Assembly (NCBI GenBank): GCA_964479005.1
Contig: CAYZJA010000002.1
Coordinates: 160,001-224,000 of the forward strand
Length of the DNA stretch: 64,000 nt
Direction of reading: 5' to 3'
From: an uncultured Candidatus Saccharibacteria bacterium
GTDB taxonomy: Bacteria; Patescibacteriota; Minisyncoccia; UBA6257
The notes beneath the pieces were generated by a model. It had not been told where the DNA came from, did no database searches, and worked only from the letters and a program-made list of their open reading frames with translations. The translations under genes were made by a program, and so were the position numbers. Positions 1 through 64,000 of the stretch are shown here, piece by piece (within the stretch, counting starts at the first letter, position 1; every line of letters begins with the position of its first letter).

Positions 1-2
1 CA

Positions 3-1151
3 ATAAAAACTAATGCTCAGTTATCTGAATGGGCTCAAAGCGTAATAGATGATTATAAAGAGGAATATGAAGAACCACCAGCTGAAGAGACTCCTCCTGA
101 TGAAGAGGAGGCTCCTCCTGTTGCTTCGGGCGAAGGATTACCTGTAGAGGACCCCGTAGAAGGACCACTTGAGGAGGGCAACTACGAATATTATATAGGA
201 TATGTCCCACCTGCACCCCCTGATCCTGACATTACAAATCCACCACCAGGAGGATGGATAGTGACACATATAGAACCAATAAATGAGGAAGAACCCACCC
301 CTACCCCAATTAAACCAGATCCAATTAAACCAGATGATGAGGACGAAGATGAAATTCCACCTCCTCCACCTCCTTCTAATGATATTGACTGGACACCTTC
401 ACTACCTCCTATTCAACCTCCTGTTCAACCCCAACAGGTCTGTCGTTGTGTACTAAGATATTCGCATACTCCTTGCGCTAATACATGCGGAGGTAGTAGC
501 GATACTGGCGGAGGAACACCATCTAGCGGGGGAACACCTTCACCTCCTCCTCCACCACCTAAATATTCTTGTAATCGGTCTTCATGGACATGTTATCAAA
601 ATTCTAGTGGACCATATTCTTCTTTAAGTAGTTGTCAAAGTGCTTGTGTAGAACCACCTTGTATGATTAATTACTTTGAATTTCCAAAAAGAGCATGGGT
701 TGGTTATTCAATAACAGGAAAATGGTCAGCAAGTGATTGGTGTGTGGATTGTGATGTGACATGTAGCCCTTATCCAGAATGTGTTTGGAAAGAAAATAAC
801 ATTGGTATTGGATCTGATGAACATAAATTCACACTTGAACAATCAGGGGCCTATACCTATACTCTTACATGTTATAAACAAGGAGGTAGAGATCAAAAAC
901 AAGTAACTGTTAATCTTGAAGCTCTCAATCTCCCATGGTGGAGAGAAATCATTCCTGTGTTACGCGGATCATTATTTTCATTTGTAGATGCTGCTTGTGA
1001 ACCTACTCCACCTCCTCCACCTCCTCCACCTCCACCATCATTTAAACCTAAACCTCCTTCTGTGCCAGGCACACCTAAACCTCCTTCTTCACCATCATAT
1101 GAACCTCCTCCTACACCACAATATAGATGTTGGCAATGGGCGTGTCGGTAG
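3..1151 (+). CDS. Proline-rich, cysteine-containing putative secreted/surface protein. It is 5'-partial: the reading frame is open from the window edge.
   Basis: The frame is open from nt 3, so the listed start at 261 is probably internal. It has long PPPP tracts, a Cys-rich central part (CRC, CANTCGG, CQSAC) and a poly-Pro C-terminal tail. No recognisable enzymatic motifs. Confidence 0.5.
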   Translation: MKTNAQLSEWAQSVIDDYKEEYEEPPAEETPPDEEEAPPVASGEGLPVEDPVEGPLEEGNYEYYIGYVPPAPPDPDITNPPPGGWIVTHIEPINEEEPTPTPIKPDPIKPDDEDEDEIPPPPPPSNDIDWTPSLPPIQPPVQPQQVCRCVLRYSHTPCANTCGGSSDTGGGTPSSGGTPSPPPPPPKYSCNRSSWTCYQNSSGPYSSLSSCQSACVEPPCMINYFEFPKRAWVGYSITGKWSASDWCVDCDVTCSPYPECVWKENNIGIGSDEHKFTLEQSGAYTYTLTCYKQGGRDQKQVTVNLEALNLPWWREIIPVLRGSLFSFVDAACEPTPPPPPPPPPPSFKPKPPSVPGTPKPPSSPSYEPPPTPQYRCWQWACR

Positions 1152-1285
1152 TATACGGACACTTCTTTGAAGTTCTCAATCTTCCATGGTGGAGAGAAAT
1201 CATTCCTATCTTGCCAGGATTCTTAAGGGGAATCTGGAGATAGAAATACATTGAAACTCATAGAATTCGTTGATATATTAAAAAA

Positions 1286-1312
1286 TACGGAGGTTAGACC
1301 TCCGTATTTTTT
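1286..1312 (+). terminator. Rho-independent terminator after the Pro-rich protein gene.
   Basis: Perfect 9-bp stem tacggaggt / acctccgta with a 3-nt loop, followed by tttttt. Confidence 0.7.
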
Positions 1313-1332
1313 AATTATGTTATACTATTTTT

Positions 1333-1935
1333 ATGAAAAGTATTGATGTTTTTGCTTTTATATTTATTTTTGTTATTTCTTGGTTTATTTTTGGTAGGCT
1401 TAGTTTATTTTCTAATATTTTTATTCAATGGGGCATCGGAGCAATCCCTTTATTGTGCTTGATCTTTTATCCAATTTTTATTACCTTAAAAAAGAAAAAA
1501 AATCTTTCAGAAATAGGATTTACTCTAAAGAATTGGCCATTAGCAATTGGTTGGGGAATAGGTATTGGTTTAATAATAGTAATTTTAGATCTATGGTTTT
1601 TTCGAGATAAACCATTGGCTGTTTTTAATAGCTTGGTTTTTGGGATGGCATATTGGGCCTTTTTAGCGTTTTCTCAAGAGATTTTTTTTAGAGGATATCT
1701 TCAGAAGAATTTAGAAAAAGTATATGGTAATTTTTTAGGGTTAATCCTTGCTTCTTTTCTTTTTTCTTTATGGCATATTACTGTTCGTTTTTATCCGGGA
1801 TGGGTGACACCCATTTCATTGTTAAAGGTATTTTCGGTTGGTTTACTTTGGGGTTTATCTTTTCAGAAAACAAGAAGCCTGATTGCTCCTTGTTTATCTC
1901 ATTTTTTGGTTGGAATCTTTCTTAGTAGTTATTAA
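1333..1935 (+). CDS. CPBP family (CAAX/Abi-like) intramembrane metalloprotease.
   Basis: Polytopic membrane protein with motif EEIFFRG (EExxxR), FxxxH (FLFSLWH) and a third His motif (SHFLVG). Confidence 0.7.
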   Translation: MKSIDVFAFIFIFVISWFIFGRLSLFSNIFIQWGIGAIPLLCLIFYPIFITLKKKKNLSEIGFTLKNWPLAIGWGIGIGLIIVILDLWFFRDKPLAVFNSLVFGMAYWAFLAFSQEIFFRGYLQKNLEKVYGNFLGLILASFLFSLWHITVRFYPGWVTPISLLKVFSVGLLWGLSFQKTRSLIAPCLSHFLVGIFLSSY

Positions 1936-2704
1936 CAAACTTTCTTCTGGAATTAATTTTGGAGAGAATTAAAAGGCTTATAGTAATAATGATTAAAGCG
2001 GTTAATTGAGCATGAGTAAATGTGAAATACCATATTTTTTCTTGATAAATAAAATCTCTATGATAACGAAAATACTCTGTTATAAATCTGGCGAGAGAAT
2101 GAAAAATGGTTCCTATAAAAAACAAGGAACCATTTTTTAATTTTATTTTTTTGGAGTAGAAATATAATAATAAAAAAATTAAAAAATACGAGAAAGCTTC
2201 ATAAAGCTGAGTTGGATGTCGCAATAAATTATCTCCTAAACTTGGAAATTTTATTGCCCAAGGAACATTTGTGGTAATGCCATAGCAACATCCATTCAAA
2301 AAACAGCCGATTCGTCCAATAGAATGCCCTATAAGAATTCCCAAAATATAAGAATCACACCACTTTCCCAAATTTTTTTTATTATTTTTTAATACTAAGA
2401 AGAAAGTTATTAAAAAAGCTACGATGAATCCTCCTTGCCAGCTGAATCCATCTTTCCAGAATTGAAATATTTTCAATAAATCTTTTTGGTAAGAATTGAA
2501 ATTTAAGAGAACATAACCAAGCCGAGAACCAATAAACGCGCTAATAATTGTAATAAGGATTAGATTTCTGGCTTTATGCGGATTTAAATTTTTACTCCTT
2601 GTTTCTAAATAAACAATAATTCCGCCTATAATAAATCCTAAAATCATAAAAACCCAGTACGATTCTATTGAAAAATTACCGACTCTAAATAAAATAGGAT
2701 ACAT
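1922..2704 (-). CDS. lgt: Prolipoprotein diacylglyceryl transferase.
   Basis: Multi-TM protein carrying the Lgt signature H-P-T-Q-L-Y-E (RHPTQLYEAF) and glycine-rich N-terminal helices. Confidence 0.8.
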   Translation of the reverse strand: MYPILFRVGNFSIESYWVFMILGFIIGGIIVYLETRSKNLNPHKARNLILITIISAFIGSRLGYVLLNFNSYQKDLLKIFQFWKDGFSWQGGFIVAFLITFFLVLKNNKKNLGKWCDSYILGILIGHSIGRIGCFLNGCCYGITTNVPWAIKFPSLGDNLLRHPTQLYEAFSYFLIFLLLYFYSKKIKLKNGSLFFIGTIFHSLARFITEYFRYHRDFIYQEKIWYFTFTHAQLTALIIITISLLILSKINSRRKFVNNY

Positions 2705-2726
2705 AATTATTTAATTATTTGATATG

Positions 2727-2810
2727 TGCCTGGGGTGGGACTCGAACCCACATGACCCAAAGGCCACAGCATTTTGAGTACTGCGCGTAAACCAATTCCG
2801 CCACCCAGGC
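2727..2810 (-). tRNA. tRNA-Leu (anticodon CAA).
   Basis: Reverse complement gives GCCTGGG..CCCAGGC acceptor stem, anticodon loop CTCAAAA (CAA), a long variable arm, and T-loop GTTCGAGTC. No encoded CCA. Confidence 0.8.
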
Positions 2811-2893
2811 ATAAAATCAGTATACATTATTTGATGCATAAAATTCAAGGGCAGAAGTTTATTAAATACCTCAACTTTGATATAATAATACTA

Positions 2894-3664
2894 ATGGCAG
2901 AAATTATTGCGATTTGTAATCAAAAAGGGGGAGTAGGAAAAACTACCACAGCCATGAATTTGGGCGCTTATCTGTCCGCTCTTGGAAAAAAGACATTGGT
3001 GGTTGATTTTGATGCTCAAGCCAATGCTACTTCTGGTTTAGGTTTTGATTATAAAAAATTACAAAAAACAGTTTATAACAATTTGATTTCTGATTATTCT
3101 CCAAAAGAAACAATTTATAAGACATCAATTTTTGGTTTGAATATTCTTCCTGCTTCGCCAGATCTGATTGGCGCTCAAGTGGAATTAAATCGTTTTACAA
3201 ACAAGGAATTCAGATTATATCAAATTCTTTCTTCAATAAAGGAATATTACGATTATATTTTAATAGACTTACCTCCCTCATTAGGCGTGCTGACAATTAA
3301 TGGTTTAGTAGCTGCTGATCAAGTTTTAATTCCATTACAAACAGAATATTATGCTTTGGAAGGATTATCTCAGCTTATCACAACAATTGATTTGATAAGG
3401 AGAAACTTAGAAAAAGATTTAAAAATATTAGGCGCAGTTTTGACTTTATATGATAGAAGGAATAAATTAGATAGAATGGTTCTTAAACATATTAGAAGAA
3501 ATTTTCCAGGATATGTTTTTGATACAATAATTCCAAGGAATGTTAGTTTGGCTGAAGCTCCAAGCTTTGGACAATCTATTCTTCAATATAATCCTAATTC
3601 TGAAGGAGCCAGAGCTTATAAGCAATTAGCCCAAGAACTAATTAAAAAACTTGAACATTTTTAA
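2894..3664 (+). CDS. parA: Chromosome partitioning ATPase ParA/Soj.
   Basis: Deviant Walker A KGGVGKTT directly after MAEIIAICNQ. The ORF-track start at 2774 runs across the tRNA-Leu gene; 2894 is the likely true start. Confidence 0.85.
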   Translation: MAEIIAICNQKGGVGKTTTAMNLGAYLSALGKKTLVVDFDAQANATSGLGFDYKKLQKTVYNNLISDYSPKETIYKTSIFGLNILPASPDLIGAQVELNRFTNKEFRLYQILSSIKEYYDYILIDLPPSLGVLTINGLVAADQVLIPLQTEYYALEGLSQLITTIDLIRRNLEKDLKILGAVLTLYDRRNKLDRMVLKHIRRNFPGYVFDTIIPRNVSLAEAPSFGQSILQYNPNSEGARAYKQLAQELIKKLEHF

Positions 3665-3670
3665 TAAACT

Positions 3671-4795
3671 ATGGATGAACAAAACTCTTTAGGGCAAGGC
3701 ATTAACGCTTTAATTCCTCCTAAAAATAACCAGCCGCAATATCCATTGACTGATAATATTGATATTGTGGAGCCAAGCGAGGGCGCTTTGGAAGAAAAGA
3801 TTAGCGAGAAGATAAAAAAAGACTTTCAAGAGGATTTTCAACAAACGCATACAAAAGAAGATACAATACCAGACAATAGATTAGGTTTGCAGGAAACAAT
3901 ACCTGAGATAGTTCAAGACAAGCCTATTCTTGAAGATAAACCTGTTTTGTCTTCTTATCTTTTGGAAGATAAAGTTTTCTATATTGAAGTGGATAAAATT
4001 AAGCCTAATCCCCAACAACCACGAAAGGTTTTCCCTGATGAAACAATAAAAGAATTAGCTGATTCTATTCGGGAGCATGGTATTTTAGAGCCTTTAATAG
4101 TTATCAGAGAAGAAAAAGAGACAGAACATGGCGCAGATGTTGAGTATCAATTAATTTCAGGAGAGAGAAGATTATTAGCTTCAAAAATGTTGGGATTACC
4201 AACAGTTCCGGTAATTATTAGGAAACCGATGGAAGAACGAAAAAAACTGGAATTATCTTTAATAGAAAATATTCAGCGTGAAGATTTAACTCCAATATCT
4301 AAAGCTAAAGCATTTGCGCGGTTAATCAAAGAATTTGGTCTTACTCAACAGGATTTGGCAGGAAGGATTGGAAAGAGTAGAGAAGTAATTGCGAATACTT
4401 TGCGTTTACTACAATTATCCTATGAAGCTCAAAATGCGTTAGAGCAGGGGAAAATTAATGAAGGTCATGCCCGAGCGATTCTTCTTTTTAGTAATCCTGA
4501 AAAGAGAAGGTTATTTTTACAGGAGATTTTGTCAAAGAGTCTTTCTGGGAGGGAATCTTTAGAATTAGCACAGCACTATTTACAAAATAATCTTAGTAAT
4601 AATAAAAAAGAAACATTGTCTAGAAGGCGAAATGTTTCTTTGGATCCAGAGGACCTGGAAGTAAAAGAAAAATTGGAAGATTTTTTACAAACCCCAGTTT
4701 TAATCAAGAAAAAAGGCGGACAAGGCGCGATTGAAATCAAGTTTTTCTCACAAGAAGATTTAAGTAAAATTTTAAATAGAATCTTTCCCCTTTAG
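3671..4795 (+). CDS. parB: Chromosome partitioning protein ParB/Spo0J, with a ~100-aa acidic N-terminal extension.
   Basis: ParB box GERRLLASKMLGL, a KPNPQQPRK motif, and an HTH region. It lies immediately downstream of parA. Confidence 0.85.
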   Translation: MDEQNSLGQGINALIPPKNNQPQYPLTDNIDIVEPSEGALEEKISEKIKKDFQEDFQQTHTKEDTIPDNRLGLQETIPEIVQDKPILEDKPVLSSYLLEDKVFYIEVDKIKPNPQQPRKVFPDETIKELADSIREHGILEPLIVIREEKETEHGADVEYQLISGERRLLASKMLGLPTVPVIIRKPMEERKKLELSLIENIQREDLTPISKAKAFARLIKEFGLTQQDLAGRIGKSREVIANTLRLLQLSYEAQNALEQGKINEGHARAILLFSNPEKRRLFLQEILSKSLSGRESLELAQHYLQNNLSNNKKETLSRRRNVSLDPEDLEVKEKLEDFLQTPVLIKKKGGQGAIEIKFFSQEDLSKILNRIFPL

Positions 4796-6238
4796 CGCGT
4801 CTTGAATTTTCTTTCGGGTTTCACTCATTTTAACAAATTCTAACCATGAGGAAGATGGTAACTTTCTTTTTTTAGTTATTATTTCTATTACTTCTCCTGA
4901 TTGTAATTTATAATCTAATGACACCAATTTGTCGTTAACCTTAGCTCCAGCAGCTTGATTGCCCACATCTGTATGGATTTGATAGGCAAAATCAATAGTG
5001 GTAGCTCCATCAGGAAGATCAATAATATCTCCTTTAGGCGTTAAGACAAAGATTCTGTCTTTGAAAAAATCAACTTTTAAAGAATTTAGAAATTCTTCGG
5101 AACTATAAAATTTCTTTTGCCACTCTCTCAACTGATTTATCCAATAGAAGTTTTTAGGAGGATTGAATTTTTTCCTTTTTTTATATTTTTTATCATCTTT
5201 CTGAGATCCATAAATCCAATGTGCAGCAATACCCCACTCTGCTTCTTCATCCATTTGCGGCGTTCTAATTTGGATTTCTACTATTTTTCCGTTTTTTGCA
5301 AAAACAGTAGTGTGAAGGCTTTGGTATCCATTAGGCTTTGGAAGAGCAATATAATCTTTAAAACGGCCTGGAACAGGTTTCCACATTTGATGAATAATCC
5401 CTAAAGCGCCATAGCATCCTTCTAAATTAGGCATAATAATTCTCATTGCCACCAAATCATAGATTCTTTTAATGTCCATATCTTCTTTTTGCAGTTTGCG
5501 CCAGATACTATATAGGTGCTTAGTTCGGAATTGTATTTTTTCAGGATTTAAATTATTTTCTTTTAGTTCTTTTTGCACCAAGGGAACTAATTCTTGAAGA
5601 TAATTTTTTAATTCCTCACTTCTTTTTCCTATTATTTTTTTGGTTAACTTATATTCTTCTTCATATACATATGGAAAAGCCAAATCTTCTAATTGAGCCC
5701 CAATATCTGACATTCCCAAACGGTAAGCTAATGGGGCAAGAATTTCCAAAGTTTCTAATGATTTTTTTCTTCTCTTTTTTGGTTCCAGTGGCCACAAAGT
5801 TTTCATATTATCCAATCTGTCAGCTAATTTAATAAGAATAATCCTTAAATCTTTTGCCATGGCCAAAATCATATTCCTAAAATTTTCTTTTTCTGTGTCG
5901 TCGTCTTCTTTGTATTTAATTTTATTAACCTTTGTTAATCCGTTAACTAAAAAGAATACTTCGTCATTAAACTGGGATTTAATTTCAGAGAGAGGGATTT
6001 CACAATCCTCAACAACATCATGAAGCACACTGGCAATCACAGCGTTGATACCTAATTTCATCTGGCTAATGGTTAGAGCTACTCGCAAAGGATGATTTAC
6101 AAATGGTTCTCCTGATTTTCTTTTCTGTTCAGAATGTGATTTTTCAGCAAATTCAAAGGCTTTTTCTAATAAATCTATTTCTCTTTCATTTGTAGAATTC
6201 TCAAGATTTTGAATTATTTTCTGCTTTAGGGACTTCAT
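4772..6238 (-). CDS. rel: Bifunctional (p)ppGpp synthetase/hydrolase of the RelA/SpoT family. Short form: HD + synthetase + TGS domains, no ACT/RRM.
   Basis: HD motif HDVVED, synthetase-domain block GYQSLHTTV, and a TGS-domain block TPKGDIIDLPDGATTIDFAYQIH. Confidence 0.8.
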   Translation of the reverse strand: MKSLKQKIIQNLENSTNEREIDLLEKAFEFAEKSHSEQKRKSGEPFVNHPLRVALTISQMKLGINAVIASVLHDVVEDCEIPLSEIKSQFNDEVFFLVNGLTKVNKIKYKEDDDTEKENFRNMILAMAKDLRIILIKLADRLDNMKTLWPLEPKKRRKKSLETLEILAPLAYRLGMSDIGAQLEDLAFPYVYEEEYKLTKKIIGKRSEELKNYLQELVPLVQKELKENNLNPEKIQFRTKHLYSIWRKLQKEDMDIKRIYDLVAMRIIMPNLEGCYGALGIIHQMWKPVPGRFKDYIALPKPNGYQSLHTTVFAKNGKIVEIQIRTPQMDEEAEWGIAAHWIYGSQKDDKKYKKRKKFNPPKNFYWINQLREWQKKFYSSEEFLNSLKVDFFKDRIFVLTPKGDIIDLPDGATTIDFAYQIHTDVGNQAAGAKVNDKLVSLDYKLQSGEVIEIITKKRKLPSSSWLEFVKMSETRKKIQDALKGKDSI

Positions 6239-8330
6239 AATTGCAATTACGATTAGAGCATTTTATTTTAGTTTTTGTTTCCACAAGAGGTTTACTGCAT
6301 TTAGGACAATTTTTCCCTGTAGGTTTATAAGAAGAAGCAAAATCACATTCAGGCCAATGCGAGCATGCATAAAACATTTGTCTTCTTTTATTTCTTTTCA
6401 TTATTATATTTCCAGTTTTACACTGTGGACATTTCATAGAGAATTCATTATTGATAGATTTAGTAAAGGAGCACTTAGGCCAATCAGAGCAGGCAAGAAA
6501 TTTGCCAAATCTTCCCAATTTTAAAACTAGATTATTTCCACACTTTGGGCATTTTTCTTTTGTTTCAACAACTGGCGATAGGTCTTCTTTAGAGACTTCT
6601 ACATATTTTCTTTCTAAGTTATCCTTAAATGGTTTATAAAACTCGCCAACCATATTTACCCAGTCTAATTTTCCTTCGGCAATATCATCTAATTTTTCCT
6701 CAATTTGAGAAGTGAACTTATAATCCACAATATCTGGAAAGTGTTTTACTAAAACATTATTTACCAGAACTCCAATTTCTGTAGGTATAAAAGATTTGCT
6801 TTTGTCTCTCATAACATAACCCCTATATTCTAATACAGATATGATGGGCGTGTAAGTTGAAGGCCGTCCAATGCCAAAACTTTCCAATATTTTTACTAAA
6901 GAAGCGTCATTGTAGCGTGGAGGTGGTTGTGTTAGATGTTCTTTTGGAGTGATTTTTTTAACTTTTAGTTTTTCCTGAGGATTTAAATGCGGTTTTTTTT
7001 GCAGATCTGATGGTTTAGAATAAGGATAAATACGGAAAAATCCATCAAAATCTAAATTGTAAAGATTATTTTTAAACAAATATTTATCTTGTTTGCCTTG
7101 GCATTCAACAGAAATTGAAGTTTTTTCTAAAATCGCAGAAGGCATTTGGCCTGCTAAGAATCTTGCCCAAATAAGAGTGTATAAAGACAATTCGTCTTTT
7201 GTTAAATATTCTTTTATTTTTTCTGGCGTATAAAACGGATCTGTGCAACGAATGGCTTCATGAGCTTCTTGGGCTAAACGGGAACGTTTTTTAAAGATTT
7301 GCGCTTGGGGTAAGGTATATTCTTTTCCTAAGTTTATTTCTAAAAAGTCATGGGCGGCTTTGAGCGCTATTGGAGAAAGATTTGTAGAATCGGTTCTCAT
7401 ATAGGTAATTAACCCCACAGGCCCTTTTCCTAAATTTTTTCCTTCATAAAGCGATTGCGCTAAATACATTGTTTTTTTAGCGGAAAAGTGAAGTAATTGC
7501 CACGAGGATTGTTGTAAAGTGCTTGTAGTAAATGGAGCGGCAGAATGGCGTTTTACTTTTTTTGTTTCTATGTCCAAAACATAAGCATCTCTTTTTTCTA
7601 AATCTTTTTTAATTTTGCGTACTTCTTTTTCTGATTTAATGCCTGGCTTAGGAAGAGGTTTATTGTTAATTTTATGTAAATCAAATTCAAATTCATTATT
7701 GTTTTCTTGTTTTTCTAATATTGCGGAAATACTATAATATTTTTCTTCTTTAAAAGATTCTCTTTCTTTTTCCCTTTCAACAATTAATCTCAAAGCAGGT
7801 GATTGCACTCTGCCGGCAGATAATCCCCTAAATATTTTTTTCCATAAAAACGGTGATAATTCATATCCTACCAAACGGTCTAATATTCTCCTTGTTTGTT
7901 GAGCGTTTACTAAGTCTAAATTAATATTGCGCGGATTTTTAATAGCGTTTTCTATAGCTGGTTTGGTAATTTCATGAAAAGCAATCCTTTCAAATTTTTT
8001 TCCTTCAATCTCAAGGGCTTTGGTTAAGTGAAACGCAATAGCTTCTCCTTCTCTATCTTCATCCGGCGCTAATATTATTTGATCGCTTTTTTTAGCGAGT
8101 TTCTTGAGCTCATTTACTTTTTTTCTTGCTCTTACCGGAATAATATAATGCGGAGCAAAATTATTTTCTATATCAATTCCTAATTTAGATTTAGGAAGAT
8201 CACGAATATGCCCATAACAAGCAACAACTTTATAACCCTTTCCCAAGAAATGGGAAATATTTTTTGCTTTTGTGGGTGATTCAACAATAACCAGTTTCAT
8301 ATTATTTGTTTTTAATGTAGTTTCCTCCAT
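6201..8330 (-). CDS. topA: DNA topoisomerase I.
   Basis: N-terminal Toprim domain (LVIVESPTKAK, DEDREGE), topoisomerase IA core, and C-terminal Cys4 zinc ribbons (CPKCG, CPQC, CSNRNC). Confidence 0.9.
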   Translation of the reverse strand: MEETTLKTNNMKLVIVESPTKAKNISHFLGKGYKVVACYGHIRDLPKSKLGIDIENNFAPHYIIPVRARKKVNELKKLAKKSDQIILAPDEDREGEAIAFHLTKALEIEGKKFERIAFHEITKPAIENAIKNPRNINLDLVNAQQTRRILDRLVGYELSPFLWKKIFRGLSAGRVQSPALRLIVEREKERESFKEEKYYSISAILEKQENNNEFEFDLHKINNKPLPKPGIKSEKEVRKIKKDLEKRDAYVLDIETKKVKRHSAAPFTTSTLQQSSWQLLHFSAKKTMYLAQSLYEGKNLGKGPVGLITYMRTDSTNLSPIALKAAHDFLEINLGKEYTLPQAQIFKKRSRLAQEAHEAIRCTDPFYTPEKIKEYLTKDELSLYTLIWARFLAGQMPSAILEKTSISVECQGKQDKYLFKNNLYNLDFDGFFRIYPYSKPSDLQKKPHLNPQEKLKVKKITPKEHLTQPPPRYNDASLVKILESFGIGRPSTYTPIISVLEYRGYVMRDKSKSFIPTEIGVLVNNVLVKHFPDIVDYKFTSQIEEKLDDIAEGKLDWVNMVGEFYKPFKDNLERKYVEVSKEDLSPVVETKEKCPKCGNNLVLKLGRFGKFLACSDWPKCSFTKSINNEFSMKCPQCKTGNIIMKRNKRRQMFYACSHWPECDFASSYKPTGKNCPKCSKPLVETKTKIKCSNRNCNYEVPKAENNSKS

Positions 8331-9351
8331 CTGTATTTTTAATAAACTCTTTTAATTCTAAAGTAGTGAGAATAACAAGAGTCTCTTTAGGGGAAAGATT
8401 AGAGATTTCTATAATTTTGTCAATAGCAAGAGAATTTTCCTTAGGCAGAAGTTGGTAAATTTTTTCTTCTTGTTTATTGTCAAATTTTAAGCTTGGAGAG
8501 TCTTTTATTATTGGTAAAGTATATTGAATATTTAATTCTTCAAAAATATCTTCAATTTGGGAAACTAACTTTGCCCCTTGCTTAATCAAATTATTGGTTC
8601 CAATAGAGTTCTTATTGAATATTGAGCCGGGAATAGCAAAAACCTCTCTGTTTTGTTCTAATGCAAATTGCGCAGTGATTAAAGCACCGCTTTTCTCCGG
8701 AGCCTCTATTACCACAGTAGCCAAAGAAAGACCGCTGATTATTCTATTGCGCCAAGGAAAGTAACGCCTTAAAGCAGGAGCTTCTAAAGGATATTCAGTA
8801 ATTATCGCGCCATGTTTGGCTATTTCTTTGGATAATCTTTTATTGCTATAAGGATAGATATTGTTTAATCCTGATCCTAAAACAGCGATTGTTTTTCCTT
8901 GGTTTTCTAAAGCAGATTTATGGGCTATAGTATCAACGCCATAAGCTAGACCGCTTACGATAATAAAATTATGACGCGTTAATTCTTGTACTAATTTTTC
9001 TGTAACCAATTTTCCGTACGCGCTTATTTTTCTTGTTCCAACAATGGCTATACGCGGCGCTTCTTCAGGAATTTCTCCTTTAATATAAAAAGATGAAGGA
9101 GAATAAGATATTTCTTTTAATAAGTCCGGATATTTATTATCCGAAGAAATAATAAAACCAATCTTTTGTTCTTCTATTTCTTGCCATTCTTTATAAGGAT
9201 CAATATCTTCTTTTTGGCTAACGCTTAATTTTTCCCAAGCGCTTTTAAAAGTTTGGCTGGAAGATAAAAGAGGAAATAACTTAAGGAAGTTATTTTTAAA
9301 AGCTACGTTAAGGGCATTCAAATAAATCTTTTCTTCATGGTGGGGCATCAT
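8302..9351 (-). CDS. dprA: DNA processing protein DprA (Smf).
   Basis: Rossmann-like DprA core: IAIVGTRKIS..GK..SGLAYGVDTIAH..AVLGSGL. It overlaps topA, giving the conserved dprA-topA linkage. Confidence 0.85.
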   Translation of the reverse strand: MMPHHEEKIYLNALNVAFKNNFLKLFPLLSSSQTFKSAWEKLSVSQKEDIDPYKEWQEIEEQKIGFIISSDNKYPDLLKEISYSPSSFYIKGEIPEEAPRIAIVGTRKISAYGKLVTEKLVQELTRHNFIIVSGLAYGVDTIAHKSALENQGKTIAVLGSGLNNIYPYSNKRLSKEIAKHGAIITEYPLEAPALRRYFPWRNRIISGLSLATVVIEAPEKSGALITAQFALEQNREVFAIPGSIFNKNSIGTNNLIKQGAKLVSQIEDIFEELNIQYTLPIIKDSPSLKFDNKQEEKIYQLLPKENSLAIDKIIEISNLSPKETLVILTTLELKEFIKNTDGGNYIKNK

Positions 9352-9427
9352 ATATAAATTATATCACAGCATTATTATTCTGTCATTTTTATTGTTTTTT
9401 CCTTAATGTTGAGATATACTAAATCTA

Positions 9428-9961
9428 ATGGGAGATTTCAAAAAGAGATTAATTTTAATTCTAAGCATTTCCCTATCTATCATTTTAGTCCTTGGTGGAT
9501 TATTTTATTATTTTTACGATGATGTTTCGAAAAGAGTAGTAAAGATTAATTCCTACAGGCAGGAACTTGCTTCCCGAGCGTCAATTCTAAACAGGATTTA
9601 TGTATTAGAACAAGAACATACAAAATCCTTGCCGTATTTTGGAAAATTGACAGAAGCTTTGCCAACTGAAACAGAAATGGTTAACCTAGAAGAAGTTTTG
9701 AAAAATTTAGCCAGTCAAAATGATCTAAATTTAAGCTTTCGATTCGGACTGTTAAACGAAGCAACTGAACAAGAGCCAAAGAGTTATAGTTTCAATTTAA
9801 TTCTTACAGGAGAGAAAAACAATGTTTTAAAATGGATGGATGGTTTGCAGAAATTAAATTATACAATTCGCGTGGACCAAATAGAATTAAGCCAAACCAG
9901 TTCTGGCGGAGGCAAATTTTATTATAGTGTAAAAATTTTAGGAAGAGTTTATCTTCGTTGA
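9428..9961 (+). CDS. Hypothetical membrane-anchored protein, possibly PilO-like.
   Basis: N-terminal TM helix, a predicted coiled-coil, and a C-terminal globular part. The PilO resemblance is weak. Confidence 0.35.
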   Translation: MGDFKKRLILILSISLSIILVLGGLFYYFYDDVSKRVVKINSYRQELASRASILNRIYVLEQEHTKSLPYFGKLTEALPTETEMVNLEEVLKNLASQNDLNLSFRFGLLNEATEQEPKSYSFNLILTGEKNNVLKWMDGLQKLNYTIRVDQIELSQTSSGGGKFYYSVKILGRVYLR

Positions 9962-9971
9962 GAATCTAAAT

Positions 9972-10187
9972 ATGTTTAAAAAGATTTACCAAAACTTAAA
10001 AAAGAAAAATTTATTTTTTTTGGCTGGAGGGTTAGTAATTATTATTGCTTGCGGTTTTCTGATAGTTTTTAGTTTGACTTTTTTAATAAAAAATATTAAT
10101 TTTGTATTAAAGCCAATTGCTCCGGAAAACTCTTCAATACATTTTGATATTTCTGAAGCAGAAAGGTTGTTTTTGCAAGATAAATAG
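9972..10187 (+). CDS. Small hypothetical membrane protein.
   Basis: 71-aa ORF with a single hydrophobic helix. No homology is recognisable. Confidence 0.3.
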   Translation: MFKKIYQNLKKKNLFFLAGGLVIIIACGFLIVFSLTFLIKNINFVLKPIAPENSSIHFDISEAERLFLQDK

Positions 10188-10194
10188 TTTTTAC

Positions 10195-10266
10195 GGGCGA
10201 CTAGCTCAGTGGTAGAGCGCGTCTCTGATAAAGACGAGGTCACAAGTTCGATCCTTGTGTCGCCCA
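10195..10266 (+). tRNA. tRNA-Ile (anticodon GAT).
   Basis: GGGCGAC..GTCGCCC acceptor stem, anticodon loop CTGATAA, T-loop GTTCGATCC. Confidence 0.85.
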
Positions 10267-10281
10267 CAATTTTCCTCCATC

Positions 10282-10357
10282 GGGCCCGTAGCTTAATTGG
10301 TAGAGCGCCTGTGTTGCATACAGGAGGTTGTCGGTTCGAGTCCGATCGGGTCCACCA
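10282..10357 (+). tRNA. tRNA-Ala (anticodon TGC), with encoded CCA.
   Basis: GGGCCCG..CGGGTCC acceptor stem with the G3:U70 identity pair region, anticodon loop GTTGCAT, 3' ACCA. Confidence 0.85.
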
Positions 10358-10393
10358 CGTTAGACGTGGTCCACCACGTTAAACGTGGTGGAC
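10350..10393 (+). repeat. Twin hairpins that overlap the tRNA-Ala 3' CCACCA end.
   Basis: ccaccacgttagacgtggt followed by ccaccacgttaaacgtggtgg. The same paired-hairpin family follows two other tRNAs at 63343-63386 and 63757-63800. Confidence 0.6.
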
Positions 10394-10488
10394 TTCAAAA
10401 TTTCTCCTTGCTTGACTAAGCTATATCTTATATAATAGAAGTATAAAAATTAAAGGTCGATAAAACTAAAATTTAAAATATAAAAAAT

Positions 10489-11172
10489 ATGTTTAATACT
10501 ATAGCTCAAGCTAGTTCCACTGCTTTGTTTGATTTATGGAATGGATTCATTTTGTTTTTACCTACTTTAATAGGAGGGTTTATAGTTTTTATTGTAGGTG
10601 TAATAATTGGTAATGGTATTGCCCAATTAGTAGAGAAATTGATTGATCTCTTAAAAATTGATCCAATTTTGGAAAAGGTTGGATTTAAACAAGTTACTGA
10701 TAAAGCTGGCATTCGTTTAGACGTAGGATTTTTTGTAGGTCAGATTGTCAAGTGGTTAATTATCCTGTCGTTCTTAGTGGCTGCTTGCAATATCTGGAAT
10801 TTGTCAGCTGTTGGTGATTTTATCAGAAGCATAGTTAATTATCTTCCAAATGTTTTAGTCGCGATCTTGATTCTTTTAGCGGCTATTGTTTTGGGAGAAT
10901 ATTTTGCTAAGTTTGTCCGCGCTTCTGTCGCAGGAGCTGGATTAAAATATCAGCACTTTCTAAGCGGTGTATCCCGTTGGGTATTTGTTATATTTGGACT
11001 CATAGCAGCTTTATCTCAATTACAAGTTGCTCCTTATATTATCAATACCTTCTTTACGGGAATTGTGGCTATGATGGCAATAGCCGGAGGTTTGTCATTC
11101 GGTTTAGGAGGAAAAGATTTAGCACGTGAATTATTGGCAAAGTTGAAAGGAGATTTAGAAGGAGGAGAGTAA
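10489..11172 (+). CDS. Membrane protein with a duplicated conserved TM-helix repeat (MscS-N-terminal-like).
   Basis: Two internally similar halves (~res 1-110 and 110-227), each with paired TM helices. Confidence 0.5.
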   Translation: MFNTIAQASSTALFDLWNGFILFLPTLIGGFIVFIVGVIIGNGIAQLVEKLIDLLKIDPILEKVGFKQVTDKAGIRLDVGFFVGQIVKWLIILSFLVAACNIWNLSAVGDFIRSIVNYLPNVLVAILILLAAIVLGEYFAKFVRASVAGAGLKYQHFLSGVSRWVFVIFGLIAALSQLQVAPYIINTFFTGIVAMMAIAGGLSFGLGGKDLARELLAKLKGDLEGGE

Positions 11173-11177
11173 GACTT

Positions 11178-11206
11178 GACAAATTATTTTTCTTTGCTAT
11201 AATGGA
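11178..11206 (+). promoter_or_regulatory. Candidate sigma70-type promoter P1 upstream of the 23S rRNA.
   Basis: TTGACA - 17 nt - TATAAT. Confidence 0.55.
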
Positions 11207-11287
11207 AGTGCTGTTGTCTTGAGGTATATAGCTTGCTATATATTAAAGGGCAGCAGCATTTTTTTATACACAAAACTCAATAAGGGG

Positions 11288-11315
11288 TTGACTTTTAAAA
11301 AATATTTACTATAAT
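11288..11315 (+). promoter_or_regulatory. Candidate sigma70-type promoter P2 upstream of the 23S rRNA.
   Basis: TTGACT - 16 nt - TATAAT. The tandem arrangement with P1 is typical of rRNA operons. Confidence 0.55.
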
Positions 11316-12129
11316 TAAAATACTTCTATTTTAATTGCAACGTTCTTGATTTATAATCAGAAAGTTGCAATAATAAGAAGGCTGAATAAAATATGAAAAT
11401 CTTTAAAGAAAACTCTCAGAAACAAAGAAGTTGGTAGGTGTATTACACACGTATTTTAACGCCACCACTTCATGGTGGCTTTTTTAATCCAAGATTTTCT
11501 GACAGAGAGTTCACAAGAGATGACTGAACTTTGAAAACGACTGTCTTTAGTTTGTCTTTTCACTAAAGATGGGAAAGTTGTATTAAGGGCAGATGGTGGA
11601 TGCCTTGACACAGTAAGGCGATGAAGGACGCGGCGTAGCTGCGATAAGCCTCGGGAAGGTGCGTAGTAACCTTTGATCCGGGGATTTCCGAATGGGGCAA
11701 CCCATTCCGATTAATATCGGAATATCCTGATTTTAATAATTAGGAGGCGTACCTGGGGAAGTGAAACATCTCAGTACCCAGAGGAAAAGAAAACAATAAA
11801 ATACATTTTACTACTGTTGTTTAGTACTGAATAGTAGCTAAATGTATTTGTGATTCCTTGAGTAGCGGCGAGTGAAAGAGGAGAAGCCTAAACCAAGCAT
11901 TCAATTTATTGAGTATTTGGGGTTATAAGGTGGATGCGCGGAAGCTTCGGCTTTCAAAATTTAAATCATAATTAATTAAATTATCTGGAAAGATAAACCA
12001 CAGAGGGTGAAAGTCCCGTAGATGAAAATTATTATTGAATTTAGTATCTTTTCTTAATTACCTCGGGGACAGATAACCTTGAGGGAAGGATCCGGAACTA
12101 TACCGGAAAGGCTAAATACTTACTGTGAT

Positions 12130-12175
<46 letters not shown>

Positions 12176-13733
12176 GAGGGGAGTGAAATAGAACCTGAAA
12201 CCATTTTGCCTACAAGCAATCGAAGTCGAGCACTCAGTTTTCTGAGTGCTGGATAACGGTGTGCCTATTGAAGAATGAGCCGACGAGTTTATATCTACTG
12301 CTTAGATTAATTTCGTAAATCGAAAGTAGTCATAGGGAAACCGAGTGTTAATAGCGCGTCATTAATTCTTCTTTTTATCTCGGTTTTCGGGATAAAAAGA
12401 TTAATTAAAATGTAGTGGATATGAGACCCGAAGCCAGGCGAGCTTGCCATGACCAGGATGAACCCCATAGAAATATGGGTGGAGGTCCGAACCCGTGAGC
12501 CGTTCAATACTCTGGGATGAGTTGTGGTAAGGAGTGAAAAGCTAATCGAGCCTGGGAATAGCTGGTTCTCCCCGAAATAGCTTTAGGGCTAGCGGGCTAT
12601 TTATCCTTATGGGGGTAGAGCACTGGATGGTGTGTATAGGGCGAAAGCTCAGCTCACCAATCAAACTCCGAATACCATTAAGGTTATGATAGCCTAGTTA
12701 GACTATGGGGGCGAAGCTCCATGGTCAAAAGGCAACGAATCCAGATCGCAGTTTAAGGTCCCTAAATTTTGGTTAAGTGCTGTCAAAGGTAGTAATTTAC
12801 CATAGACAATTAGTAGGTTGGCTTAGAGGTAGCCATCCTTTAAAGAGTGTGTAACAACTCACTATTCGATCTTGATCTTCGGATCAAGGTGGTAAATTGC
12901 GCCGAAAATGTATCGGGGCTAAAACCAAATACCGAAAACGCGAATTTATCCCAACTAAGGTTGGGGTGAGTGGTAGGGGAGCGTTTCTTAAGCATTGAAG
13001 TTCATAACGTGAGTTTGGATGGAGCTTAAGGAAGTGAGAATGTCGGCATGAGTAACCACAATCCTGATGAGAATTCAGGACTCCGTAAACCTAAGGTTTC
13101 TTTGGCAATGACAATCAGCCAAAGGTTAGGCGGTCCTAAGGCAATGGCGAAAGCTGCAGCCGATGGACAGCCGGTTAATATTCCGGCCCTTCCATTTTTT
13201 TCGATGGGATGACGGAGTGTAGTAGATCGAGCATCTTAGTGGTCTGATGTCTTCGACCGAGAGTGTGTGTCAGGCAAATCCGGCGCATGGTCCCGATTTA
13301 TCGGGACAACTTTCAGGGTAGAAGCGAATTAAGGTTTTTCCTTAATAAGTTGATCGAGCGCACTTCCAAGAAAAATCTCTAAGAATAGGAAAATGGAATC
13401 CGTACCGTAAACCAACACAGGTAGGTGAGGCGAGTAGCCTCAGGAGAACGAGTGATTCCTCGTTAAGGAACTCGGCAAAAAAGCGGGCGTAACTTCGGGA
13501 TAAGCCCTTCCTACCTAAATTTTGCTTGCAAAGTTTAGGCAGGGCGCAGCGAAAGTTTCCCTGGCGACTGTTTACCAAAAACACAGGTCCCTGCGAAACC
13601 GTAAGGTGATGTATAGGGGCTGATGCCTGTCCGATGCCAGAAGGTTAAGAGCGTCGGTCATTTCGATTTATCGGAATGGCTAAGTGCTTGAAGCCCTGGT
13701 CAATGACAGCGATAACTATAATCGTTCTAAGGT

Positions 13734-14449
13734 GGGATACTGCCTTAGTAAAATTCGGCTATATGCTGGAACATCTGGTGTATCCAAGACTACTATGGTA
13801 TAATATGACCATAAAAATATGAGTTATAATATACCAAGTAACAATGTTTTTGGCGCAGACAATCAGCAGGAAAGACTCAGAATTGCTTATTGGATTTTAG
13901 GCTTTACTGATGGTGAAGGATGTTTTTCAATTGCTGTGATAGAGAACAAAACTACTAAATTTGGGAAACAGATTTTTCCTGAATTTGTAATTACACAAGG
14001 AGAAAAAAGTTTAACTGCATTAAAGAAAATTAAAAAATTCTTTGGTTGCGGAAACATTTTTATCAACAAACGATATGATAATCATAATGAGAACTTATAT
14101 CGTTATTGTGTACGTTCTTTACATGACTTAGATAAGAAAATAATTCCGTTTTTTGAAAAATATCAACTCCAAACGTATAAGCAAAATGATTTTTTAATTT
14201 TTAAAAAAGTCATAAAATTCATGATAAAGAAAGAACATTTAACTGAAAAAGGCAGAAAGAAAATTCTTGTCCTCCTCAGTAAAATGAACCATAGAAAAAA
14301 GCGATTTTGAGAATCCTCAGAGACTATATGCCGAACTCCAATATTATATTGGAGAAGATATAGTCCGAACTGCATAGCGATATGCAGAAATAAGCAGAAA
14401 TGTTTATTCGACCTTTAGATTGATTTTCTAGAGGTTAGTAACAAAATTG
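13734..14449 (+). mobile_element. Group I intron in the 23S rRNA at E. coli-equivalent position ~1917.
   Basis: The conserved exon sequence CTAAGGT / AGCGTAATTCCTTGTCGGGTAA is interrupted. The 5' exon ends in U, the intron ends in G, and it contains a LAGLIDADG ORF. Confidence 0.75.
13819..14310 (+). CDS. LAGLIDADG homing endonuclease encoded in intron 1.
   Basis: ILGFTDGEGCFSI matches the LAGLIDADG motif. The 163-aa protein is basic and lies wholly within the 23S intron. Confidence 0.75.
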   Translation: MSYNIPSNNVFGADNQQERLRIAYWILGFTDGEGCFSIAVIENKTTKFGKQIFPEFVITQGEKSLTALKKIKKFFGCGNIFINKRYDNHNENLYRYCVRSLHDLDKKIIPFFEKYQLQTYKQNDFLIFKKVIKFMIKKEHLTEKGRKKILVLLSKMNHRKKRF

Positions 14450-15110
14450 AGCGTAATTCCTTGTCGGGTAATTTCCGACGTGCATGAAAGGTATAACGAC
14501 TGGGGAACTGTCTCAACGAGGAGCTCGGTGAAAATGCGTGTCCAGCGAAGACGCTGGGTACCCGCAGCAAGACGAAAAGACCCTAGAAGCTTTACTACAG
14601 CTTGGTATTGAATTTAGTTTTAATCTGCGTAGCGTAGCGGGGAGACTTTGAAGTTTCGCTTTCGGGCGAGATGGAGTCGCCAATGAAACACCCGTCTTTT
14701 TGAAGCTATGTTCTAATCCCGACGGCAAAAACGTCGTGAGACAGTGCCTGGTGGGTAGTTTTCGTGGGGCGCGATCCTCCTAAAGAGTAACGGAGGAGCC
14801 TACTAAGGTTGGCTATCTGCCAATGGAAACGGCAGAGGTAGTGTAAAGGCAAAAGCCAGCTTTATAGTGAGGGAGACATCCCAAACTATTGCGAAAGCAG
14901 AGCTTAGTGACCCGATACGTCATTGTAGAATGCGTAGAGACGTCGGATAAAAGCTACTCTAGGGATAACAGGCTGGTGGAGCCCGAAAGTTCATATCGAC
15001 GGCTCCGCTCGGCACCTCGATGTCGGCTCATCTTATCCTGGGGCTGAAGAAGGTCCCAAGGGTTTGGCTGTTCGCCAATTAAAAAGATACGCGAGCTGGG
15101 TTCAGACCGT

Positions 15111-15838
15111 CGATTTGGCGGCCTAGAAGAGTAATCTTCTATGGAAAAAGTTGACTCATATAGATGAAACCCTATTACATAAATTGTATTTTAACCTGTC
15201 GTGTGGTAGGATAATATCTAGGGAAGTTTAACTTTTTTAAACGTGAAACATCTTTCAAAGACTCAATGTGCTTATATCGCTGGGTTTTTAGATGGTGACG
15301 GAAGTCTTTATATTAGGATTAAACCTAATAAGGATTATCGGTTTAACTATCAAATAGCCCCCAATATAGTATTTTATCAATCCCAAAAAGGATGGTTATT
15401 TCTTCAGAAAATTAAAAAAATGATTAGCGCTGGTTATATGAGAAAAAGAAATGACGGGATTGCAGAATATATTATTGGTGATGTAGCAACAATGTCTTCT
15501 TTGTTGAAGCAAATATCTTCATTTCTGATATTTAAAAAGAAACAAGCACAATTGTTTCTAAGAATTCTTCAAAAGAAAACAAAGGTAAAAACAAAAGAAG
15601 ATTTTATAGCTTTAGCTATAATGATTGATAAATTGGAAAAATTAAATTATTCCAAAAAAAGGCGCATTACTTCGCAAGTTGTTATCAACACGTTAAAAAA
15701 GTTGTAACCCCTTAGAGACTTGTTCTGGTTTTTACCAGAACGGAATAGAGATTTTTAATCTCTATTAATACGTCAACCTCCTAATAAAATATTAGGATGA
15801 TGGTATAGTCCATACATAAAGTAATTTATGATTATATG
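15111..15838 (+). mobile_element. Group I intron in the 23S rRNA at E. coli-equivalent position ~2593.
   Basis: The conserved exon GAGCTGGGTTCAGACCGT / CGTGAGACAGGTCGGCC is interrupted. A CG ambiguity leaves the boundaries uncertain by ±2 nt. The intron ends in G. Confidence 0.7.
15243..15707 (+). CDS. LAGLIDADG homing endonuclease encoded in intron 2.
   Basis: YIAGFLDGDGSLYI matches the LAGLIDADG motif. 154 aa, lying within the second 23S intron. Confidence 0.75.
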   Translation: MKHLSKTQCAYIAGFLDGDGSLYIRIKPNKDYRFNYQIAPNIVFYQSQKGWLFLQKIKKMISAGYMRKRNDGIAEYIIGDVATMSSLLKQISSFLIFKKKQAQLFLRILQKKTKVKTKEDFIALAIMIDKLEKLNYSKKRRITSQVVINTLKKL

Positions 15839-15980
15839 CGTGAGACAGGTCGGCCTCTATCTGCTGTGGGCGTTCGATACTTGAGGAGAGCTGATCGCAG
15901 TACGAGAGGACCCGATTGGACGAACCTCTGGTCTACCGGTTGTCCTGCCAAGGGCATCGCCGGGTAGCTATGTTCGGAAG

Positions 15981-16013
<33 letters not shown>

Positions 16014-16173
16014 CACTCCAAGATTAGGTATCGTTTCCCATTTATGGGAGTGAGATTCCTGGAAGATGACCAGGTTGATAGGCTCTAGGTGGAAGTCCAG
16101 TAATGGATTAAGCCGAGGAGTACTAATTATCAAAGCAACTTTCCTATCTTTAGTGAAAAGAAATATTTTAAAA

Positions 16174-16286
16174 TTCCGCTGGTGTTTTACTTAATTATGG
16201 TCCACCTCTTCCCATTCCGAACAGAGAAGTGAAAGTAATTAAGCCCGATGATACTCTTTTGGGGAAAGTAGGGTATGCCAGCGGTT
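16174..16286 (+). rRNA. rrf: 5S rRNA.
   Basis: CCGCTGG..GGTCCACCTCTTCCCATTCCGAACAGAGAAGTGAAAG..GTAGGGTATGCCAGCGG aligns with bacterial 5S. It is followed by a T-run. Confidence 0.85.
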
Positions 16287-16522
16287 TTTTATTTTTAAAT
16301 AAGTATTTCCCCCTTCTCTCCTGCATTCCAGCAGAGACAAACAATATTCACTCGCTCTGGAAGCCTTCCGGAATTTGTTTGTATCTCTGCTTCCATTAAT
16401 GTCGTTCAGGAGCAAATACTTATTTATCTTAATATGTTATTGGTTTAAAAATTAAAAATTGGAAATTTAAAATTATACCAGCGGTTTTTTTATTTGTATT
16501 TCTTATGATATAATAGCTAACA

Positions 16523-17875
16523 ATGGACAAACGATTAAGAAAACAAATTGTTATTGCTTTGGTATTTTTAGGCATTTTTTCGCTTATTGGCGGGGGAATT
16601 TATTTAACTCATCGTTCAGCTCCAACTTGTTTTGATAATAAGCGCAATCAAGGAGAAGAAGACGTAGATTGCGGAGGTCCTTGTATCTTGTGTGAATTAA
16701 AATACAATCCTCCACTTTCTTTAGCTGACTCTCCTGTTTTATTAGTTAATCAAGAAAATAAAGTTGACATCCTTTTTAAAATTACTAATTTAAGCCAGGA
16801 ATGGGGAGCTCAAGAATTTTTTTACAAAGTGATTCTTATAGGATCTAACCAAGAGAAACAAGAATTTATTAAATCTGGATTTATTTTTCCTCACGAGATT
16901 AGATATTTTATAGTTCCTAACATTGCGGTAGCATTTGAACCTTCAGAAGCTGATATAGAAATTTTGACAGAAACAATTGTATGGAATAAGCCATTATCAG
17001 GCATAGATCTTAATTTAGGAGATCCTTTTATTGTTACAAATACTAAAATAATAAAACCCCAGCCTATTCCCGGGGTTGATTATAATGTTTATACTTTTAC
17101 AAAAACTCTTGTATTGGGAATGAAAGATGCAGAAGTTTTTAACCTTCAGAAGGTTCTTCGCCTGGACCCCGCTATTTATCCTGAAGGTGAAGTAACTGGA
17201 TATTTTGGAAAATTAACAGAAGCTGCGGTAAAAAGATTTCAGAAAAAATATGGTATCAGGACTACTGGTCAAGTTGGTCCTCAGACAAGAGCAAAACTTC
17301 ATGAACTCTATGGACCTAGTGATATGGGGCCATTTAGCTATATTTTTACTTTAACTTTAAAAAAAGGGAATCGAGGTAATGAAGTGCTTAACTTACAAAG
17401 GGCGTTAATGTTGGATTCAACAGTTAGTCCTTTAGGCTCTATTACAGGTTATTTTGGGGAAATTACTGAAAAAGCAGTAAAAGATTTTCAGAGAAAATAT
17501 GGTATTAGAATTACTGGTCAAGTTGGTCCATTAACAAGGGATAAATTAAATGAACTTTTTAGTGAACCTCCTGAGACGATAACTGGTTTACCAGGAGAAC
17601 AATTAGAACCTTTTGAAGCCACTTTGGAAGTTAAAGGTGATGTTTATAATAGCACTTCATATAATTGGCGAAATGGAAATATAGCTATAATTCTTTGTGA
17701 TGATAAAAGAAAACCTGTTTCTGTAGGGACGACAGTTTTAGAAGATATTTATTCTGGCAAATCTTCTCAATTTGTTATTCAATGGCACCAGAAATTACCT
17801 GATGATATTACTATTTGTGAGAAAATTACAAATATTAATATTTTAGATGCGGAAAATGTTTTCTTAACTCCTTAG
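16523..17875 (+). CDS. Membrane-anchored protein with two peptidoglycan-binding (PG_binding_1-like) repeats.
   Basis: N-terminal TM helix and two ~60-aa repeats (..NLQ.AL.LD....P.G.ITGYFG..TE.AVK.FQ.KYGIR.TGQVGP.TR.KL). Confidence 0.6.
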   Translation: MDKRLRKQIVIALVFLGIFSLIGGGIYLTHRSAPTCFDNKRNQGEEDVDCGGPCILCELKYNPPLSLADSPVLLVNQENKVDILFKITNLSQEWGAQEFFYKVILIGSNQEKQEFIKSGFIFPHEIRYFIVPNIAVAFEPSEADIEILTETIVWNKPLSGIDLNLGDPFIVTNTKIIKPQPIPGVDYNVYTFTKTLVLGMKDAEVFNLQKVLRLDPAIYPEGEVTGYFGKLTEAAVKRFQKKYGIRTTGQVGPQTRAKLHELYGPSDMGPFSYIFTLTLKKGNRGNEVLNLQRALMLDSTVSPLGSITGYFGEITEKAVKDFQRKYGIRITGQVGPLTRDKLNELFSEPPETITGLPGEQLEPFEATLEVKGDVYNSTSYNWRNGNIAIILCDDKRKPVSVGTTVLEDIYSGKSSQFVIQWHQKLPDDITICEKITNINILDAENVFLTP

Positions 17876-17891
17876 CTTGCGCAAATAAATT

Positions 17892-18968
17892 ATGTTTAAG
17901 ACTGACTCTCTTTTGTTTTTCTCTCTCTTTATTTTGATTGCCCTAGGTTTATTAGTGTTATGGAGCATATCTTCTCAAGATGCTGCTCCTTTTTTTTCTT
18001 TTAAAAAACAACTGGTTCTTTTAGCAATAAGCATTTGCGCGTTTTTTGTTTTTTCCTTTTTGGATTGGCGAATTTTTAATTCTTCCCAATTAATTCTGAT
18101 TTTATATCTTTCATCCTTAGTTTTATTAGTTGTTGTATTGTTTTTTGGAGACAAGAGCAGTGGGGTGGCTGGTTGGTTTAATTTTGGATCATTTAGTTTT
18201 CAGCCAATAGAAATAGCAAAACTTTCTTTAATTATAATATTAGCTAAATATTTATCATCTCGGCATTTGGAAATTTGGCGGTTCCGTCATCTATTAACCT
18301 CTGGGTTTTTTACTTTTACTCCAATGGCTTTAATTGCCGCCCAGCCTGATTTAGGCGGCGCAATGATATTTGGAGCAATTTGGCTTGGTTTGGTATTTAT
18401 AAGTGGAATCAGATTTAAACAAATCATTCTTTTAATTATTATTTTTGGCTTAGTAGCGGGTTTGTCCTGGAGTTTTCTTTTAAAACCTTATCAGCAATCC
18501 CGAATTCTTAGCTTTATATATCCGCAAGAGGATCCTTTAGGGGTTGGATATCATAGAGAACAGGCATTGATTGCCATTGGCTCTGGCAGAATCTTTGGCA
18601 GAGATTTGGGTTGGGGCTCTCAAACAAATTTGCGTTTTTTACCATTAGCCAAGACTGATTTTATTTTTGCCTCTTTAGCTGAATCATTGGGTCTGTTTGG
18701 CGTTTCTGTGTTATTAGTCTGTTTTTTATTTATTTTTTATCGGTTGGTTATTTGGGCTAATACATTTTCTTATAATTTTTGCAAACTTTTTACTATTGGA
18801 TTTACCATTAAATTGTTAATTGGGGTTTTTGTTAATATTGGAATGAATTTGGGACTGCTTCCTATTGTGGGAATAGCCCTACCTTTTATTTCCGCAGGAG
18901 GTTCTCATCTTTTAATAGATTTTATTGGCCTGGGGATAATAAACAGTATGATAATCCACCGTGCCTAA
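17892..18968 (+). CDS. ftsW: SEDS-family cell-wall polymerase/flippase (FtsW/RodA).
   Basis: ~10 TM helices with conserved blocks QPIEIAKL and PLAKTDFIFASLAESLG, plus a C-terminal GGS motif. Confidence 0.8.
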   Translation: MFKTDSLLFFSLFILIALGLLVLWSISSQDAAPFFSFKKQLVLLAISICAFFVFSFLDWRIFNSSQLILILYLSSLVLLVVVLFFGDKSSGVAGWFNFGSFSFQPIEIAKLSLIIILAKYLSSRHLEIWRFRHLLTSGFFTFTPMALIAAQPDLGGAMIFGAIWLGLVFISGIRFKQIILLIIIFGLVAGLSWSFLLKPYQQSRILSFIYPQEDPLGVGYHREQALIAIGSGRIFGRDLGWGSQTNLRFLPLAKTDFIFASLAESLGLFGVSVLLVCFLFIFYRLVIWANTFSYNFCKLFTIGFTIKLLIGVFVNIGMNLGLLPIVGIALPFISAGGSHLLIDFIGLGIINSMIIHRA

Positions 18969-19007
18969 CTTTAAACTCTTAAACTTTTACACATTAAACG
19001 TTATATA

Positions 19008-20018
19008 ATGAAACAAGTGCAATTTATCAAAATCTCATTATTCATCATTGTTTGCGTATTAGTGCTATTTTTTTATATATTAGTTAATTTTTCATTAACT
19101 TGTCAGGGAGAGTGTAATTTTTCAATAGAGAAAGGAGAAAACTTAAAAAGTATTGCCGATCGTTTAAGAAATCAAAAATTTGTTTCTTCATCTATGTTGT
19201 TTCAATTTTACGTAAAAATAAAAGGTCAGGAAAAAAACATCAAAGCAGGAGATTATTCATTTATTTCACCTTTAACGATTACTAACATAACCGAGATTAT
19301 TACTAATGGAAAATTAACTAATAATAGTTTCCTCATAGCAGAAGGGGAGACAATGTTAGAGATAGAGGAAAATCTAAGAGAAAAAGGTCTAATTGATGCA
19401 TTTTCATCATTAAAAGAATGGAAAACAGGGGATTTTCTTGAAAAAAAATATTTTGATATTTTTTCTGAAATTCCTACCGATGTTTCATTAGAAGGGTATT
19501 TATTTCCTGATTCTTATCATTTACCCCAGGGATTAGAAGAAGAAGAAATTCTTTCAATGTTTATAGATAATTTTGTCGCAAAAACTGAAAATGATTTATT
19601 TTTTGAGATAAAAGAGCAAAAAAGAAGTTTTTATGAAATTTTAACAATGGCTTCTTTGTTGGAAAAAGAAGTTCGCGAAGAAACAGACAAAAGAATGGTA
19701 GCAGATATTCTTTGGAGGAGATTGGATACGAATTTTCTTCTTCAAGTTGACGCAACAATTTGTTATGCTGAATTTCAATCATTTAAAAAATGTTCTCTTA
19801 CCCGTGAATTATTTAAATTAGATTCTCCTTATAACACTTATCTTTATAAAGGATTACCGCCTACACCTATTAATAATCCTGGAATAGAATCAATACAAGC
19901 AGCTTTAAATCCATTAGTAAATGATTATTGGTATTATATGACTGACAGAGAAACAGGAAAAACTATTTTTTCTGAAACATTTGATGAACACTTAGAATCC
20001 CGCGGGAAATATCTATAG
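19008..20018 (+). CDS. mltG: Endolytic murein transglycosylase MltG (YceG-like), full length.
   Basis: N-terminal TM helix and YceG core blocks LASLLEKE, LQVDATICYA, LDSPYNTY, GLPPTPINNPG. Confidence 0.8.
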   Translation: MKQVQFIKISLFIIVCVLVLFFYILVNFSLTCQGECNFSIEKGENLKSIADRLRNQKFVSSSMLFQFYVKIKGQEKNIKAGDYSFISPLTITNITEIITNGKLTNNSFLIAEGETMLEIEENLREKGLIDAFSSLKEWKTGDFLEKKYFDIFSEIPTDVSLEGYLFPDSYHLPQGLEEEEILSMFIDNFVAKTENDLFFEIKEQKRSFYEILTMASLLEKEVREETDKRMVADILWRRLDTNFLLQVDATICYAEFQSFKKCSLTRELFKLDSPYNTYLYKGLPPTPINNPGIESIQAALNPLVNDYWYYMTDRETGKTIFSETFDEHLESRGKYL

Positions 20019-20035
20019 GAATTTTTATTTGATTT

Positions 20036-20076
20036 AAATAGTTTGCTATGATATATTTCAGTTGAGGGACAATATC
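20036..20076. repeat. Near-perfect 14-bp inverted repeat (hairpin) just after the mltG stop, at the left edge of the AT-rich insert.
   Basis: tttcagttgaggga caatatcg tcccctaactgaaa. Confidence 0.5.
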
Positions 20077-20274
20077 GTCCCCTAACTGAAATAACTATTT
20101 AATTAAAAATGGCTAAAAAAACAGAAAAGTTAAATATTACTAAGATCCAAGAAAAGATTACTCGGGCTAATTTGAAATTATTTACTTCTTTGGATTATCA
20201 AAGAATACTTAATTTAGATTATCAGGCGGCAAAGAGAAGCATTACTCGCTACATTCACGCAGGGTTTTTAGTAA

Positions 20275-20760
20275 AAGCCAGAAAAGCTTATCCCATTGAT
20301 TATTAAAAATATCTTGGAAGGGAAAAGTTTGCCAGTGTATGGAGATGGAAAGAATGTTAGAGATTGGATTTATGTTGAAGATCATTGCAAGGCAATAGAT
20401 TTGGTTTTGGATAAAGGTAAATTAAGTGAAGTATATAATATAGGTGGATGTGATGAAAAACAAAATATAGAAATAGTTAAAATTCTTATAGACACAATCA
20501 AAGATTTGATAAAGAAAAATTCGGAATATCAGTTTATTTTAAAAACTGATTTATCTAATATTAATTATAATTTAATAGAATATGTAAAAGACAGAAAGGG
20601 TCATGATAAAAGATATGCTATAGATTCTACAAAAATAAAAAATGAACTCGGGTGGTTTCCCGAAACAAAATTTGGAGATGGTATAGTTAAAACAATTAAA
20701 TGGTATTTTGAAAATCAAGATTGGGTAGAAAACAAGCACGAGCTCTTCAAAAATATATAA
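20275..20760 (+). pseudogene. 5'-truncated fragment of dTDP-glucose 4,6-dehydratase (rfbB-like). Only the C-terminal ~160 aa is present.
   Basis: KPEKLIPLIIKNILEGKSLPVYGDGKNVRDWIYVEDHC aligns with residues ~190-339 of the intact RfbB at 31759-32778. In-frame stops lie immediately upstream at 20269-20274. Confidence 0.65.
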
Positions 20761-20872
20761 ATAATAAAGATACAGTGGCTGACCTTAGTTGTGGTATTGG
20801 AAGAGCACTAACTTTTCTTAAAGTTAAAAAAATTGTCGATTATTATAAAAATTTTAAGGAGGCAAAGAATTT

Positions 20873-22021
20873 ATGAAAATAGGAATATTAACATTTAATT
20901 GGGCACTTAATTATGGAGCTGTATTACAAATGTATACATTATATAAGTATTTGAGTAAAAACAATGAGGTTTTTGTTATAAATTATGTTCCAGATTACTT
21001 AGCTAATCTATATAGTACAAAGATTTTTGATAAACCCTTGAGAATTAAATCAGTAATGGAAAAAATGCTGCAAAAACTAATAAAACATAAACAATATAAA
21101 AAATTCAAGGAATTTATTGATAAAGATATTACTTTAACAGAAAAGGCTAAAAATAGTGCTGAGTTATTAAAAATAATAAACAAACTTGATTTAGTTGCAG
21201 TAGGAAGTGACCAAGTTTGGAATTATGATATAACAAAAGACCATTTAAAGGATTATCTTTTAAGTAATATAAATTGTAACAAGATAAGTTATGCTGCTAG
21301 TCTTGGTAAAAATGAAATTAAAAGTGAAGTTGTAGGTTTATTTAAAAAATCTCTAAAAAATTTTGATTTTGTTTCTTTAAGGGAAGAAGCATCAATAAGT
21401 TATCTTAATAAAATTTGTAAAAGAAAAAATTACAAATTGTGTATTGATCCTGTTTTCTTGTTTAAAAAGGAGGAATGGGAAATCATTGCCGAAAAAAGTT
21501 ATTGTAAATTGCCGAATAAAGAATATATACTTGTATATATGTTAGAATATAATGCTAATTTAATCAAAGTGGCTAAATATTTATCTAAAATATATAATAT
21601 ATCTGTGGTTAGTATAGAAATTCCTTTTTTAACACTTGAAAGAATAACAAAAATGAAAAAAATTAAAAAACTACATGATGTAGGGCCAATAGACTTTGTT
21701 AAATTATTTTCAAATGCAAAATATATTTTAACAAATTCTTTTCATGGGACAGCTTTTTCATTAATTTTTAATAAGCAGTTTATTTCGTTTGCTCATTCAA
21801 CTGTAAATTTAAGGATGGAAAATCTTTTGAAGCTGTATGGTTTAGAAAATAATCAAATAGCTAATTCGTTTAAGGATATTGAAGTTGTTAAAAAAATTTT
21901 AGAAAAGAGTAAACAAGCATATAATAACCAAAATAAAGAAATAGATAATGTTATTGAAGTTTCAAAAAAATATTTAGATGATGTTGTAAAAGAAATTACA
22001 AATAAGAAGGGAAAATTATGA
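20873..22021 (+). CDS. Polysaccharide pyruvyl transferase family protein.
   Basis: N-terminal MKIGILTFNWALNYGAVLQ plus the GSDQVWN block typical of CsaB/WcaK-like pyruvyl transferases. Confidence 0.6.
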   Translation: MKIGILTFNWALNYGAVLQMYTLYKYLSKNNEVFVINYVPDYLANLYSTKIFDKPLRIKSVMEKMLQKLIKHKQYKKFKEFIDKDITLTEKAKNSAELLKIINKLDLVAVGSDQVWNYDITKDHLKDYLLSNINCNKISYAASLGKNEIKSEVVGLFKKSLKNFDFVSLREEASISYLNKICKRKNYKLCIDPVFLFKKEEWEIIAEKSYCKLPNKEYILVYMLEYNANLIKVAKYLSKIYNISVVSIEIPFLTLERITKMKKIKKLHDVGPIDFVKLFSNAKYILTNSFHGTAFSLIFNKQFISFAHSTVNLRMENLLKLYGLENNQIANSFKDIEVVKKILEKSKQAYNNQNKEIDNVIEVSKKYLDDVVKEITNKKGKL

Positions 22022-22105
22022 AAAATAATGTTTTTAAAAAAATTAAGCTAAGTTATTTTATATATTACAATTATTTTTGTCGTAATACTACATGGGGGAA
22101 GAATT

Positions 22106-22369
22106 ATGTTATACTGTTATAATAATACAATTTGCGATATAAGTTCTACTGCTAAAATTATATTAAATGGAAATTTAATTCTCAATTCCTATAAGCTAAA
22201 AAAATCAAAGGCTGAAATGTTACTTAGAATGAAAGAAAATACAAAATTAGTTGTAAATGGAAATTTTTCTTTTTACTACAATTGTGATATTAATATTTTT
22301 GACGGTGGAAGATTAACAATAGGTTCAGGATATGCTAATTGTGGTACACATTGCCTCTTACCCCATTGA
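22106..22369 (+). pseudogene. Possible fragment of a beta-helix acyl/acetyltransferase.
   Basis: An 87-aa ORF with hexapeptide-like N-terminal segments, ending abruptly. The downstream sequence carries further short frames. Confidence 0.25.
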
Positions 22370-22538
22370 GGAAAAAGGTCTTGCAGAAAACAAGCATTGG
22401 AATTTGATGAAGTAGAATACACTCTCAGCTAGCTGGTTAAACCAGACGGAGTAATTGAATATGTGAAAAATACGTTATAGTACTCTTTGTTAATTTGGTA
22501 AATGAAATAAAATATAATTATGTAATGGTGGTGATATT

Positions 22539-23603
22539 ATGAAAATAATACTTTTAGGTGGTACAGGTGCTATAGGAAGTCATTTGACAAACCTTTTATC
22601 TGATAGAAAAGATAAGGTTGTAGTAACTTCTCGAAGCCGTAATGAATCGAAAGAATTAGTTGAATATCGACAAGGAAATGCTAAAAACATAGATTTTTTG
22701 AGTGATGTTTTACGGGAACAATGGGATGCAATCGTTGATTTTATGGTCTATTCTGAAGATGAATTTCGTGAACGGGTAGATTTATTGCTGAGTTCTACAT
22801 CTCAATATGTTTTCTTAAGTTCAGCTAGAGTTTATAATGAAAGTCAAGAGGCTATAACAGAGGAATCTGCAAGACTATTAGATTCTTCTTCTGATTATGA
22901 TTTTTTAGCTACAAGCGAATATTCTCTTTCAAAAGCTCGACAAGAAAATATGTTACGTTCATCAAATAAGAAAAACTGGACTATTGTACGTCCGTATATT
23001 ACGTACAGCGAAAAGCGTTTGCAACTTGGAACTCTAGAAAAAGAAAATTGGCTTTATAGAGCATTACAAGGAAGATCCATAGTATTTTCTGAAGATATTA
23101 GGAACCACTTAACTACTCTAACCTATGGTTTAGATGTGGCAACTGGAATTGCAAGTCTTATCAATAATCCAAAATCTTTTGGGGAAACATATCATATTAC
23201 AAACGAATGTGCATGCAAATGGAGCGATATTTTAAACATATATTTAGATGTATTAGAGAATAAATTAGGAAATCGACCTAAAGTAATCTACCAAAATTTA
23301 CCTGATTTTCTAGTGTGGAATCCAGGAAAATACCCAATTATTTATGATCGGCTTTTTGATAGAAAATTTGATAATACAAAAATCAATAAATTAATAAACG
23401 CAAAAGAATTTGTACAAGTTCAGAATGGATTGAGAAAGAGTTTAAATACGTTTTTAATAAGCCCAGAATTTAGTAGTATAAGCTGGAAAAATGAAGCGAT
23501 AAAAGACAGATACGCTAAAGAAAGAACTCCATTAAAAGAAATCAGTGGCTTTAAGCAAAAAGTTAAATATTTGGCTTTTAGATATTTCATTAAAATTAAA
23601 TAG
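22539..23603 (+). CDS. NAD(P)-dependent epimerase/dehydratase (NmrA-like) family protein.
   Basis: N-terminal Rossmann motif LLGGTGAIGSHL, 354 aa. Confidence 0.55.
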   Translation: MKIILLGGTGAIGSHLTNLLSDRKDKVVVTSRSRNESKELVEYRQGNAKNIDFLSDVLREQWDAIVDFMVYSEDEFRERVDLLLSSTSQYVFLSSARVYNESQEAITEESARLLDSSSDYDFLATSEYSLSKARQENMLRSSNKKNWTIVRPYITYSEKRLQLGTLEKENWLYRALQGRSIVFSEDIRNHLTTLTYGLDVATGIASLINNPKSFGETYHITNECACKWSDILNIYLDVLENKLGNRPKVIYQNLPDFLVWNPGKYPIIYDRLFDRKFDNTKINKLINAKEFVQVQNGLRKSLNTFLISPEFSSISWKNEAIKDRYAKERTPLKEISGFKQKVKYLAFRYFIKIK

Positions 23604-23633
23604 TACAAAATATAAATTTAGAGAGGTAATAAA

Positions 23634-25376
23634 ATGAAAACATATTATACAGACGAAAAAAATATACAGATTTTGATTGCATTACTTAAAGGACATGGAA
23701 TTAGAAAAGTAGTCGCATCTCCTGGAACAGCAAATATGACTTTTGTTAGAAGCCTGCAAAATGATTCTTTTTTTGAAATATACTCATCTATTGACGAGCA
23801 TTCAGCAGCTTATATGGCTTGCGGATTGGCAGCTGAATCAGGAGAACCTGTAGTTTTAAGTTGTACTGGTGCAACTGCATCAAGAAACTATATGCCGGGA
23901 TTGACAGAAGCTTACTATCGTAAATTACCAATACTTTCTGTTACAGCTACTCAAGAAATTGCAAAAGTTGGTCATCACATTCCTCAGGTTTTAGATCGTA
24001 GCTCTATGCCTAATGATGTTGTAAAACACAGTGTTCAACTGCCATTAGTTAAAGATGATACTGATTGGTGGAGTTGTGAGGTTAAGGTAAATAATGCCCT
24101 ATTAGAATTAAGTCGGCATGGAGGCGGACCTGTGCACATTAATTTAAGTATGGATTGTAGATTTTCGTTCAAAACTGTAGAATTACCAAAAGTTCGTGTA
24201 ATTAAGCGCATTAAAACACAATCAAGTGAGTATCCTTCTATGCCTGAAGGTAAAGTTGCGGTATTTGTTGGATCGCATGCAGAAATGACTAAAGATCAAA
24301 TAAGTGCACTTGAACATTTTTGTGAATCCAATAATGCAGTAGTGTTCTGTGACCACACAAGTGGATACAAAGGGAAATATTGTGTTGTTCATTCGCTTAG
24401 TTCTTCTCAAAGACTATCGGACTTTGATGGATTACGCCCTGATTTGTTAATTCATATTGGAGAAATTACCGGAGACTATTCTGTTAGTAGTATAGTTGGA
24501 AAACAGATTTGGAGAGTTAGCGAAGATGGCGAGTTACGAGATACTTATCGTAAACTTCAGTATGTTTTTGAAATGCCCGAACAAGTTTTTTTTAAACATT
24601 ATACTAAAAACGATATAAATAGTGGACTTTATTTACAAGTATGTCGTGATTATCTTGAACAATTGCTCAATAAAATACCAGAACTTCCATTCTCTAATCT
24701 TTGGATAGCAAAAAAAATACATAAGCTAATTCCAGAAAATTCTACTATTCATTTCGCAATTTTAAATAGTCTTCGTTCATGGAATTTTTTTGAATTACCA
24801 AAAACAGTTGAATCTAATTCCAATGTTGGAGGATTCGGAATCGATGGTTGTCTTTCTTCTTTAGTAGGAGCTTCGTTGGCAAAAAAAGATAGATTATATT
24901 TCGGTATCATCGGTGACTTAGCATTCTTTTATGATATAAATTCTATAGGTAATCGTCATGTAGGAAATAATTTACGAATTCTTCTAGTCAATAACGGAAA
25001 AGGCACAGAATTTAGAAATTTCAATCAGCCAGCGGCACAATTTGGAGAATCAGCAGATGAATTTATAGCAGCCGGAGGCCATTTTGGAAACAAGTCACAA
25101 ACCCTAGTAAAAAATTATAGCGAGAGTCTTGGTTTTGAATATTTATCTGCATCAAATAAAGCAGAGTTTGAGCAAGTCTATGAAAGATTTCTAACTGACC
25201 AGATGCTCGATAAACCTATATTATTAGAGGTATTTACAAATAGTGTAGATGAAAGTAAGGCTTTGGAAATGATAACATCAATTAGTACAACAGTTAAAAT
25301 GAAAACGAAAGATGTTATAAGAAATGTTGTAGGTAAGAATAATATTAGAAAAATCAAAAAATTTATTAAAGGTTAA
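23634..25376 (+). CDS. Thiamine-pyrophosphate-dependent enzyme of the acetolactate synthase/pyruvate decarboxylase fold, possibly a YerE-like branched-sugar synthase.
   Basis: 580 aa. N-terminal Pyr domain and a C-terminal TPP-binding motif GDLAFFYD..NN(G). It sits inside a glycan cassette. Confidence 0.5.
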   Translation: MKTYYTDEKNIQILIALLKGHGIRKVVASPGTANMTFVRSLQNDSFFEIYSSIDEHSAAYMACGLAAESGEPVVLSCTGATASRNYMPGLTEAYYRKLPILSVTATQEIAKVGHHIPQVLDRSSMPNDVVKHSVQLPLVKDDTDWWSCEVKVNNALLELSRHGGGPVHINLSMDCRFSFKTVELPKVRVIKRIKTQSSEYPSMPEGKVAVFVGSHAEMTKDQISALEHFCESNNAVVFCDHTSGYKGKYCVVHSLSSSQRLSDFDGLRPDLLIHIGEITGDYSVSSIVGKQIWRVSEDGELRDTYRKLQYVFEMPEQVFFKHYTKNDINSGLYLQVCRDYLEQLLNKIPELPFSNLWIAKKIHKLIPENSTIHFAILNSLRSWNFFELPKTVESNSNVGGFGIDGCLSSLVGASLAKKDRLYFGIIGDLAFFYDINSIGNRHVGNNLRILLVNNGKGTEFRNFNQPAAQFGESADEFIAAGGHFGNKSQTLVKNYSESLGFEYLSASNKAEFEQVYERFLTDQMLDKPILLEVFTNSVDESKALEMITSISTTVKMKTKDVIRNVVGKNNIRKIKKFIKG

Positions 25377-25390
25377 TATAAAATTAAAAT

Positions 25391-25708
25391 ATGAAAATAC
25401 TTACCAAAATTAAATCTATAGGAAAGCACTTGCCTAAACCAATTAAGCATATTATTAGACCTTTCTACATTAAAGTAAAAGGGAAAGAAAGAATAATAGT
25501 ATACAAAGAATTACTACAAGATACAGCTGAATTTCACAATAGAATTGATGATTCTAGAATTAATTATCAAGAGCTCGATAAAATTGATAGAATACTTAAA
25601 CAATTAAATCCTTTAGATGTGAGAAATTATATGTATTTAATAGTTTCTCTTTTTGGTTCGAAATGTTATTATAGATTAAGTAAGTTGAAACATAGTCTAA
25701 ATAATTAA
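25391..25708 (+). CDS. Hypothetical protein.
   Basis: 105-aa basic ORF with no recognisable domain. Confidence 0.3.
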   Translation: MKILTKIKSIGKHLPKPIKHIIRPFYIKVKGKERIIVYKELLQDTAEFHNRIDDSRINYQELDKIDRILKQLNPLDVRNYMYLIVSLFGSKCYYRLSKLKHSLNN

Positions 25709-25803
25709 TTCACTTTATCCCTATGTTTTAAATAAGGTGAGAGAAGCTTTTTGTAATTATTGTATTCTTATTGTTTCTCTTAAACTAATGTTGATAAAAA
25801 ACT

Positions 25804-26007
25804 ATGAATCCACAGCAATTGTACCATAAACAGTATGCCGAGCATGCCTTAATAATTAATCATGAATCTTTTTTCAAGAAAACCTTTCATAAGTTTAATG
25901 TCCATAGAAGAAATGTAGCAATTTCTTTACTAGAGAGAGGAAATAATTTACTTGATATTGGTTGTGGAGAAGGGTCACTTTTATTAAAGGCAAGAAATAA
26001 ATATTAA
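25804..26007 (+). pseudogene. N-terminal fragment of a class I SAM-dependent methyltransferase, truncated at the insert/mltG-duplicate junction.
   Basis: It ends just after motif I LLDIGCGEGSL. The stop codon lies exactly where mltG homology begins (26006). Confidence 0.5.
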
Positions 26008-26809
26008 AGCGGGGGATTATCGATTTATTTCGCCGCTAACAATTGCCAAAATAACCGAGGCTATTACTAATGGAAAATTAAGCAATAATCATAGTTTTCT
26101 CATAACAGAAGGGGAAACAATGCTGGAGATAGAGGAAAATTTAAAAGAGAAAGGTTTAATTGACAAATCTGCCTCATTAAAAGAATGGAAAATAGGAGAT
26201 TTTCTTGAGAAAAAACATTTTGATATTTTTTCTCAAATTCCTTCAGATGCTTCATTAGAGGGCTTTTTATTTCCTGATTCTTATCATTTACCCCAAGGAT
26301 TGGAAGAAAAAGAAATTCTTTCAATACTTATTGATAATTTTGTCGCAAAAGCCCGTGGTGAGTTTAGTCAAACCACTAAAAATGATTTATTTTTTGATAT
26401 TAAGGAGCAAAAAAGAAGTTTTTATGAAATTTTAATAATAGCTTCTTTGTTGGAAAAAGAAGTTCGTGTAGAGACAGATAAAAGAATGGTGGCAGATATT
26501 CTTTGGAGGAGATTGGATACAAATTTTCCTCTTCAGGTAGATGCAACAATATGCTATGCAAAATATGAATCATTTAAAAATTGTTCTCTTACCCGTGAAT
26601 TATTTAAATTAGATTCTCCGTACAATACTTATATTTATAAAGGATTGCCTCCTACGCCTATTAATAATCCCGGAATAGAATCAATACAAGCGGCTTTAAA
26701 TCCATTGGCAAATGATCATTGGTATTATATGACTGACAGAAAAACAGGAAGAACAGTCTTTTCTGAAACATTTGACGAGCATTTAGAATTTCGCGGAAAA
26801 TATCTATAA
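26006..26809 (+). pseudogene. 5'-truncated duplicate of mltG, corresponding to residues ~80-336 of the 19008-20018 copy.
   Basis: Roughly 85-90% identical by eye to 19243-20018, with in-frame indels. Homology starts abruptly at 26006 with an in-frame stop upstream (25985), and ends at the stop codon. Confidence 0.7.
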
Positions 26810-26830
26810 AAACCAAAAACAGAGAATATT

Positions 26831-27916
26831 ATGAAAATTTTTATAATTTTAGGTACTCGTCCAGAGATTATTAAAATGTCTCCTGTTATAAGGGAATGTA
26901 TTAAAAAAAGGCTGAATTTTTCGATTTTGCATACAAATCAGCATTACTCGGAAAATTTGGATAAGGTATTTTTTAAAGAATTAAATTTACCTCGACCAAA
27001 ATATAATCTGAATGTTGGTTCTGGAACTCATGCTGAGCAAACAGCGAAAATTCTTGTTGGAGTGGAAAAGATTTTACTAAAAGAAAGGCCAGATATTGTT
27101 TTAGTTGAGGGCGATACTAATACAGTATTAGCAGGCGCTTTAGCAGCTGCTAAACTTCATATTAAAGTAGGGCATATTGAAGCGGGATTGAGGTCTTATT
27201 ATAGGGAAATGCCAGAAGAAATTAATAGAATTTTAGTTGATCATTGTTCTGATTTGCTTTTTACTCCAACAAAAGAAACGAAAGACATACTCTTAAATGA
27301 AGGGATTCCTCGTAATAAAATATTTGTTACAGGCAATACTATAATTGACGCTGTTTTTCAGAATCTTAAATTAGCTGAGAAAAAATCAAAAATATTGGAA
27401 AAACTTAATTTATCAAAAAGAGGATATTTTTTAATGACTGCCCATCGCGCAGAGAATGTTGATAATGAAAGTAGGCTAAGAGGTATTTTAAAAGGTGTTG
27501 AGATGACTTCTGAAAAATTTTCTTTGCCTGTAATTTATCCCATTCATCCGAGAACAAGAAAGATGATGAAAAAATTTAAACTTAAGGTTTCAAATAAGGT
27601 TAGATTACTCGAACCAATAGGCTATTTGGATTTTTTAAAACTTGAAAATAGTGCTAAACTAATACTTACTGATTCAGGGGGAATACAAGAAGAAGCTTGC
27701 GCAATGCGAGTTCCTTGCGTAACTTTGAGAGATAATACTGAAAGGCCAGAAACAATAGATGTAGGTAGTAATCTGTTGTCAGGTGCTAATCCTTTAAGAA
27801 TCTTAAAATCTGTTTCAAAAATGATGAATAAAAACAGAAAATGGAAAAATCCATTTGGTTCTGGCAAAACAGCGGAAAAAATAATCAAAATTATCCAGAA
27901 AAATGAAAAAGCATAA
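26831..27916 (+). CDS. wecB: UDP-N-acetylglucosamine 2-epimerase (non-hydrolysing).
   Basis: MKIFIILGTRPEIIKM..HIEAGLRS..IQEEA: all WecB/MnaA blocks are present. Confidence 0.85.
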   Translation: MKIFIILGTRPEIIKMSPVIRECIKKRLNFSILHTNQHYSENLDKVFFKELNLPRPKYNLNVGSGTHAEQTAKILVGVEKILLKERPDIVLVEGDTNTVLAGALAAAKLHIKVGHIEAGLRSYYREMPEEINRILVDHCSDLLFTPTKETKDILLNEGIPRNKIFVTGNTIIDAVFQNLKLAEKKSKILEKLNLSKRGYFLMTAHRAENVDNESRLRGILKGVEMTSEKFSLPVIYPIHPRTRKMMKKFKLKVSNKVRLLEPIGYLDFLKLENSAKLILTDSGGIQEEACAMRVPCVTLRDNTERPETIDVGSNLLSGANPLRILKSVSKMMNKNRKWKNPFGSGKTAEKIIKIIQKNEKA

Positions 27917-28066
27917 GGCAATATGTGTAATAGGCCTTGGTTATATTGGTTTGCCAACTGGCTGTTGTTTAGCTAAAGCTGGTTATGAAGTAATCGGCTT
28001 TTATTTAAATGAAGAGAAAATTAAGACTCTAAAATCGAAATTAAAAATTAACCAAGATGGATCTTA
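27903..28066 (+). pseudogene. 54-aa N-terminal remnant of a UDP-sugar dehydrogenase (WecC/Ugd-like).
   Basis: KAICVIGLGYIGLPTG is the NAD-binding N-terminus. The frame stops after 54 codons and overlaps the flippase start. Confidence 0.55.
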
Positions 28067-29538
28067 AAGATACAATCAAAAATATTGTTTTAAACCCAAG
28101 CGCTTTTTTTCTTAAAAACTCAGGAACTAAGCAGACTATTGCTAAAAACACTTTTTGGTTGGCAATAGCGGAAGGTATATCCAAGTTTTTAAAATTAATT
28201 TTAATTATTTATATTGCCCGAATTTTAGGGGCTACTGAATACGGAAAATTCACTTTTGCTTTAGCTTTTGTTTCTTTATTTGCCATTTTTTCTGATTTTG
28301 GTGTTTCTTCAATCACTACTCGCGAACTTGCCCGGGAAAAAGAGAAAGAAAAAGAATTTCCCAATATTCTTTCTTTAAAACTCGTTTTGGGTATAGGAGC
28401 TTTATTTTTAATTTGTCTTGGTTCTTTTTTTATTACCACTGACCCCTTGATTCGCGCGATAATCTGGATTTTAGGAATTTATATTATAGTAAGCAGTTTC
28501 TCGGGGATTATTTATGCTTTTCTAAGGGCTTGTCAGCAAATGGAATACGAGGCCTGGACTAAAATTCTACAAGCGATGGTTGTAACCGGGGCTGGTTTTT
28601 TTGTTCTTTTTAATTTTCCCTCGGTTCAAAGTTTAAGTTTAGCTTATTTGTTTGCCGTCTCAATTGCTTTGATTGCTATATTGACTTTTTTTCACTTCAA
28701 GATTTATCAACTGAAATTAAGTTTTAATAAAAATATATGGCGAAATGTTTTATTAATGTCTTGGCCTCTGGCTTTAGCAGGGATATTCGGAACGATTTAT
28801 AGCCAAACTGATTCGATAATGATGGGTTATTTTGGCCAAATTACCCAAGTTGGTTGGTATAATGCCGCTTATAAAATTATCGGAGCAACTTTGATTCCAG
28901 TAGGTCTTATCTCCATAAGTTTTTTTCCACTATTTAGTAAATTATTCAAAGAATCAAAAGAAAAACTTCAGAAATCTTGGGATTATTATATGCAGTTGAT
29001 GATTTTTTTATCCGTGCCTTTAATAGTAGGAGGTATAGTTTTAGCCCCAAAAATTATTGATTTTGTTTACAATTCAAGTTATTTTCCATCAATTTTAGCC
29101 TTTCAAATTTTACTAATAATGGCAGCACTTTCTTATATTTGCAATCCTTTTGGCCAGGCATTAATTGTTTCAAATCAGCAAAAAAGACTTTTTTGGATAA
29201 CTTTATCAGGAGCAATCGTCAATGTTGGGCTAAACTTAATTCTAATTCCAAAATACAGCCTTTATGGAGCAGCTTTCACCACAGTTGTTACTTTGTTTTT
29301 AATTCTCTTTTTGCTTTACAAATTCACGTCAAAATTTACTCCAATCAAACCATTTAATTTAAAATTTCTTTTTAGTTTTCTTGGCGCTACTTTTTCTAGT
29401 ATTCTAATGTATCTTGTAATTTCTCAACCGAATGTTTATAATTTAAATATCTTTCTTTCCATCCTTATAGGAAGTTTAATCTACTTTTTGTGTTTTTTTC
29501 TTCTTAGAAAAATCACAAATTTGCTTAAATTTTTATAA
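28057..29538 (+). CDS. wzx: Oligosaccharide flippase (Wzx / polysaccharide biosynthesis protein family).
   Basis: 493 aa with ~12-14 TM helices, MATE-like polysaccharide-transporter topology. Confidence 0.65.
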   Translation: MDLKDTIKNIVLNPSAFFLKNSGTKQTIAKNTFWLAIAEGISKFLKLILIIYIARILGATEYGKFTFALAFVSLFAIFSDFGVSSITTRELAREKEKEKEFPNILSLKLVLGIGALFLICLGSFFITTDPLIRAIIWILGIYIIVSSFSGIIYAFLRACQQMEYEAWTKILQAMVVTGAGFFVLFNFPSVQSLSLAYLFAVSIALIAILTFFHFKIYQLKLSFNKNIWRNVLLMSWPLALAGIFGTIYSQTDSIMMGYFGQITQVGWYNAAYKIIGATLIPVGLISISFFPLFSKLFKESKEKLQKSWDYYMQLMIFLSVPLIVGGIVLAPKIIDFVYNSSYFPSILAFQILLIMAALSYICNPFGQALIVSNQQKRLFWITLSGAIVNVGLNLILIPKYSLYGAAFTTVVTLFLILFLLYKFTSKFTPIKPFNLKFLFSFLGATFSSILMYLVISQPNVYNLNIFLSILIGSLIYFLCFFLLRKITNLLKFL

Positions 29539-29603
29539 CATATGAAAAATTTTATATTCAATCAATTTATGGGATACCATATAATTATTAATAAAAAAGT
29601 AAA

Positions 29604-30341
29604 ATGAAAGGCATAGTTTTAGCAGGTGGCACGGGTTCAAGGTTAAAACCTTTAACAAATGTTACAAACAAGCATCTTTTACCTGTTGGTAAGTACCCAA
29701 TGATTTTTTATCCGATTTATCAATTGAAACAATCAGGTATTACGGAAATTCTTATTGTAACTAGTAGAGGACATATGGGAGACGTTATTGAACTTCTTGG
29801 AAGTGGGTATGAATTTGGTGTTCAGTTTACTTTTAAAGTTCAAGATCAAGCAGGAGGAATTGCTCAGGCGCTAGGTTTAGCAGAGCATTTTGTTGACGGG
29901 GATCGTTGCGTTGTTATTCTTGGAGATAATATTTTTGAAAATGATATTACTCCTTTTGTTGAATCATTTGAAAAACAAGAAAAAGGAGCAAAAATACTTC
30001 TAAAAGAAGTTTCAGATCCCCAGAGATTTGGTGTAGCTGAGCTTAGAGATAGAAAAATTATTTTGATTGAAGAAAAACCAAAACGACCAAAAAGCAATTT
30101 TGCCGTTACTGGTATTTATATGTATGACTCTAAAGTATTTGATATTATTAAAACAATAAAACCTTCGGAAAGAGAGGAACTTGAAATAACGGATGTAAAT
30201 AATAATTATATTCAACAAGGCACGTTAACTTATGATATTTTAAAAGGTTGGTGGACTGATGCAGGGACTTCCGAATCTTTATTTCGAGCAAATGAATTTT
30301 GTAAAGATATAATCTTGAATTTTAAAAATGGAAAAGTTTAA
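29604..30341 (+). CDS. rfbA: Glucose-1-phosphate thymidylyltransferase (short form).
   Basis: MKGIVLAGGTGSRLKPLT nucleotidyltransferase motif, with rfbCDB directly downstream. Confidence 0.8.
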   Translation: MKGIVLAGGTGSRLKPLTNVTNKHLLPVGKYPMIFYPIYQLKQSGITEILIVTSRGHMGDVIELLGSGYEFGVQFTFKVQDQAGGIAQALGLAEHFVDGDRCVVILGDNIFENDITPFVESFEKQEKGAKILLKEVSDPQRFGVAELRDRKIILIEEKPKRPKSNFAVTGIYMYDSKVFDIIKTIKPSEREELEITDVNNNYIQQGTLTYDILKGWWTDAGTSESLFRANEFCKDIILNFKNGKV

Positions 30342-30900
30342 AGTAATTAAAACTCCAATTAAAGATCTTGTAATAATAGAAACGAAAATATTCAAAGATG
30401 ATAGGGGATTTTTTATAGAAAGTTATAATTCAAAAGATTTTACTGATATTGGAGTTAATGGTCACTTTGTGCAAGATAATCATTCGATGTCAAAAAAAGG
30501 AGTTTTGAGAGGGTTACATTTTCAGTTTAAACATTCTCAAGGGAAGCTTGTTCGGGTAATTTCAGGAAAGGTATTTGATGTTGCAGTTGATTTAAGGTTA
30601 AACTCGTCAACTTTTGGGAAATGGTATGGAGTGGAACTTTCTGGTAATAATGGACTTCAATTTTATATACCTTCTGACTTTGCTCACGGTTTTCTTACCC
30701 TTCAAGAAAATACACATTTCTTTTATAAATGTACTGATTTTTACTGTCCTGATGATGAATTGGGAATTATATGGGATGATAAAGATATAGGTATCCAGTG
30801 GCCTTTATCTCAAGTTGAGAAGATTATAATTTCCAAGAAAGACAGTCAGTTACCCCCTTTTAGTGAAGTGAGGAGGATATTAGAAAAAGAAAATTCTTGA
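30328..30900 (+). CDS. rfbC: dTDP-4-dehydrorhamnose 3,5-epimerase.
   Basis: Cupin-fold RmlC blocks GLHFQ and KLVRVISGKVFDVAVDLR. Confidence 0.85.
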   Translation: MEKFKVIKTPIKDLVIIETKIFKDDRGFFIESYNSKDFTDIGVNGHFVQDNHSMSKKGVLRGLHFQFKHSQGKLVRVISGKVFDVAVDLRLNSSTFGKWYGVELSGNNGLQFYIPSDFAHGFLTLQENTHFFYKCTDFYCPDDELGIIWDDKDIGIQWPLSQVEKIIISKKDSQLPPFSEVRRILEKENS

Positions 30901-31766
30901 AGAAAATTATGAAAGTTTTAATACTTGGTGCAAATGGTCAATTGGGGAGTGAATTTAAGACTTTTTTGAAAGATAAAGCAGAAGTTTTTGCTTTTAATCA
31001 TAATGAGCTTGATATCCTTGATTTTAAAGGACTTATCAATAAATTCTTTGAATTATCTCCCGATGTTATCATAAATTGTGCAGCTTATACTAAAGTTGAC
31101 CAAGCAGAGGAAGAAGAAAATCTTGCTTATCAAGTAAATGCTGTAGGGGCAAAAAATATTTCCTTTGCTTCTTTTAAAATCAAGGCAAAAGTTGTTTATT
31201 TTAGCACTGATTATGTTTTTGATGGCACTCAAAATTCACCCTATAATGAATTTGACAAGCCCAACCCATTATCTATTTATGGTAGGTCAAAACTTTTTGG
31301 AGAAGAGTTTACAAAACAGTTTAATCCGAACCACTTAATTTTAAGAATTTCCTGGCTTTATGGAATAAATGGTTCAAACTTTGTAAAGAGTATTATAAGA
31401 CTTGCAAAAGAAAAAGGTGAATTAAAAGTTGTGAATGATCAATTTGGGACACCTACCTATACGCTTGATGTAGCAAAGCAAACTTGGAAACTTATTCAAG
31501 ATGATAATGTTGGTTTGTATCATTCTTCAAATACTGAGCAAACGACTTGGTTTGAATTTGCAAAAAAGATTGTTGAGCAACTTAACCTTGATGCAAAAGT
31601 CTTTCCGATAAAGACTGATAAGTTTCCAGTATTAGCAAAAAGACCAAGCTTTTCTGTACTGGAGGACTATTTACTTAAAATTGAAAATAAAAATATAATG
31701 CGTTCTTGGGAAGAAGCGTTTAACGATTTCGTAAACAAATATAAAAAGAAACTTATAAATGAATAA
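30897..31766 (+). CDS. rfbD: dTDP-4-dehydrorhamnose reductase.
   Basis: MKVLILGANGQLG, short-chain NAD(P)-binding protein of RmlD length (289 aa). Confidence 0.8.
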   Translation: MKKIMKVLILGANGQLGSEFKTFLKDKAEVFAFNHNELDILDFKGLINKFFELSPDVIINCAAYTKVDQAEEEENLAYQVNAVGAKNISFASFKIKAKVVYFSTDYVFDGTQNSPYNEFDKPNPLSIYGRSKLFGEEFTKQFNPNHLILRISWLYGINGSNFVKSIIRLAKEKGELKVVNDQFGTPTYTLDVAKQTWKLIQDDNVGLYHSSNTEQTTWFEFAKKIVEQLNLDAKVFPIKTDKFPVLAKRPSFSVLEDYLLKIENKNIMRSWEEAFNDFVNKYKKKLINE

Positions 31767-32778
31767 AACAATTTTAATAACAGGTGGAGCAGGTTTTATT
31801 GGCTCAAACTTCATCCATTATTTTGTAAAAGAATATCCTGATTACAGAATCGTAAACCTTGATAAGTTGACTTATGCAGGAAACCTTGAAAATCTAAAAG
31901 AAGTTGATGATAATCCGAATTACCATTTTGTAAAAGGGGATATTGTAAACAGGGAACTTGTTGAGTATATATTTGAAAAGTTTAATCCTTGTTATGTAGT
32001 GAATTTTGCTGCAGAATCACATGTTGATAGAAGCATTGAAGGACCAGAGATATTTATAAAATCAAATGTTTATGGCGCACAAATTTTGCTTGATGTTGCA
32101 AAGGAGTTTTGGTTAAAAAACAAAATGTTTGGAGAAACAAGATTTCTTCAAATAAGCACCGACGAAATTTATGGCTCTTTGCCTTTGGAAAGCACCGCGA
32201 AGTTTACTGAGGAATTATCTCTTAAACCAAACAGTCCTTACTCTGCATCAAAGGCCGCAGCCGATTTATTAGTGAAATCCTATCATTCAACATATAATAT
32301 GCCCATATTAATTACTCGTTCCTCTAATAATTTTGGCCCAAGGCAATATCCAGAAAAACTTATTCCTTTAATGATTACCAATGCTTTACAAGGAAAACCT
32401 TTGCCAGTTTATGGAGATGGTTTGAACGTGAGAGATTGGATATATGTTGAAGATAACTGCGGAGGTATTGATTTAGTGCTTCATAAAGGAAAAATTGGAG
32501 AAATTTATAATATTGGAGGCGGTAATGAAAGGAAAAACATTGACCTTGTAAACTTGATTTGCGAGATGCTTGCCGAAGTTACAGGAAAACCTGTTGAAGA
32601 ATATAAAAAATTGATAATTTTCGTGAAAGATAGACCCGGACATGACAGAAGGTATGCATTGAGTATTGAAAAAATGAAAAGAGAACTGGGATGGAGCCCA
32701 ACTACAGATTTCAAGAAAGGAATGGAAGAAACCGTTAAGTGGTTTATTGATAAATTTTCAATTGAAAGTAATAATTAA
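31759..32778 (+). CDS. rfbB: dTDP-glucose 4,6-dehydratase.
   Basis: ILITGGAGFIGSNF with YSASKAA (YxxxK) and the RmlB C-terminal blocks. Confidence 0.85.
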   Translation: MNKTILITGGAGFIGSNFIHYFVKEYPDYRIVNLDKLTYAGNLENLKEVDDNPNYHFVKGDIVNRELVEYIFEKFNPCYVVNFAAESHVDRSIEGPEIFIKSNVYGAQILLDVAKEFWLKNKMFGETRFLQISTDEIYGSLPLESTAKFTEELSLKPNSPYSASKAAADLLVKSYHSTYNMPILITRSSNNFGPRQYPEKLIPLMITNALQGKPLPVYGDGLNVRDWIYVEDNCGGIDLVLHKGKIGEIYNIGGGNERKNIDLVNLICEMLAEVTGKPVEEYKKLIIFVKDRPGHDRRYALSIEKMKRELGWSPTTDFKKGMEETVKWFIDKFSIESNN

Positions 32779-32798
32779 TAAAAATTTACAACTTAAAC

Positions 32799-33812
32799 AT
32801 GATTTCAGTAGTCGTTGTTTATAACAATCAACGAACTTTAAACGAGATTTTATTAAAGAGCTTAAAAAATCAGACAGTTAAATATGAACTTATTGCTCTT
32901 GATAATACTAAAGGACAGTTTAAATCAGCGGCTGAAGCATTAAATTTTGGTGGGGAAAAAGCAACTGGAAAATATATAATGTTTGTCCATCAGGACGTAG
33001 AGTTAGGTTCTGATTCATGGTTAGAAAAAGTTGAAAAGCTCTTGGATAATATACCTGATCTTGGAATTGCTGGTGTAGCGGGAATGAGTGAAAAAGGAAA
33101 AAGTAACAAGGAAAGGGGAAGGGGGTATATTAGTGATTCTGGCGAAATATGGCAATGGAGCAACTCTGTACAAAAGCCAGAAGAAGTCCAAACTTTAGAT
33201 GAGTGTCTTCTAATAGTGCCAAAGGCTGTATTTGATAATATAAAATTTGATGAAAAAATATTTGATAATTGGCACTGTTATGGTGCCGATTATTCTTTAT
33301 GCGTTAGAGAAAAAGGATTAAAAGCCTATGTAATCCCAGCTTTTATTTATCATAGGTCTTTAAGAGTAAATATAAATGGGTTATTAAAATATCAAAAAAT
33401 GTTATATAAAAAGTATCAAAAAAATTATAAACACATTTTTTTGACAACTGGTGAAATTTCTTGGGTAAAACTTATGTTGCGAACCATAGGAGCATTTTTA
33501 CACCCTTTTTATAAGAAATTTTTTCCGACTTGGATAGAGAAACTAAAAAGAAAGCTTTCCGATTGCAAAACGGTTTTAGATTTAGGATGTGGTTACAATT
33601 CTCCAATTCAATATTGTAAAGTATCTTTTTCAGTTGGAGTTGAATTATTTGAACCTTATTTGCAAGAAAGCAAAAAAAGGGGCATTCATAACCAATATAT
33701 AAAAGCAGACATTAGAAAAGTTGAATTCGGATCGAAATCTTTTGATGCTGTTCTATGTTTGGAAATTCTTGAACATTTACCAAATGATAATTTTATATTT
33801 ATAAAAAAATGA
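32799..33812 (+). CDS. Glycan-modifying fusion protein: N-terminal glycosyltransferase-like domain plus C-terminal class I SAM methyltransferase.
   Basis: N-terminal VVVVYNN..ALDNT (GT-A-like). C-terminal VLDLGCGYNSP and LCLEILEHLP. Confidence 0.45.
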   Translation: MISVVVVYNNQRTLNEILLKSLKNQTVKYELIALDNTKGQFKSAAEALNFGGEKATGKYIMFVHQDVELGSDSWLEKVEKLLDNIPDLGIAGVAGMSEKGKSNKERGRGYISDSGEIWQWSNSVQKPEEVQTLDECLLIVPKAVFDNIKFDEKIFDNWHCYGADYSLCVREKGLKAYVIPAFIYHRSLRVNINGLLKYQKMLYKKYQKNYKHIFLTTGEISWVKLMLRTIGAFLHPFYKKFFPTWIEKLKRKLSDCKTVLDLGCGYNSPIQYCKVSFSVGVELFEPYLQESKKRGIHNQYIKADIRKVEFGSKSFDAVLCLEILEHLPNDNFIFIKK

Positions 33813-34951
33813 AAATTTTATTCGTATCGCATTCCTCTAATTTATACGGAGCTGAGAGAGTTTTATTAGATCTAGTAATAGGGTTGAGGGGTAAAAAGAT
33901 AGAATCAATGGTAATACTACCATCTTTTGGTCCTTTATGTGAAAAATTAAAAAAAGAACAAATAAAATACAAAATCATTCCTTTTAAAGGATGGGCATCA
34001 GGATCATCATCATTTTTTAAAAGAATTTTAAGGATTATCTTTAATATTTTTGCAGTACCTCGTTTTTATTTACTTATTCGTAAAGAAAAGCCAGATCTTA
34101 TTGTTACAAGCTCTGCCGTTACCCCTCCCATAGGAGCAATAGTTGCTTACATTTTTCACATACCTCATTTTTGGTATATCCATGAGCTTGTTGAAAAGAA
34201 GCAAGGCCTTAGCTATAATTTAGGTATTAATTTTTCAACTAAGTTAATTAATAAATTTTCTAAGTTAGTTATTGTTAATTCCATTGCGGTAAAAAATAAA
34301 TATAAAAATTATATTCCAGAAGGTAAGTTAAAGTTAATTTATTGCGGAATTGAATTAAAAGAAAAAGAGAGAGGTGAAATTGGAAACATTATTTTGAACC
34401 ATTACGAAGATTACTTTCAACTTTGTACTGTTGCTTACATCAGCTCAGGCAAGGGCCAAATGGATGCGGTACGAACCATCAACTTATTGGTGAAAGAAGG
34501 ATATAAAGTTGTTTTGTTCATAGTTGGTGGTGGCGACTCAGACTATATTGCTGAAATAAAACAATTTATCAATATTCACCACTTAGAAAATAATATATTT
34601 TTAAGCGGTTTTTTGGAAAATCCTAAAAAAATTTATGAAATAAGTGATGTTTCATTGATGTGCTCTCGGATGGAAGCATTTGGGAGAGTGACGGTTGAAG
34701 CTATGTTGCACAAAAAACCGATTATAGGAGCCCGAAGTGGTGGTACCCTTGAATTAATCAAGGAAGGTTTTAATGGTTTTTTCTATGAACCAGGTAATTT
34801 TACAGAACTCGCAGAAAAGATAAAATATTTAATAAATAATAAAACAGAAAGACTGAAGATGGGTGAAAATGCTTATTGGTGGGCGAAGGAAAAGTTTTCT
34901 CTACAAAAGTTTATAGAAGAGTTTTATAAAATATGCCAAAAGTTTCTATAA
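33809..34951 (+). CDS. Glycosyltransferase family 4 (GT-B fold).
   Basis: C-terminal E-x7-E region EAFGRVTVEAM and GG.LE..KEG.NG. Confidence 0.7.
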   Translation: MKILFVSHSSNLYGAERVLLDLVIGLRGKKIESMVILPSFGPLCEKLKKEQIKYKIIPFKGWASGSSSFFKRILRIIFNIFAVPRFYLLIRKEKPDLIVTSSAVTPPIGAIVAYIFHIPHFWYIHELVEKKQGLSYNLGINFSTKLINKFSKLVIVNSIAVKNKYKNYIPEGKLKLIYCGIELKEKERGEIGNIILNHYEDYFQLCTVAYISSGKGQMDAVRTINLLVKEGYKVVLFIVGGGDSDYIAEIKQFINIHHLENNIFLSGFLENPKKIYEISDVSLMCSRMEAFGRVTVEAMLHKKPIIGARSGGTLELIKEGFNGFFYEPGNFTELAEKIKYLINNKTERLKMGENAYWWAKEKFSLQKFIEEFYKICQKFL

Positions 34952-35037
34952 TAATTCTTAATTGGAATAGATATAAAAATAAAGAAATTATGAAAGACTC
35001 AAATCAAAACTGGGCTGGTACAGGTATACTATATATA
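34933..35037 (+). pseudogene. 34-codon remnant of a GT2 glycosyltransferase N-terminus.
   Basis: MPKVSIIILNWNR then a stop. The first ~40 nt are duplicated at 35917-35960. Confidence 0.4.
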
Positions 35038-35201
35038 TGAATATAGCAGTATTAGAATTTTTTTAGATAACTTTAAGAAGCAAGAATTTGCAAAAATGAA
35101 AAATGTCAGAAGATTTTTTTACTCGTTAAGAGAAGTAGGTTTTAAAAAAAACGATATCTAAGCTTATTTTAAAATTTATAGAACACAGCGTTTATACGCA
35201 A

Positions 35202-35912
35202 ATGAATAATTTTAAAAGCGTTGAAGAATATTTTCAGAATAAAATAGGATTAGAAATAGGCGGACCAAGCAACTTCTTTACTAAAAATGGTTGCATGCCG
35301 ATTTATCAGATTGTATCAAGATTAGATGGAGTAAATTTTTCCTCAACGACTGTTTGGACAGGGAGCATTGATTCGTCAAAAGGGTATTTGGTAGGGGGAA
35401 AATGTTTTGGAAAACAGTTTATTTTAGACGCAACTGATTTGTCAAAATTGGATAAAGGAACATATGATTTTGTTTTGTCTTGCAATAATATTGAGCATGT
35501 GGCTAATCCATTAAGGGCTATTGAACAATGGGTGTCTATGTTAAAATCAAATGGGGTTATCGTTATCGTTGCCCTTAGGAAAGAATCAAATTTTGATCAT
35601 AATCGCAATATTGTAAAATTTACTCATCTTCTTGAAGATTATAATAATAATATTCAGGAAAACGATCTCGGACATTTGGAAGAAATATTGAAACTACATG
35701 ATTTAACATTAGACCCACCGGCTGGCACGATAGAACAGCTTAAAGAAAGAAGTTTGAAAAATTTTGAAAATTGTTGTTTGCATCAACATATTTTTGATTT
35801 AAATGTTTTGTCTGAAATTTATATTTATTTCAAATTGTCAATTGTTGCAAAATTTGAGATTCAGACCGATTATGTGATAATTGGCGTGAAAGATATCTTT
35901 ATTAAAGGATAA
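35202..35912 (+). CDS. Class I SAM-dependent methyltransferase.
   Basis: LEIGGPSNFF and DFVLSCNNIEHV (Methyltransf_11-like). Confidence 0.55.
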   Translation: MNNFKSVEEYFQNKIGLEIGGPSNFFTKNGCMPIYQIVSRLDGVNFSSTTVWTGSIDSSKGYLVGGKCFGKQFILDATDLSKLDKGTYDFVLSCNNIEHVANPLRAIEQWVSMLKSNGVIVIVALRKESNFDHNRNIVKFTHLLEDYNNNIQENDLGHLEEILKLHDLTLDPPAGTIEQLKERSLKNFENCCLHQHIFDLNVLSEIYIYFKLSIVAKFEIQTDYVIIGVKDIFIKG

Positions 35913-35916
35913 AAAA

Positions 35917-35991
35917 GATGACTCCAAAAGTTTCTATAATAATTCTTAATTGGAATGGATGGAAAGATGATAAATTTTTTTTTGAAATATA
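35917..35991 (+). pseudogene. Second 24-codon remnant of the GT2 N-terminus (MTPKVSIIILNWNGWKDD, then stop).
   Basis: Near-identical ~40-nt copy of 34933-34970. Confidence 0.4.
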
Positions 35992-35994
35992 ATT

Positions 35995-36900
35995 ATGAAT
36001 CAATTTAAGGTTACAGCAATCGTAGTGGCTTACTTCCCGGAGAGTCAAATTATTACTGAGACTATACAAAGTATTTATAAACAAGTAAGCCAGGTGTTGA
36101 TTATAGATAATACTCCAAATGGCAGTAATGTGTTTCAAAATCTTAAATTATTAAGAGAAGATAATAACATTAAGCTTATTACGCTTAACCAAAATACTGG
36201 TATAGCTCATGCTCAAAATGTTGGCATAAAAAAAGCGTTAGAGGATAAAGCTGATTTTGTTTTATTAAGCGATCAAGATACTTTTTATCCAAGTGATTAT
36301 GTGGATGAAATGCTCGAGGCATATTATAAGCTTGCTAATAGAGAAAAAGTAGCTGCCATTGCTCCTAATGTTTCTAATGTAAATTGTGAGGGTAGAAAAC
36401 AAATATTTATACAATTTAACGGTATTTTTAATAAAAGAATATATTTCCAAAATGGTTGCCATGAAATAACTGAAGTTATGGCATCTGGCATGATTATTCC
36501 ATCAAGAGTGTTCAATGATATTGGTTTTATGGATGAAGAGTTATTTATAGATTGGGTTGATTTAGAATGGGGCTGGAGAGCAAAGGCGAAAGGTTATAAA
36601 TTAATTGGTTGCAATGACGTTGTTATTAGACACCATTCAGGGGAAGTGGTGATAAAGATTGGACGGCGTTTATATACTACCTGGCCTCCGATCAGACATT
36701 ATTATATAGTCCGTAACATGATTCATTTAGCTTTAAGAAGTAAATATATAACATTCGGGAGGAGATTAAACCTTTTTATCAAATCTGTAAAATATATTGT
36801 TGGATATACTATTTTGGGTAAGCCCCACTGGAAATACTTTGCATATTCTCTAAAAGGTTTTTATCATGGAATTACAAAACAGTTAGGCCCTTATAAGTAA
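35995..36900 (+). CDS. Glycosyltransferase family 2.
   Basis: GT-A blocks VVAYFP, IDNTPNG and the LSDQDT DxD region. Confidence 0.65.
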   Translation: MNQFKVTAIVVAYFPESQIITETIQSIYKQVSQVLIIDNTPNGSNVFQNLKLLREDNNIKLITLNQNTGIAHAQNVGIKKALEDKADFVLLSDQDTFYPSDYVDEMLEAYYKLANREKVAAIAPNVSNVNCEGRKQIFIQFNGIFNKRIYFQNGCHEITEVMASGMIIPSRVFNDIGFMDEELFIDWVDLEWGWRAKAKGYKLIGCNDVVIRHHSGEVVIKIGRRLYTTWPPIRHYYIVRNMIHLALRSKYITFGRRLNLFIKSVKYIVGYTILGKPHWKYFAYSLKGFYHGITKQLGPYK

Positions 36901-36923
36901 TAATTCTATAATTATCCTAAATT

Positions 36924-37955
36924 ATGTCTTATAATTTTTACACATTTTTTGATAAAAATTTCTTTTATAAAGGATTGACTTTATACCGTTCTTTACAAAA
37001 AACTTGTAGCGATTTTGTTTTATTTGTTTTATGCGGTGACGAAATTACTTTTGATCTTTTGTATAAAATGAATTTGAACAATGTTAAATTAATTACTTTA
37101 CAAGAACTTGAAAAAGAAGATACTGATTTGTTGTTAATTAAAAATACTCGTACCCATATAGAATATTTGTGGACAACCAAAGCTTCCCTATCATTATTTC
37201 TATTTAAAAAGTATCCTCAATTGGAAACATTATCATATCTAGATGCTGATTTATATTTTTTTAACAATCCTCAAGTTTTTTTTGATGAATTAAATAATGA
37301 TTCTATTTTAATAATAAAAAGCGATCTTTCAATAGAGTATGAAAGATTATTATCACAAGCGCCATATAATACTCAATTTATTATTTTCAAGAATAATCCA
37401 GAGAGTATTAAAGTTTTAGAATGGTGGCGTAAAAAACTTATTGAACGATGTTATGGAAGACCTAGTAGCTTGTTGTTTTGGAGGAATTATAGAAACAAAA
37501 AGATGCAAGGCGCAGATCAAATATATTTAAGTGATTGGACGACAAGATTCAAAGGAATTCACGTTTTACAAAATAAAAAATTTTGTTTAGGGCCTTGGAA
37601 TGTAACTAAATACCATATTTTTTTGAAAGATAATATGATTTATGCAGAAGATACAAAATTGATATTTTATCATTTTCATAGTTTTGAAATTAATAATGCG
37701 AATAGATTCACTTTAGCGGATGGTGCTTATAGAATCAATAAATCAGTGAAAGAATTGATATATCGTCCTTATATCGCAGAAATTAAATCAATACTCGAAG
37801 GTATCAAGAAACTAGATCCTAATTTTCACTATGGTATCATAAAGAAAACTCTCAAAAAGAGAATGAGATTCTTTGCCAAAAGAATATTCTATGATTATTA
37901 TCGTTTTTTAAATTTATTTTCGAAAAATATAAATTATAAAAAGATTAATCTTTGA
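36924..37955 (+). CDS. Hypothetical protein, possibly a nucleotide-sugar transferase with a DxD motif.
   Basis: YLDADLYFF is DxD-like. 343 aa, no signal peptide. Confidence 0.35.
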   Translation: MSYNFYTFFDKNFFYKGLTLYRSLQKTCSDFVLFVLCGDEITFDLLYKMNLNNVKLITLQELEKEDTDLLLIKNTRTHIEYLWTTKASLSLFLFKKYPQLETLSYLDADLYFFNNPQVFFDELNNDSILIIKSDLSIEYERLLSQAPYNTQFIIFKNNPESIKVLEWWRKKLIERCYGRPSSLLFWRNYRNKKMQGADQIYLSDWTTRFKGIHVLQNKKFCLGPWNVTKYHIFLKDNMIYAEDTKLIFYHFHSFEINNANRFTLADGAYRINKSVKELIYRPYIAEIKSILEGIKKLDPNFHYGIIKKTLKKRMRFFAKRIFYDYYRFLNLFSKNINYKKINL

Positions 37956-37994
37956 TTAGTGAGTTCAATAAAAAATTATTTTACTTGAATATTT

Positions 37995-39614
37995 ATGAAA
38001 ATATTAACTGGTAAAAAGTGGCAAAATGGGTTTTTGGATTATTATCGTATAAGGAAAGAATACCGTATCCAGGTTTTAGCTTGGAAAAATTTGGAAAAAA
38101 TAGAAGATGCATATTATATTAGGCCAAAAAGCTTAAAAATGGCTCTGAGATATTTACCAATAGTTGGCCCTTATGGATTATTTACAAAAGCTTGGTCTCG
38201 ATGGCGCGAACAAAGACGTAATGACAAATATGTTTCATGTGGCATAGGAAAAATTACCGAAATAGGGAATAATTCAGAATTTAAAGTTAATGATGTGGTG
38301 GCTTTTATTGCACCACTTCATCCTCCTTTAGTGGAACGCTTGACTCTGCCTAAAGAGTTTATTTTTAATATTGACAAAACAATTTTGCCTCAACTACCGC
38401 CTAAAGAAATTCTACTTTATCCCTTAGGGCAAAAAAATAAATCAAATCAATGGTGGGAAGAAGTTATTAGTTGGAGCATTTATTCGGGAATAGATGTTTC
38501 AGAAGAATTAAGAAAAAAATTAGAGGAAGGTTTGATTAAGGAAATTCAAAATACTAAGTGGAATAATTGCGAAAAGTTTGATATTGAAACTCCAACAAAA
38601 ATAAGAGAAATAAAGGGCGAGGTGAAAAAATTGGATCCCCAGAGAAAGACCGGAGTTCTTTTTGGTTTTGGCAATTATGCCAAAACGAATATTGTTACTT
38701 TCATGAAATCTTTTGTTAATATTACTACTATCCATGAGATTGACCCCACAGAAATTTGGGAAAGAAGCGCCCAAAAATGGGATTCAAGCCCTTTTCCTCG
38801 GAATAATGAAAAATACGATGTTTATTTTATAGCTAGCTATAATCACACCCATACCCCAATAGCGCTTTATGCCTTAAAACAGGGAGCATATGCGGTTGTT
38901 GAAAAACCAGTAGCAATGGATTATAAGGAATTAGAAGAAATTGAAAAAACATTAAGAGAGGTTGGGCCTAAGATTTTTATTGGTTTTCATAAAAGATATT
39001 CAGTTTTTAATGAATGGGCTTTTGAAGATTTAAATGCAAAACATGGTGAGCCAATTTCTTATCATTCTATTGTTTATGAAATAAGCCAGCCTAAATATTT
39101 TTGGTATACATGGCCTGTTTCACGAAGTACTTTTCTTGCCAACGGTTGTCATCAGATTGATCATTTCTTGTGCCTTAATAATTTTAGCAAACCTAAAGAT
39201 TTTGATATTAAATTATTACAAGATAATGCAATTGAAGTATGGATAGAATTAGAAAATGGGGCAGTTTTTACCACAACCTTTAGTGAAAAAGGTAGTACTA
39301 GAGTAGGACCAAGAGATCATGTCGAATTAAAAGTTCCTGGTAGAAATGTAAGAATAACTGATAATATTTTGTATCTTTCAGAAGATGAATCAAGGATTAT
39401 TAGAAAAAAGAGAATGTTTAAGACAAACAGTTATCGAAATATGTATTTGAAAATTGGTGCTAAGATAGCTAATAACGAAGATGGGGATTCAATTGAATCA
39501 ATTTTAGTTTCTACAAAATTAATGTTGGATTTAGAAGAAAGATTACAGAAAATGAAAGGTTGGGGTGATAGATATATAAAGGCTAAAGAAAAATTTTGGG
39601 GATACTTTAAATAA
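37995..39614 (+). CDS. Two-domain protein with a C-terminal Gfo/Idh/MocA-family NAD(P)-oxidoreductase domain.
   Basis: GVLFGFGNYAK..YAVVEKP (EKP motif). The N-terminal ~200 aa has unknown function. Confidence 0.5.
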   Translation: MKILTGKKWQNGFLDYYRIRKEYRIQVLAWKNLEKIEDAYYIRPKSLKMALRYLPIVGPYGLFTKAWSRWREQRRNDKYVSCGIGKITEIGNNSEFKVNDVVAFIAPLHPPLVERLTLPKEFIFNIDKTILPQLPPKEILLYPLGQKNKSNQWWEEVISWSIYSGIDVSEELRKKLEEGLIKEIQNTKWNNCEKFDIETPTKIREIKGEVKKLDPQRKTGVLFGFGNYAKTNIVTFMKSFVNITTIHEIDPTEIWERSAQKWDSSPFPRNNEKYDVYFIASYNHTHTPIALYALKQGAYAVVEKPVAMDYKELEEIEKTLREVGPKIFIGFHKRYSVFNEWAFEDLNAKHGEPISYHSIVYEISQPKYFWYTWPVSRSTFLANGCHQIDHFLCLNNFSKPKDFDIKLLQDNAIEVWIELENGAVFTTTFSEKGSTRVGPRDHVELKVPGRNVRITDNILYLSEDESRIIRKKRMFKTNSYRNMYLKIGAKIANNEDGDSIESILVSTKLMLDLEERLQKMKGWGDRYIKAKEKFWGYFK

Positions 39615-39631
39615 CTGAATTTATCTTCTTT

Positions 39632-40846
39632 ATGAAGAAAAATATATTAATTATTTCAGATTCTTACCCCCCAGAAATTCGTTCAGCAGCACAATTGATG
39701 AAAGATTTGGCCGAAGGTCTACGCGGCAAGGGATATAATATTTGGGTTGCTACTTCTTATCCAAAATACAACTTAGTGGATTCAGGAGATAGTGTTTGGC
39801 CTAAAATTGCAGATGAGGATGGAGTAAAGGTGTTACGTATTAAAACCCTATCCCACCACAAGGTAAATTTTATTATTAGAGGGATAGCTCAGCTTTTGAT
39901 GCCCTATATTTTTTTTCGCGAGATTAAAAAAAATATTAAAGAAAAAATTGATATTACGATTGTGCACAGTCCGCCTCTACCATTAACAATTGTTGCTTCT
40001 AAAATAAAGAGATTTTATAAGGCAAAATATATCCTTAATCTTCATGATATATTCCCGCAAAATGCGATTGATCTGGGAATTTTAAGGAATAAATTTCTTA
40101 TTAAGTTTTTTGAATGGATGGAAAGTAAGGCATATCAAAACCCTGATTTAATTGTTGTCCCTTCAAATGCGCATAAAAGATTTATTGAGGAAAAGAGAAA
40201 TGTTCCAAAACAAAAAGTACACGTTATATATCACTGGATAGATATTGGTCCATTTTTGCAATTAAAAAAAACAGGCAAATTTAGAAAATTATATGATATA
40301 GAAGACAAATTTGTATTTTTATTTGGAGGGGTGATTGGACCGTCTCAAGGACTAGATTTATTAATTAGAATAGCAAATAGAGTAAAAGAAAATAAAGATA
40401 TAGTTTTTCTCTTAGTTGGTGATGGTTCGGCTAAAGATAGCTTAGTTAAGATGGCAGAAAAATTGAAGCTTAAAAATATTATTTTCAAGTCATTTGTTTC
40501 TTCAGAAGAATATCCAGAATTGGTTAAAGATTGTAATATTGGCGTAGCTTGTCTTACAGATAAAAATACAACGCCAGCAGTTCCAGCAAAGATTTTAGGA
40601 TATATGGCGGCTAACATTCCAGTTGTTGGTTTTTTACATAAGGAAAGTGATGGTTTTGAAGTAATTTGGGAAGCCAAATGTGGTTATGCCGTAAATGTTG
40701 GCGATCTTGATAAAGCAGTAGAAATCGTCAGAAAAATTTACAACGAGAAAGATAAATTAAAAGAATTAGGCAATAATGGCTTTCAATATGCCTTAAATAA
40801 TTTTACAATCGATGTTTGTTTAAATAAATTAGAAAAGCTATTTTAG
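39632..40846 (+). CDS. Glycosyltransferase family 4 (GT-B fold).
   Basis: 404 aa with N-terminal MKKNILIISDSYPPE and GT-B C-terminal domain features. Confidence 0.6.
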   Translation: MKKNILIISDSYPPEIRSAAQLMKDLAEGLRGKGYNIWVATSYPKYNLVDSGDSVWPKIADEDGVKVLRIKTLSHHKVNFIIRGIAQLLMPYIFFREIKKNIKEKIDITIVHSPPLPLTIVASKIKRFYKAKYILNLHDIFPQNAIDLGILRNKFLIKFFEWMESKAYQNPDLIVVPSNAHKRFIEEKRNVPKQKVHVIYHWIDIGPFLQLKKTGKFRKLYDIEDKFVFLFGGVIGPSQGLDLLIRIANRVKENKDIVFLLVGDGSAKDSLVKMAEKLKLKNIIFKSFVSSEEYPELVKDCNIGVACLTDKNTTPAVPAKILGYMAANIPVVGFLHKESDGFEVIWEAKCGYAVNVGDLDKAVEIVRKIYNEKDKLKELGNNGFQYALNNFTIDVCLNKLEKLF

Positions 40847-40953
40847 AGTTTTATGATGTTTTTGTACCTAGAAAAGCTGAAATTAAAAGTATTTTTGATA
40901 GAGTAAATGGATTTTTGAGAAAAAATATCAAAAATAATGTATAATATAATTAT

Positions 40954-41505
40954 ATGAAAACTATTTATTATTTATTTCAAAGTTTTCGAATAAGGGATTG
41001 GATTGGAAATCTTTTTGTTTTTATTCCTTTAATTTTTGCTGGATTAATATTTGATTGTGGGTTTTTTCTCAAGGCAGCAGAGGCATTCTTCTTATTTAGT
41101 TTATCTGCTAGCGCAGTTTCTATTTTGAATGATGTTTTGGATATAGAAAAAGATAAAAAACATCCAGAAAAATCTAAAAGGCCTATTGCTTCAGGTAAAT
41201 TAAATTCCGGCATTGCTTTATTTGTTAGCTTGATTTTAATAGTTTTAAGCCTATGGCTTGCCATACAGATTAATTTAAAGTTTACACTTTTATTTTCTTT
41301 ATTTATTATCTTAGATATTGTTTATAGTTTATGGCTAGCAAAAGTGCGTTTTGTTAATTCTATTTTCGTGGCATTAACTTATGCATTGAGAGTTTATGCA
41401 GGTGGGGCCATTATTAATCTATCTTTAAACATTTGGTATTTTATTTTTAGTTTTCTATTTGGTTTATTTCATTTCTTTTATAAAAAGAAAAAAGAGCATC
41501 AATAA
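40954..41505 (+). CDS. UbiA-family prenyltransferase-like membrane protein, apparently C-terminally short (183 aa).
   Basis: First Asp-rich motif NDVLDIEKDKKHPEKSKRPIASG with ~6 TM helices. No second DxxxD motif precedes the stop. Confidence 0.45.
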   Translation: MKTIYYLFQSFRIRDWIGNLFVFIPLIFAGLIFDCGFFLKAAEAFFLFSLSASAVSILNDVLDIEKDKKHPEKSKRPIASGKLNSGIALFVSLILIVLSLWLAIQINLKFTLLFSLFIILDIVYSLWLAKVRFVNSIFVALTYALRVYAGGAIINLSLNIWYFIFSFLFGLFHFFYKKKKEHQ

Positions 41506-41975
41506 TGGATTTTAAAAGTAATTACAAAAACTTTTTTGTAAAATTTTTTGCAACATGTTTTGGTCTAGGTTATAGCCCTATCTTTCCTGGAGCGTTAGGA
41601 GTGGCTTTTGGGGCTCTAATCGCGTATTTAGTTCATCCATTACCTTTCTTTATTAAAATTCTAATAACATTATCTTTAATTGTTTTTGCTGTTCCTTTAA
41701 GCACTAAAGCTGAAAAACTTTTTCAGAAAAAAGACTGTAAAAAGATTATTATTGATGAGGTTGTTGGTGTATTAATAGCTACAATTTGGTTTACAAATCT
41801 ATCTATAATTATGTTTATTCCCATTTTGTTTATTTATGGCTTATTTGATGCCATAAAAATATATCCCGCTAATGTGAGTGAAAATCTTTATGGCGGATGG
41901 GGGATTGTAATTGATGACATTATCGCAGGTCTTTATACAGCATTAACAGTTTTTATGTTATTAAAATTTGTTTAA
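41505..41975 (+). CDS. Phosphatidylglycerophosphatase A (PgpA)-like membrane phosphatase.
   Basis: FGLGYSPIFPGALGVAFGALIAY resembles the PgpA N-terminal signature. Confidence 0.5.
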   Translation: MDFKSNYKNFFVKFFATCFGLGYSPIFPGALGVAFGALIAYLVHPLPFFIKILITLSLIVFAVPLSTKAEKLFQKKDCKKIIIDEVVGVLIATIWFTNLSIIMFIPILFIYGLFDAIKIYPANVSENLYGGWGIVIDDIIAGLYTALTVFMLLKFV

Positions 41976-41978
41976 ATT

Positions 41979-43943
41979 ATGATAACAATTAATTTAGGAA
42001 GAATTAAAAAAGCTTTTTTTCATCCAAAAGCGGCTTTTTTGTATTTTAGAGAATATTTAGAAGGCAAGTTTTTAAGATTTATATCTAAGAGAAAAATTGA
42101 TTTAAGAAAAGAATTATCCAAGAGGGTTTATAAACATTTAAGAAAGCATTTTATTAGAAGAAAAGAACCAAGATTTTTTAATGCAAATTTTTTAGAAGAG
42201 TTAGCTAATCAGAATTTTATTATAGATAATGCTGATAGAATTTGTAATCAGGAATTTACTTTTTTAGGTATAAATCCTAAAATCTTAAAAAACATTAAGT
42301 GGAATCAAGACATTAAATCAGGCCATATTTGGCCTAATTTGTTTTATTTAGATTTAAGAAAAAAATTTATTCATTCTTACAACAGGGGGTGGGAGATAAA
42401 AATGGTATGGGAATTATCCCGTTTCCAATATGTAATTCCTTTGGCTTTAGCTTTTTATAAGACTGGAGATGAAAAATATTTAAGAAAATGGCAGGAATTG
42501 ATTTTAGATTGGATAAAAAAAAACCCTGTTTATTTTGGTCCTAATTGGATTAATGCTATGGAAGTTGCAATAAGAGCTTGTAACTGGATTTTCAGTTGGG
42601 AAATAATAATAGCAAGAAACAAAAAACAAAAAACAAGAAACAAACTGGGGAAGGAATTTATAGAGAAGTTTTTAGGTTCTTTGGTTGAACATGGAAAGTT
42701 TATTTATAGAAATTTGGAATATGCTCCAATTAGGTCAAATCATTATTTGTCTGATATTGTCGGTTTGGTTTATTTAGGAATAATGTTTCCAGAATTTAAA
42801 GAGTCAAAGAAATGGTTGAAGAAAGGTTTGAGGGCTTTAGAAGAAGAAATGAAGTTCCAGGTTTATAATGATGGCGTGGATTATGAACTTTCAATTGCTT
42901 ATCATCGTTATGTAACGGAGCTCTTTTTATGGGCAGGGAGGCTATGTAAGGAGAATCCTTCGGCATGCTCAGGATTTAATTTATCTTTAGAATTTTGGGA
43001 AAAATTAGAAAAAATGATGGAATTTTCCAAGCACTATGCAAAGCCTAATGGCTTGGCGCCGCAAATAGGGGACGCAGATGACGGGAGGTTGCATATTGTT
43101 TGGGAAGATTTTTATAATTGGGAAAAAAGAAATCATTTTGCTTTGTTTGAGCTTTATGAGAGGGTATTTAAATCTAATGAAGCCCTTCGACAAGCTCAGG
43201 GTATAAATAGTAAATCTTTTTCTAAATCAGGATTTTATATTATGAGGGATAAAGATTTTTATTTAATTACAGGCAGAAATAAATGCTGTTATGGAAAAGG
43301 GGGAAGTCATGTACATAATGATATTTTAAGTTTTGAATTATCAATGCTTGGAAATGATTTTATTATTGATCCAGGTACTTATGTTTATACTTCCGATTTT
43401 AAAGCAAGGAATAAATTTCGTAAAACAAGAGCTCATAATACAGTTATGATAGATAATGAGGAACAGAATCCTATATCTGAAGATCCGTTTTATATAGAAC
43501 AAACAGGGGAATTAACAGTAAACCAATGGGAAACAAAAGGAGAAGGGATTATCTTAGAGGCAGAACATAATTGTTATGAAAGATTAAGATGTTCTGTTAT
43601 TCATAATCGTACATTCTCTTTTAATAAAAAAGAGAGGGCTTTGTATATCAAAGATAAATTTAAAGGTAGAGGTGATCATGAATTAGAATGGAATTTTCAT
43701 CTTTCCCCTAAAATCAAGATTTGGGTTAAAGAAAACAAAGCAGAGTGCAAAGAAGCTATTCTTATTGGGAATAACGGTTCTTTAATATTTTCTGTTCCTA
43801 AGATTTTAAATTGTGTTATTATAGAAGATAGAGTTTCTTTGTCTTATGGAAATAGAATTCCAGCAAAAACTATTCGTTTTACAGGATTTCTAAAGCAGGG
43901 CTTTCCAAGAGAATATAAGTTTAGTTTTAGGCCTTTAAAATAA
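41979..43943 (+). CDS. Heparinase II/III-like family protein.
   Basis: Central block NHYLSDIVGLVYLGIMFPEF plus an alpha/alpha-toroid and beta-sandwich domain organisation, 654 aa. Confidence 0.5.
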   Translation: MITINLGRIKKAFFHPKAAFLYFREYLEGKFLRFISKRKIDLRKELSKRVYKHLRKHFIRRKEPRFFNANFLEELANQNFIIDNADRICNQEFTFLGINPKILKNIKWNQDIKSGHIWPNLFYLDLRKKFIHSYNRGWEIKMVWELSRFQYVIPLALAFYKTGDEKYLRKWQELILDWIKKNPVYFGPNWINAMEVAIRACNWIFSWEIIIARNKKQKTRNKLGKEFIEKFLGSLVEHGKFIYRNLEYAPIRSNHYLSDIVGLVYLGIMFPEFKESKKWLKKGLRALEEEMKFQVYNDGVDYELSIAYHRYVTELFLWAGRLCKENPSACSGFNLSLEFWEKLEKMMEFSKHYAKPNGLAPQIGDADDGRLHIVWEDFYNWEKRNHFALFELYERVFKSNEALRQAQGINSKSFSKSGFYIMRDKDFYLITGRNKCCYGKGGSHVHNDILSFELSMLGNDFIIDPGTYVYTSDFKARNKFRKTRAHNTVMIDNEEQNPISEDPFYIEQTGELTVNQWETKGEGIILEAEHNCYERLRCSVIHNRTFSFNKKERALYIKDKFKGRGDHELEWNFHLSPKIKIWVKENKAECKEAILIGNNGSLIFSVPKILNCVIIEDRVSLSYGNRIPAKTIRFTGFLKQGFPREYKFSFRPLK

Positions 43944-43961
43944 TGGAAACAATTTTAGAAA

Positions 43962-45272
43962 ATGTTGCAAAATAAAATAAAATCTACATTTTTAATAATA
44001 GGGGATTTGCTCGTTTTCTATTTATCTCTGTATCTGGCAATATTATTAAGGCATAGTTTGCCCTTTAATAAAGAGATATTTTTCCAGTGTTTTTTGCCTT
44101 TTTCTTTTATTTTCTTAATTTGGATTATTTTATTCTCTATAAGCCATCTTTATGAATTAAGGCACGCAGCTAACAGGAAAAAGTTTTTTGAAATGGTTTT
44201 TAAGCTGTTTAGCTTTGCGGCTATTATTTCCGTTATCTATTTTTATTTATTTGTTCCTTCTTTTGCTCCAAAAAAGGTTTTGTTTTTAACTCTTACTTTT
44301 TCTTTTATCCTTTTTCTAATCTGGAGAATTATTTTCAACCGTATTATAAAAATTCCCAGAATTAATGTTTTAATCATTTCTAAAATAAAAGAAGCCAGTG
44401 AAATAAATATGTTTTTGAAAAAACATCCTCAGATTGGATATGATGTAATTAAGATTTTGCCTCCAGAAGAAATAAACCAAACAGCAAAAGAATTAAAAGA
44501 AAGTGATATTGATTTGTTTGTGCTTGATTCTAATTTATTTGATTCTTTGCTTTCTTATGTCCCTGACGCCAGACTCAAATTAAAAGTCGTTGATATTATT
44601 GATTTTTACGAATCTGTTTTACAAAAAACTCCGGTTGATCTTCTTCCATCATCATGGTTTTTGGAAAATTATTACAGTAAGAATTGGGAGTTATACAAGA
44701 CATTAAAAAGGGTCTCTGATATTTTCGGTGGCATTATATTATTTATTCTTTCTTTACCGCTTTGGCCGATTATTGCGTTGTTAGTTAAATTGAATTCAAA
44801 TGGGCCTGTTTTGCACAAATCTGTACGCATTGGGTCAAAGGACAAAGAGTTTCATATCTATAAATTTAGAACTATGTTTGATAAAGCAGATAAGATTGGG
44901 CCTTCCTGGACATTAGAAAACGATCCTCGTGTAACTCGGATTGGAAAGATTCTTAGATTTTTGCATTTAGACGAGATTCCTCAAGTTTTAAATATTATCA
45001 AAGGCGATGTTTCTTTTGTTGGTCCTAGGCCAGAGGAAAAGAAATTAGTCGGTTTATTCAAGAAGAAGATTCCATTTTACCAGTTTCGTCTGTTAATTAA
45101 ACCAGGAGTGATTGGTTGGGCGCAGATTAATTATCCACACAGCGCTTCAGTAGAGGATGCGCAGGAGAAATTGAAATACGATTTTTATTATTTGAAAAAT
45201 AGGAATATATTTTTTGATGTTATTATTGCTTTAAAGGCATGGCGGATACCTTTTGAGATTCCTACGCATTAA
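43962..45272 (+). CDS. Polyprenyl-phosphate sugar-phosphate transferase (WbaP/CpsE-like priming glycosyltransferase).
   Basis: N-terminal TM helices and a C-terminal bacterial sugar transferase domain (KRVSDIFGG..YKFRTM..GPRP). Confidence 0.75.
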   Translation: MLQNKIKSTFLIIGDLLVFYLSLYLAILLRHSLPFNKEIFFQCFLPFSFIFLIWIILFSISHLYELRHAANRKKFFEMVFKLFSFAAIISVIYFYLFVPSFAPKKVLFLTLTFSFILFLIWRIIFNRIIKIPRINVLIISKIKEASEINMFLKKHPQIGYDVIKILPPEEINQTAKELKESDIDLFVLDSNLFDSLLSYVPDARLKLKVVDIIDFYESVLQKTPVDLLPSSWFLENYYSKNWELYKTLKRVSDIFGGIILFILSLPLWPIIALLVKLNSNGPVLHKSVRIGSKDKEFHIYKFRTMFDKADKIGPSWTLENDPRVTRIGKILRFLHLDEIPQVLNIIKGDVSFVGPRPEEKKLVGLFKKKIPFYQFRLLIKPGVIGWAQINYPHSASVEDAQEKLKYDFYYLKNRNIFFDVIIALKAWRIPFEIPTH

Positions 45273-45377
45273 GGCTTGATTTTTGAGGGAAAATGGAGTA
45301 TAATAAGAATCAAGTGGGTGTTTGTTGTTTTAATAAAAAACTTTGTTTTTCATCAAAACAACCCAACTATTTGTTGC

Positions 45378-45412
45378 ATTTCCGCTCTGTTTACAGAGCG
45401 GAAATTTTTTAT
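45378..45412 (+). terminator. Rho-independent terminator downstream of the priming transferase.
   Basis: tttccgctctg ttta cagagcggaaa followed by tttttt. Confidence 0.65.
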
Positions 45413-45528
45413 TCTGTTATTGGGTTGACTTTTGATTTAATATGTTTACACTTTATTTGGGGTCTGGAGGCTGAGCACTCACTTATAACAAATAGTATAG
45501 GAGTATACCCTTCCAGGCCCCACTTCTT

Positions 45529-46467
45529 ATGAAAACTCCCCGTTGGATAAAAGAAAATATTTCTTTAAAAGAATACAACACTTTTCGTATTAACGGAAAG
45601 ACGAAATATTTTACAAAAATATCTTCAAAAGATAAATTGATAAGAACTTTACATTGGGCAAAAGAGAATTCTTTGCCTGTTTTTATTTTGGGAAATGGTT
45701 CAAACATTTTATTTTCTGATAAAGAATATCAGGGAATAATAATTAAGATAGAAAATAATAAAATAAAAAAGATAAATAAAAAAACAATTGTTGTCGGAGC
45801 CGGAATGATGTTGATGGAATTATTGCAAAAATTTTTAAATAAAGGGTTTGAAGGTTTAGAATGGGCTAATGGAATTCCAGCAACAGTTGGCGGAGCAGTT
45901 TTTTGTAATGCTGGCGGCTTTGGATATGATTTTGGAAAATTTGTAAAAAAAGTTAGAACTATAGATTTAAAAACATGTAAAGAAAGAATATATTCACAAA
46001 AGGATTGTAAATTTCAATACAGGGGAAGTATCTTTAAGAAGAATCAAGAAATCATCTGGGAAGTTGAAATCTTTATTAAGAAAGGGGATAAAGCAAAAAC
46101 AGGCAATATATTAAGGGAAAAAACAAAGAATTATTGGCAGTATAAGCTTAAGATAGGCTTATTTAGATATCCTTCAGCCGGGAGTATTTTTAAAAATATT
46201 TTTGCCAAAGATGTTCCTTCAAAATATAGAAAAGGGGCGACTATAAAAAAAGGAAAGATTTCTACTGGTTGGTTTATTCAAAAATGCAATCTAAAAGGGA
46301 AAAAATATGGCGGAGCAATGATTTCTGATTTCCATGCTAATGTAATTATTAATATTAAAAACGCAAAAGCAAAAGATGTGTTACATTTGATCAATCTTTG
46401 CAAGAAAAAAGTTTATAAAAAATTTAAGATTGAATTAAAAGAAGAAATTATTGTTATTGACTATTGA
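45529..46467 (+). CDS. murB: UDP-N-acetylenolpyruvoylglucosamine reductase.
   Basis: FAD-binding blocks FILGNGSNILF and GGAVFCNAGGFG, plus the MurB C-terminal domain. Confidence 0.8.
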   Translation: MKTPRWIKENISLKEYNTFRINGKTKYFTKISSKDKLIRTLHWAKENSLPVFILGNGSNILFSDKEYQGIIIKIENNKIKKINKKTIVVGAGMMLMELLQKFLNKGFEGLEWANGIPATVGGAVFCNAGGFGYDFGKFVKKVRTIDLKTCKERIYSQKDCKFQYRGSIFKKNQEIIWEVEIFIKKGDKAKTGNILREKTKNYWQYKLKIGLFRYPSAGSIFKNIFAKDVPSKYRKGATIKKGKISTGWFIQKCNLKGKKYGGAMISDFHANVIINIKNAKAKDVLHLINLCKKKVYKKFKIELKEEIIVIDY

Positions 46468-46683
46468 CATATTCTTTTTTAGAGTTAAAATTATAACAGT
46501 GGACAACTAACAACTAACAAATAACAATAAATAATAATTATAAATCTTTTTATTAATCGTTTTTTTGTTAATTGTTGATTGATTTGGAAATTAAATAATA
46601 AAAACAAGCAGTGTCCATTTATGGATAACCTGTTATTACTTCTTAAGGTTGGTCGTCTGCTTGATTTAAAAAAATAAAAAAAC

Positions 46684-46914
46684 ATGGCCAAAAGAAAAGT
46701 TAAAAAAACCAGGAAAGTTAAAAAAGTTGTAAGAAGAAAAGTTAGAAAGGTTGTTAAGAGAAAAGTTGTAAAGAGAAAAGTTAGAAAGGTTGCAAAGAGA
46801 AGAGTTAAGAAAGTTGCTAAAAAGAGAGTAAAAAAGGTTAAAAAACCCGCTAGAAGAAAGAGAAAAGCCACGAAGAAGGTTAAAAGAACGAAAAGAGCTA
46901 AAAGGAGAAGATAG
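46684..46914 (+). CDS. Highly basic tandem-repeat K/R-rich small protein (76 aa, histone H1/Hc1-like composition).
   Basis: ~65% Lys/Arg, built from repeats of (R/K)KV(R/V)KV(A/V)K encoded by ~24-nt tandem DNA repeats. A strong GC-rich hairpin follows directly. Confidence 0.5.
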   Translation: MAKRKVKKTRKVKKVVRRKVRKVVKRKVVKRKVRKVAKRRVKKVAKKRVKKVKKPARRKRKATKKVKRTKRAKRRR

Positions 46915-46918
46915 TTTT

Positions 46919-46992
46919 CACCCCCACACCATAACGAGCACTAAGCACTTTGCGCTAAATACGAAGTATGTGCTCATTTGGTGTGGGGGTTT
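46919..46992 (+). terminator. Long GC-rich hairpin (12-bp outer stem with an inner stem), putative terminator.
   Basis: acccccacacca ... tggtgtgggggt with an inner gagcac/gtgctc stem, followed by ttt. Confidence 0.5.
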
Positions 46993-47044
46993 GCTTTATA
47001 ACCTCTTTTTAGGTAAGATTTAGGTGGATATTTATTAAATATTT

Positions 47045-47401
47045 ATGAATATTAAAATCGTACCAAAAGATGTTGAATTATTAAACCAACAAAGGGGGAA
47101 TATAGAACAAAAATTAAAAGATTTAGAAAAAATAGGCCAACGTTATGGAGAAAGGTCTTTATTAACAATCACAATAGGTAAAATTATTTCTAACCAAGAA
47201 ACAGGTGAGATTTTCTTTGCTGAGGCTAATTTTGCCATTCCAGGAAAAGATATAATATGTAAAGTGCAGGGAAGTAATATTGAAGAAACCATAGATAGAT
47301 TAAAAGATAAATTAAAAAGTTTAATGATTAAAAGTAAAGAATTAAGAAAAGGTCGTTTCAGAAGATTAGCGCGCGCCTTGAAAGACAAATTGCATTTTTA
47401 A
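47045..47401 (+). CDS. hpf: Ribosome hibernation promoting factor / RaiA family.
   Basis: 118 aa. Its length, basic C-terminus and short-HPF-like sequence pattern fit the family. Confidence 0.6.
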   Translation: MNIKIVPKDVELLNQQRGNIEQKLKDLEKIGQRYGERSLLTITIGKIISNQETGEIFFAEANFAIPGKDIICKVQGSNIEETIDRLKDKLKSLMIKSKELRKGRFRRLARALKDKLHF

Positions 47402-47440
47402 TTTTATAATTGAAATACACTTATTTCAATTTCAACATAT

Positions 47441-49783
47441 ATGTCTTTATTAGATATTTTTTTTCCTGATTCCAGTATTCGTTATCAAAAGCAAAAAGCA
47501 AATGTTATTGCTGAGATTAACGAAAAAGAGAAAGAGATTCATCAATTATCTCAAGAAGAATTTTCTAAAAGAATTAATGAATTAAAAAAAGAAGTTGAAC
47601 AAGAAGCTTTTTTAGATAAAATTCTTCCAGAGGTTTTTTCTTTAACACGGGAAGCAAGTTTACGCACTTTAAAGCAACGGCATTTTGATGTTCAGCTATT
47701 GGGTGGTATTGGATTACATGAAGGAAAGATAATTGAAATGAAAACCGGTGAAGGTAAAACCTTGGCTGCTACTTTGCCAGTAGTATTAAATGCTATAGAA
47801 GACAAGGGTGTGCATGTTGTTACTGTTAATGATTATTTGTCCAAAAGAGATACTGTTTGGATGGGACAGATTTATCATTATTTAGGATTAACAGTAGGAT
47901 GCTTAAGTCATAATACAGCCTATATTTATGATCCTAAATACAAATTAGAAAACCAAAAAGAAAAAGAAGAATTGGATCGGAAAAGGGATGAATTAGGTGG
48001 ATTTAAAGTATTTGAAGAATTTTTGCGCCCTGTGGATAGAAAAGAAGCGTATTTGGCAGATATTACCTATGGAACTAATACTGAATTTGGATTTGATTAT
48101 TTGCGCGATCACCTGGCTTATTCTTTAAAAGAAAGAGTTCAGAGAGGACATCATTATGTTATTATTGATGAAGTTGACAGTGTTTTAATTGACGAAGCCA
48201 GAACTCCGCTTATTATATCTGTGCCAGACCAACAAGCGGCAAAATTATATCAGGAGTTCACCCAAATAGTCCCAAAGCTTAAAAAAGATTGGGATTTTAT
48301 AATAGATAAAAAAGACAAATCAGTAAATTTAACAGAAGAAGGGCTTGATAAAGTAGAAAAGATTTTTGGGTTTAATATTTTTGACGAGAAAGGATTATTA
48401 TATGTGCATCATTTAGAAACAGCTTTGAAGGCTAATTATCTTTTTTTAAAAGACCGTGATTATTTGGTAAAAGATGGAAAAGTAATGATTATTGATGAAT
48501 TTACAGGTCGGCTTTTGCCTGGACGAAGATATTCTGGCGGACTTCATCAGGCTTTAGAAGCAAAAGAGAGGGTTCAAATAGAAAAAGAAAGTAGGACAGT
48601 GGCGACAATTACTTTGCAAAATTATTTTCGTATGTATAAAAAACTATCAGGAATGACTGGAACTGCTTTCACTTCAGCAGAAGAATTTAAAAAAGTTTAT
48701 AACGCAGAAGTTATAGTTGTCCCAACTAACAAGCTAATGATAAGAAAAGGCTTGCCTGATAGAATTTATGGCACAGAAGAAGGCAAATTAAAAGCTATTG
48801 CCAGAGAAGTAAAAGAAAGAAATGAAAAAGGTCAGCCAATATTAATCGGAACTCCTTCAGTGGAGAAAAATGAATTATTAAGCTTATATTTAAAAAGAGA
48901 AGGCGTTTCCCATAATATTTTAAATGCTAAAAACAATGAAAAAGAAGGGGAAATAATTGCTCAAGCTGGTAGATTAAATACTGTTACAGTGGCTACTAAT
49001 ATGGCTGGTCGAGGGGTAGATATCGTTTTAGGTGGTAATCCTCCTGACGAGGAACAAAAAGTAAAAGTTTTAGAATTAGGCGGCCTTTATGTTTTAGCAA
49101 CTGAACGGCATGAAGCCAGGCGAATTGACAATCAGTTGAGAGGAAGATCTGGCCGACAAGGAGACCCAGGTTCTTCGCAGTTTTTTATTTCTCTGGAAGA
49201 TGATTTAATGCGTGTTTTTGCTCCAAAATATTTATCTGGTATGATGAAAAAATTAGGATGGCCAGAAGACGAGCCAATTGAACATAAAATGGTTACCAAG
49301 GCGATAGAAATGTCCCAATCAAAAATTGAAGGATTTTATTTTGATATTAGAAAACATATCTTGGAATATGATGATGTTATTAATAAACAACGAGCGGCGT
49401 TTTATAAAATAAGAGACGAAGTATTAGAAAAAGCTGAGGGCAACAAATTAAAAGATTATATAATAAATCTTTTCTTGGAGATAAACGAAAAATTCCCAGA
49501 AAGAGATTTTCAAGAAAAAGTGTCTGTTGTTGAAGAAGAAAAACTACAGGAAATATTAAAAGCTGTTTCCTTAAGATTGTTAGACACTTTATGGCTGGAA
49601 CATATTGAGAAAATGGAATTTTTGCGGGACGCTACATCTCTTCGGGCTTATGGGGGGAAAGATTCTTTAGTGGAATACAAGAAAGAGAGTTATTATTTTT
49701 ATAAAGAGTTAGAGCAGAGATTTAAAGCATTACTTGTAAATAATGTTAAAAAGATACTTTCAACAGAGATAAAGGTGAAGTAA
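47441..49783 (+). CDS. secA: Preprotein translocase ATPase SecA.
   Basis: DEAD-like motor with Walker A MKTGEGKTL, DEVDSVLIDEARTPLIIS and GRQGDPG motifs. Confidence 0.95.
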   Translation: MSLLDIFFPDSSIRYQKQKANVIAEINEKEKEIHQLSQEEFSKRINELKKEVEQEAFLDKILPEVFSLTREASLRTLKQRHFDVQLLGGIGLHEGKIIEMKTGEGKTLAATLPVVLNAIEDKGVHVVTVNDYLSKRDTVWMGQIYHYLGLTVGCLSHNTAYIYDPKYKLENQKEKEELDRKRDELGGFKVFEEFLRPVDRKEAYLADITYGTNTEFGFDYLRDHLAYSLKERVQRGHHYVIIDEVDSVLIDEARTPLIISVPDQQAAKLYQEFTQIVPKLKKDWDFIIDKKDKSVNLTEEGLDKVEKIFGFNIFDEKGLLYVHHLETALKANYLFLKDRDYLVKDGKVMIIDEFTGRLLPGRRYSGGLHQALEAKERVQIEKESRTVATITLQNYFRMYKKLSGMTGTAFTSAEEFKKVYNAEVIVVPTNKLMIRKGLPDRIYGTEEGKLKAIAREVKERNEKGQPILIGTPSVEKNELLSLYLKREGVSHNILNAKNNEKEGEIIAQAGRLNTVTVATNMAGRGVDIVLGGNPPDEEQKVKVLELGGLYVLATERHEARRIDNQLRGRSGRQGDPGSSQFFISLEDDLMRVFAPKYLSGMMKKLGWPEDEPIEHKMVTKAIEMSQSKIEGFYFDIRKHILEYDDVINKQRAAFYKIRDEVLEKAEGNKLKDYIINLFLEINEKFPERDFQEKVSVVEEEKLQEILKAVSLRLLDTLWLEHIEKMEFLRDATSLRAYGGKDSLVEYKKESYYFYKELEQRFKALLVNNVKKILSTEIKVK

Positions 49784-49784
49784 T

Positions 49785-50480
49785 ATGTATAATGTTTCTA
49801 CCCAACAATTTACTGGGCCATTAGACCTTCTTTTGCAATTGGTAGAAAAGAAAAATTTGGAAATTACTGAAATTTCTTTGGCTCAAGTCACTCAGGATTA
49901 TATGAATTACGTTGGCGATCAAACATTGGTTCATCCTGAGGAATTAGCGGATTTTTTAGTTATTGCCTCTACGCTTCTTTTGATAAAATCAAAATCTCTC
50001 CTACCAACATTAGAACTGGAAACCGAGGAGCAAGAAGAGATCTTAGATTTAGAAAATCGCCTTCAATTATACAAAGTATATAAAGAACAAGGGGTAAAAA
50101 TGTATGAATTATGGAATAAGCATTCTTATCTTTTTATCCGTCCACCTTGGAAAGACACAGAAGTTAAATTTTCTCCGTCCAAAAATCTTTCCCTTTCTTC
50201 TTTGCCCCAATCTTTTAAAAAGATTTTAGAATCTTTTGAAGAAGAAATTCCTCTTAAAGAAAAGAAAATAGTTAAAATAATGACGCTTAAACAAAGAATT
50301 AAAGGATTGGTTCAGAAGTTAACTCAAGGAAAAGATTATAGTTTGGAAGAATTAGTGCCTGATAAAAACAAAAGAATTGAATTAGTTCTCACATTTTTAG
50401 CGGTTCTTTATTTAGTTAAAGAAAATATAGTAAAAATAAAACAAGAGAAAAATTTTGGATCAATATGGATATCAAATTAA
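49785..50480 (+). CDS. scpA: Segregation and condensation protein A.
   Basis: ScpA N-terminal FTGPLDLLLQLV..EISLAQVT with scpB immediately downstream. Confidence 0.8.
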   Translation: MYNVSTQQFTGPLDLLLQLVEKKNLEITEISLAQVTQDYMNYVGDQTLVHPEELADFLVIASTLLLIKSKSLLPTLELETEEQEEILDLENRLQLYKVYKEQGVKMYELWNKHSYLFIRPPWKDTEVKFSPSKNLSLSSLPQSFKKILESFEEEIPLKEKKIVKIMTLKQRIKGLVQKLTQGKDYSLEELVPDKNKRIELVLTFLAVLYLVKENIVKIKQEKNFGSIWISN

Positions 50481-50995
50481 CAATAGAAAGTTTGCTTTTT
50501 GCTGCTGGGGAACCTCTTTCTGTAAAGAGGTTAAGTAAAATTATTAATGCAAAGGAAGAAAAAATAAAAGAAACCTTAAACGAATTAAAAGAAGAATTTC
50601 AAAATCAAAACAGAGGAATGAGATTGATTAATAAGAAGAGTACTAATAGAAATGAAGAATGGTTGATGGTTACAGCTCCAGAATCAGCTTCTTTTATTCA
50701 AAAATTAAAAAAGGAAGTTATTGAAGGGGATCTTAGTCCAGCCAGTCAGGAAACATTGGCAATTATAGCGTACAGAGGACCGATAACGCGCGCCAGTATA
50801 AATGAAATCAGAGGAGTGGATTCTAGCTACATACTTCATCAACTCCTTTTAAGAGGATTAATTGAACGGTCTATACATACTGAAAAATACAAAGCCTATC
50901 TTTACAATGTCTCTTTTGAGTTTCTTCAGCATTTAGGAATTAGTAATGTTCAGGAATTATCTCAATATGAAGAATTTAGTAAGAAAAATAGGTAG
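50465..50995 (+). CDS. scpB: Segregation and condensation protein B.
   Basis: Winged-helix ScpB blocks IESLLFAAGEPLS and TLAIIAYRGPITRASINEIRGV. Confidence 0.8.
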   Translation: MDIKLTIESLLFAAGEPLSVKRLSKIINAKEEKIKETLNELKEEFQNQNRGMRLINKKSTNRNEEWLMVTAPESASFIQKLKKEVIEGDLSPASQETLAIIAYRGPITRASINEIRGVDSSYILHQLLLRGLIERSIHTEKYKAYLYNVSFEFLQHLGISNVQELSQYEEFSKKNR

Positions 50996-51878
50996 GATCC
51001 ATTTTTTTTGGACGATTTTTGCTCTTTGTTTATTTTTAGTGATTTACGGCTTTCTTTTGGAACAGCAAAAAGAGAATTTATTAGTCAATGTTCCTTTTGA
51101 AATTAATAATCTTCATGATGATATAAGCGCTATCTCTTATCTTATCGGAGATGTTGGCTCAGGCAAATTATTGGCTAAAAAAAATGGAAACCTTCATTTT
51201 TTTTCCGCTTCTCTTAGTAAATTAATGGCGGCAATAATCGCTTTGGAGAATTTTTCTCCAGGTGAAGAAATTCTTATTAGTCCTTACGCAGTTAGCATTG
51301 AAGGAGAAGAGGGAGGATTGGTTGCTAATGAAAAGATCAGCGCAGGTGATTTATTAAAAATTCTTTTAATTTCTTCTTCCAATGATGCGGCCATTGCTTT
51401 TGAAGAAGCATTGGAGAAAAAAGATGGAAATTTTGTTGGCTTAATGAATCAAAAAGCTCGTGAATTTGGATTATTTAACAGCGCATTTTTTGATGCCAGC
51501 GGATTGGATAGAAAAGGAAATTTTACCAGTATTGAAGATTTGTTTAAGTTGAGCCGGAAAATTTATCAAGAACATCCATATATAGGGGAAATTACGAGAA
51601 TGGAAGAAGATATTGTTTATTCAATTGATAAAGAAACAATTCATAGCTTAAAAAATACTAATATTCTGGTTGGTGAAATTGATAATTTATGGGGCGGAAA
51701 AACAGGATCAACCCCTGAAGCGAAAGATTGCCTTTTAACTATTTATGAATTTTCTTTTCCTGAAAAAGATGATAAAATGGTTATATCAATTATAGTTTTA
51801 AATTCCTCAGATCATTTTGGGGATACAATGAAACTTTACGATTGGGTAAAACAGCAAATAGCAAATGACAAACAATAA
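50946..51878 (+). CDS. Serine-type D-Ala-D-Ala carboxypeptidase (peptidase S11 / PBP5-like).
   Basis: N-terminal TM/signal helix and the SxxK (SLSK), SxN (SSN) and KTG (GKTGST) motifs. Confidence 0.75.
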   Translation: MFRNYLNMKNLVRKIGRIHFFWTIFALCLFLVIYGFLLEQQKENLLVNVPFEINNLHDDISAISYLIGDVGSGKLLAKKNGNLHFFSASLSKLMAAIIALENFSPGEEILISPYAVSIEGEEGGLVANEKISAGDLLKILLISSSNDAAIAFEEALEKKDGNFVGLMNQKAREFGLFNSAFFDASGLDRKGNFTSIEDLFKLSRKIYQEHPYIGEITRMEEDIVYSIDKETIHSLKNTNILVGEIDNLWGGKTGSTPEAKDCLLTIYEFSFPEKDDKMVISIIVLNSSDHFGDTMKLYDWVKQQIANDKQ

Positions 51879-51887
51879 TAAGATTTT

Positions 51888-52946
51888 ATGATTTTTGCTT
51901 CTCCGGCTTTTCAAATTATTCGCATTTTATTTTTAGGTGTATTTTCTTCGGTTTTGACTGTTTTTTTAACCCCAATTCTTTCTCATTTTCTTTATAAATA
52001 TCATTTAGGAAAACAAATCCGCGAAGACAAAAATACTCCCGTATATACCTCTTTACATAAGAAAAAAGAAGGTACTCCAACTATGGGAGGTATTCTTATG
52101 TGGGGGTGCACATTAGTTGTTGCGTTTTTATTTTTTTGTTTTTCCAAAATAACCAATGGGTTTTTTGGAGCTTTAAATTTTCTTTCACGTTCTCAAACAT
52201 GGCTGCCATTAGGAGCAATGGCTGGGGCTGCTATTGTAGGTTTAGCTGATGATTTGCTGGGGATTTTTCATATCGGGATAAAGGGCGGAGGATTAAGGGT
52301 GAGAGAAAAAATCATTATTTATACTTCAATTTCTTTAATCGGCGCATGGTGGTTTTGGGCCAAGCTTGGAAGAGATGCGATATATATCCCTTTTTATGGA
52401 GAAGCGAGTTTGGGAGTTTGGTACATTCTTTTTTTTGTTTTTGTTTTAGTAGCTACTACGCTTTCTATGAATGAGACAGATGGATTGGATGGTTTGGCAG
52501 GCGGGATATCTTTAATCGGGTTTGTTTGTTTATTAATTGTTGCTTTTTCCCAAGGCATGTATAATTTAGCCGCTTTTCTTGGTGTGCTTATTGGGACTAT
52601 TGTAGCTTTTCTTTGGTTTAATGTTTACCCAGCTCGTTTTTTTATGGGTGATACTGGCGCTATGGCTCTGGGAATTACCATGGGTGTTGTGGCAATGATA
52701 ACTGATACGGTATTATTTCTTCCATTTTTCGCTTTTATTTTAGTTGTGGAGTCAATATCTGTAATAATTCAAAAAATTTACCGAAGGATAAAACATAAAA
52801 AACTTTTTCTTTCTTCTCCACTTCATCATCATTTTGAAGCCAAGGGTTGGCCAGAAACCAAAGTAACAATGCGTTTCTGGCTCATTTCTGGTGTGGTTGC
52901 CGCTTTTGGTTTGGCCCTATACTTTCTTGATGTTTTTTTGGTATAA
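51888..52946 (+). CDS. mraY: Phospho-N-acetylmuramoyl-pentapeptide transferase.
   Basis: 10-TM protein with MraY blocks TPTMGG, DDxxG (ADDLLG) and NETDGLDGLAGG. Confidence 0.85.
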   Translation: MIFASPAFQIIRILFLGVFSSVLTVFLTPILSHFLYKYHLGKQIREDKNTPVYTSLHKKKEGTPTMGGILMWGCTLVVAFLFFCFSKITNGFFGALNFLSRSQTWLPLGAMAGAAIVGLADDLLGIFHIGIKGGGLRVREKIIIYTSISLIGAWWFWAKLGRDAIYIPFYGEASLGVWYILFFVFVLVATTLSMNETDGLDGLAGGISLIGFVCLLIVAFSQGMYNLAAFLGVLIGTIVAFLWFNVYPARFFMGDTGAMALGITMGVVAMITDTVLFLPFFAFILVVESISVIIQKIYRRIKHKKLFLSSPLHHHFEAKGWPETKVTMRFWLISGVVAAFGLALYFLDVFLV

Positions 52947-53008
52947 TATATGGGGATAGCTTGAAAAATTATATATAAAGAGTTAAAATTGAATTAAATA
53001 CAAAGGTT

Positions 53009-53062
53009 CGGAGAATTGTTCAAAAACACGCTAATCGCTACGGTTTTTTCAACAATTCCTCC
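53009..53062 (+). terminator. A-tract-stem-U-tract hairpin after mraY, probably an intrinsic terminator.
   Basis: ggagaattgttcaaaaa ... ttttttcaacaattcctcc with a ~17-nt loop. Confidence 0.5.
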
Positions 53063-53123
53063 TCACCTTATTGCTTAATAGTTTTAAAAATTAAAAATTG
53101 GAAATTAAAAATTATTAAAACGT

Positions 53124-54194
53124 ATGCCCATTGATTATCAAAATAAATTAGCAGAATTAATGATTTTAGCTGCTCAACAAGGAGCGTCTGATTTGCATTT
53201 AAGTGTAGGCAAACATCCAACTGTAAGAATTGACGGGAACTTAGTGCCAGTTTCCAATGAACCAATTTTAACTCCAGAAATGACAGCCGGTTTAATCGGA
53301 GCTTTATTAACAACAGACCAACAGGAAAATTTGATTACTGAAAAAGAAATTGATTTTGCCTTTTCCTATGAAGACAAGATTCGTTTTAGGATTAATGTTT
53401 ATTTCCAAAAAGGGTATCTTTCTGCTGCCTTGAGGTTAATCCCTGTAAACATTAGAACAGTTGAAGAATTAAATTTGCCTCCAGTGCTTCATGAATTTAC
53501 TAAATCTCAGCAGGGATTTTTCTTGGCAGTAGGGCCTGCTGGACATGGAAAAACAACTACATTAGCCGCTTTAATAGATGAAATCAATCATAAAAGAATG
53601 GAACATATTCTTACGATTGAAGATCCAATCGAATATGCCTTTATTCAGGACAGGGCGTTAATTGATCAAAGGGAAGTTGGGACCGATACATTAAGTTTTC
53701 ATCGCGGATTGCGTTCAGTGCTTCGTCAGGATCCTGATGTGATTATGATTGGAGAGATGCGCGATCCTGAATCTATATCAATTGCTTTAACAGCTGCAGA
53801 AACCGGGCATTTAGTTTTTTCTACCTTGCATACTAATTCTGTTAGCCAAACAATAGATCGAATTGTAGATAGTTTTCCAGGATCCCAGCAAGGGCAAATT
53901 CGTTCTCAGTTAGCTACCACCTTGATAGGAATTGTCTCACAAAGGCTTATTCCAAGAATTGCCGGTGGTAGAATTCCTGCTTGTGAAATAATGTTTGTTA
54001 ATTCCGCTATAAAAAATCTTATTCGTGAAAAGAAGACTTATCAAATTGATTTAGTTATTGATACAAGCGTCCAAGAGGGAATGACGTCATTAAATCGTTC
54101 TTTGGTAGAGTTGGTTCGCAAAAGAGAAATTTCTTTGGAATCAGCAGAAACTTATTCATTAAATCCTTCAGAATTAAGGCAACTACTTGGATAA
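53124..54194 (+). CDS. pilT: Type IV pilus retraction ATPase PilT.
   Basis: 356 aa, Walker A GPAGHGKTTT, then EDPIEY, and Asp/His boxes typical of PilT (shorter than PilB). Confidence 0.8.
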   Translation: MPIDYQNKLAELMILAAQQGASDLHLSVGKHPTVRIDGNLVPVSNEPILTPEMTAGLIGALLTTDQQENLITEKEIDFAFSYEDKIRFRINVYFQKGYLSAALRLIPVNIRTVEELNLPPVLHEFTKSQQGFFLAVGPAGHGKTTTLAALIDEINHKRMEHILTIEDPIEYAFIQDRALIDQREVGTDTLSFHRGLRSVLRQDPDVIMIGEMRDPESISIALTAAETGHLVFSTLHTNSVSQTIDRIVDSFPGSQQGQIRSQLATTLIGIVSQRLIPRIAGGRIPACEIMFVNSAIKNLIREKKTYQIDLVIDTSVQEGMTSLNRSLVELVRKREISLESAETYSLNPSELRQLLG

Positions 54195-55404
54195 TATGAA
54201 ATTTATTTATAGAGCCAAAGACAAACAAGGAAATGTCCGTACGGGAAGAGTTGAAGCCCGTTCTTTAGATACCGCAATTGGTATTCTTCAGGGCTATGAT
54301 TTGATTGTTTTAGAAATTTCACCTGAAAAGAAGGTTACTATTTTTGATGAAATTTTTGGTAGAAAGGCGCGTATTTCAAAAAAAGATTTGGCGATTTTTA
54401 TGCGTCAGTTTGCCACTTTATTAGAATCACAAGTTCCTTTGGGAGAAGCCCTAAGAACTCTTTATCTTCAAGCAGCTACTCCTGCTATTAAGGATTTGGT
54501 TTTTGATTTAGTATCAGATTTAGATTCTGGCTTGCCTCTTTCCAAGTCAATAGAAAAGAAAAGTGATATATTTGGAGAATTTTATATGCAAATGATAAAA
54601 TCAGGCGAAATATCCGGTCGATTGGAGGAAGTTTTATCTTATTTAGCTGATTATGCTGAGCATGAATATGATTTAATAAATAAAACAAAATCCGCTGCTG
54701 CTTATCCAATATTTTTATTTGGAACTTTTTTGTTAGTATCTGTTGTAATTACTGTTGCTTTGGCTCCTCAAATGATTTCTATTTTTGAAGAATTTGGGGC
54801 AACTCCTCCATTAGGGACAAAAATTTTAATTTTTATTGGGGAATTTTTCAGAAGCTGGGGTATTTTAGCAGCAGTTCTTGTCTTGGGAATGATTTGGTTT
54901 TTGATAAATTATTTTCGTTCTACTGAAGGAAGAAGGATTGGTGGCGTGTATATTTTAAAAATTCCTATATTGGGGGAAATCTATAAAAAGATATTTATTT
55001 CTCGTTTTTGTGAGACAGCTGGAACTTTAATCCATGGAGGTATTCCTGTAGTTACCGCTTTTCAAGTTGCTGGGGATGCTACTGGTAATTATACTTACCA
55101 AAAGATTGGATATAAAGTGGCTGAGGCTGTAAAAGAAGGTAAGAGCATAAGCAGTATTTTAAAAAAATATTATGAATATTTGCCGCCATTAGTTAGCCAA
55201 ATGGTAGCTGTTGGGGAAGGAACTGGTCGTTTGGATTCAATTTTAAAAAAAGTGGCCGGTTATTTTCAAAAAGAAGTGGATAGGGCTTTTAGTACGATGA
55301 TTGATTTATTACAGCCAATTTTAGTGGTAATAATAGGTATCTTGGTGGCATTTCTGGTGTCGGCAGTTTTGCTTCCAATATATCAGTTAGCCCAAAGTGT
55401 ATAA
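54187..55404 (+). CDS. pilC: Type IV pilus platform protein PilC (GspF family).
   Basis: 405 aa with two GspF-like repeats and 3 TM segments. Confidence 0.8.
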   Translation: MDNMKFIYRAKDKQGNVRTGRVEARSLDTAIGILQGYDLIVLEISPEKKVTIFDEIFGRKARISKKDLAIFMRQFATLLESQVPLGEALRTLYLQAATPAIKDLVFDLVSDLDSGLPLSKSIEKKSDIFGEFYMQMIKSGEISGRLEEVLSYLADYAEHEYDLINKTKSAAAYPIFLFGTFLLVSVVITVALAPQMISIFEEFGATPPLGTKILIFIGEFFRSWGILAAVLVLGMIWFLINYFRSTEGRRIGGVYILKIPILGEIYKKIFISRFCETAGTLIHGGIPVVTAFQVAGDATGNYTYQKIGYKVAEAVKEGKSISSILKKYYEYLPPLVSQMVAVGEGTGRLDSILKKVAGYFQKEVDRAFSTMIDLLQPILVVIIGILVAFLVSAVLLPIYQLAQSV

Positions 55405-55439
55405 ATAACAAATAACAATTAATAAATAATAAAAAAACA

Positions 55440-55892
55440 ATGAAAAAATATAGGAAAGGTTTTACTCTAATTGAAATGTTAATAGTAATAACTATTATCG
55501 CTCTTTTAGCCTCCTTGATTTTAGTAGGAATGGGCGGGGCTAGGGCAAAAACCAGAGATTCAAGGAGGATAGCAGATTTGCATAATGTTATGAATGCTTT
55601 AGAACTTTATTATGCTAAAGATTATTCTTATCCTGATGCTAGTAACTGGGATGGTTTAATAACTGCTTTAACTACTGGAGGCATTGGTGTTACACGAGTT
55701 CCTAAGGATCCTCTATCACCCAATAAAACTTATGAATATGGAGTATCAGGAGATAATCAAGATTATGTATTAAAGGCCGCTTTAGAAACAGAAGATCATA
55801 CTTTAGATGATGATATTGATGGCTCTGTTTATGGATTAGATTGTGGCAGTGGTGGTTCTAGTACTGATGAGTTTTATTGTATCCGACCATAA
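55440..55892 (+). CDS. Type IV (major) pilin with a class III signal peptide.
   Basis: KGFTLIEMLIVITII (prepilin cleavage/methylation site G|FTLIE) and a C-terminal Cys pair (C136, C148) for a disulfide loop. Confidence 0.8.
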   Translation: MKKYRKGFTLIEMLIVITIIALLASLILVGMGGARAKTRDSRRIADLHNVMNALELYYAKDYSYPDASNWDGLITALTTGGIGVTRVPKDPLSPNKTYEYGVSGDNQDYVLKAALETEDHTLDDDIDGSVYGLDCGSGGSSTDEFYCIRP

Positions 55893-55904
55893 TAAATAAT
55901 ATTA

Positions 55905-56801
55905 ATGATATTTCCATTGACCTTTTTGGTTTTTATTTTTGGAACCATAATTGGCAGTTTTTTAAATGTTGTCATTGATAGAGCTGATATGAAAGAGTCC
56001 CCTGTAAAGGGGCATTCTTTTTGTCCTTATTGTCATAAGATTCTATTTTGGTGGGAATTGATTCCAGTTTTTAGTTTTTTTGCGCTAAAAGGCAAATGTT
56101 TTTCTTGCAAGCATAAACTTTCTTGGCAATACCCTTTAGTGGAAGTGGGAACAGGTTTGTCTTTTGTGTTTCTTTTTTGGCGTTTTTTCCGTTTTCCATT
56201 TGTAAATTTTTCTTTATTGCAAAATATTACTTTTGAGAATTTGTTTATTTTTCTTACTTTCTTTATTTGGTTGTACTGGATTGCTGTTTTAATTATCATT
56301 TCTGTCTATGATTTTAAAAAATATTTGATTTTAAATGAAGTATTAATTCCGGCAATAATTTTTAGTTTTTTTTGGAAAATAATCTTGGGGTTTTTAATCC
56401 AGAAAGAATTTTTTTATTTTATTCCATATCTCACTCATTTTCTAGGTGAAAAAAGTTTTATTTTTGGTTACTATTCATATTTTATTTGTATGTTTTTTGG
56501 AATCATTTTTGCATGCGGAATTATTTCTTTCTTGGTATGGGCAACTAAAGAGAAAGCTATGGGATGGGGTGATGCTATTTTAGCTTTGTTTTTAGGCATT
56601 ATTTTAGGATGGCCAGAAGTATTAGTAGCATTCATCATTGCTTTTTTATCAGGAGGAGTTGTGGCTTTAACGCTTCTTTTTTTAAAGAGAAAAACCATGA
56701 AAAGCTATCTTCCATTTGCGCCATTTTTATCTTTTGGAGCCCTGACAGTTATGTTTTTTGGTGATATAATAATAGAGAGGTATTTATCGCTGTTGTTTTA
56801 G
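55905..56801 (+). CDS. pilD: Prepilin peptidase (A24 family) PilD.
   Basis: N-terminal CxxC..CxxC zinc-binding region and the polytopic A24 peptidase domain. Confidence 0.8.
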   Translation: MIFPLTFLVFIFGTIIGSFLNVVIDRADMKESPVKGHSFCPYCHKILFWWELIPVFSFFALKGKCFSCKHKLSWQYPLVEVGTGLSFVFLFWRFFRFPFVNFSLLQNITFENLFIFLTFFIWLYWIAVLIIISVYDFKKYLILNEVLIPAIIFSFFWKIILGFLIQKEFFYFIPYLTHFLGEKSFIFGYYSYFICMFFGIIFACGIISFLVWATKEKAMGWGDAILALFLGIILGWPEVLVAFIIAFLSGGVVALTLLFLKRKTMKSYLPFAPFLSFGALTVMFFGDIIIERYLSLLF

Positions 56802-56820
56802 CAAGTATTTCCTCTAAATT

Positions 56821-57378
56821 ATGAAATTAAAAATTACAAAACTCAAAAGCAGGGCCTTTACTCTTATTGAAATGTTGGTAACTTTAGGGATTATTACAGC
56901 GTTGTGTTCTATGATTTTGGTTTATTCAAGAAAAAGCGAAACCGTTAGTAATCTTATACGCGAAGGCGACCATGTAGCATTTGAATTACGAAGAGCTCAA
57001 AGTCAGGCAATGTTAGTATTGCAACAAGGTTCTGGTAGTGAGCAAATTTGCGGTTGGGGGATTTATTTAGACCAAACAAATCTTCCACAAGAGCAATTCT
57101 TATTATTTGCAGATTTATGTTTACCAGATCAATCAATAGGAAATGAAAAATATGATCCAGATGAAGAAGTTGAAATAATTTCTCTTTTAAAAGGGGTGGA
57201 AATTTTTGAAAGCAATATTTCTTCTATTGCATTTATTCCTCCAGAGCCGAGAATAAAATTTTATCCTGATTTAAATGATGGGACTAATGCAAGTATTAAA
57301 ATTCAATTAAAGAACCAACCTGGAGCATATTACGAAATACAAGTTTCTGAAGCAGGACAAATTTATAAAGAATTATAA
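56821..57378 (+). CDS. Pseudopilin / minor pilin (prepilin-type N-terminal domain).
   Basis: RAFTLIEMLVTLGII class III signal. Confidence 0.7.
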   Translation: MKLKITKLKSRAFTLIEMLVTLGIITALCSMILVYSRKSETVSNLIREGDHVAFELRRAQSQAMLVLQQGSGSEQICGWGIYLDQTNLPQEQFLLFADLCLPDQSIGNEKYDPDEEVEIISLLKGVEIFESNISSIAFIPPEPRIKFYPDLNDGTNASIKIQLKNQPGAYYEIQVSEAGQIYKEL

Positions 57379-57383
57379 AGAAT

Positions 57384-57908
57384 ATGATAAAAAAAAGACA
57401 AAAAGCTTTCACTCTTATTGAGGTTTTAATTGCTATTACGATTTTGATTATTGGAATTCTTTCCGCGTTTATTCTTGTTACAAGAGCTCTTTATAACGTT
57501 GCTGTTATTAAGGATAGATTAACAGCCAGTTTTTTAGCTCAAGAGGGAATAGAATTAACGCGGCAAATTAGAGACTCTAATTTTTTACGTATGCTTGGTG
57601 AAGAATCTGCAGGCTGGGAAGATGGACTAGAAGATGGTACATATATCATTGAGTCAAAAGTTGATAGCGAAGAGTCTATAAAATTAGTTCCTATTGCAGA
57701 AGACGAAAATCGTTTTTTCCTTTATAATGATACTCTTAAAATCTATAATTATAGTACTGGAGAACCAACGACTTTTAATAGGAAAATAAAAATTACAACT
57801 ATTAATAATGATGAAATTCGTGTAGAGGCTATAATGCAATGGAAAACCAAAAGAATTGATTTTGATTTAACTGTTGAAGACCATTTATATAATTGGCTAA
57901 AACTGTGA
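57384..57908 (+). CDS. Pseudopilin / minor pilin.
   Basis: KAFTLIEVLIAITIL class III signal. Confidence 0.7.
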   Translation: MIKKRQKAFTLIEVLIAITILIIGILSAFILVTRALYNVAVIKDRLTASFLAQEGIELTRQIRDSNFLRMLGEESAGWEDGLEDGTYIIESKVDSEESIKLVPIAEDENRFFLYNDTLKIYNYSTGEPTTFNRKIKITTINNDEIRVEAIMQWKTKRIDFDLTVEDHLYNWLKL

Positions 57909-57939
57909 ATAACAAACAAATAACAGGAAATAATAAACA

Positions 57940-58458
57940 ATGAATTTCAAAAAAGAGCAAAAAGCTTTCACTCTTGTGGAAGTATTGGTTTCAATAAGCC
58001 TTTTTGTAATGGCTATAACAGTTCTTTCGCAGGTATATATATCAGTTATACGCTCAGAAAGAATTGCTTACGCTCTTTTAAATAGTGAAAATAACATAAG
58101 GAATAGCTTGGAGGTTATGGCGCGTTCAATTAGGATTGGAAAGAATTTTGAGGTTTCACCAAATAACAAAGAATTATGTTTTGATTATTATTTAGAAGGA
58201 ACCTGGGAAAGATGTTGTTATCGTTTTAATGTTGATGATTATATCTTAGAAAAATCGAGCAAGGGTGGTTCTTATATGTCCATGTTTGATCCATCGTTAA
58301 AAGTTAATTATGGACAATTTTATAATAAAGGAGGTTTGTCTGATTCTCAACCGGTAATGATTATTGTTTTAGAAGTTTCTACCAGTGTCAGGCAACAGGA
58401 ATATTTATTTAATTTACAAACCGCTGTAACTCCAAGGTATTTAGGAAAAGAAATATAA
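57940..58458 (+). CDS. Pseudopilin / minor pilin.
   Basis: KAFTLVEVLVSISLF class III signal. Confidence 0.7.
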   Translation: MNFKKEQKAFTLVEVLVSISLFVMAITVLSQVYISVIRSERIAYALLNSENNIRNSLEVMARSIRIGKNFEVSPNNKELCFDYYLEGTWERCCYRFNVDDYILEKSSKGGSYMSMFDPSLKVNYGQFYNKGGLSDSQPVMIIVLEVSTSVRQQEYLFNLQTAVTPRYLGKEI

Positions 58459-58460
58459 TT

Positions 58461-58823
58461 ATGAAAAATTCAAATACACAATACACAATACACAATATGA
58501 GATACAAACCATCTGGCCAGATATTTTTAATGAGTATTTTAATTTTGGGCGCCGTGATGGCATCTGCTCTATTTTTAATGGCTATTTTCATTAAAGATTT
58601 TCGTCAATCTGTAGAAACATCAGAGTCTGTTAAAGCATTCTATGCCGCTGATTCAGCTATGGAGTGGCAGATTTACAATAGCTTAAATGATCCAGACGCC
58701 TCTACGCCGGTGATGATGAATAATACCATCTACAGTTACCAAAATAATTTTGATGAAAGCAAGAATATAAAAACAATTGGAGTTTCAAAAAAAGTGAGGC
58801 GCGGACTTGAAGTTAACTTCTAA
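58461..58823 (+). CDS. Pilus-cluster hypothetical membrane-anchored protein.
   Basis: N-terminal hydrophobic helix but no canonical G-FTLIE site. An (ACACAAT)x3 heptamer repeat sits at its 5' end. Confidence 0.4.
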   Translation: MKNSNTQYTIHNMRYKPSGQIFLMSILILGAVMASALFLMAIFIKDFRQSVETSESVKAFYAADSAMEWQIYNSLNDPDASTPVMMNNTIYSYQNNFDESKNIKTIGVSKKVRRGLEVNF

Positions 58824-58829
58824 AGGGCT

Positions 58830-60923
58830 ATGAATAAATTGGAAGTTAAAAAGAGGGTTGAGAAGCTTAGGGAGGCAATACGAAGATACCGTTATGCTTA
58901 TCATGTTTTAAACCAATCAATAATTTCAGATGAAGCGTTAGATTCTTTAAAAAAAGAATTATTTGATTTAGAACAGCAATATCCAGAATTTATTACTCCT
59001 GATTCTCCCACTCAAAGAGTAGGTGGAAAGCCATTAAAGAATTTTAAAAAAACGGAACATAAAGTTCCGATGTTTTCATTAAATGATGCTTTTAGTGAAG
59101 AAGATATGTATGATTGGCATGAAAGGATAAAAAAACTTCTTCCATCTTCAGCTAAAATAGATTTTTATTGCGAGTATAAATTTGATGGTTTGGCGATTTC
59201 TTTAGAATACAAGGACAGAATTTTAAAAATTGGTTCAACTCGAGGAAATGGGAAGGTAGGTGAGGATGTAACGCAAAATCTTAAAACCATTAATGCTATT
59301 CCTTTGCGCTTATTAAAAAACGAAGAGATTATTGACAATTTAATTCAAGCAGGAATGGAAAAAATAGCTAAACGCTTGGAAAAAGATTTTCCTCGCAATT
59401 TAGAAGTGAGAGGAGAAGTGCTTTTGGATAAAAAAGAATTTGAGCGAATTAACAAAGAGCGAATAAAACAAGGATTTTCCCCTTATGCTAATCCTCGTAA
59501 TGTCGCCGCTGGTTCAATACGGCAGTTAGACGCAAAAATTACATCAAGCCGCCGTTTGGATTCTTATATCTATGAATTAGTAACAGATTTAGGTCAGGAA
59601 ACACATGAACAAGCGCATTTAATTTTAAAAGCATTTGGTTTTAAGACTCATAATGACAATAAAAAAGTTGATTCTTTAGAAGAGATTTTTTCTATTCATA
59701 AACAAATAAAAAAACAAAGGGACAATTTGTCCTATGAAATTGATGGAGTAGTTGTTATAGTAAATAACAATGAGTATTTTGAAAAATTAGGAGTAGTTGG
59801 CAAAGCTCCACGTGGCGCAATAGCTTATAAATTTCCTTCTAAAGAAGCCATAACAATGATAGAGGATATTATTATTCAAGTAGGGAGAACAGGTGTTTTA
59901 ACTCCAGTAGCGATTTTGAAACCAGTTCAAATAAGCGGGGTAACTGTTACTCGCGCTACTCTTCATAATAAAGAAGAAATAAAAAGATTGGGAATAAAAA
60001 TAGGCGATACTGTGATAGTAAATCGGGCTGGTGATGTTATTCCCCAGGTTGTGAAAGTTCTAAAGGATTTACGGACTGGAGAGGAAAAGGGTTTTCAGAT
60101 GCCTAAAAAATGTCCGGTTTGTGGATATTCTACTAAAGAAGACGATGGTGGAATTTTAGTTCGTTGTCCTAACAAAAATTGTTCTGCTCGTTCTCAGAAA
60201 AGACTCTATCATTTTATTGGAAAAGGGGCATTTGATATTAAGAGTATTGGTCCAAAATTGATTGATAGATTTTTGGATGAAGGGCTAATTCAAGATGCTG
60301 CTGATTTATTTGATTTAAAAGAAGGGGATATTGTTCCATTGGAAAGATACGGGGAAAAATCTAGCCAGAATATTATTTCTGCAATTCAAGCAAATAAAAA
60401 TATATTATTAAACCGGTTTTTGTTTGCTTTAGGCATTCTTCATATTGGAGAAGAAACAGCATTGCTTTTAGCTAAATATTTTCAAAGAAGACTTCATCCA
60501 GGTAAAGTTTCAATCCACAATTTAATCAAAATCGGTTCTAATTTAGAACAAGAAGAATTAGAAAGAATTCCTTCTATTGGTCCCAAAGTAGGGCAGGCAG
60601 TATATGAGTGGTTTAATAATAAAAAGAATATTAAGTTTCTTAAAAACTTTGAACAAAAAAACATAAAATTGTTACCCATAGCTATTCCAAAAGAAAAGAG
60701 AAAATTAAAAGATTTGGTTTTTGTAATTACCGGGGTTTTAAAATCAATGTCTCGCGAGCAAGCAAAAGAGAAAATAGTAGATCAAGGCGGTAAAGTGAAC
60801 AAAGCTCTTTCCTCAAAGACAGATTATCTAATTGCAGGAGAAAACCCAGGCACTAAGTATGGCAAGGCAAAAAGATTAGGGATAATGGTTATCAATGAAA
60901 AGGAATTTCTAAAAATGATTTAA
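58830..60923 (+). CDS. ligA: NAD-dependent DNA ligase.
   Basis: Adenylation motif KxDG (EYKFDGLAIS), OB fold, Cys4 zinc finger (CPVCG..CPNKNC), HhH and BRCT regions. Confidence 0.9.
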   Translation: MNKLEVKKRVEKLREAIRRYRYAYHVLNQSIISDEALDSLKKELFDLEQQYPEFITPDSPTQRVGGKPLKNFKKTEHKVPMFSLNDAFSEEDMYDWHERIKKLLPSSAKIDFYCEYKFDGLAISLEYKDRILKIGSTRGNGKVGEDVTQNLKTINAIPLRLLKNEEIIDNLIQAGMEKIAKRLEKDFPRNLEVRGEVLLDKKEFERINKERIKQGFSPYANPRNVAAGSIRQLDAKITSSRRLDSYIYELVTDLGQETHEQAHLILKAFGFKTHNDNKKVDSLEEIFSIHKQIKKQRDNLSYEIDGVVVIVNNNEYFEKLGVVGKAPRGAIAYKFPSKEAITMIEDIIIQVGRTGVLTPVAILKPVQISGVTVTRATLHNKEEIKRLGIKIGDTVIVNRAGDVIPQVVKVLKDLRTGEEKGFQMPKKCPVCGYSTKEDDGGILVRCPNKNCSARSQKRLYHFIGKGAFDIKSIGPKLIDRFLDEGLIQDAADLFDLKEGDIVPLERYGEKSSQNIISAIQANKNILLNRFLFALGILHIGEETALLLAKYFQRRLHPGKVSIHNLIKIGSNLEQEELERIPSIGPKVGQAVYEWFNNKKNIKFLKNFEQKNIKLLPIAIPKEKRKLKDLVFVITGVLKSMSREQAKEKIVDQGGKVNKALSSKTDYLIAGENPGTKYGKAKRLGIMVINEKEFLKMI

Positions 60924-61037
60924 AATTTTAAAACTTGAAACTTGTAACTTGAAACCCAAGAATTTATTTTTTAAACTTGCGTTATATCAAACTTCTAGTT
61001 TGTTATAAGTTATAAGCTACAGGTTACAAGAATAATT

Positions 61038-61322
61038 ATGGATTTTACAGAAATAGATCATTTACTAAAATTAGCAAGAATAGAATTATCTTCTCAAGAA
61101 AAAGAGAGGATTGCTTTAGACCTTGAGAATATTTTAGATTATGTAAAACAATTGCAAAAAGTAAATACTGATGGTGTGGAACCAATGACAGGCGGTACTT
61201 TACTTGAAAATATTTGTCGCGAAGACAAAATTGATAAACAAAAGCAAGATATAAGTAAAGAATTAAAAAAATCAGCTCCTTCTTTGAAGGATGATCATTT
61301 TAAAATACCACCAATATTTTAA
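61038..61322 (+). CDS. gatC: Glu-tRNA(Gln)/Asp-tRNA(Asn) amidotransferase subunit C.
   Basis: 94 aa, shows GatC blocks IDHLLKLARIELS and VNTDGVEPMT, and overlaps gatA. Confidence 0.75.
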   Translation: MDFTEIDHLLKLARIELSSQEKERIALDLENILDYVKQLQKVNTDGVEPMTGGTLLENICREDKIDKQKQDISKELKKSAPSLKDDHFKIPPIF

Positions 61323-62742
61323 AATTATGATTAAAGAACTTCATAACAAGTTAATAAATCGCGAAATTACTGCTGCTGAATTAATCAGTGGTTATTTTCA
61401 AGTAATTAATAAAAAAGACAGTGGGATTAAAGCATTTTTGACTTTGACTAAAGACAAGGCATTACAACAAGCAGAAAAAATAGATGAGAAGATTAAGAAA
61501 GGAAAGAAAATTAATATTTTAGAAGGGATTCCTTACGCAGTTAAAGATAATATGTTGGTTAATGGAATAAAGGCTACTGCAGGTTCAAAGATATTAGAAA
61601 ATTATACAGCTTCTTTTGACGCGACAGTGATAAAAAAATTAAAAGAACAAGGAGCAATTTTATTAGGAAAAACAAATATGGATGAATTTGCTATGGGATC
61701 TTCAACAGAAAATTCAGCTTTTTTTACAACAAAAAATCCATGTGATTTAGAAAGAGTTCCTGGCGGGTCTTCAGGAGGTTCTGCAGCAGCTGTAGCAAGT
61801 AAAATGTCTGTTTTTGCCTTGGGGTCAGATACCGGAGGATCAATTAGGCAACCAGCTAGTTTTTGTGGAGTGGTTGGATTTAAACCAAGCTATGGTTCAG
61901 TTTCTCGTTACGGGCTTATTGCATTGGCTTCGTCCTTGGACATTATAGGTCCATTAACTCAAAGCGTGGAAGATGCGGAAATAATTTTCAAAACCATTGC
62001 TGGTAAAGACCAAATGGATTCCACTTCTCAAGATATTCCTATGCTTTCAAACAAGTTACAAGTTACAAGTTATAAGTTACAAGGTTTAAAGTTTGGTTTG
62101 CCTAAAGAATATTTTCAAAAAGGGCTGGATGGGAAAATTAAAAAAACTATTGAAGAGGTAATTGAAAAAATTAAATCTCAAGGGGCGGCAATTAAAGAAG
62201 TTAGTTTGCCTTCTACTTCTTATGCTTTGTCTTGTTATTATATAATAATGCCTGCTGAAGCAAGTTCTAATGTAGCCCGTTTTGATGGTATTCGTTATTC
62301 CTCAATTAACAATTATCCTAATTTGCATGATTTATATTTTAAAACCCGGGGAGAAGGGTTTGGAGCAGAAGTGCGCAGAAGAATAGTTTTGGGAACTTAT
62401 GTTTTATCAAGCGGATATTATGAAGCTTATTATAAAAAAGCTCAGCAGGTAAGGAGATTAATTGCTGAAGAATTTGATAAAGTTTTTCAGGAAGTTGATT
62501 TTCTCATTACTCCCACTTCCCCAACGTTTCCTTTCAAGATTGGCGAGAAAATTGATAATCCATTATCAATGTATCTTTCTGATATTTTTACAGTGGGCGC
62601 TAATATTGCTGGTGTGCCAGCAATTAATTTGCCTTGCGGGCAAGCAGACAATTTGCCTATAAATATGCAGATTATTGGACCATATCTTTCCGATTTTTCA
62701 TTATTAAATATAACAAAAACAATTAAAGATATTATTTCATAA
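61291..62742 (+). CDS. gatA: Glu-tRNA(Gln)/Asp-tRNA(Asn) amidotransferase subunit A.
   Basis: Amidase signature GGSSGGSAAAVA and Ser-cisSer-Lys triad blocks, 483 aa. Confidence 0.9.
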   Translation: MIILKYHQYFKIMIKELHNKLINREITAAELISGYFQVINKKDSGIKAFLTLTKDKALQQAEKIDEKIKKGKKINILEGIPYAVKDNMLVNGIKATAGSKILENYTASFDATVIKKLKEQGAILLGKTNMDEFAMGSSTENSAFFTTKNPCDLERVPGGSSGGSAAAVASKMSVFALGSDTGGSIRQPASFCGVVGFKPSYGSVSRYGLIALASSLDIIGPLTQSVEDAEIIFKTIAGKDQMDSTSQDIPMLSNKLQVTSYKLQGLKFGLPKEYFQKGLDGKIKKTIEEVIEKIKSQGAAIKEVSLPSTSYALSCYYIIMPAEASSNVARFDGIRYSSINNYPNLHDLYFKTRGEGFGAEVRRRIVLGTYVLSSGYYEAYYKKAQQVRRLIAEEFDKVFQEVDFLITPTSPTFPFKIGEKIDNPLSMYLSDIFTVGANIAGVPAINLPCGQADNLPINMQIIGPYLSDFSLLNITKTIKDIIS

Positions 62743-63233
62743 TGACAGAATCTATTATTGTTTATTTCTTTTATTTTAAATTCTTTTGCCTTGCAATGTG
62801 TTGCTGGCTATTGATCGGAATTATTTATTATTTTTGGAAATTACGCCTTTTTACTAAATGGGTAGAAAGATGGCAAAATTGGTGGGGGATTGTTCCTGTT
62901 TTTTCTTTATCTGGTAAAAGTCGTAAAGAATGGAAAAAAATTGAGGAACTTTTAAAAGAACCATATCAATCTTCATGGAAATTAGCAGTACTTAAGGCAG
63001 AAGCGATAGCGAAAAAAACATTAAATTTTATGGGGTATGCTGGAGATGATTTTACAAAGATTTTAGATGAATTAAAATTGAGAGGATATCAAAATTTGGA
63101 AGTTTTGTTTCAGCTCCATAATATTAGAGAAAAGATTATTGGAGACAAAAATTTTTCTTTGAGCCAAAATAGGGCAAAAGAGATAGTACACATATATAAG
63201 AAATTTTGGGATGAATTATTAAATACTCTGTGA
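62742..63233 (+). CDS. Hypothetical protein with an N-terminal TM helix.
   Basis: 163-aa ORF overlapping the gatA stop, with no recognisable domain. Confidence 0.35.
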   Translation: MTESIIVYFFYFKFFCLAMCCWLLIGIIYYFWKLRLFTKWVERWQNWWGIVPVFSLSGKSRKEWKKIEELLKEPYQSSWKLAVLKAEAIAKKTLNFMGYAGDDFTKILDELKLRGYQNLEVLFQLHNIREKIIGDKNFSLSQNRAKEIVHIYKKFWDELLNTL

Positions 63234-63274
63234 GGGTTGCATTTAACCTACTTTTCTTCTATAATAATAAAATC

Positions 63275-63348
63275 CGCGGGGTGGAGAAGTAGTATCTCAC
63301 GAGGCCCATAACCTCGAGACGCTGGTGCAATTCCAGCCCCCGCAACCA
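63275..63348 (+). tRNA. Initiator tRNA-fMet (anticodon CAT), with encoded CCA.
   Basis: Strong similarity to E. coli tRNA-fMet (CGCGGGGTGGAG..CCCCCGCAACCA), a C1:A72 mismatch, and anticodon loop CCCATAA. Confidence 0.8.
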
Positions 63349-63402
63349 CGTTAAACGTGGTTAAGGCACGTTTTACGTGCCAACCATTTAGCCCCATCGT
63401 TT

Positions 63403-63672
63403 ATGTTTTATATTTATATTTTGTACAGCGAAAAAGATAAAAAACTTTATACAGGTTTTGCAGGTGATTTACGAAAAAGAATAACAAAGCACAAAAAAGG
63501 ATTTGTGAAAAGCACTAAAGATCGTCGACCATTAAATCTGATTCATTACGAAGCATTTATTAATGAAAGTGATGCTAAGCGAAGAGAAATATTTTTAAAA
63601 AGTGGGTATGGGGAAAAAGAAATTGCTATATTGTTACAAAATTATTTTCAATCAAATTATTGGAATAAATAA
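63403..63672 (+). CDS. GIY-YIG nuclease superfamily small protein (YhbQ/UPF0213-like).
   Basis: MFYIYILYSEKDKKLYTGFAGDLRKRITKH matches the GIY-(x10)-YTG motif. 89 aa. Confidence 0.65.
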   Translation: MFYIYILYSEKDKKLYTGFAGDLRKRITKHKKGFVKSTKDRRPLNLIHYEAFINESDAKRREIFLKSGYGEKEIAILLQNYFQSNYWNK

Positions 63673-63684
63673 TTAAAAATATTT

Positions 63685-63758
63685 GCCAGGGTAGCTCAGT
63701 CGGTTAGAGCATAGCACTCATAAAGCTAAGGTCGTGGGTTCAATTCCCACCCCTGGCA
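63685..63758 (+). tRNA. tRNA with anticodon CAT: elongator Met or Ile2 (lysidine).
   Basis: GCCAGGG..CCCTGGC acceptor stem, anticodon loop CTCATAA, T-loop GGTTCAATTCC. Confidence 0.75.
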
Positions 63759-63801
63759 CACCGTTAAACGGTGTTGAGGCACGTTTGACGTGCCACCCAA
63801 A

Positions 63802-63877
63802 GCGGGTGTAGTTCAGTCTGGTTTAGAACGCCTGCCTGTCACGCAGGAGGTCGCCGGTTCAAATCCGGTCGCCCGCG
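63802..63877 (+). tRNA. tRNA-Asp (anticodon GTC).
   Basis: GCGGGTG..CGCCCGC acceptor stem, G73 discriminator, anticodon loop CTGTCAC. Confidence 0.8.
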
Positions 63878-63890
63878 CTTTATTAATTTT

Positions 63891-63965
63891 GCCCTCGTAG
63901 TTCAACGGATAGAACAAGGGACTCCTAAGCCCTAGATACAGGTTCGATTCCTGTCGAGGGCACCA
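63891..63965 (+). tRNA. tRNA-Arg (anticodon CCT), with encoded CCA.
   Basis: GCCCTCG..CGAGGGC acceptor stem, anticodon loop CTCCTAA, T-loop GGTTCGATTCC. Confidence 0.75.
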
Positions 63966-64000
63966 TTTAAAAGATTTTTATAAGAAACACTTAACTTAAA

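Follow-up and report, generated by a model that had tools for sequence, protein, structure and literature searches.

Three tRNA genes in the 64-kb stretch of DNA analysed here (the window), for tRNA-Ala, initiator tRNA-Met and elongator tRNA-Met, are trailed by twin hairpins that abut or overlap the tRNA 3′ ends, as an initial annotation had rightly pointed out. What are these hairpins, and how did they come to lie on the last bases of these genes? Although the genomes of Patescibacteria are tiny and leave hardly any DNA to spare, introns, homing endonucleases and other insertions abound in their stable-RNA genes. All three loci prove to be copies of one 'tRNA-end hairpin cassette', shared across the lineage of Patescibacteria/CPR-type bacteria. 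It is a widespread repeat family at tRNA and tmRNA gene ends and apparently undescribed: we searched the literature for this motif, and for hairpins flanking tRNA genes in Patescibacteria, without finding a description. From the patterns set out below we infer both its function and its mode of spread, and we give about an even chance to the reading that the cassette is a small duplicative palindromic insertion aimed at tRNA-gene ends, kept as a 3′ trailer that would sequester ACCA until processing. An element that falls exactly on the terminal bases of a tRNA or tmRNA gene, restores those bases and draws the universal CCA end into a hairpin is a new kind of 'safe-haven' insertion, and it bears on how Patescibacteria, whose RNase sets are reduced, form correct tRNA 3′ ends. 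The cassette also matters for the annotation of tRNA ends, for CCA calls and for undetected tRNAs, and provides a compact sequence marker for the lineage.

Anatomy of the cassette and of the three loci

The cassette measures about 30-40 nt and follows the formula X · CGTT-W-AACG · rc(3′ part of X) · 1-4 nt · rc(5′ part of X) · ACGTT-N-AACGT · X, where X is the last 5-10 nt of a tRNA or tmRNA gene (N72-N73-CCA), rc denotes the reverse complement and rc(5′ part of X) is usually GGC. It holds two copies of a 9-nt palindromic core and, since X, rc(X) and X are all present, the gene end occurs three times in direct-inverted-direct order (the second direct copy is called X2). In the sense transcript, two hairpins of 7-9 bp form and stack on the acceptor stem; hairpin 1 pairs N73-CCA with UGGU. 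The features of the three loci are collected in Table 1.

Table 1. Cassette features and associated genes at the three tRNA loci of the window.
Feature	Positions	Strand	Remarks
tRNA-Ala(TGC), CCA encoded	10282..10357	+	ARAGORN; Rfam tRNA 10282-10354; sequence
Site 1 unit X = GTCCACCA			final 8 nt of tRNA-Ala
Site 1 hairpin 1a, ACCACGT-TAG-ACGTGGT (= ACCACGTTAGACGTGGT)	10354..10370	+	perfect 7-bp hairpin
Site 1 hairpin 1b, GTCCACCACGTT-A-AACGTGGTGGAC	10369..10393	+	12-bp palindrome
Initiator tRNA-Met, C1·A72 mismatch, CCA encoded	63275..63348	+	sequence; ARAGORN; Rfam tRNA
Site 2 X = CAACCA	63343-63348	+	
Site 2 hairpin 1, AACCACGTT-A-AACGTGGTT (= AACCACGTTAAACGTGGTT)	63344..63362	+	embeds A73-CCA
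Site 2 hairpin 2, GGCACGT-TTT-ACGTGCC (= GGCACGTTTTACGTGCC)	63365..63381	+	
Site 2 X2 = CAACCA	63381..63386	+	second direct copy of the initiator tRNA terminal 6 nt
89-aa stand-alone GIY-YIG nuclease gene	63403..63672	+	Pfam PF01541, E = 1e-13
Elongator tRNA-Met, CCA not encoded	63685..63758/9	+	gene ends ...GGC-A73, then CAC
Site 3 hairpin 1, ACACCGTT-A-AACGGTGT (= ACACCGTTAAACGGTGT)	63758..63774	+	starts at A73
Site 3 hairpin 2, GGCACGT-TTG-ACGTGCC (= GGCACGTTTGACGTGCC)	63778..63794	+	
Site 3 tail GCCACCCA	63792..63799	+	decayed second copy of gene end GGCACAC, 5/7 identical

At the initiator tRNA (site 2), the longest common substring of X and X2 is 6 nt, and AACCA (63382-63386) stands directly after hairpin 2. 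Hairpin 1 is identical or nearly so at the orthologous initiator tRNA of four related loci (L022, L079, L101 and L109; related loci are cited by our L numbers), and hairpin 2 shows compensatory variants among relatives (GGCCCG/CGGGCC, GGCGCG/CGCGCC, GGCTCG/CGAGCC). The AACCA after hairpin 2 is retained in the window, L022 and L101; in L109 all three copies of the gene end are altered jointly to AACCC/GGGTT/AACCCC, and in L079 a first, incomplete cassette copy carries AACCG and a second, partial one AACCA. At the elongator tRNA-Met (site 3), hairpin 1 recurs behind the orthologous tRNA-Met of L079, and hairpin 2 is followed by ACCCA.

The tRNA-Ala locus (site 1) had been taken to share this architecture, which it does not: it contains a 19-nt tandem duplication (10350-10368 / 10369-10387, 18/19 identical), and the GGCACG-type second hairpin, correctly reported for sites 2 and 3, is absent from it. 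A hairpin embedding the real tRNA end does exist there (ACCACGTTAGACGTGGT), starting at the discriminator base A73 and pairing ACCA with TGGT, but the sequence that had been quoted for it, ccaccacgttaaacgtggtgg, belongs to the second hairpin, the 5′ arm of which duplicates the tRNA-Ala 3′ end. The minimum-energy fold of site 1 is a single nested 18-bp hairpin (-30.2 kcal/mol, z = -8.4) that also recruits 3 nt of the acceptor stem, and this predicted competition with the acceptor stem counts against the insertion-and-trailer reading. Note also that a TATAAT-like box and then a new gene lie downstream of site 1.

Within the window these structures are specific to the three sites. An unfiltered search of the 64 kb with the cassette covariance model gave 68, 61 and 38 bits at the three tRNA 3′ ends and nothing above 8 bits elsewhere in the window. 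The pattern CACGTTNAACGTG, with at most two mismatches, matched six times (0.55 expected), five of these matches being at the three sites, and the hairpin-2 pattern was found at two sites (four matches, counting both strands) against 0.13 expected. Chance and assembly artefacts were rejected, given the shuffles and the presence of the same cassette in independent JGI, ENA, NCBI and Logan assemblies. No Rfam family reached its gathering score over the cassettes of the window and of 18 related loci, where only tRNA, tmRNA and rRNA matches were obtained.

Distribution in Patescibacteria

In tmRNA and in a wide range of tRNAs, the first base of the cassette is exactly the discriminator base N73. 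The 17-mer ACCACGTTWAACGTGGT keeps a constant offset, its ACCA corresponding to N73 plus CCA, on contigs of 32-41% GC, and the genes that carry it in register encode Leu(CAG), Leu(CAA), Tyr, Glu, Pro, Met and initiator Met tRNAs as well as tmRNA; approximately half of the metagenome matches to this 17-mer were unrelated sequences (one conserved coding sequence at ~50% GC, one phage-like gene, ordinary terminators). In 485 kb of 17-mer-type loci we counted 129 core hairpins, compared with 1.1 in shuffles; 24 of them overlap a tRNA or tmRNA 3′ end at an offset of -4 to -1, and 54 core hairpins lie at most 150 nt downstream of one of 79 tRNA/tmRNA genes. A scan of species genomes for the twin pattern gave 24 matches, which is about chance level, and only the four in Saccharibacteria/Patescibacteria MAGs are real cassettes (L003, L015, L022 and probably L018), the remainder being tandem ACGTTAC-type repeats.

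The earlier suggestion of a repeat family is thus borne out by the recurrence of the cassette across Patescibacteria/CPR-type contigs, and its tie to tRNA 3′ ends is strong, with N73-CCA embedded in many genomes. The bias is not exclusive, however, since the family also occurs at tmRNA, at one tRNA 5′ end (L015, where the cassette lies between GCTCCCA and GCCCCCA at the start of tRNA-Lys), at rRNA-operon borders, after ORFs and in intergenic arrays. Most metagenome loci were picked with an ACCA-containing pattern and frequencies are therefore biased; among the loci chosen without this pattern, only 5 of 32 tRNA/tmRNA genes carry a cassette. The notion that an encoded CCA is either contributed or needed by the cassette was rejected, as the overall association (odds ratio 12, p = 2e-5) comes from ACCA-selected loci and was not significant in the unbiased subset (3/9 versus 2/18).

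Probable constraint on the sense-strand RNA

In an alignment of 28 cassettes, 96.7% of cells are paired and 10 of 15 pairs change on both sides, one hairpin-2 position showing all four Watson-Crick combinations; none of 500 shuffles reached this level, and slid controls were 23-52% paired. All loops begin with T, asymmetric loops favour the tRNA-sense strand by 7:0, and the sense strand contains six G·U pairs, compared with at most two wobble-type cells on the opposite strand. The apex is conserved although the stems vary. An extension of hairpin 1 into tRNA-specific bases was considered and rejected: judged by eye, pairing continues one step past ACCA in about 6 of 15 independent cases, and since pairing at that column (15/26 cells) is not clearly above chance, no claim is made.

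The constraint therefore looks as if it acts on the RNA, on its sense strand, and it suits a trailer or processing structure better than a protein site in double-stranded DNA. Among the functions that had been offered for the hairpins, the protein-binding palindrome thus loses ground, and the processing or CCA-protection signal agrees with the apparent RNA-level constraint. A probable origin by duplicative insertion had not been foreseen.

The same constraint feeds an explanation that we regard as somewhat unlikely, namely that the cassette is a dedicated host RNA signal, a purpose-built device for 3′ maturation or protection whose spread by duplication concerns its origin only. A CPR-specific RNase or RNA-binding protein could recognise the CGUU-N-AACG apex, the anti-CCA strand could toggle between the first X (X1) and the decoy X2, and hairpin 2 with N73-CCA could mimic an acceptor microhelix, e.g., as an RNase P-type cleavage site. 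Besides stem covariation, sense-strand bias and the conserved apex, this explanation can draw on deep conservation at initiator tRNA and tmRNA, on three-way covariation of X1, rc(X) and X2 (AACCA/TGGTT/AACCA versus AACCC/GGGTT/AACCCC; tmRNA ACCA versus ACCC), and on the variable length of the X match, which suits selection better than a transposase. Pairing of rc(X) with X2 is found in 66% of cells, and in all five cassettes tested the minimum-energy fold of the released trailer consists of rc(X):X2 plus hairpin 2. However, the 'free end' state falls short of the two-hairpin state in stability by about 6 kcal/mol, X2 has decayed in many copies (L044, L059, L062, L071), a minority of tRNAs carry the cassette, and it also stands at a tRNA 5′ end, after ORFs, beside a 16S promoter and in intergenic arrays. 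No candidate factor was identified.

Predicted transcription through the cassette

We consider it highly unlikely that the hairpins are atypical intrinsic terminators, or exonuclease stops serving as tRNA transcript ends. They are stable, GC-rich and immediately follow genes, the TATAAT-like box and new gene after site 1 would suit such a role, and the same palindrome with flanking A- and T-runs resembles a bidirectional terminator in L052, L070 and L076. However, no U-run follows the hairpins at any of the three sites, where the sequence continues with CTTCAAAA, AACCATTTAG and ACCCAAAG, in agreement with the earlier remark that they are not classic terminators; terminator scans omit all three. 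Canonical hairpin-plus-T-run terminators are used elsewhere in the window (1277-1315, 11461-11479 and 45378-45405). Nor do the cassettes mark the ends of transcription units: at site 3 the tail stops 2 nt before the co-oriented tRNA-Asp (start 63802), in L044/L095 the next tRNA begins after 11 nt and in L015 the cassette overlaps the start of tRNA-Lys, all without room for a promoter, and the GIY-YIG ORF behind site 2 has no promoter-like site of its own. Positions between co-oriented tRNAs together with the missing U-run thus argue against Rho-independent termination.

Duplication of gene ends and a possible mechanism

The tail of the cassette repeats the end of its own gene. Matches of at least 6 nt between gene end and tail occur in 7 of 19 cassettes and in 8 of 270 cross-pairings, and the duplicated X is gene-specific (CAACCA for initiator tRNA-Met, CCGACCA for Pro, the 9-nt CGGGGGCAC for Arg, ACCA versus ACCC types for tmRNA). 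Presence or absence also varies between relatives: a cassette fills the Met-Asp spacer of the window, whereas the spacer of L022 and L101 is empty (3 nt), which weighs against the host signal as well, L090 has one cassette more than L035, and in a close relative a partial second cassette of 53 nt is present. This polymorphism, together with the link to GIY-YIG genes (see below), suggests an origin by duplicative insertion.

The insertion-and-trailer reading would run as follows. A non-coding palindromic cassette inserts by duplication at C-rich tRNA gene ends; as X is duplicated, the gene stays intact and its end offers a safe landing place. Copies would later be altered by slippage and gene conversion. 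The cassette would be transcribed within the 3′ trailer or spacer and, being read through, would not be a terminator. Selection may then retain the hairpins in RNA, where they would keep the 3′ end of the tRNA helical and insulate its fold from the RNA downstream, i.e., the next tRNA or the GIY-YIG mRNA. After cleavage has released the tRNA end, the anti-CCA strand could re-pair with X2, so that the freed trailer closes as one 11-13-bp hairpin; the minimum-energy folds of the five released trailers described above support this step too. Transcription through the cassette, the processing sites and the effect on tRNA maturation are predicted here from sequence. Against insertion speaks the direct duplication, whose length ranges between about 5 and 12 nt, where classical transposases make target duplications of a fixed size, and no transposase or other mobilising enzyme for the cassette was identified. 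As the cassette arms are complementary to the local target, either a templated mechanism or repeated compensatory evolution is needed.

GIY-YIG neighbours

The stand-alone GIY-YIG nuclease gene begins 16 nt downstream of the site 2 cassette (intervening 63387-63402, where a promoter scan found no promoter-like site), and the closest solved relatives of its product are UPF0213 proteins. The order initiator tRNA, cassette, GIY-YIG gene is common to L022, L079, L101 and L109. Small GIY-YIG nuclease genes often lie downstream of cassettes, and in loci fetched via GIY-YIG homologues the gene repeatedly follows a stable-RNA gene with a cassette (tmRNA in L149/L150 and L152, tRNA-His in L151, a tRNA-like end in L147). 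Most cassettes, however, lie away from any GIY-YIG gene. Conservation of the initiator-tRNA cassette extends to relatives whose neighbouring GIY-YIG proteins are only ~50-60% identical, which is no less in keeping with a dedicated host function than with a tolerated parasite.

These genes make an explanation at the DNA level worth weighing, although we find it very doubtful: CACGTT-N-AACGTG would be the binding or cleavage site of a dimeric DNA protein (the small stand-alone GIY-YIG nuclease being the obvious candidate, a recombinase or an uptake-sequence receptor others), with the hairpin RNA as a by-product. Perfect 13-17-bp palindromes do recur from locus to locus and from genome to genome, one copy lies directly against the -35 box of the 16S promoter (L001 11349-11365), and the gene order in the GIY-YIG-fetched loci agrees with it. 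However, compensatory substitution in the stems leaves no fixed recognition sequence, loop and wobble asymmetry tracks the transcribed strand, the exact N73 register is left unexplained, and the majority of cassettes stand apart from GIY-YIG genes.

More speculatively, and in our view improbably, the cassette and the stand-alone GIY-YIG nucleases at or inside tRNA/tmRNA genes could form one unrecognised mobile system, in which the nuclease would cut tRNA-gene ends, repair or copying would build the target-templated direct-inverted-direct palindrome, and the RNA would act as a strand-exchange toggle that hides or releases the CCA. If the toggle or the GIY-YIG link is true, a testable new RNA-processing or DNA-insertion mechanism follows; if the combined system is true, ultra-small bacteria would possess both a new insertion mechanism and a new layer of tRNA 3′-end control.

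Relation to known elements

Like the REP/BIME elements of Proteobacteria, the cassette is a short, dispersed, clustered and presumably transcribed palindromic repeat; both probably act as RNA hairpins, e.g., as exonuclease barriers, and both probably owe their spread to a trans-acting enzyme. However, the cassette has no GTAG/GGAG 5′ tetranucleotide (ACCA or another gene-end sequence stands there in the 28 aligned), and its hairpins, to judge by loop asymmetry and the fixed succession of hairpins 1 and 2, follow each other in direct order rather than as inverted pairs. On these two grounds REP/RAYT was rejected, and the designation 'REP-like' fails in the strict sense. The cassette also differs in its register, which is fixed relative to the terminal bases of tRNA and tmRNA genes, in its target-duplication flanks and in its target-complementary arms. 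No RAYT gene appears in the precomputed Pfam lists of the loci examined.

Mitochondrial palindromic and double-hairpin elements near tRNA genes were reportedly described by Yin et al. in 1981 and by Paquin et al. in 2000. The elements of Neurospora and Allomyces are organellar and unrelated to the cassette in sequence and, to our knowledge, neither an N73-CCA fusion nor a direct-inverted-direct gene-end copy has been reported for them. According to the summary of that work in PMC7218506, both mobility and a role in transcript processing have been proposed for the GC-rich PstI palindromes of Neurospora mitochondria and the double-hairpin elements of Allomyces mitochondria. They resemble the cassette in being small palindromic or two-hairpin repeats of a compact genome, preferentially beside tRNA genes.

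Bacterial MITEs (e.g., Correia elements) share with the cassette a non-coding, multi-copy nature, an apparent target duplication, presence/absence polymorphism and, as predicted for the cassette, co-transcription with neighbours and RNA-level effects. The cassette differs in its length of only ~30-40 nt, its variable duplication length and its target-complementary arms in place of fixed terminal inverted repeats; since each core is palindromic, the two cores are inverted and direct simultaneously. We know of no parent insertion sequence. The likeness to 't-elements' and minihelix RNase P/Z signals lies in the 7-bp hairpin 2 with N73-CCA, which resembles an acceptor microhelix at an RNA junction; the cassette has no T-arm equivalent, however, and its tail is often decayed.

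TIGR-Tas arrays, found in parasitic bacteria, combine variable ~9-nt spacers with box D (UG) and box C (CCA) and a Nop-domain Tas gene (Faure et al., 2025, PMC12045711). Formally, the cassette resembles box C - spacer - box D in that it can be parsed into units of CCA - 9 nt - UG, but this identity was rejected, as its 9-mers are conserved palindromes (CGTTWAACG), only two units are present and no Nop-domain or Tas gene occurs in any locus annotation examined. Finally, an integrase att-site scar likewise duplicates a tRNA 3′ end; in the cassette only ~30 nt separate the copies, no integrase is adjacent, and the same insert stands at more than ten different tRNA types.

Architecture of the cassette

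Alignment of the 3′ flanks of tRNA and tmRNA genes from the window and from related loci (L-numbers) revealed a two-hairpin unit of about 40 nt, hereafter the cassette, which lies in register with the gene ends and follows the rule X · CGTT-W-AACG · rc(3′ part of X) · 1-4 nt · rc(5′ part of X, usually GGC) · ACGTT-N-AACGT · X. Here X denotes the 5-10 terminal nt of the gene itself, rc(X) the reverse complement and the last X (X2) a downstream direct copy, so that each gene end is present in direct, inverted and again direct order. At the orthologous initiator-tRNA site of L109 all three copies have changed in concert, and in L015 the 5′ acceptor strand serves as X. Gene end and tail match over 6 nt or more in 7 of 19 cassettes, whereas pairing the end of one cassette with the tail of another of different X gave such a match in only 8 of 270 cases. 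The distal X has decayed in several copies (L044, L059, L062, L071, and the window tRNA-Met site at 5/7 identity). L147, a contig of 45% GC, has a variant in which the layout is unchanged and the core is CGCT-N-AGCG.

Gene-end copies in cassettes of individual stable-RNA genes
Gene	X	Inverted copy	X2
Initiator tRNA, window/L022/L101	CAACCA	TGGTT	CAACCA
Initiator tRNA, L079 (second, partial copy only)	CAACCA	TGGTT	CAACCA
Initiator tRNA, L109	AACCC	GGGTT	AACCCC
tRNA-Pro	CCGACCA	TGGTC	CCGACCA
tRNA-Arg, L079	CGGGGGCAC	hairpin 2 remodelled to CCCACG/CGGGGG	CGGGGGCAC
tmRNA, ACCA type (L054/L064)		TGGT	ACC(T/C)
tmRNA, ACCC type (L149/L150)		GGGT	ACCC
tRNA 5′ end, L015	GCTCCCA	TGGGAG	GCCCCCA

The initial annotation had described two consecutive hairpins behind tRNA-Ala, initiator tRNA-Met and elongator tRNA-Met. 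All three sites are present and the two tRNA-Met sites are built as described, but the tRNA-Ala site differs in being a tandem duplication, whose minimum-energy fold is one nested 18-bp hairpin that also takes three acceptor-stem bases; the predicted fold at the tRNA-Met sites is a cloverleaf with two hairpins stacked on the acceptor stem. Counts of the hairpin pattern in the window far exceed chance expectation. A covariance model trained on 28 cassettes and applied to the 64 kb without filters matched the three sites only (68.4, 60.6 and 37.5 bits; next best 7 bits); since the window copies are part of the model these scores are partly circular, which does not apply to the lack of further matches. 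The other four tRNA genes of the window (Leu, Ile, Asp, Arg) have no cassette; tRNA-Ile lies 14 nt before tRNA-Ala, and tRNA-Asp 12 nt before tRNA-Arg.

Coordinates of features in the window and related loci
Locus	Feature	Position	Description
Window	tRNA-Ala	10282-10357	
Window	Hairpin with true tRNA-Ala 3′ end	10354-10370	ACCACGT-TAG-ACGTGGT
Window	19-nt tandem duplication	10350-10368 / 10369-10387	
Window	12-bp palindrome	10369-10393	contains duplicated tRNA-Ala end GTCCACCA
Window	Initiator tRNA-Met	63275-63348	
Window	Hairpin 1	63344-63362	AACCACGTT-A-AACGTGGTT, begins at discriminator base
Window	Hairpin 2	63365-63381	GGCACGT-TTN-ACGTGCC, 2-3 nt after hairpin 1
Window	Conserved motif	63387-63402	TTAGCCCCA(C/T)
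Window	GIY-YIG gene	63403-63672	89 aa
Window	Elongator tRNA-Met	63685-63759	
Window	Hairpin 1	63758-63774	ACACCGTT-A-AACGGTGT, begins at discriminator base
Window	Hairpin 2	63778-63794	GGCACGT-TTN-ACGTGCC, 2-3 nt after hairpin 1
Window	23S rRNA gene	11573-15141	
Window	LAGLIDADG gene	13819-14310	within 23S insertion
Window	LAGLIDADG gene	15243-15707	23S-5S interval
Window	5S rRNA 3′ end + T-run	16276-16291 / 16477-16493	CCAGCGGTTTTTTAT
Window	~90-nt block	~11290-11400	…TTAATTTCAACGTTCT…GAGAGGTTGTTATAAT
L001	~90-nt block	~11380-11470, ~14440-14530	
L001	LAGLIDADG gene	13457-14080	downstream of 16S
L001	Single hairpin	11349-11365	ACCACGTTAAACGTGGT
L001	Single hairpin	14370-14386	ACCCCGTTAAACGGGGT
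L151	Small GIY-YIG ORFs	9568-9816, 3786-4055	within/overlapping tRNA genes
L147	Small GIY-YIG ORFs	9211-9468, 2954-3211	within/overlapping tRNA genes
L105	Small GIY-YIG ORF	4381-4629	within/overlapping tRNA gene
L052	Palindrome CCACGTTWAACGTGG	2447-2471	flanking A5 and T5 runs
L070	Palindrome CCACGTTWAACGTGG	9867-9891	flanking A5 and T5 runs
L076	Palindrome CCACGTTWAACGTGG	3181-3209	flanking A5 and T5 runs

Distribution and signs of turnover

Scanning one genome per species for the twin-hairpin pattern gave 24 matches, about chance level, the true cassettes among them belonging exclusively to Saccharibacteria or Patescibacteria MAGs. L022 has the gene order of the window (initiator tRNA, cassette, GIY-YIG gene, tRNA-Met, tRNA-Asp), L003 a longer hairpin embedding the CCACCA of tRNA-Ala, and L015 a cassette abutting the 5′ end of tRNA-Lys. 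A metagenome search with the 17-mer ACCACGTTWAACGTGGT returned at least 120 loci; about half of the matches listed were unrelated (conserved coding sequence, a phage-like gene, ordinary terminators). Within contigs of 32-41% GC the 17-mer recurs at one exact offset, with ACCA corresponding to the discriminator base N73 plus CCA, on genes for tRNA-Leu(CAG), Leu(CAA), Tyr, Glu, Pro, Met, initiator tRNA-Met and tmRNA, and on two tRNA-like 3′ halves missed by ARAGORN. In 485 kb of such loci we counted 129 hairpins with the core CGT-NNN-ACG versus 1.1 in shuffles, frequencies that are biased by the pattern-based fetching of the loci; among loci not picked by pattern, a cassette was present at 5 of 32 tRNA/tmRNA genes. 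The suspected repeat family is thereby confirmed, recurring across Saccharibacteria/Patescibacteria loci and tied to stable-RNA gene ends; its architecture is conserved, lineage-wide, unusual and well defined, and the observation is real and specific. The bias to tRNA 3′ ends, which the initial annotation had raised as a point to check, is seen in 24 hairpins that overlap a tRNA/tmRNA 3′ end (offset -4 to -1) and in 54 situated no more than 150 nt downstream of any of 79 such genes; 10 others are found a short way upstream of a tRNA and 65 elsewhere, the latter group including hairpin arrays (three or four units; L061, L090, L110/L124) and the copies with flanking A- and T-runs (L052, L070, L076). 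Two single hairpins occur in the source genome on L001, which reaches past the window end: one overlaps a TTGACA -35 box upstream of 16S, and the other follows a LAGLIDADG gene just before a canonical terminator.

Several comparisons suggest that cassettes are also gained and remodelled. In the window and in L079, a close relative (GIY-YIG 88% identical), a cassette occupies the tRNA-Met/tRNA-Asp spacer, which is empty in L022 (3 nt) and L101; L090 has an extra cassette where L035 reads uninterrupted CCCCACCG. L079 has, in addition, part of a second initiator-tRNA cassette (53 nt) and a tRNA-Met hairpin 2 different from that of the window, and tandem additions are found at the tRNA-Ala site and in L038/L086. 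Simple parasitism is disfavoured because the initiator-tRNA cassette is retained, with compensatory changes, in five genomes whose adjoining GIY-YIG proteins are about 50-88% identical. The orthologous tRNA-Met of L079 (reverse strand; aligned to window 63685-63760) is itself split by two insertions (about 75 and 105 nt), with GCCCCCACACCA and TGGTGTGGGGG as the inverted repeats at the borders of each; the second insertion holds a complete extra tRNA-like gene.

We rate the cassette as a variant of small palindromic repeats or structured tRNA trailers. It is most like a REP/BIME or MITE repeat turned RNA element, but it lacks the GTAG of REPs and its units are in direct order, and the MITE definition fits only loosely, given a duplication of variable length, arms complementary to the target and the lack of a known parent element. 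A further resemblance is to palindromes beside organellar tRNA genes, namely the Neurospora PstI palindromes and Allomyces double-hairpin elements as summarised in PMC7218506. Identity with an Rfam family (no match over the cassettes) or with TIGR arrays was rejected. Full-text literature searches, of incomplete coverage, yielded no description of the motif or of hairpins or palindromes beside Patescibacteria tRNA genes, making "undescribed" provisional; a 2026 paper on Patescibacteria tRNA introns mentions neither hairpins nor CCA.

Probable constraint on the transcript and probable read-through

The 28-cassette alignment, analyzed with 500 shuffles and slid controls, has standard pairs in 96.7% of cells (slid controls, 23-52%) and both-sided changes at 10 of 15 pairs (42 cells), a level reached by none of the shuffles; at one hairpin-2 position A-U, C-G, G-C and U-A all occur. 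Oriented by the tRNA, the loops always begin with T (TAA 20, TTA 9, TTG 3, and TCA, TTC, TAG and TTT once each), asymmetric loops favour the sense strand 7:0 with reverse-complement forms absent, and there are six sense-strand G·U pairs against at most two wobble cells on the other strand. With moderate confidence, since the samples are small and related, these patterns suggest that constraint acts on the hairpin in the sense transcript, or on that DNA strand when single-stranded. Covariation and strand asymmetry likewise argue, at the same strength, against a fixed duplex recognition sequence, and a protein-binding site at the DNA level appears improbable.

The statement that the hairpins lack a U-run and are not classic terminators stands: none of the sites has a U-run, and hairpin-plus-T-run terminators occur elsewhere in the window. 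Cassettes end 2 nt upstream of tRNA-Asp behind the window tRNA-Met and 11 nt upstream of the next tRNA in L044/L095, that of L015 overlaps the tRNA start, and a promoter scan found no promoter-like site in the 16 nt separating the initiator-tRNA cassette from the GIY-YIG start codon. This crowding and the missing promoter suggest co-transcription, and cassettes are probably read through. Terminator identity was rejected as the features are absent, and termination as the role of the cassette is highly improbable. Palindromes with flanking A5 and T5 runs in low-GC contigs resemble ordinary bidirectional terminators, and the core hairpin would therefore be reused in several roles.

Possible origin and role

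As to the biological role of the cassette and its mode of spread, we infer a course of events that we hold to have about an even chance of being correct. The cassette would arise by a small duplicative insertion at a C-rich gene end, leaving the gene intact because X is repeated, and would be transcribed as a 3′ trailer or spacer. Selection would then maintain both RNA hairpins, which would keep N73-CCA paired in a helix and separate the tRNA fold from downstream RNA; after cleavage had released the end, the anti-CCA strand would pair with X2. In ViennaRNA predictions the window initiator-tRNA trailer has a two-hairpin state of -20.9 kcal/mol versus -15.0 for the "free end" state, and released trailers fold as rc(X):X2 plus hairpin 2 in five of five cassettes. 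For the rc(X):X2 helix, 66% of cells are paired. Such refolding would also be compatible with a dedicated host device for processing or toggling, which seems rather unlikely. The target-complementary arms could stem from templated copying, for instance by fold-back or by a template switch in the palindromic core, or from post-insertion selection.

Association with GIY-YIG genes

The 89-aa protein encoded after the initiator tRNA is a bare GIY-YIG domain; its closest relatives of solved structure are UPF0213 proteins, whose function is unknown. Loci retrieved via its homologues, hairpins disregarded, contain several GIY-YIG genes each, very often directly after a stable-RNA gene with cassette: tmRNA in L149/L150 and L152 (Rfam-confirmed), tRNA-His in L151 and a tRNA-like end in L147. 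Further copies end within a tRNA gene or have a duplicated tRNA 5′ part alongside. The majority of cassettes have no neighbouring GIY-YIG gene. The association, a striking one, may reflect a shared safe haven, co-mobilisation or an enzyme acting on the palindromes.

Some small GIY-YIG ORFs lie within or overlap tRNA genes; two use the TAG of the tRNA TAGCTCAG D-arm as stop codon, and in L151 and L105 a duplicated stretch from the 5′ side of the tRNA flanks the ORF (about 26 nt of tRNA-His in L151). These ORFs resemble a mobile family that targets tRNA genes. Between cassette and GIY-YIG start a conserved motif is found in the window, L079 and L109, in none of which a Shine-Dalgarno sequence is visible in this interval.

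The window and its rRNA genes

The window (GC about 31%) is contained in the metagenomic contig JGI 3300028837 Ga0309839_1000001 of 551,616 bp and carries, besides a 23S gene lengthened by insertions relative to the 2925-position model, one 5S and seven tRNA genes; the 16S gene lies just beyond its end, unlinked from the 23S-5S pair. LAGLIDADG genes in or beside rRNA genes, the small size of the contig, the names on homologues ("Parcubacteria/Patescibacteria group bacterium") and the labels of the closest cassette-bearing genomes (Saccharibacteria or Patescibacteria) support a Patescibacteria/CPR-type placement. The tRNA-Ile and tRNA-Ala genes lie 1.2 kb upstream of 23S, with an MscS-like gene in the interval. 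The 5S 3′ end with its T-run recurs about 200 nt downstream, and the segment between the two copies, which has its own inverted repeats, may be another insertion duplicating a stable-RNA gene end. Finally, a repeated block of about 90 nt, located before the 23S, 16S and response-regulator genes, probably represents a strong promoter or leader that these genes have in common.

What the first reader, a model, noticed from the sequence alone, without database searches (positions are those of the whole stretch)
19243..26809. ~6.8-kb very AT-rich glycan cassette inserted behind mltG, flanked by a diverged mltG duplicate and by truncated gene remnants
The 3' ~0.78 kb of mltG (19243-20018) is repeated at 26006-26809 at ~85-90% nucleotide identity by eye, with an in-frame 3-nt and an 18-24-nt indel. 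The copy stops exactly at the stop codon. It begins abruptly at 26006, where it truncates a methyltransferase gene after motif I (25804-26007).

At the other side, a 14-bp hairpin (20036-20076), a small ORF (20109-20306) and the 3' third of a second rfbB (20275-20760) precede the intact genes. These are pyruvyl transferase, epimerase, TPP enzyme and an 11-kDa hypothetical. The segment is visibly more AT-rich than its flanks.

The diverged, not identical, repeat suggests acquisition from a related lineage. The likely route is homologous recombination in mltG on one side and illegitimate joining on the other, leaving three pseudogene stubs.
Basis: seen in the sequence. Interest (0 to 1): 0.65.

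Follow-up and report, generated by a model that had tools for sequence, protein, structure and literature searches.

The report
Recombination scars in a surface-glycan island
A leftover, beheaded second copy of the cell-wall gene mltG marks where pieces of sugar-coat gene clusters from related strains were spliced into an uncultured ultra-small bacterium; this is a well-known kind of scar at variable glycan loci, so it is instructive rather than surprising.

Summary
mltG (19008-20018) is intact. Its last 779 nt recur at 26004-26809, with 87.7% identity, in-frame 3-nt and 24-nt indels, and homology ending at the stop codon. The copies diverged under purifying selection (dN/dS 0.14, dS 0.49), so they are orthologues from two lineages, not a local duplication.

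Several separately assembled contigs from other samples and runs are 100% identical across both junctions, which argues against a chimera.

The methyltransferase stub is real. It is colinear with a ~240-aa gene in relatives up to 26003 and joins mltG at an AATAT microhomology that creates its stop codon.

The "cassette" is not one unit. It is the mltG-proximal part of an ~18-kb hypervariable glycan island (20019-37994) and is built from at least six pieces with different nearest relatives. These include five gene stubs and a 3.5-kb epimerase-TPP module that is 97% identical to a strain whose backbone is 86% identical.

A relative (L013) has an independent mltG 3' fossil with a different breakpoint.

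The best reading is recombination with homology on one side only and an illegitimate joint on the other, as at the meningococcal galE1/galE2 capsule island. The direction of transfer is unresolved. AT-richness applies only to parts of the region.

The parts
17892..18968 (+). ftsW, part of the conserved left flank (PGb-ftsW-mltG) shared by all relatives
   Evidence: Pfam FTSW_RODA_SPOVE. It is 88-96% aa identical in L007-L031 and 92-99% nt identical to L030.
19008..20018 (+). Intact mltG (YceG-family lytic transglycosylase, 336 aa) with a hydrophobic N-terminus; left anchor of the island
   Evidence: Pfam YceG 1.1e-71, covering profile positions 1-272 of 275. Full-length orthologues are present in 13 or more related loci.
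19240..20018 (+). Repeat copy 1 (codons 78-336 of mltG)
   Evidence: It is 88-91% nt identical to the relatives, consistently closer than copy 2 along its whole length.
20019..20057 (+). Diverged version of the promoter-like spacer that follows the mltG stop in most relatives
   Evidence: TTGATT-17-TATATT with a TG. Homology to L024, L026, L013b, L007 and L029 runs to ~20030-20038. Function is inferred only.
20054..20093 (+). Strong hairpin (16 pairs), unique in the window; possibly the mltG terminator
   Evidence: RNA fold -27.4 kcal/mol, z = -5.7, 0 of 200 shuffles as stable. No other copy in the window or the loci. It has no T-run, so the terminator scan did not call it.
20109..20306 (+). 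65-aa ORF: the 5' stub (about 53 codons) of an AbiEi-like antitoxin gene, continued out of frame into rmlB-derived sequence
   Evidence: Its only homologue is the N-terminus (residues 2-58) of the 204-aa protein P0242, E = 8.7e-6. P0242 aligns end to end with the AbiEi-like protein of L030, E = 3e-12. In L030 that protein sits directly behind mltG next to an AbiEii toxin gene. Direct BLASTP of the stub against L030 AbiEi gave nothing.
20268..20732 (+). Internal fragment of a dTDP-glucose 4,6-dehydratase gene (rmlB codons ~200-320); the ORF is read as 20296-20760
   Evidence: TIGR01181 4.7e-50, matching profile positions 195-319 of 321. It is 88% nt identical to rmlB of L007 and L029 but only 50% aa identical to the resident rmlB at 31759-32778. 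The junctions were read.
20873..22021 (+). Polysaccharide pyruvyl transferase; intact; the lowest GC in the region (23.2%)
   Evidence: Pfam PS_pyruv_trans 1.3e-36. The closest non-self homologues are 84% and 76% identical (metagenomic), then Thermosipho at 64-68%. GC.
22025..25513 (+). Recently exchanged 3.5-kb module: o87 (22106-22369), SDR epimerase (22539-23603), MenD-like TPP enzyme (23634-25376) and the first 41 codons of o105
   Evidence: It is 95-97% nt identical to L032, where it lies behind the homologue of the gene at 39632-40846. The backbone there is only 86% identical. It is 92% identical to L033 and 89% to L034. The boundaries were read.
25391..25708 (+). o105: a chimeric ORF with no family
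   Evidence: The first 41 codons are shared with L032 and the rest are not. No Pfam or NCBIfam hit.
25804..26007 (+). 5' stub (67 of ~240 codons) of a SAM methyltransferase; its stop codon is created by the junction
   Evidence: It is 61% aa and 80% nt identical to the full-length gene in L028 and L013, and colinear with it up to 26003.
25999..26003 (.). Junction J3: AATAT microhomology between the methyltransferase gene and mltG (10 of 12 over AGAAATAAATAT against AGAAAAGAATAT)
   Evidence: Three-way comparison of the window, the L028 methyltransferase and the mltG of L007, L010 and L017.
26004..26809 (+). mltG copy 2: a 5'-truncated fossil (codons 78-336) lacking the membrane anchor; frame intact; first ATG at 26120
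   Evidence: Pfam YceG 1.3e-53, matching profile positions 85-271. Frame analysis. dN/dS against copy 1 is 0.137. Substitutions unique to its own branch number 11 non-synonymous and 10 synonymous, so there is no strong sign of decay.
26831..27916 (+). wecB (UDP-GlcNAc 2-epimerase), intact; travels with copy 2
   Evidence: Pfam Epimerase_2 3.9e-117. The stretch 26153-28023 is colinear with L023 at 84.7% nt, and 25986-27894 with L020 at 74%.
27903..28067 (+). 5' stub (about 46 codons) of wecC (UDP-ManNAc dehydrogenase); junction J4 lies at ~28042-28054
   Evidence: TIGR03026 4.8e-12, matching profile positions 2-42 of 413. L023 has the full 421-aa gene. Alignment.
28057..32778 (+). wzx flippase and rmlA-C-D-B: the next stratum of the island
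   Evidence: The stretch 28054-32732 is 87.9% nt identical to L030 and L017, starting 3 nt before the wzx ATG. Pfam hits.
37995..39614 (+). First gene of the conserved right flank (539 aa, GFO_IDH_MocA-type oxidoreductase); the island is 20019-37994
   Evidence: It is 90% aa identical in L026, where a single 331-aa gene separates it from mltG. It is 78% identical in L020 (mltG-wecB-331aa-this gene).

Best explanation
The region is the mltG-proximal third of an ~18-kb strain-variable surface-glycan island in a Patescibacteria (Saccharibacteria-labelled) genome. The island lies between two conserved genes, mltG on the left and the 37995 oxidoreductase on the right.

Mechanism. New gene sets enter from related lineages by recombination that uses homology on one side only and an illegitimate, microhomology-guided joint on the other. 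This is homology-facilitated illegitimate recombination (HFIR), plausibly after natural transformation. Each such event cuts a gene in the recipient (resident) genome and leaves a stub.

The mltG fragment. It is the scar of one such event. I favour the left-anchored version. DNA carrying ...ftsW-mltG(copy 1) plus downstream genes, ending inside a methyltransferase gene, paired with the resident ftsW/mltG. Its far end then joined at AATAT inside the resident mltG at codon 78. That pushed the resident 3' end (copy 2, with its wecB) downstream as a dead fragment.

Other junctions. Earlier and later events of the same kind, together with exchange of the 3.5-kb epimerase-TPP module, produced three more junctions: AbiEi stub | rmlB fragment, the C-terminal break in rmlB, and wecC stub | wzx.

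What is shown: the repeat, the junction sequences, the different affinities of the pieces, the variability of the island, and a second independent case. What is inferred: the recombination pathway, the order of events and the direction of transfer.

Functional outcome (inferred): a strain-specific glycan with pyruvylation and an unknown TPP-dependent sugar modification. Copy 2 lacks its membrane anchor and is most likely non-functional.
For: - The copies are diverged orthologues: 87.7% nt, dS 0.49, dN/dS 0.137.
- Junction J3 is a clean splice of two recognisable genes at a 5-nt microhomology.
- Relatives share PGb-ftsW-mltG but carry different gene sets behind mltG. L026 has a near-empty site.
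- Five stubs or fragments flank pieces with different nearest relatives.
- The 22025-25513 module is 97% identical to L032, against an 86% backbone.
- L013 shows an independent case: a full mltG, then an ATPase and a phosphoesterase, then a 445-nt mltG 3' fragment 90.3% identical to its own full copy, then wzx.
- The island has no integrase or transposase.
- Both outer flanks are closest to the same relative, L030 (ftsW 92-99%, wzx-rmlB 87.9%). Identity to L030 drops sharply at the ftsW/mltG border. That fits an import entering from the left and needs only short donor DNA.
- Published precedents: the meningococcal cps island, with intact galE1 and a 5'-truncated resident remnant galE2 made by illegitimate recombination (PMC5349592); displaced 3' ends in T6SS and Rhs loci attributed to HFIR (PMC5361080); and natural competence of Saccharibacteria (PMC10633639).
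Against: - Direction is not proven. Copy 1, not copy 2, is the closer of the two to every in-clade relative, including L030 (90.4% against 85.6%). If copy 2 were the resident allele one might expect the reverse.
- The copy-2 piece is truncated at both ends (J3 and J4), so at least one more event is needed under any model.
- mltG is itself mosaic among the relatives, which blurs every phylogenetic argument.
- Competence, RecA-dependent pairing and the order of events were not tested and cannot be tested here.
- The taxonomic label rests only on the record titles of two related MAGs.
Confidence: 0.5

Rival explanations
1. Right-anchored import. The resident locus was mltG(copy 1)-hairpin-AbiEi...-methyltransferase-.... 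An incoming fragment began by chance inside the donor's mltG at codon 78 and carried wecB-wecC and further genes. It recombined by homology somewhere downstream, and its left end joined illegitimately inside the resident methyltransferase gene. On this reading copy 2 is the imported DNA and the AT-rich genes are what is left of the old locus.
For: - Copy 2 is the outlier to all in-clade relatives and carries a 24-nt insertion seen at that position only in the distant L020. Copy 1 groups with the relatives of the backbone.
- Copy 2-wecB-wecC' is colinear with L023 and L020, which share its short mltG-wecB spacer type.
- The same junction geometry (5' stub | 3' fragment) is expected.
Against: - It needs donor fragments long enough to reach a right-hand anchor 2-12 kb away, repeatedly.
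- It needs the last import (wzx-rml) to come, by coincidence, from the same lineage as the left flank.
- The published analogues describe the truncated copy as the resident one.
Confidence: 0.3
2. Campbell-type integration. A circular molecule carrying an mltG 3' fragment plus the cassette integrated by a single crossover within mltG. That would duplicate the homologous segment and make both copies chimeric.
For: A full gene plus a 5'-truncated direct repeat flanking an insert is the classical product of a single crossover. The methyltransferase|mltG joint could be the point where the circle closed.
Against: - There is no switch of affinity along the repeat. In all 12 sliding windows scored, copy 1 is the closer copy to the relatives. 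Informative sites favour copy 1 or tie in all 13 windows examined.
- No plasmid or replication genes are present in the insert.
Confidence: 0.05
3. Local duplication of the mltG 3' end within this lineage, followed by divergence in place.
For: Direct orientation. The reading frame of copy 2 is still open.
Against: - dS of 0.49 with dN/dS of 0.14 means most of the divergence accrued while both sequences were under selection as working genes.
- No relative shares the duplication at this breakpoint.
- Copy 2 is contiguous with a wecB-wecC arrangement found behind full-length or contig-cut mltG in other lineages.
Confidence: 0.03
4. Assembly chimera that joins two co-occurring strains through the shared mltG sequence.
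For: - This is a metagenome-derived contig.
- Logan contigs break exactly at exact-match stretches shared by the two copies (26582/26590).
- 6 of 23 related contigs start inside mltG.
Against: - JGI contig Ga0079367_1003767, from another sample, is 100% identical over 19610-28439.
- Logan contig SRR3085435_49496, from another run and made by another assembler, begins in the copy-1 3' end and ends inside copy 2 by its gene table.
- An NCBI contig of 551 kb carries the same proteins.
- J3 lies ~580 nt upstream of the longest shared exact word and joins two unrelated genes, which a k-mer mis-join would not produce.
Confidence: 0.03

Closest known systems
Neisseria meningitidis capsule (cps) island, Regions D/D' (galE1 intact, galE2 truncated remnant) - PMC5349592
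   Same: Both are horizontally acquired glycan-synthesis islands. Each is bracketed by an intact copy of a housekeeping gene and a 5'-truncated, diverged remnant of the same gene (galE2 keeps its last 615 nt; here mltG keeps its last 806 nt). In both, the remnant is explained by illegitimate recombination into the recipient's gene, rfb/rml genes travel along, and GC is lower in parts.
   Different: The anchor gene differs (mltG, a lytic transglycosylase, rather than galE), and so does the phylum. The repeats here are direct, not inverted, so inversion of the island is not expected. The island here is a multi-layer patchwork with five stubs rather than one block captured whole. No serology or function is known.
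Homology-facilitated illegitimate recombination (Acinetobacter, S. pneumoniae, P. stutzeri, E. coli) - PMC3240628 and the references cited in PMC5361080
   Same: There is a one-sided homologous anchor plus an illegitimate joint at a short microhomology (here AATAT). The result is an insertion accompanied by truncation of a recipient gene.
   Different: The process is inferred from sequence only. No experiment has been done in this organism, and the anchor side is undetermined.
C-terminal displacement arrays of Rhs/CDI toxins and T6SS effector-immunity modules - PMC5361080
   Same: A conserved upstream part serves as the anchor. The old 3' end is pushed downstream and persists as an orphan. Repeated events stack strata. 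The pattern recurs independently in a relative (L013).
   Different: No toxin or immunity logic applies. The displaced mltG fragment has no plausible selective value. Only one orphan per locus has been seen so far.
Variable O-antigen and capsule loci flanked by conserved genes (E. coli galF-gnd, pneumococcal dexB-aliA) - my own knowledge
   Same: A Wzx flippase, rml genes and glycosyltransferases lie between two conserved genes. Gene content differs from strain to strain, the loci are mosaic and contain pseudogene remnants.
   Different: The flanking genes are different. The organism is a reduced-genome, probably epibiotic bacterium whose glycan has never been characterised.

Membership tests
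MltG/YceG lytic transglycosylase (copy 1, 19008-20018) | Full YceG domain | tested here: met
   Pfam PF02618 1.1e-71, covering profile positions 1-272 of 275.
MltG/YceG lytic transglycosylase (copy 1, 19008-20018) | N-terminal membrane anchor | tested here: met
   The hydrophobic stretch ISLFIIVCVLVLFFYILVNF at residues 9-28 was read from the translation. No topology predictor was run.
MltG/YceG lytic transglycosylase (copy 2, 26004-26809) | Full YceG domain and membrane anchor | tested here: not met
   Only profile positions 85-271 are present. Codons 1-77, including the anchor, are absent. The frame is closed by a stop at 25985-25987 and the first ATG is at 26120. It is a gene fragment, not a family member in the functional sense.
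Homology-facilitated illegitimate recombination product | Illegitimate joint at a short microhomology between unrelated sequences | tested here: met
   AATAT is shared by the methyltransferase gene and mltG at 25999-26003 (10 of 12 when extended).
Homology-facilitated illegitimate recombination product | Homologous anchor on the other side of the insert | tested here: inconclusive
   Conserved flanks exist: ftsW-mltG at 85-99% and the 37995 gene at 88-90%. There is an identity break at the ftsW/mltG border, but the crossover itself cannot be located.
Homology-facilitated illegitimate recombination product | DNA uptake and RecA pathway active in the organism | not testable with these tools
   Natural competence is shown for cultivated Saccharibacteria (PMC10633639), not for this organism.
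Integrase-borne genomic island / integrative element | Site-specific recombinase gene and short identical att repeats | tested here: not met
   No integrase or transposase family was found among the island ORFs of 50 aa or more that were scanned. The repeats are 0.8 kb long and 12% diverged.
Wzx/Wzy-type variable surface-glycan locus | Flippase, nucleotide-sugar genes and glycosyltransferases between conserved flanks, with strain-variable content | tested here: met
   Present are wzx (Polysacc_synt 2.4e-42), rmlACDB, wecB, and GT2 and GT4 genes. Gene content differs in about 8 locus types among the relatives. No Wzy polymerase was looked for.
AbiEi antitoxin (65-aa ORF, 20109-20306) | Recognisable AbiEi domain or a significant match to a member | tested here: inconclusive
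   No Pfam or NCBIfam hit and no BLASTP match to the L030 AbiEi-like protein. The link is transitive only: stub to the P0242 N-terminus at E = 8.7e-6, and P0242 to the L030 protein at E = 3e-12. The L030 protein itself hits AbiEi_4 only at 6e-4, but lies next to an AbiEii gene at 6e-15.
MenD (SEPHCHC synthase) for the TPP enzyme 23634-25376 | Score above the equivalog cut-off | tested here: not met
   TIGR00173 scores 166.8 bits against a cut-off of 244.2. It is MenD-like but not MenD. Its genomic context is glycan loci.

The most novel reading that the evidence does not exclude
In these naturally transformable, ultra-small bacteria the 3' end of mltG may serve as a habitual landing pad. Serial one-sided-homology imports would stack strata of glycan, toxin-antitoxin and other accessory genes behind it, much like Rhs/T6SS displacement arrays. 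The fossil mltG fragments and stubs would then give a readable record of successive surface-glycan switches in uncultured populations. The conserved promoter-like spacer behind mltG would drive whatever gene set lands there.
Probability: 0.25. Interest if true: 0.45.

Novelty: new member of a known kind. Interest (0 to 1): 0.3.

Why it matters
The region shows, at base-pair resolution, how surface-glycan gene sets are exchanged among uncultured Patescibacteria. Conserved flanking genes act as anchors, joints form at microhomologies, small modules (3.5 kb at 97% identity) move between strains that are only 86% identical, and truncated genes are left behind.

For annotators it is a warning. The 229-aa 'YceG' ORF, the 154-aa 'epimerase', and the 65-, 67-, 54- and 105-aa ORFs are fragments or chimeras, not genes.

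For biology it points to strong diversifying pressure on the cell surface of these epibionts, from phage or from host recognition. The principle is already established in pathogens, however.

Tried and rejected
- In-place duplication was rejected on dN/dS, on its absence from relatives, and on copy 2 being colinear with L023 and L020.
- A Campbell-type crossover was tested by sliding-window affinity of both copies to 13 relatives. No switch was seen.
- Relaxed selection on copy 2 was tested by counting substitutions unique to each sequence. Copy 2 has 11 non-synonymous and 10 synonymous changes, within or just above the range of functional copies. This is too little data to date the truncation.
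- Direct identification of the 65-aa ORF failed with Pfam, NCBIfam, the 5.8-billion-protein word search and BLASTP against L030 AbiEi. Only the exhaustive HMMER search gave one informative hit.
- o87 and o105 matched no family at useful E-values. My impression that o87 is an acetyltransferase stub was not confirmed and is dropped.
- I looked for the hairpin as a repeated element. It has no other copy.
- I looked for a donor with rmlB next to pyrT. The closest pyrT context (L035) has a GT4 gene between them, and L007 and L029 have no pyrT.
- I tried to polarise the direction from flank identities. mltG is itself mosaic among the relatives, so the result is suggestive only.
- The terminator and promoter consensus scans were at chance level overall.

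Full report
**1. What is in the sequence**

The window comes from a low-GC genome (32.3%). It has a 23S rRNA interrupted by LAGLIDADG-bearing inserts. It is identical to JGI metagenome contig Ga0111033_1189580. The two species-representative genomes that carry a close mltG are titled 'uncultured Candidatus Saccharibacteria bacterium', so I treat the organism as a Patescibacteria (CPR) bacterium on that basis only.

All genes from 16.5 to 41 kb lie on the + strand. Their order is:
- a peptidoglycan-binding protein;
- ftsW;
- mltG (19008-20018, Pfam YceG 1e-71);
- the stretch in question;
- wecB, wzx, rmlA-C-D-B, glycosyltransferases and methyltransferases.

**2. The repeat**

Positions 19240-20018 recur at 26004-26809. 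Over 263 aligned codons the identity is 87.7% nt and 85.9% aa. Copy 2 has one extra codon and a 24-nt insertion, both in frame. The similarity ends exactly at the two stop codons.

dS is 0.49 and dN/dS is 0.137, similar in all three thirds of the repeat. Nearly all the divergence therefore accrued while both sequences were working genes. They are orthologues from two lineages, not a duplicate that decayed in place.

Copy 2 lacks codons 1-77, including the hydrophobic N-terminus. Its frame is closed upstream by a stop, and its first ATG is at 26120. It cannot be a membrane-anchored transglycosylase. Substitutions unique to copy 2 (11 non-synonymous, 10 synonymous) are at most slightly enriched for amino-acid changes compared with full-length relatives. 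The truncation is therefore young relative to the divergence, or the data are too few to tell.

**3. The junctions**

*J3.* The 67-aa ORF at 25804-26007 is the 5' end of a ~240-aa SAM methyltransferase that is intact in relatives L028 and L013 (61% aa, 80% nt). The window follows that gene ('...GEGSLLLKARNKY') up to 26003. It then continues with mltG ('IKAGDY...').
- The two parents share AATAT at the crossover, 10 of 12 when extended.
- The stub's TAA stop is created by the joint.

*J1.* At ~20265-20270 an unrelated sequence meets an rmlB fragment (20268-20732).
- The fragment is 88% nt identical to rmlB of L007 and L029, but only 50% aa identical to the resident rmlB.
- Its last ~10 codons are unrelated again, so it is an internal fragment.
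- The 65-aa ORF reads across J1 out of frame.
- The native part of that ORF (about 53 codons) matches the N-terminus of a 204-aa protein (E = 8.7e-6). That protein aligns end to end with the AbiEi-like antitoxin lying directly behind mltG in L030, next to an AbiEii toxin (E = 3e-12).
- The link is transitive. Direct searches found nothing.

*J4.* At ~28042-28054 the first ~46 codons of wecC (NDP-sugar dehydrogenase N-terminus, 4.8e-12) are joined a few bases before the wzx start codon.

*The hairpin.* It is real but lies at 20054-20093 (-27.4 kcal/mol, z = -5.7) and is unique.

**4. The 'cassette' is a patchwork**

Nearest relatives differ piece by piece.

| Piece | Nearest relative |
|---|---|
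| rmlB fragment | L007 and L029, 88% nt |
| pyrT | metagenomic proteins at 84% and 76%, then Thermosipho at 64-68% |
| 22025-25513 (o87, SDR epimerase, MenD-like TPP enzyme, first 41 codons of o105) | L032, 95-97% nt |
| methyltransferase stub | L028 and L013 |
| 26004-28045 (mltG', wecB, wecC') | L023, 84.7% nt, which has the full wecC; L020, 74% |
| 28054-32732 (wzx, rmlACDB) | L030 and L017, 87.9% nt |

In L032 the epimerase-TPP module sits behind the homologue of the gene at 39632-40846, and the backbone there is only 86% identical. That module has therefore moved recently between lineages and between positions.

GC is not uniformly low:
- cassette as a whole: 28.8%;
- non-island genes: 32.2 +/- 3.1%;
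- pyrT: 23.2%;
- o105: 24.2%;
- epimerase: 31.0%;
- TPP enzyme: 33.6%.

**5. Context in relatives**

I examined 23 metagenomic and 2 genomic loci with an mltG that is 61-96% identical. The trio PGb-ftsW-mltG is conserved in all that reach that far, but what follows mltG differs:
- a 44% wecB allele with other genes: L007, L008, L009, L012, L019, L022;
- a different first gene: L010, L011, L014, L015, L024, L027;
- wzx directly: L028;
- a toxin-antitoxin pair and then wzx: L017, L030;
- the 76-84% wecB allele: L020, L023;
- a single 331-aa gene: L026, L016.

In L026 and L020 the next conserved gene is the homologue of 37995-39614 (90% and 78% aa). The variable island in the window is therefore 20019-37994. 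It contains no integrase or transposase.

L013 carries an independent parallel. It has a full mltG, an AAA_14/DUF4143 ATPase, a phosphoesterase, then the last 445 nt of mltG (90.3% identical to its own full copy, no indels), and then wzx. The breakpoint and the insert are both different, but the geometry is the same.

**6. Is it an artefact?**

- JGI contig Ga0079367_1003767, from another sample, is 100% identical over 19610-28439.
- Logan contig SRR3085435_49496, from another run and another assembler, begins in the copy-1 3' end. By its gene table it runs through the cassette and ends inside copy 2. I did not align its DNA to the window.
- The same proteins occur on an NCBI contig of 551 kb.
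- Short-read Logan contigs end at exact words shared by the two copies (26582/26590), as expected for a true repeat.
- J3 joins two unrelated genes about 580 nt away from those words.

I cannot map reads, but a chimera is unlikely.

**7. Mechanism**

The evidence shows recombination between diverged lineages at a variable glycan island, with at least one microhomology-mediated illegitimate joint. The known process with this outcome is homology-facilitated illegitimate recombination. A homologous anchor on one side holds the incoming strand, and the other end joins at a microhomology.

Two orientations fit.

Donor DNA ...ftsW-mltG1-...-methyltransferase' pairs in ftsW/mltG, and its far end joins inside the resident mltG. 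Copy 2-wecB is then the old resident DNA.

(b) *Right-anchored.* A donor fragment starting inside mltG (copy 2-wecB-wecC...) pairs downstream, and its left end joins inside the resident methyltransferase gene.

Evidence for (a):
- Both outer flanks are closest to the same relative, L030.
- Identity to L030 collapses exactly at the ftsW/mltG border (92% to ~70%).
- The donor fragments required are short.
- It has published precedent.

Evidence for (b):
- Copy 2 is the outlier to every in-clade relative, and copy 1 is the closer copy along the whole repeat.
- The 24-nt insertion of copy 2 occurs at that position only in the distant L020.

I put (a) at about 0.5 and (b) at about 0.3. The general statement (one-sided-homology import, scar, patchwork island) I put at about 0.85.

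A Campbell-type single crossover predicts a switch of affinities within the repeat, and none is seen. Natural competence of cultivated Saccharibacteria makes transformation a plausible route, but this is inference.

**8. Function**

The intact genes in the stretch are a pyruvyl transferase, an SDR, a MenD-like TPP enzyme and wecB.
- The TPP enzyme scores 166.8 bits against TIGR00173, below the cut-off of 244.2, so it is not MenD.
- It is 65-80% identical across several phyla. In each neighbourhood I looked at (L032-L034) it lies among glycan-synthesis genes.

Together these genes should decorate a strain-specific surface glycan. This is inferred from family membership only.

The fragments are best treated as pseudogenes or chimeric ORFs. 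They are the 229-aa YceG ORF, the 154-aa dehydratase ORF, and the 65-, 67-, 54- and probably 105-aa ORFs.

**9. Verdict**

It is wrong in treating the stretch as one AT-rich cassette, and it is incomplete on the number of stubs and on the extent of the island.

This is a new example, in an unusual phylum, of a well-known kind of scar at variable glycan loci. It is of moderate to low interest, with some value as a documented case and as an annotation warning.

Noticed in passing
window 11573-16170: The 23S rRNA match (11573-15141) is ~640 nt longer than the Rfam model and contains a LAGLIDADG endonuclease ORF (13819-14310). A second LAGLIDADG ORF (15243-15707) lies in a 726-nt stretch (15113-15838) that relative L010 lacks. 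This suggests a second intron-like insert near the 23S 3' end, with rRNA-like GC resuming at ~15840-16170 before the 5S gene (16177-16284).
   Followed up: partly
window 20019-20057; L007, L008, L010, L012, L014, L016, L024, L027, L029, L013 (3675-3720), L028 (315-352), L030 (~6205-6247): A conserved ~45-nt promoter-like spacer (TTTTTAATTTAGGTTTATTTGTGATATTATAAAATTAAATAAAAA) follows the mltG stop in most relatives, whatever gene comes next. In L030 it is retained upstream of wzx, behind the inserted toxin-antitoxin pair. Copy 2, L020, L023 and L026 instead have a spacer of only 6-21 nt.
   Followed up: partly
L013 1-3700; L017 and L030 behind mltG: L013a and L017/L030 share a third type of post-mltG spacer. 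In both, it is followed by non-glycan, defence-like modules: an AAA_14/DUF4143 ATPase plus a metallophosphoesterase in L013, and AbiEi/AbiEii in L017 and L030. The site behind mltG therefore also collects selfish or defence genes.
   Followed up: partly
window 23634-25376 (with 22539-23603): The MenD-like TPP enzyme, paired with an SDR, is unusually conserved across phyla: 80% to Defluviitalea, 83% to a Cloacimonadota MAG, and 65-69% to Sulfurimonas and Sulfurovum. In the three neighbourhoods examined (L032-L034) it lies among glycan-synthesis genes, beside a pyruvyl transferase in L032 and here. It may be an uncharacterised, widely transferred sugar-modification pair.
   Followed up: partly
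window 27903-28067: There is a 54-aa ORF that is the 5' stub of wecC (UDP-ManNAc dehydrogenase). It overlaps the end of wecB and runs into the wzx start.
   Followed up: yes
L030 3655-3838 (between ftsW and mltG): The closest relative by backbone has an extra ~190-nt, comparatively GC-rich insert between ftsW and mltG, and a very different mltG 5' end (~70% identical). mltG itself is therefore mosaic among strains.
   Followed up: no
L023, L024, L026, L027, L028, L029 (contig starts): Six of 23 related metagenome contigs begin inside the 3' part of mltG. Assemblies evidently tend to break there, either because strains share mltG but differ downstream or because further hidden mltG duplicates exist.
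   Followed up: no
L025 578-1587: The mltG of this relative matches in two frames (aa 1-146 and aa 146-336). This is either a frameshifted mltG or a sequencing error.
   Followed up: no

Follow-up and report, generated by a model that had tools for sequence, protein, structure and literature searches.

Downstream of murB in the genome studied here, a short gene for an extremely lysine- and arginine-rich protein (the polybasic gene) lies next to a GC-rich hairpin, and we lean towards a joint explanation in two parts, namely a gene for a polycation and, adjoining it, an inserted mobile hairpin. The hairpin, which the earlier note on this DNA had treated as a feature of the polybasic gene, appears instead to have arrived by insertion and to belong to a palindromic mobile element with many scattered copies (the element). 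Both lie in the window, that is, the whole 64-kb stretch of DNA that was analysed, together with murB, an HPF/RaiA-like gene (hpf), secA and scpA/B as neighbours of the polybasic gene. The window genome is of the Patescibacteria/CPR type. Its 23S rRNA measures 3569 nt compared with a 2925-nt model, and its nearest relatives by SecA are MAGs labelled Paceibacterota, Minisyncoccia, Saccharibacteria or Nealsonbacteria.

Table. Features located in the window, with positions counted from its first letter
Feature	Position	Strand	Details
Promoter-like site TTGACA-16-TAAAAT	46464-46491	+	11/12 consensus positions; overlaps murB stop codon
Leader hairpin	46605-46663	+	closing stem CAAGCAG (46605-46611) / CTGCTTG (46657-46663); inner hairpins in loop
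Polybasic protein gene	46684-46914	+	76 aa, 64% K+R (49/76), TAG stop
Imperfect tandem-repeat core of polybasic gene	46714-46836	+	periods 15/24/39 nt; copy number differs between strains
ORF-less palindromic element copy, 71 nt	46920-46990	+	flanks: TTC left, TTT right
Native U-tract TTTGCTTTAT of original terminator	46990-46999	+	abuts element directly
Free-standing GIY-YIG gene	63403-63672		between two tRNA-Met genes, no arms

The 76-aa protein sequence quoted in the earlier note was recovered as given, and its estimate that about two-thirds of the residues are basic agrees with the share of K+R in the table. No second open reading frame (ORF) of this kind was found in the 64-kb window. The description of the gene as a series of ~24-nt repeat units was simplified: Tandem Repeats Finder reported 24-nt arrays in the core (2.2 and 3.2 copies, 80-87% match), and these overlap with arrays of 39 nt (2.2 copies, 89%) and of 15 nt. 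The suggestion that the repeat could expand or contract was borne out when copy number was compared across relatives. Among close relatives the protein has 62 aa (L210), 76 aa (window, L005, L211), 77 aa (L050), 84 aa (L006) or 90 aa (L009), so that relative to the window L006 has gained 8 aa and L210 lacks 14 aa, and all indels are multiples of three and fall within the repeat core. Between the window and L005 the gene differs by two synonymous changes and by the replacements R>K and V>T.

In order to look for syntenic polybasic ORFs we gathered 75 genome loci via the SecA N-terminus. The gene order murB - X - hpf - secA was found with a polybasic ORF as X in 22 related Patescibacteria loci (20 from GTDB as well as L210 and L211), and SecA N-terminal identity of the 20 GTDB loci ranged from 97% down to ~52%. 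These syntenic orthologues range from 20 to 90 aa, with the shortest at 20-26 aa (e.g. MAKKKAKKVAKKAKKGGKKKR), begin with MAK, MAT or MTK, and end in a K/R run right before the terminator, in the style of "MAKK...KKRK". All 22 loci have kept an ATG-GCN-AAR start and a C-terminus rich in K/R. Apart from these termini, the orthologues have kept only composition and charge and a K/R periodicity of roughly four residues, which takes the form KKxx or, in the low-complexity orthologue of L012 (KAKPKAKPKAKPKAK), also KPKA.

Searches with the polybasic ORF yielded no family in Pfam at E <= 1, with the Hc1 and HC2 models included, and no family in NCBIfam, with the ribosomal ones included. HMMER found no match to the protein among 5.8 billion proteins or among 1.84 billion representatives, and since HMM-detectable homologues are lacking, the family is traceable by synteny only. 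The winged-helix globular domain of linker histone H1 is absent, in that Pfam gave no match and the entire protein is of low complexity and was modelled as a single helix. We found no prior description of the gene in the literature searched, which was incomplete in coverage.

Opposite the polybasic gene lies an antisense ORF of 126 aa (46491-46871) rich in Phe, Leu and Thr, and two antisense frames are without stops in all orthologues. This openness follows from the purine-rich sense strand, that is, from composition alone. The earlier note had dismissed the antisense frame as a Phe/Leu artefact. Frame openness by itself cannot fix the strand, which is read instead from the promoter, the start codon, the place of the stop and the direction in which the terminator points. 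The promoter belongs to a strongly conserved TTGACA...(GAG)TTAAAAT block at or overlapping the murB stop, which most syntenic loci have kept ahead of the polybasic ORF; L036 lacks TTGAC. A Shine-Dalgarno sequence is absent before the ATG in the window, where the start region is A-rich, and orthologues in L024 and L026 have GGAGG upstream of the ATG. Such a start is normal for this genome, since just 9 of 51 large ORFs carry a Shine-Dalgarno sequence.

Between promoter and start codon lies a leader hairpin that ends 20 nt before the ATG in the window. The span given for the gene in the earlier note began downstream of both the conserved promoter and this covarying hairpin. On the 3' side of the leader loop a GGTCG motif (46651-46655) is invariant in 21/21 leaders, its distance to the ATG ranging between 31 and 91 nt. 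The loop itself has between 8 nt (L036) and 61 nt and may hold extra inner hairpins. The closing stem reads CAAGCAG/CTGCTTG in the window and CAAACAG/CTGTTTG, CAAATAG/CTATTTG or AAAATAT/ATATTTT in other clades. When the two strands of the stem were spliced together for alignment, 98.6% of cells were paired and compensatory changes occurred in four of seven pairs, a count that is biased towards pairing by the hand-picked 5' strands (MAFFT failed on the variable loops). The covariation score was reached by 0/500 shuffles, and slid controls collapsed. Two less strict tests were uninformative: a perfect 6-mer complement was observed in 16/21 leaders compared with 17.5% of controls, and in a longest-stem test the AT-rich flanks yielded long chance stems. 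The fold of the whole 5' leader was not significant (z = -1.5). The leader hairpin matched no Rfam family at E <= 10 (46440-47080). GGTCG is absent from the 23S and 5S rRNA of the window, hence there is no obvious rRNA mimicry by the leader, and the number of DnaA boxes in the window (25, with 19 expected) shows no enrichment. The hairpin is probably a protein-binding operator or a 5' stabiliser of the polybasic mRNA.

These features would make the polybasic gene a transcription unit of its own, with a promoter at the end of murB, a long AU-rich leader that ends in the conserved GGUCG hairpin, and a terminator upstream of hpf-secA. The strong promoter and the private terminator suggest high expression, as a prediction from sequence. 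The length of the protein would drift through repeat slippage. As only charge, periodicity and termini are conserved, we expect the protein to bind a polyanion electrostatically and without specificity, and not through a fitted site. The likeliest target would be DNA, with charge neutralisation and compaction as by H1 tails, chlamydial Hc2 and protamines, and RNA might also be bound. The protein would probably turn helical upon binding: AlphaFold2 predicted one long helix from the single sequence (pLDDT 90), which might indicate helical propensity on binding at most and is no proof of a stable fold. By analogy, a role as a nucleic-acid-binding polycation of the H1-tail, Hc2 or protamine type is a putative one, to which we give about even weight.

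The likeness to H1/Hc1-type or ribosomal proteins that the earlier note had proposed thus stands for polycationic, low-complexity character, as in the H1 tail or Hc2, whereas homology could not be shown, the Pfam, NCBIfam and HMMER searches being all null. The length of chlamydial Hc2 is described in PMC2848022 as varying between strains through the number of lysine-rich repeat units. Hc1 and Hc2 are, like the polybasic protein, lysine-rich polycations, and repeat number differs between strains here as well. In contrast to them, the polybasic protein is without a Pfam Hc1/HC2 match, much shorter (20-90 aa), rich in K/R and V rather than in K and A, and without a conserved domain, and its DNA binding is predicted. 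AlgP is called histone H1-like in PMC9239181, and PhaF is presented in PMC12818456 as an activator of translation that binds RNA and of which the RNA-binding region is intrinsically disordered. The C-terminal tail of H1, AlgP and PhaF share with the polybasic protein the low-complexity KKxx/KPKA periodicity seen in L012, but the polybasic protein is free-standing, lacks a globular or partner domain and has no sequence homology to them.

An alternative that we consider unlikely is that the polybasic protein is a ribosome-associated peptide, which might act together with the adjoining hibernation factor and for which the GGUCG hairpin would be an autoregulatory operator. Ribosomal proteins that are themselves small and polybasic, such as bS22, bL37 and Thx, resemble the shortest orthologues (20-26 aa) in size and charge, the polybasic gene lies directly upstream of the ribosome-related hpf in 22/22 loci, and ribosomal proteins that regulate their own synthesis typically have a leader hairpin which is conserved and covaries. 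However, the gene is by its layout a transcription unit apart from hpf and ends at a private terminator, the ribosomal families of NCBIfam and Pfam gave no match, and with GGTCG absent from the rRNAs no mimicry is obvious. A length that varies from 20 to 90 aa and the lack of any kept residue pattern are likewise unlike proteins that fill an rRNA pocket.

Far less probable is that the ORF remains untranslated and that the region is a low-complexity repeat rich in purines, holds an antisense gene, or regulates hpf-secA as an upstream ORF. The null HMMER search, the missing Shine-Dalgarno sequence in the window and the equally open antisense frames would fit with this, yet the start, the K/R-rich C-terminus and the stop just before the terminator are kept in 22 loci with SecA identity down to ~52%, promoter and terminators point in the + direction, some orthologues do have a Shine-Dalgarno sequence, and a terminator separates the ORF from hpf. 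Moreover, a single transversion would turn most K/R codons into stops, yet no orthologue contains such a stop. We are therefore confident that the ORF is a real gene.

The second part of the joint explanation concerns the hairpin, for which the earlier report of a GC-rich 12-bp stem after the ORF in an AT-rich genome was confirmed: the stem is perfect, the GC content of the window is ~31%, and the 101-nt hairpin stretch folds at -38 kcal/mol compared with -19 +/- 3 for shuffles (z = -6.1; 0/200 shuffles as good). The compound hairpin starts five bases beyond the TAG stop with the outer stem (ACCCCCACACCA at 46920-46931 and its exact reverse complement TGGTGTGGGGGT at 46979-46990, unique in the 64-kb window). 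Going inwards, this stem is followed by a bulged T, by AAC/GTT, by the inner stem GAGCAC/GTGCTC and finally by an inner hairpin that is degenerate. Rfam returned only chance miRNA-like matches to the hairpin, both at gathering thresholds over the whole window and at E <= 10 over 46440-47080.

Scanning metagenome contigs for the 16-mer arm ACCCCCACACCATAAC gave at least 124 sites. Arms of the form ACCCCCACACCATAAC...GTTTGGTGTGGGGGT bound at least 77 metagenomic copies, with a 304-nt class included, and at least 67 non-redundant copies have both ACCCCCACACCATAAC and a matching GTTTGGTGTGGGGG within 220 nt. The GC content of the host contigs ranges from 30 to 62%. Viral contigs provided the chance background for 16-mer matches, with 0/10 matches to ACCCCCACACCATAAC accompanied by a second arm. 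The outer 12 bp, the bulged T and AAC/GTT are invariant, and the next inner stem covaries. Among the copies listed, size classes are 33 nt (with a 3-nt loop), ~69-75 nt (the commonest), 100-150 nt and about 304-305 nt, and interiors range from those 3 nt to an ORF of 85 aa. The interior of L163, at a different locus, is near-identical to that of the window copy. Identical 3-nt TNN flanks (TCA, TTC, TAA, TTT, TGA, TTG) border 48 of the 67 copies listed, and the base after the flank is A in 63 of the 67, which amounts to a TNN(A) target duplication. Nested and tandem copies occur, and other cargoes are found in the loop in either orientation. The family thus shows what is expected of miniature inverted-repeat elements (MITEs), namely inverted ends common to dispersed short copies, flanking duplications and an empty/filled site pair. 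A published description of the element was not found in the literature searched, of which coverage was incomplete.

At least 11 copies lie inside genes, among them those for LeuRS, PGK, IscS and FolD, where removal of the element and one copy of the flank restores a long ORF. In 11/11 of these the length of element plus flank copy is a multiple of three, free of stops and in one codon phase; the chance of 11/11 in-frame lengths is ~(1/3)^11. The peptide added is xPHTKR...RYGVGV in nine cases and, from the other orientation, PHTIT...FGVGV in two. On alignment to solved structures, the residues flanking the insert are contiguous in PGK (3q3v 141|142 and 3uwd 139|140), in LeuRS (3ziu 388|390) and in IscS (5kz5), the flank-encoded ID being duplicated in the last. 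A profile of the PHTKR...RYGVGV insert had no match in the protein database at E <= 10, a null result that is due to the short query. L111 and L142 were considered as out-of-frame copies within genes and rejected, as both are located at gene starts. At ATGA gene junctions the last G of the element and the duplicated TG form a GTG start, and an ORF of 181-425 codons begins at such a regenerated GTG in at least seven copies.

Full-length relatives with the same arms encode a GIY-YIG nuclease and not a recognised transposase. At least 12 of the 124 listed 16-mer sites have an ORF just inside the left arm, in the same orientation in all 12. This ORF of 85 aa fills the loop of the 304-nt class, matches Pfam PF01541 at E = 1e-16 and has weak partial matches in NCBIfam, including the group I intron endonuclease subfamily. 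The free-standing GIY-YIG gene of the window encodes a protein that is 50% identical over 66 aa to the element-borne one. The GIY-YIG-bearing copies would be the presumed autonomous form and the window copy a non-autonomous one. That the GIY-YIG protein mobilises the element is what we infer from their physical linkage; the ORF might alternatively be a passenger in the loop. Our tentative proposal, which we rate slightly below even, is an undescribed class of element that consists of a single long hairpin with invariant arms, recognised or mobilised by an 85-aa, catalytic-domain-only GIY-YIG nuclease encoded in the loop, and of which ORF-less derivatives colonise Patescibacteria-type genomes. 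Little harm would come to the host, as copies lie in frame in essential genes, supply GTG at ATGA junctions or substitute for terminators.

It is rather improbable, on the other hand, that the palindromic family serves the host primarily as an RNA or DNA structure, for example as a regulatory or processing hairpin, and is not a selfish element, or that it is mobile without GIY-YIG and the ORF is a nested passenger. The other cargoes nested in the loop in either orientation, the presence of the ORF in just 12 of the 124 sites listed and the covariation that maintains the inner stem could be read in this way. However, flank duplications, the empty/filled pair, nested and tandem copies and insertions in unrelated essential genes are hallmarks of mobility, and in 12/12 copies the loop is taken up precisely by the GIY-YIG ORF, always oriented the same way.

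Compared with known repeats, the element combines MITE features, residence in frame within genes and a GIY-YIG-bearing long form, the last of which is absent from both MITEs and the palindromic RPEs. Terminal inverted repeats, short flanking duplications, dispersed ORF-less copies and, putatively for the element, occasional service as a terminator are shared with MITEs and with SPRITE of S. pneumoniae, a terminator-like MITE named in PMC10969869. It differs from them in that the whole element is one long hairpin, and the candidate autonomous form encodes the 85-aa GIY-YIG protein and no known transposase. RPEs are palindromic repeats between genes and in frame in unrelated housekeeping ORFs, to which they add a conserved peptide (PMC10969869). 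The element is likened to them by this described behaviour, its own copies being in frame within unrelated genes, and not by sequence; it differs in its occurrence in Patescibacteria-type metagenomes, with Patescibacteria MAGs as the assigned hosts, its size of 33-150 nt as opposed to about 150 nt for RPEs, its clear TNN(A) duplications and its GIY-YIG-bearing full-length relatives. REPs are likewise GC-rich extragenic palindromes, which PMC3733652 and PMC2817692 describe as 20-40 nt long, tagged by GTAG or CGTC and tied to the tyrosine (Y1) transposase RAYT, whereas the element starts with ACCCCC, measures 33-305 nt, lies also within genes and has GIY-YIG as its cargo. With GIY-YIG homing endonucleases the full-length relatives have the catalytic domain in common, but their ORF is of 85 aa only, with no separate DNA-binding domain detected, and is not in an intron; it is borne by an element, bounded by invariant hairpin arms and accompanied by MITE-like derivatives. 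The copy in the window contains no ORF and hence is no homing endonuclease gene.

The insertion at the polybasic locus can be followed among relatives. Every orthologue has a GC-rich hairpin and a T-run 3' of the polybasic gene, and as the sequence of this hairpin differs between clades, these have the look of ordinary terminators. Unrelated simple terminators occupy the site in the closest relatives L005, L006, L009 and L050, which have only the 3' GGGGTTTGCTTTAT in common with the window; in L211, too, an unrelated native terminator hairpin precedes GGGGTTTGCTTTAT. L005 represents the empty site (GATAGTTTT^TAGCAAATTC). In L211, of which HPF is 88% identical, the stop codon is followed by CTTTC, the same element and TTT-AGCAAATTCATGGTTTCCCCCGTTAGAAATCTATTTCTAACGGGGGTTTGCTTTAT, the last being the intact native terminator of L005. 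The native hairpin is missing from the window, from L001-L004 and from L210, which is what a deletion between two GGGGGTTT direct repeats would leave. The locus is therefore found in three states, namely empty (L005), with element and native terminator (L211), and with the native hairpin deleted (window), and these give the order of insertion followed by loss of the native hairpin. In the distant L018 (64% SecA identity) the same arms enclose an 11-nt loop at the equivalent site.

We thus propose that the element entered at TTT^A, in the stretch that separates the polybasic stop codon from the native terminator, thereby giving the state preserved in L211, and that a deletion between the two GGGGGTTT repeats then took out the native hairpin. 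The left flank in the window, which is TTC and not TTT, speaks against the insertion reading. Now positioned on the native U-tract, the element would act as terminator hairpin for the polybasic gene. It is presumably such a putative terminator, judged from a hairpin stem followed by the T-run; a consensus terminator scan made no call since the loop exceeds 8 nt, and copies of the element elsewhere are generally not followed by T-runs. That the hairpin is merely the Rho-independent terminator of the polybasic gene itself, with coincidental likeness elsewhere, can practically be dismissed, for although a GC-rich stem precedes TTTGCTTTAT and every orthologue has a terminator at that position, the closest relatives carry unrelated hairpins, L211 has both in tandem, and identical 16-/15-nt arms recur in dozens of unrelated contexts, including the inside of LeuRS, PGK and IscS.

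The polybasic gene is a candidate for a major polycation of ultra-small CPR cells that is invisible to homology searches, and its strain-level variation in length makes it easy to follow in metagenomes. In CPR genomes, inserts of the element will lead to errors when genes are called, proteins aligned and terminators predicted. To our knowledge, the mode of movement of RPE-like elements has not been resolved, and the element family described here offers a candidate enzyme together with a defined DNA substrate for this kind of mobility.

At seven metagenomic loci (L083, L132, L140, L150, L153, L164 and L173) the palindromic element, a dispersed GC-rich hairpin with ACCCCC arms, was inserted at an ATGA stop/start overlap, where the TGA of the upstream gene was retained and the last G of the element together with the duplicated TG formed a GTG. 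An ORF of 181-425 codons began at this element-made GTG in each case. Because the old stop was kept and a new start was supplied, insertion of the element at ATGA overlaps looks tolerated, either by design or by selection. Element copies were also found in tandem (L158, L166) and nested (L107, L081, L160), and related arm variants (ACTCCCACACC, ACCTCCACACC and AAACCCCCACACCTTTACAGG) were encountered. A cargo of ~118-125 nt occurred in both orientations with respect to the bulged-T arm (L111 vs L140/L173), which suggests that other small palindromes use the element loop as a place to insert.

In L018, a copy of the same element followed the 26-aa polybasic gene, flanked by the locus's own native terminator hairpin on one side and by the shared TTTGCTTT tract on the other. 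It may have arisen by a separate insertion at a site of the same type, or it may be an old insertion that the loci have in common. The window further encoded a free-standing GIY-YIG nuclease gene flanked by two tRNA-Met genes, whose protein showed 50% identity over 66 aa to the nuclease of the full-length element; no ACCCCC arms were found at this gene. Its product is a possible trans-acting partner of the ORF-less element copy at 46920. A LAGLIDADG endonuclease ORF lay inside the 23S rRNA gene, whose extra length probably reflects an intron that encodes a homing endonuclease; rRNA introns of this type are common among CPR bacteria.

Features of the window and of relative locus L018
Feature	Location	Strand	Remarks
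23S rRNA gene	window 11573-15141		~640 nt longer than bacterial model
LAGLIDADG endonuclease ORF	window 13819-14310	+	163 aa; Pfam E = 1.9e-24
DnaA-box-like site	window 46455-46463		reads TTATTGAC
tRNA-Met	window 63275-63348		
GIY-YIG nuclease gene	window 63403-63672	+	89 aa; Pfam E = 1.2e-13
tRNA-Met	window 63685-63759		
Short-loop element copy	L018 3455-3487		Minisyncoccia MAG; 64% SecA identity

In many orthologues of the polybasic gene, a DnaA-box-like sequence, GTTATCCAC, directly preceded the promoter's -35 hexamer. Sites equivalent to that of the window were present in L005, L009, L012, L013, L016, L023, L024, L026 and L036, and in the last four the site was present even though the murB coding sequence does not cover it there. 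Across the whole 64-kb window such sites were not enriched.

Some orthologue leaders (L010-L013, L012/L016, L023/L024/L026) contained a clade-specific second hairpin between the conserved GGUCG hairpin and the ATG, with compensatory changes (TTGTGTC/GACACAA, AGCGC/GCGCT, CCAGG/CCTGG); among the leaders compared, those of the window's clade lacked it. In L024 and L026 the GGAGG Shine-Dalgarno sequence is partly covered by the 3' strand of this second hairpin, an arrangement suggestive of translational control. Window-wide, only 9 of 51 large ORFs had a Shine-Dalgarno-like motif, and in several TATAAT lay ~10-20 nt or less from the ATG. Judged from this spacing, leaderless or short-leader mRNAs would seem to be widespread.
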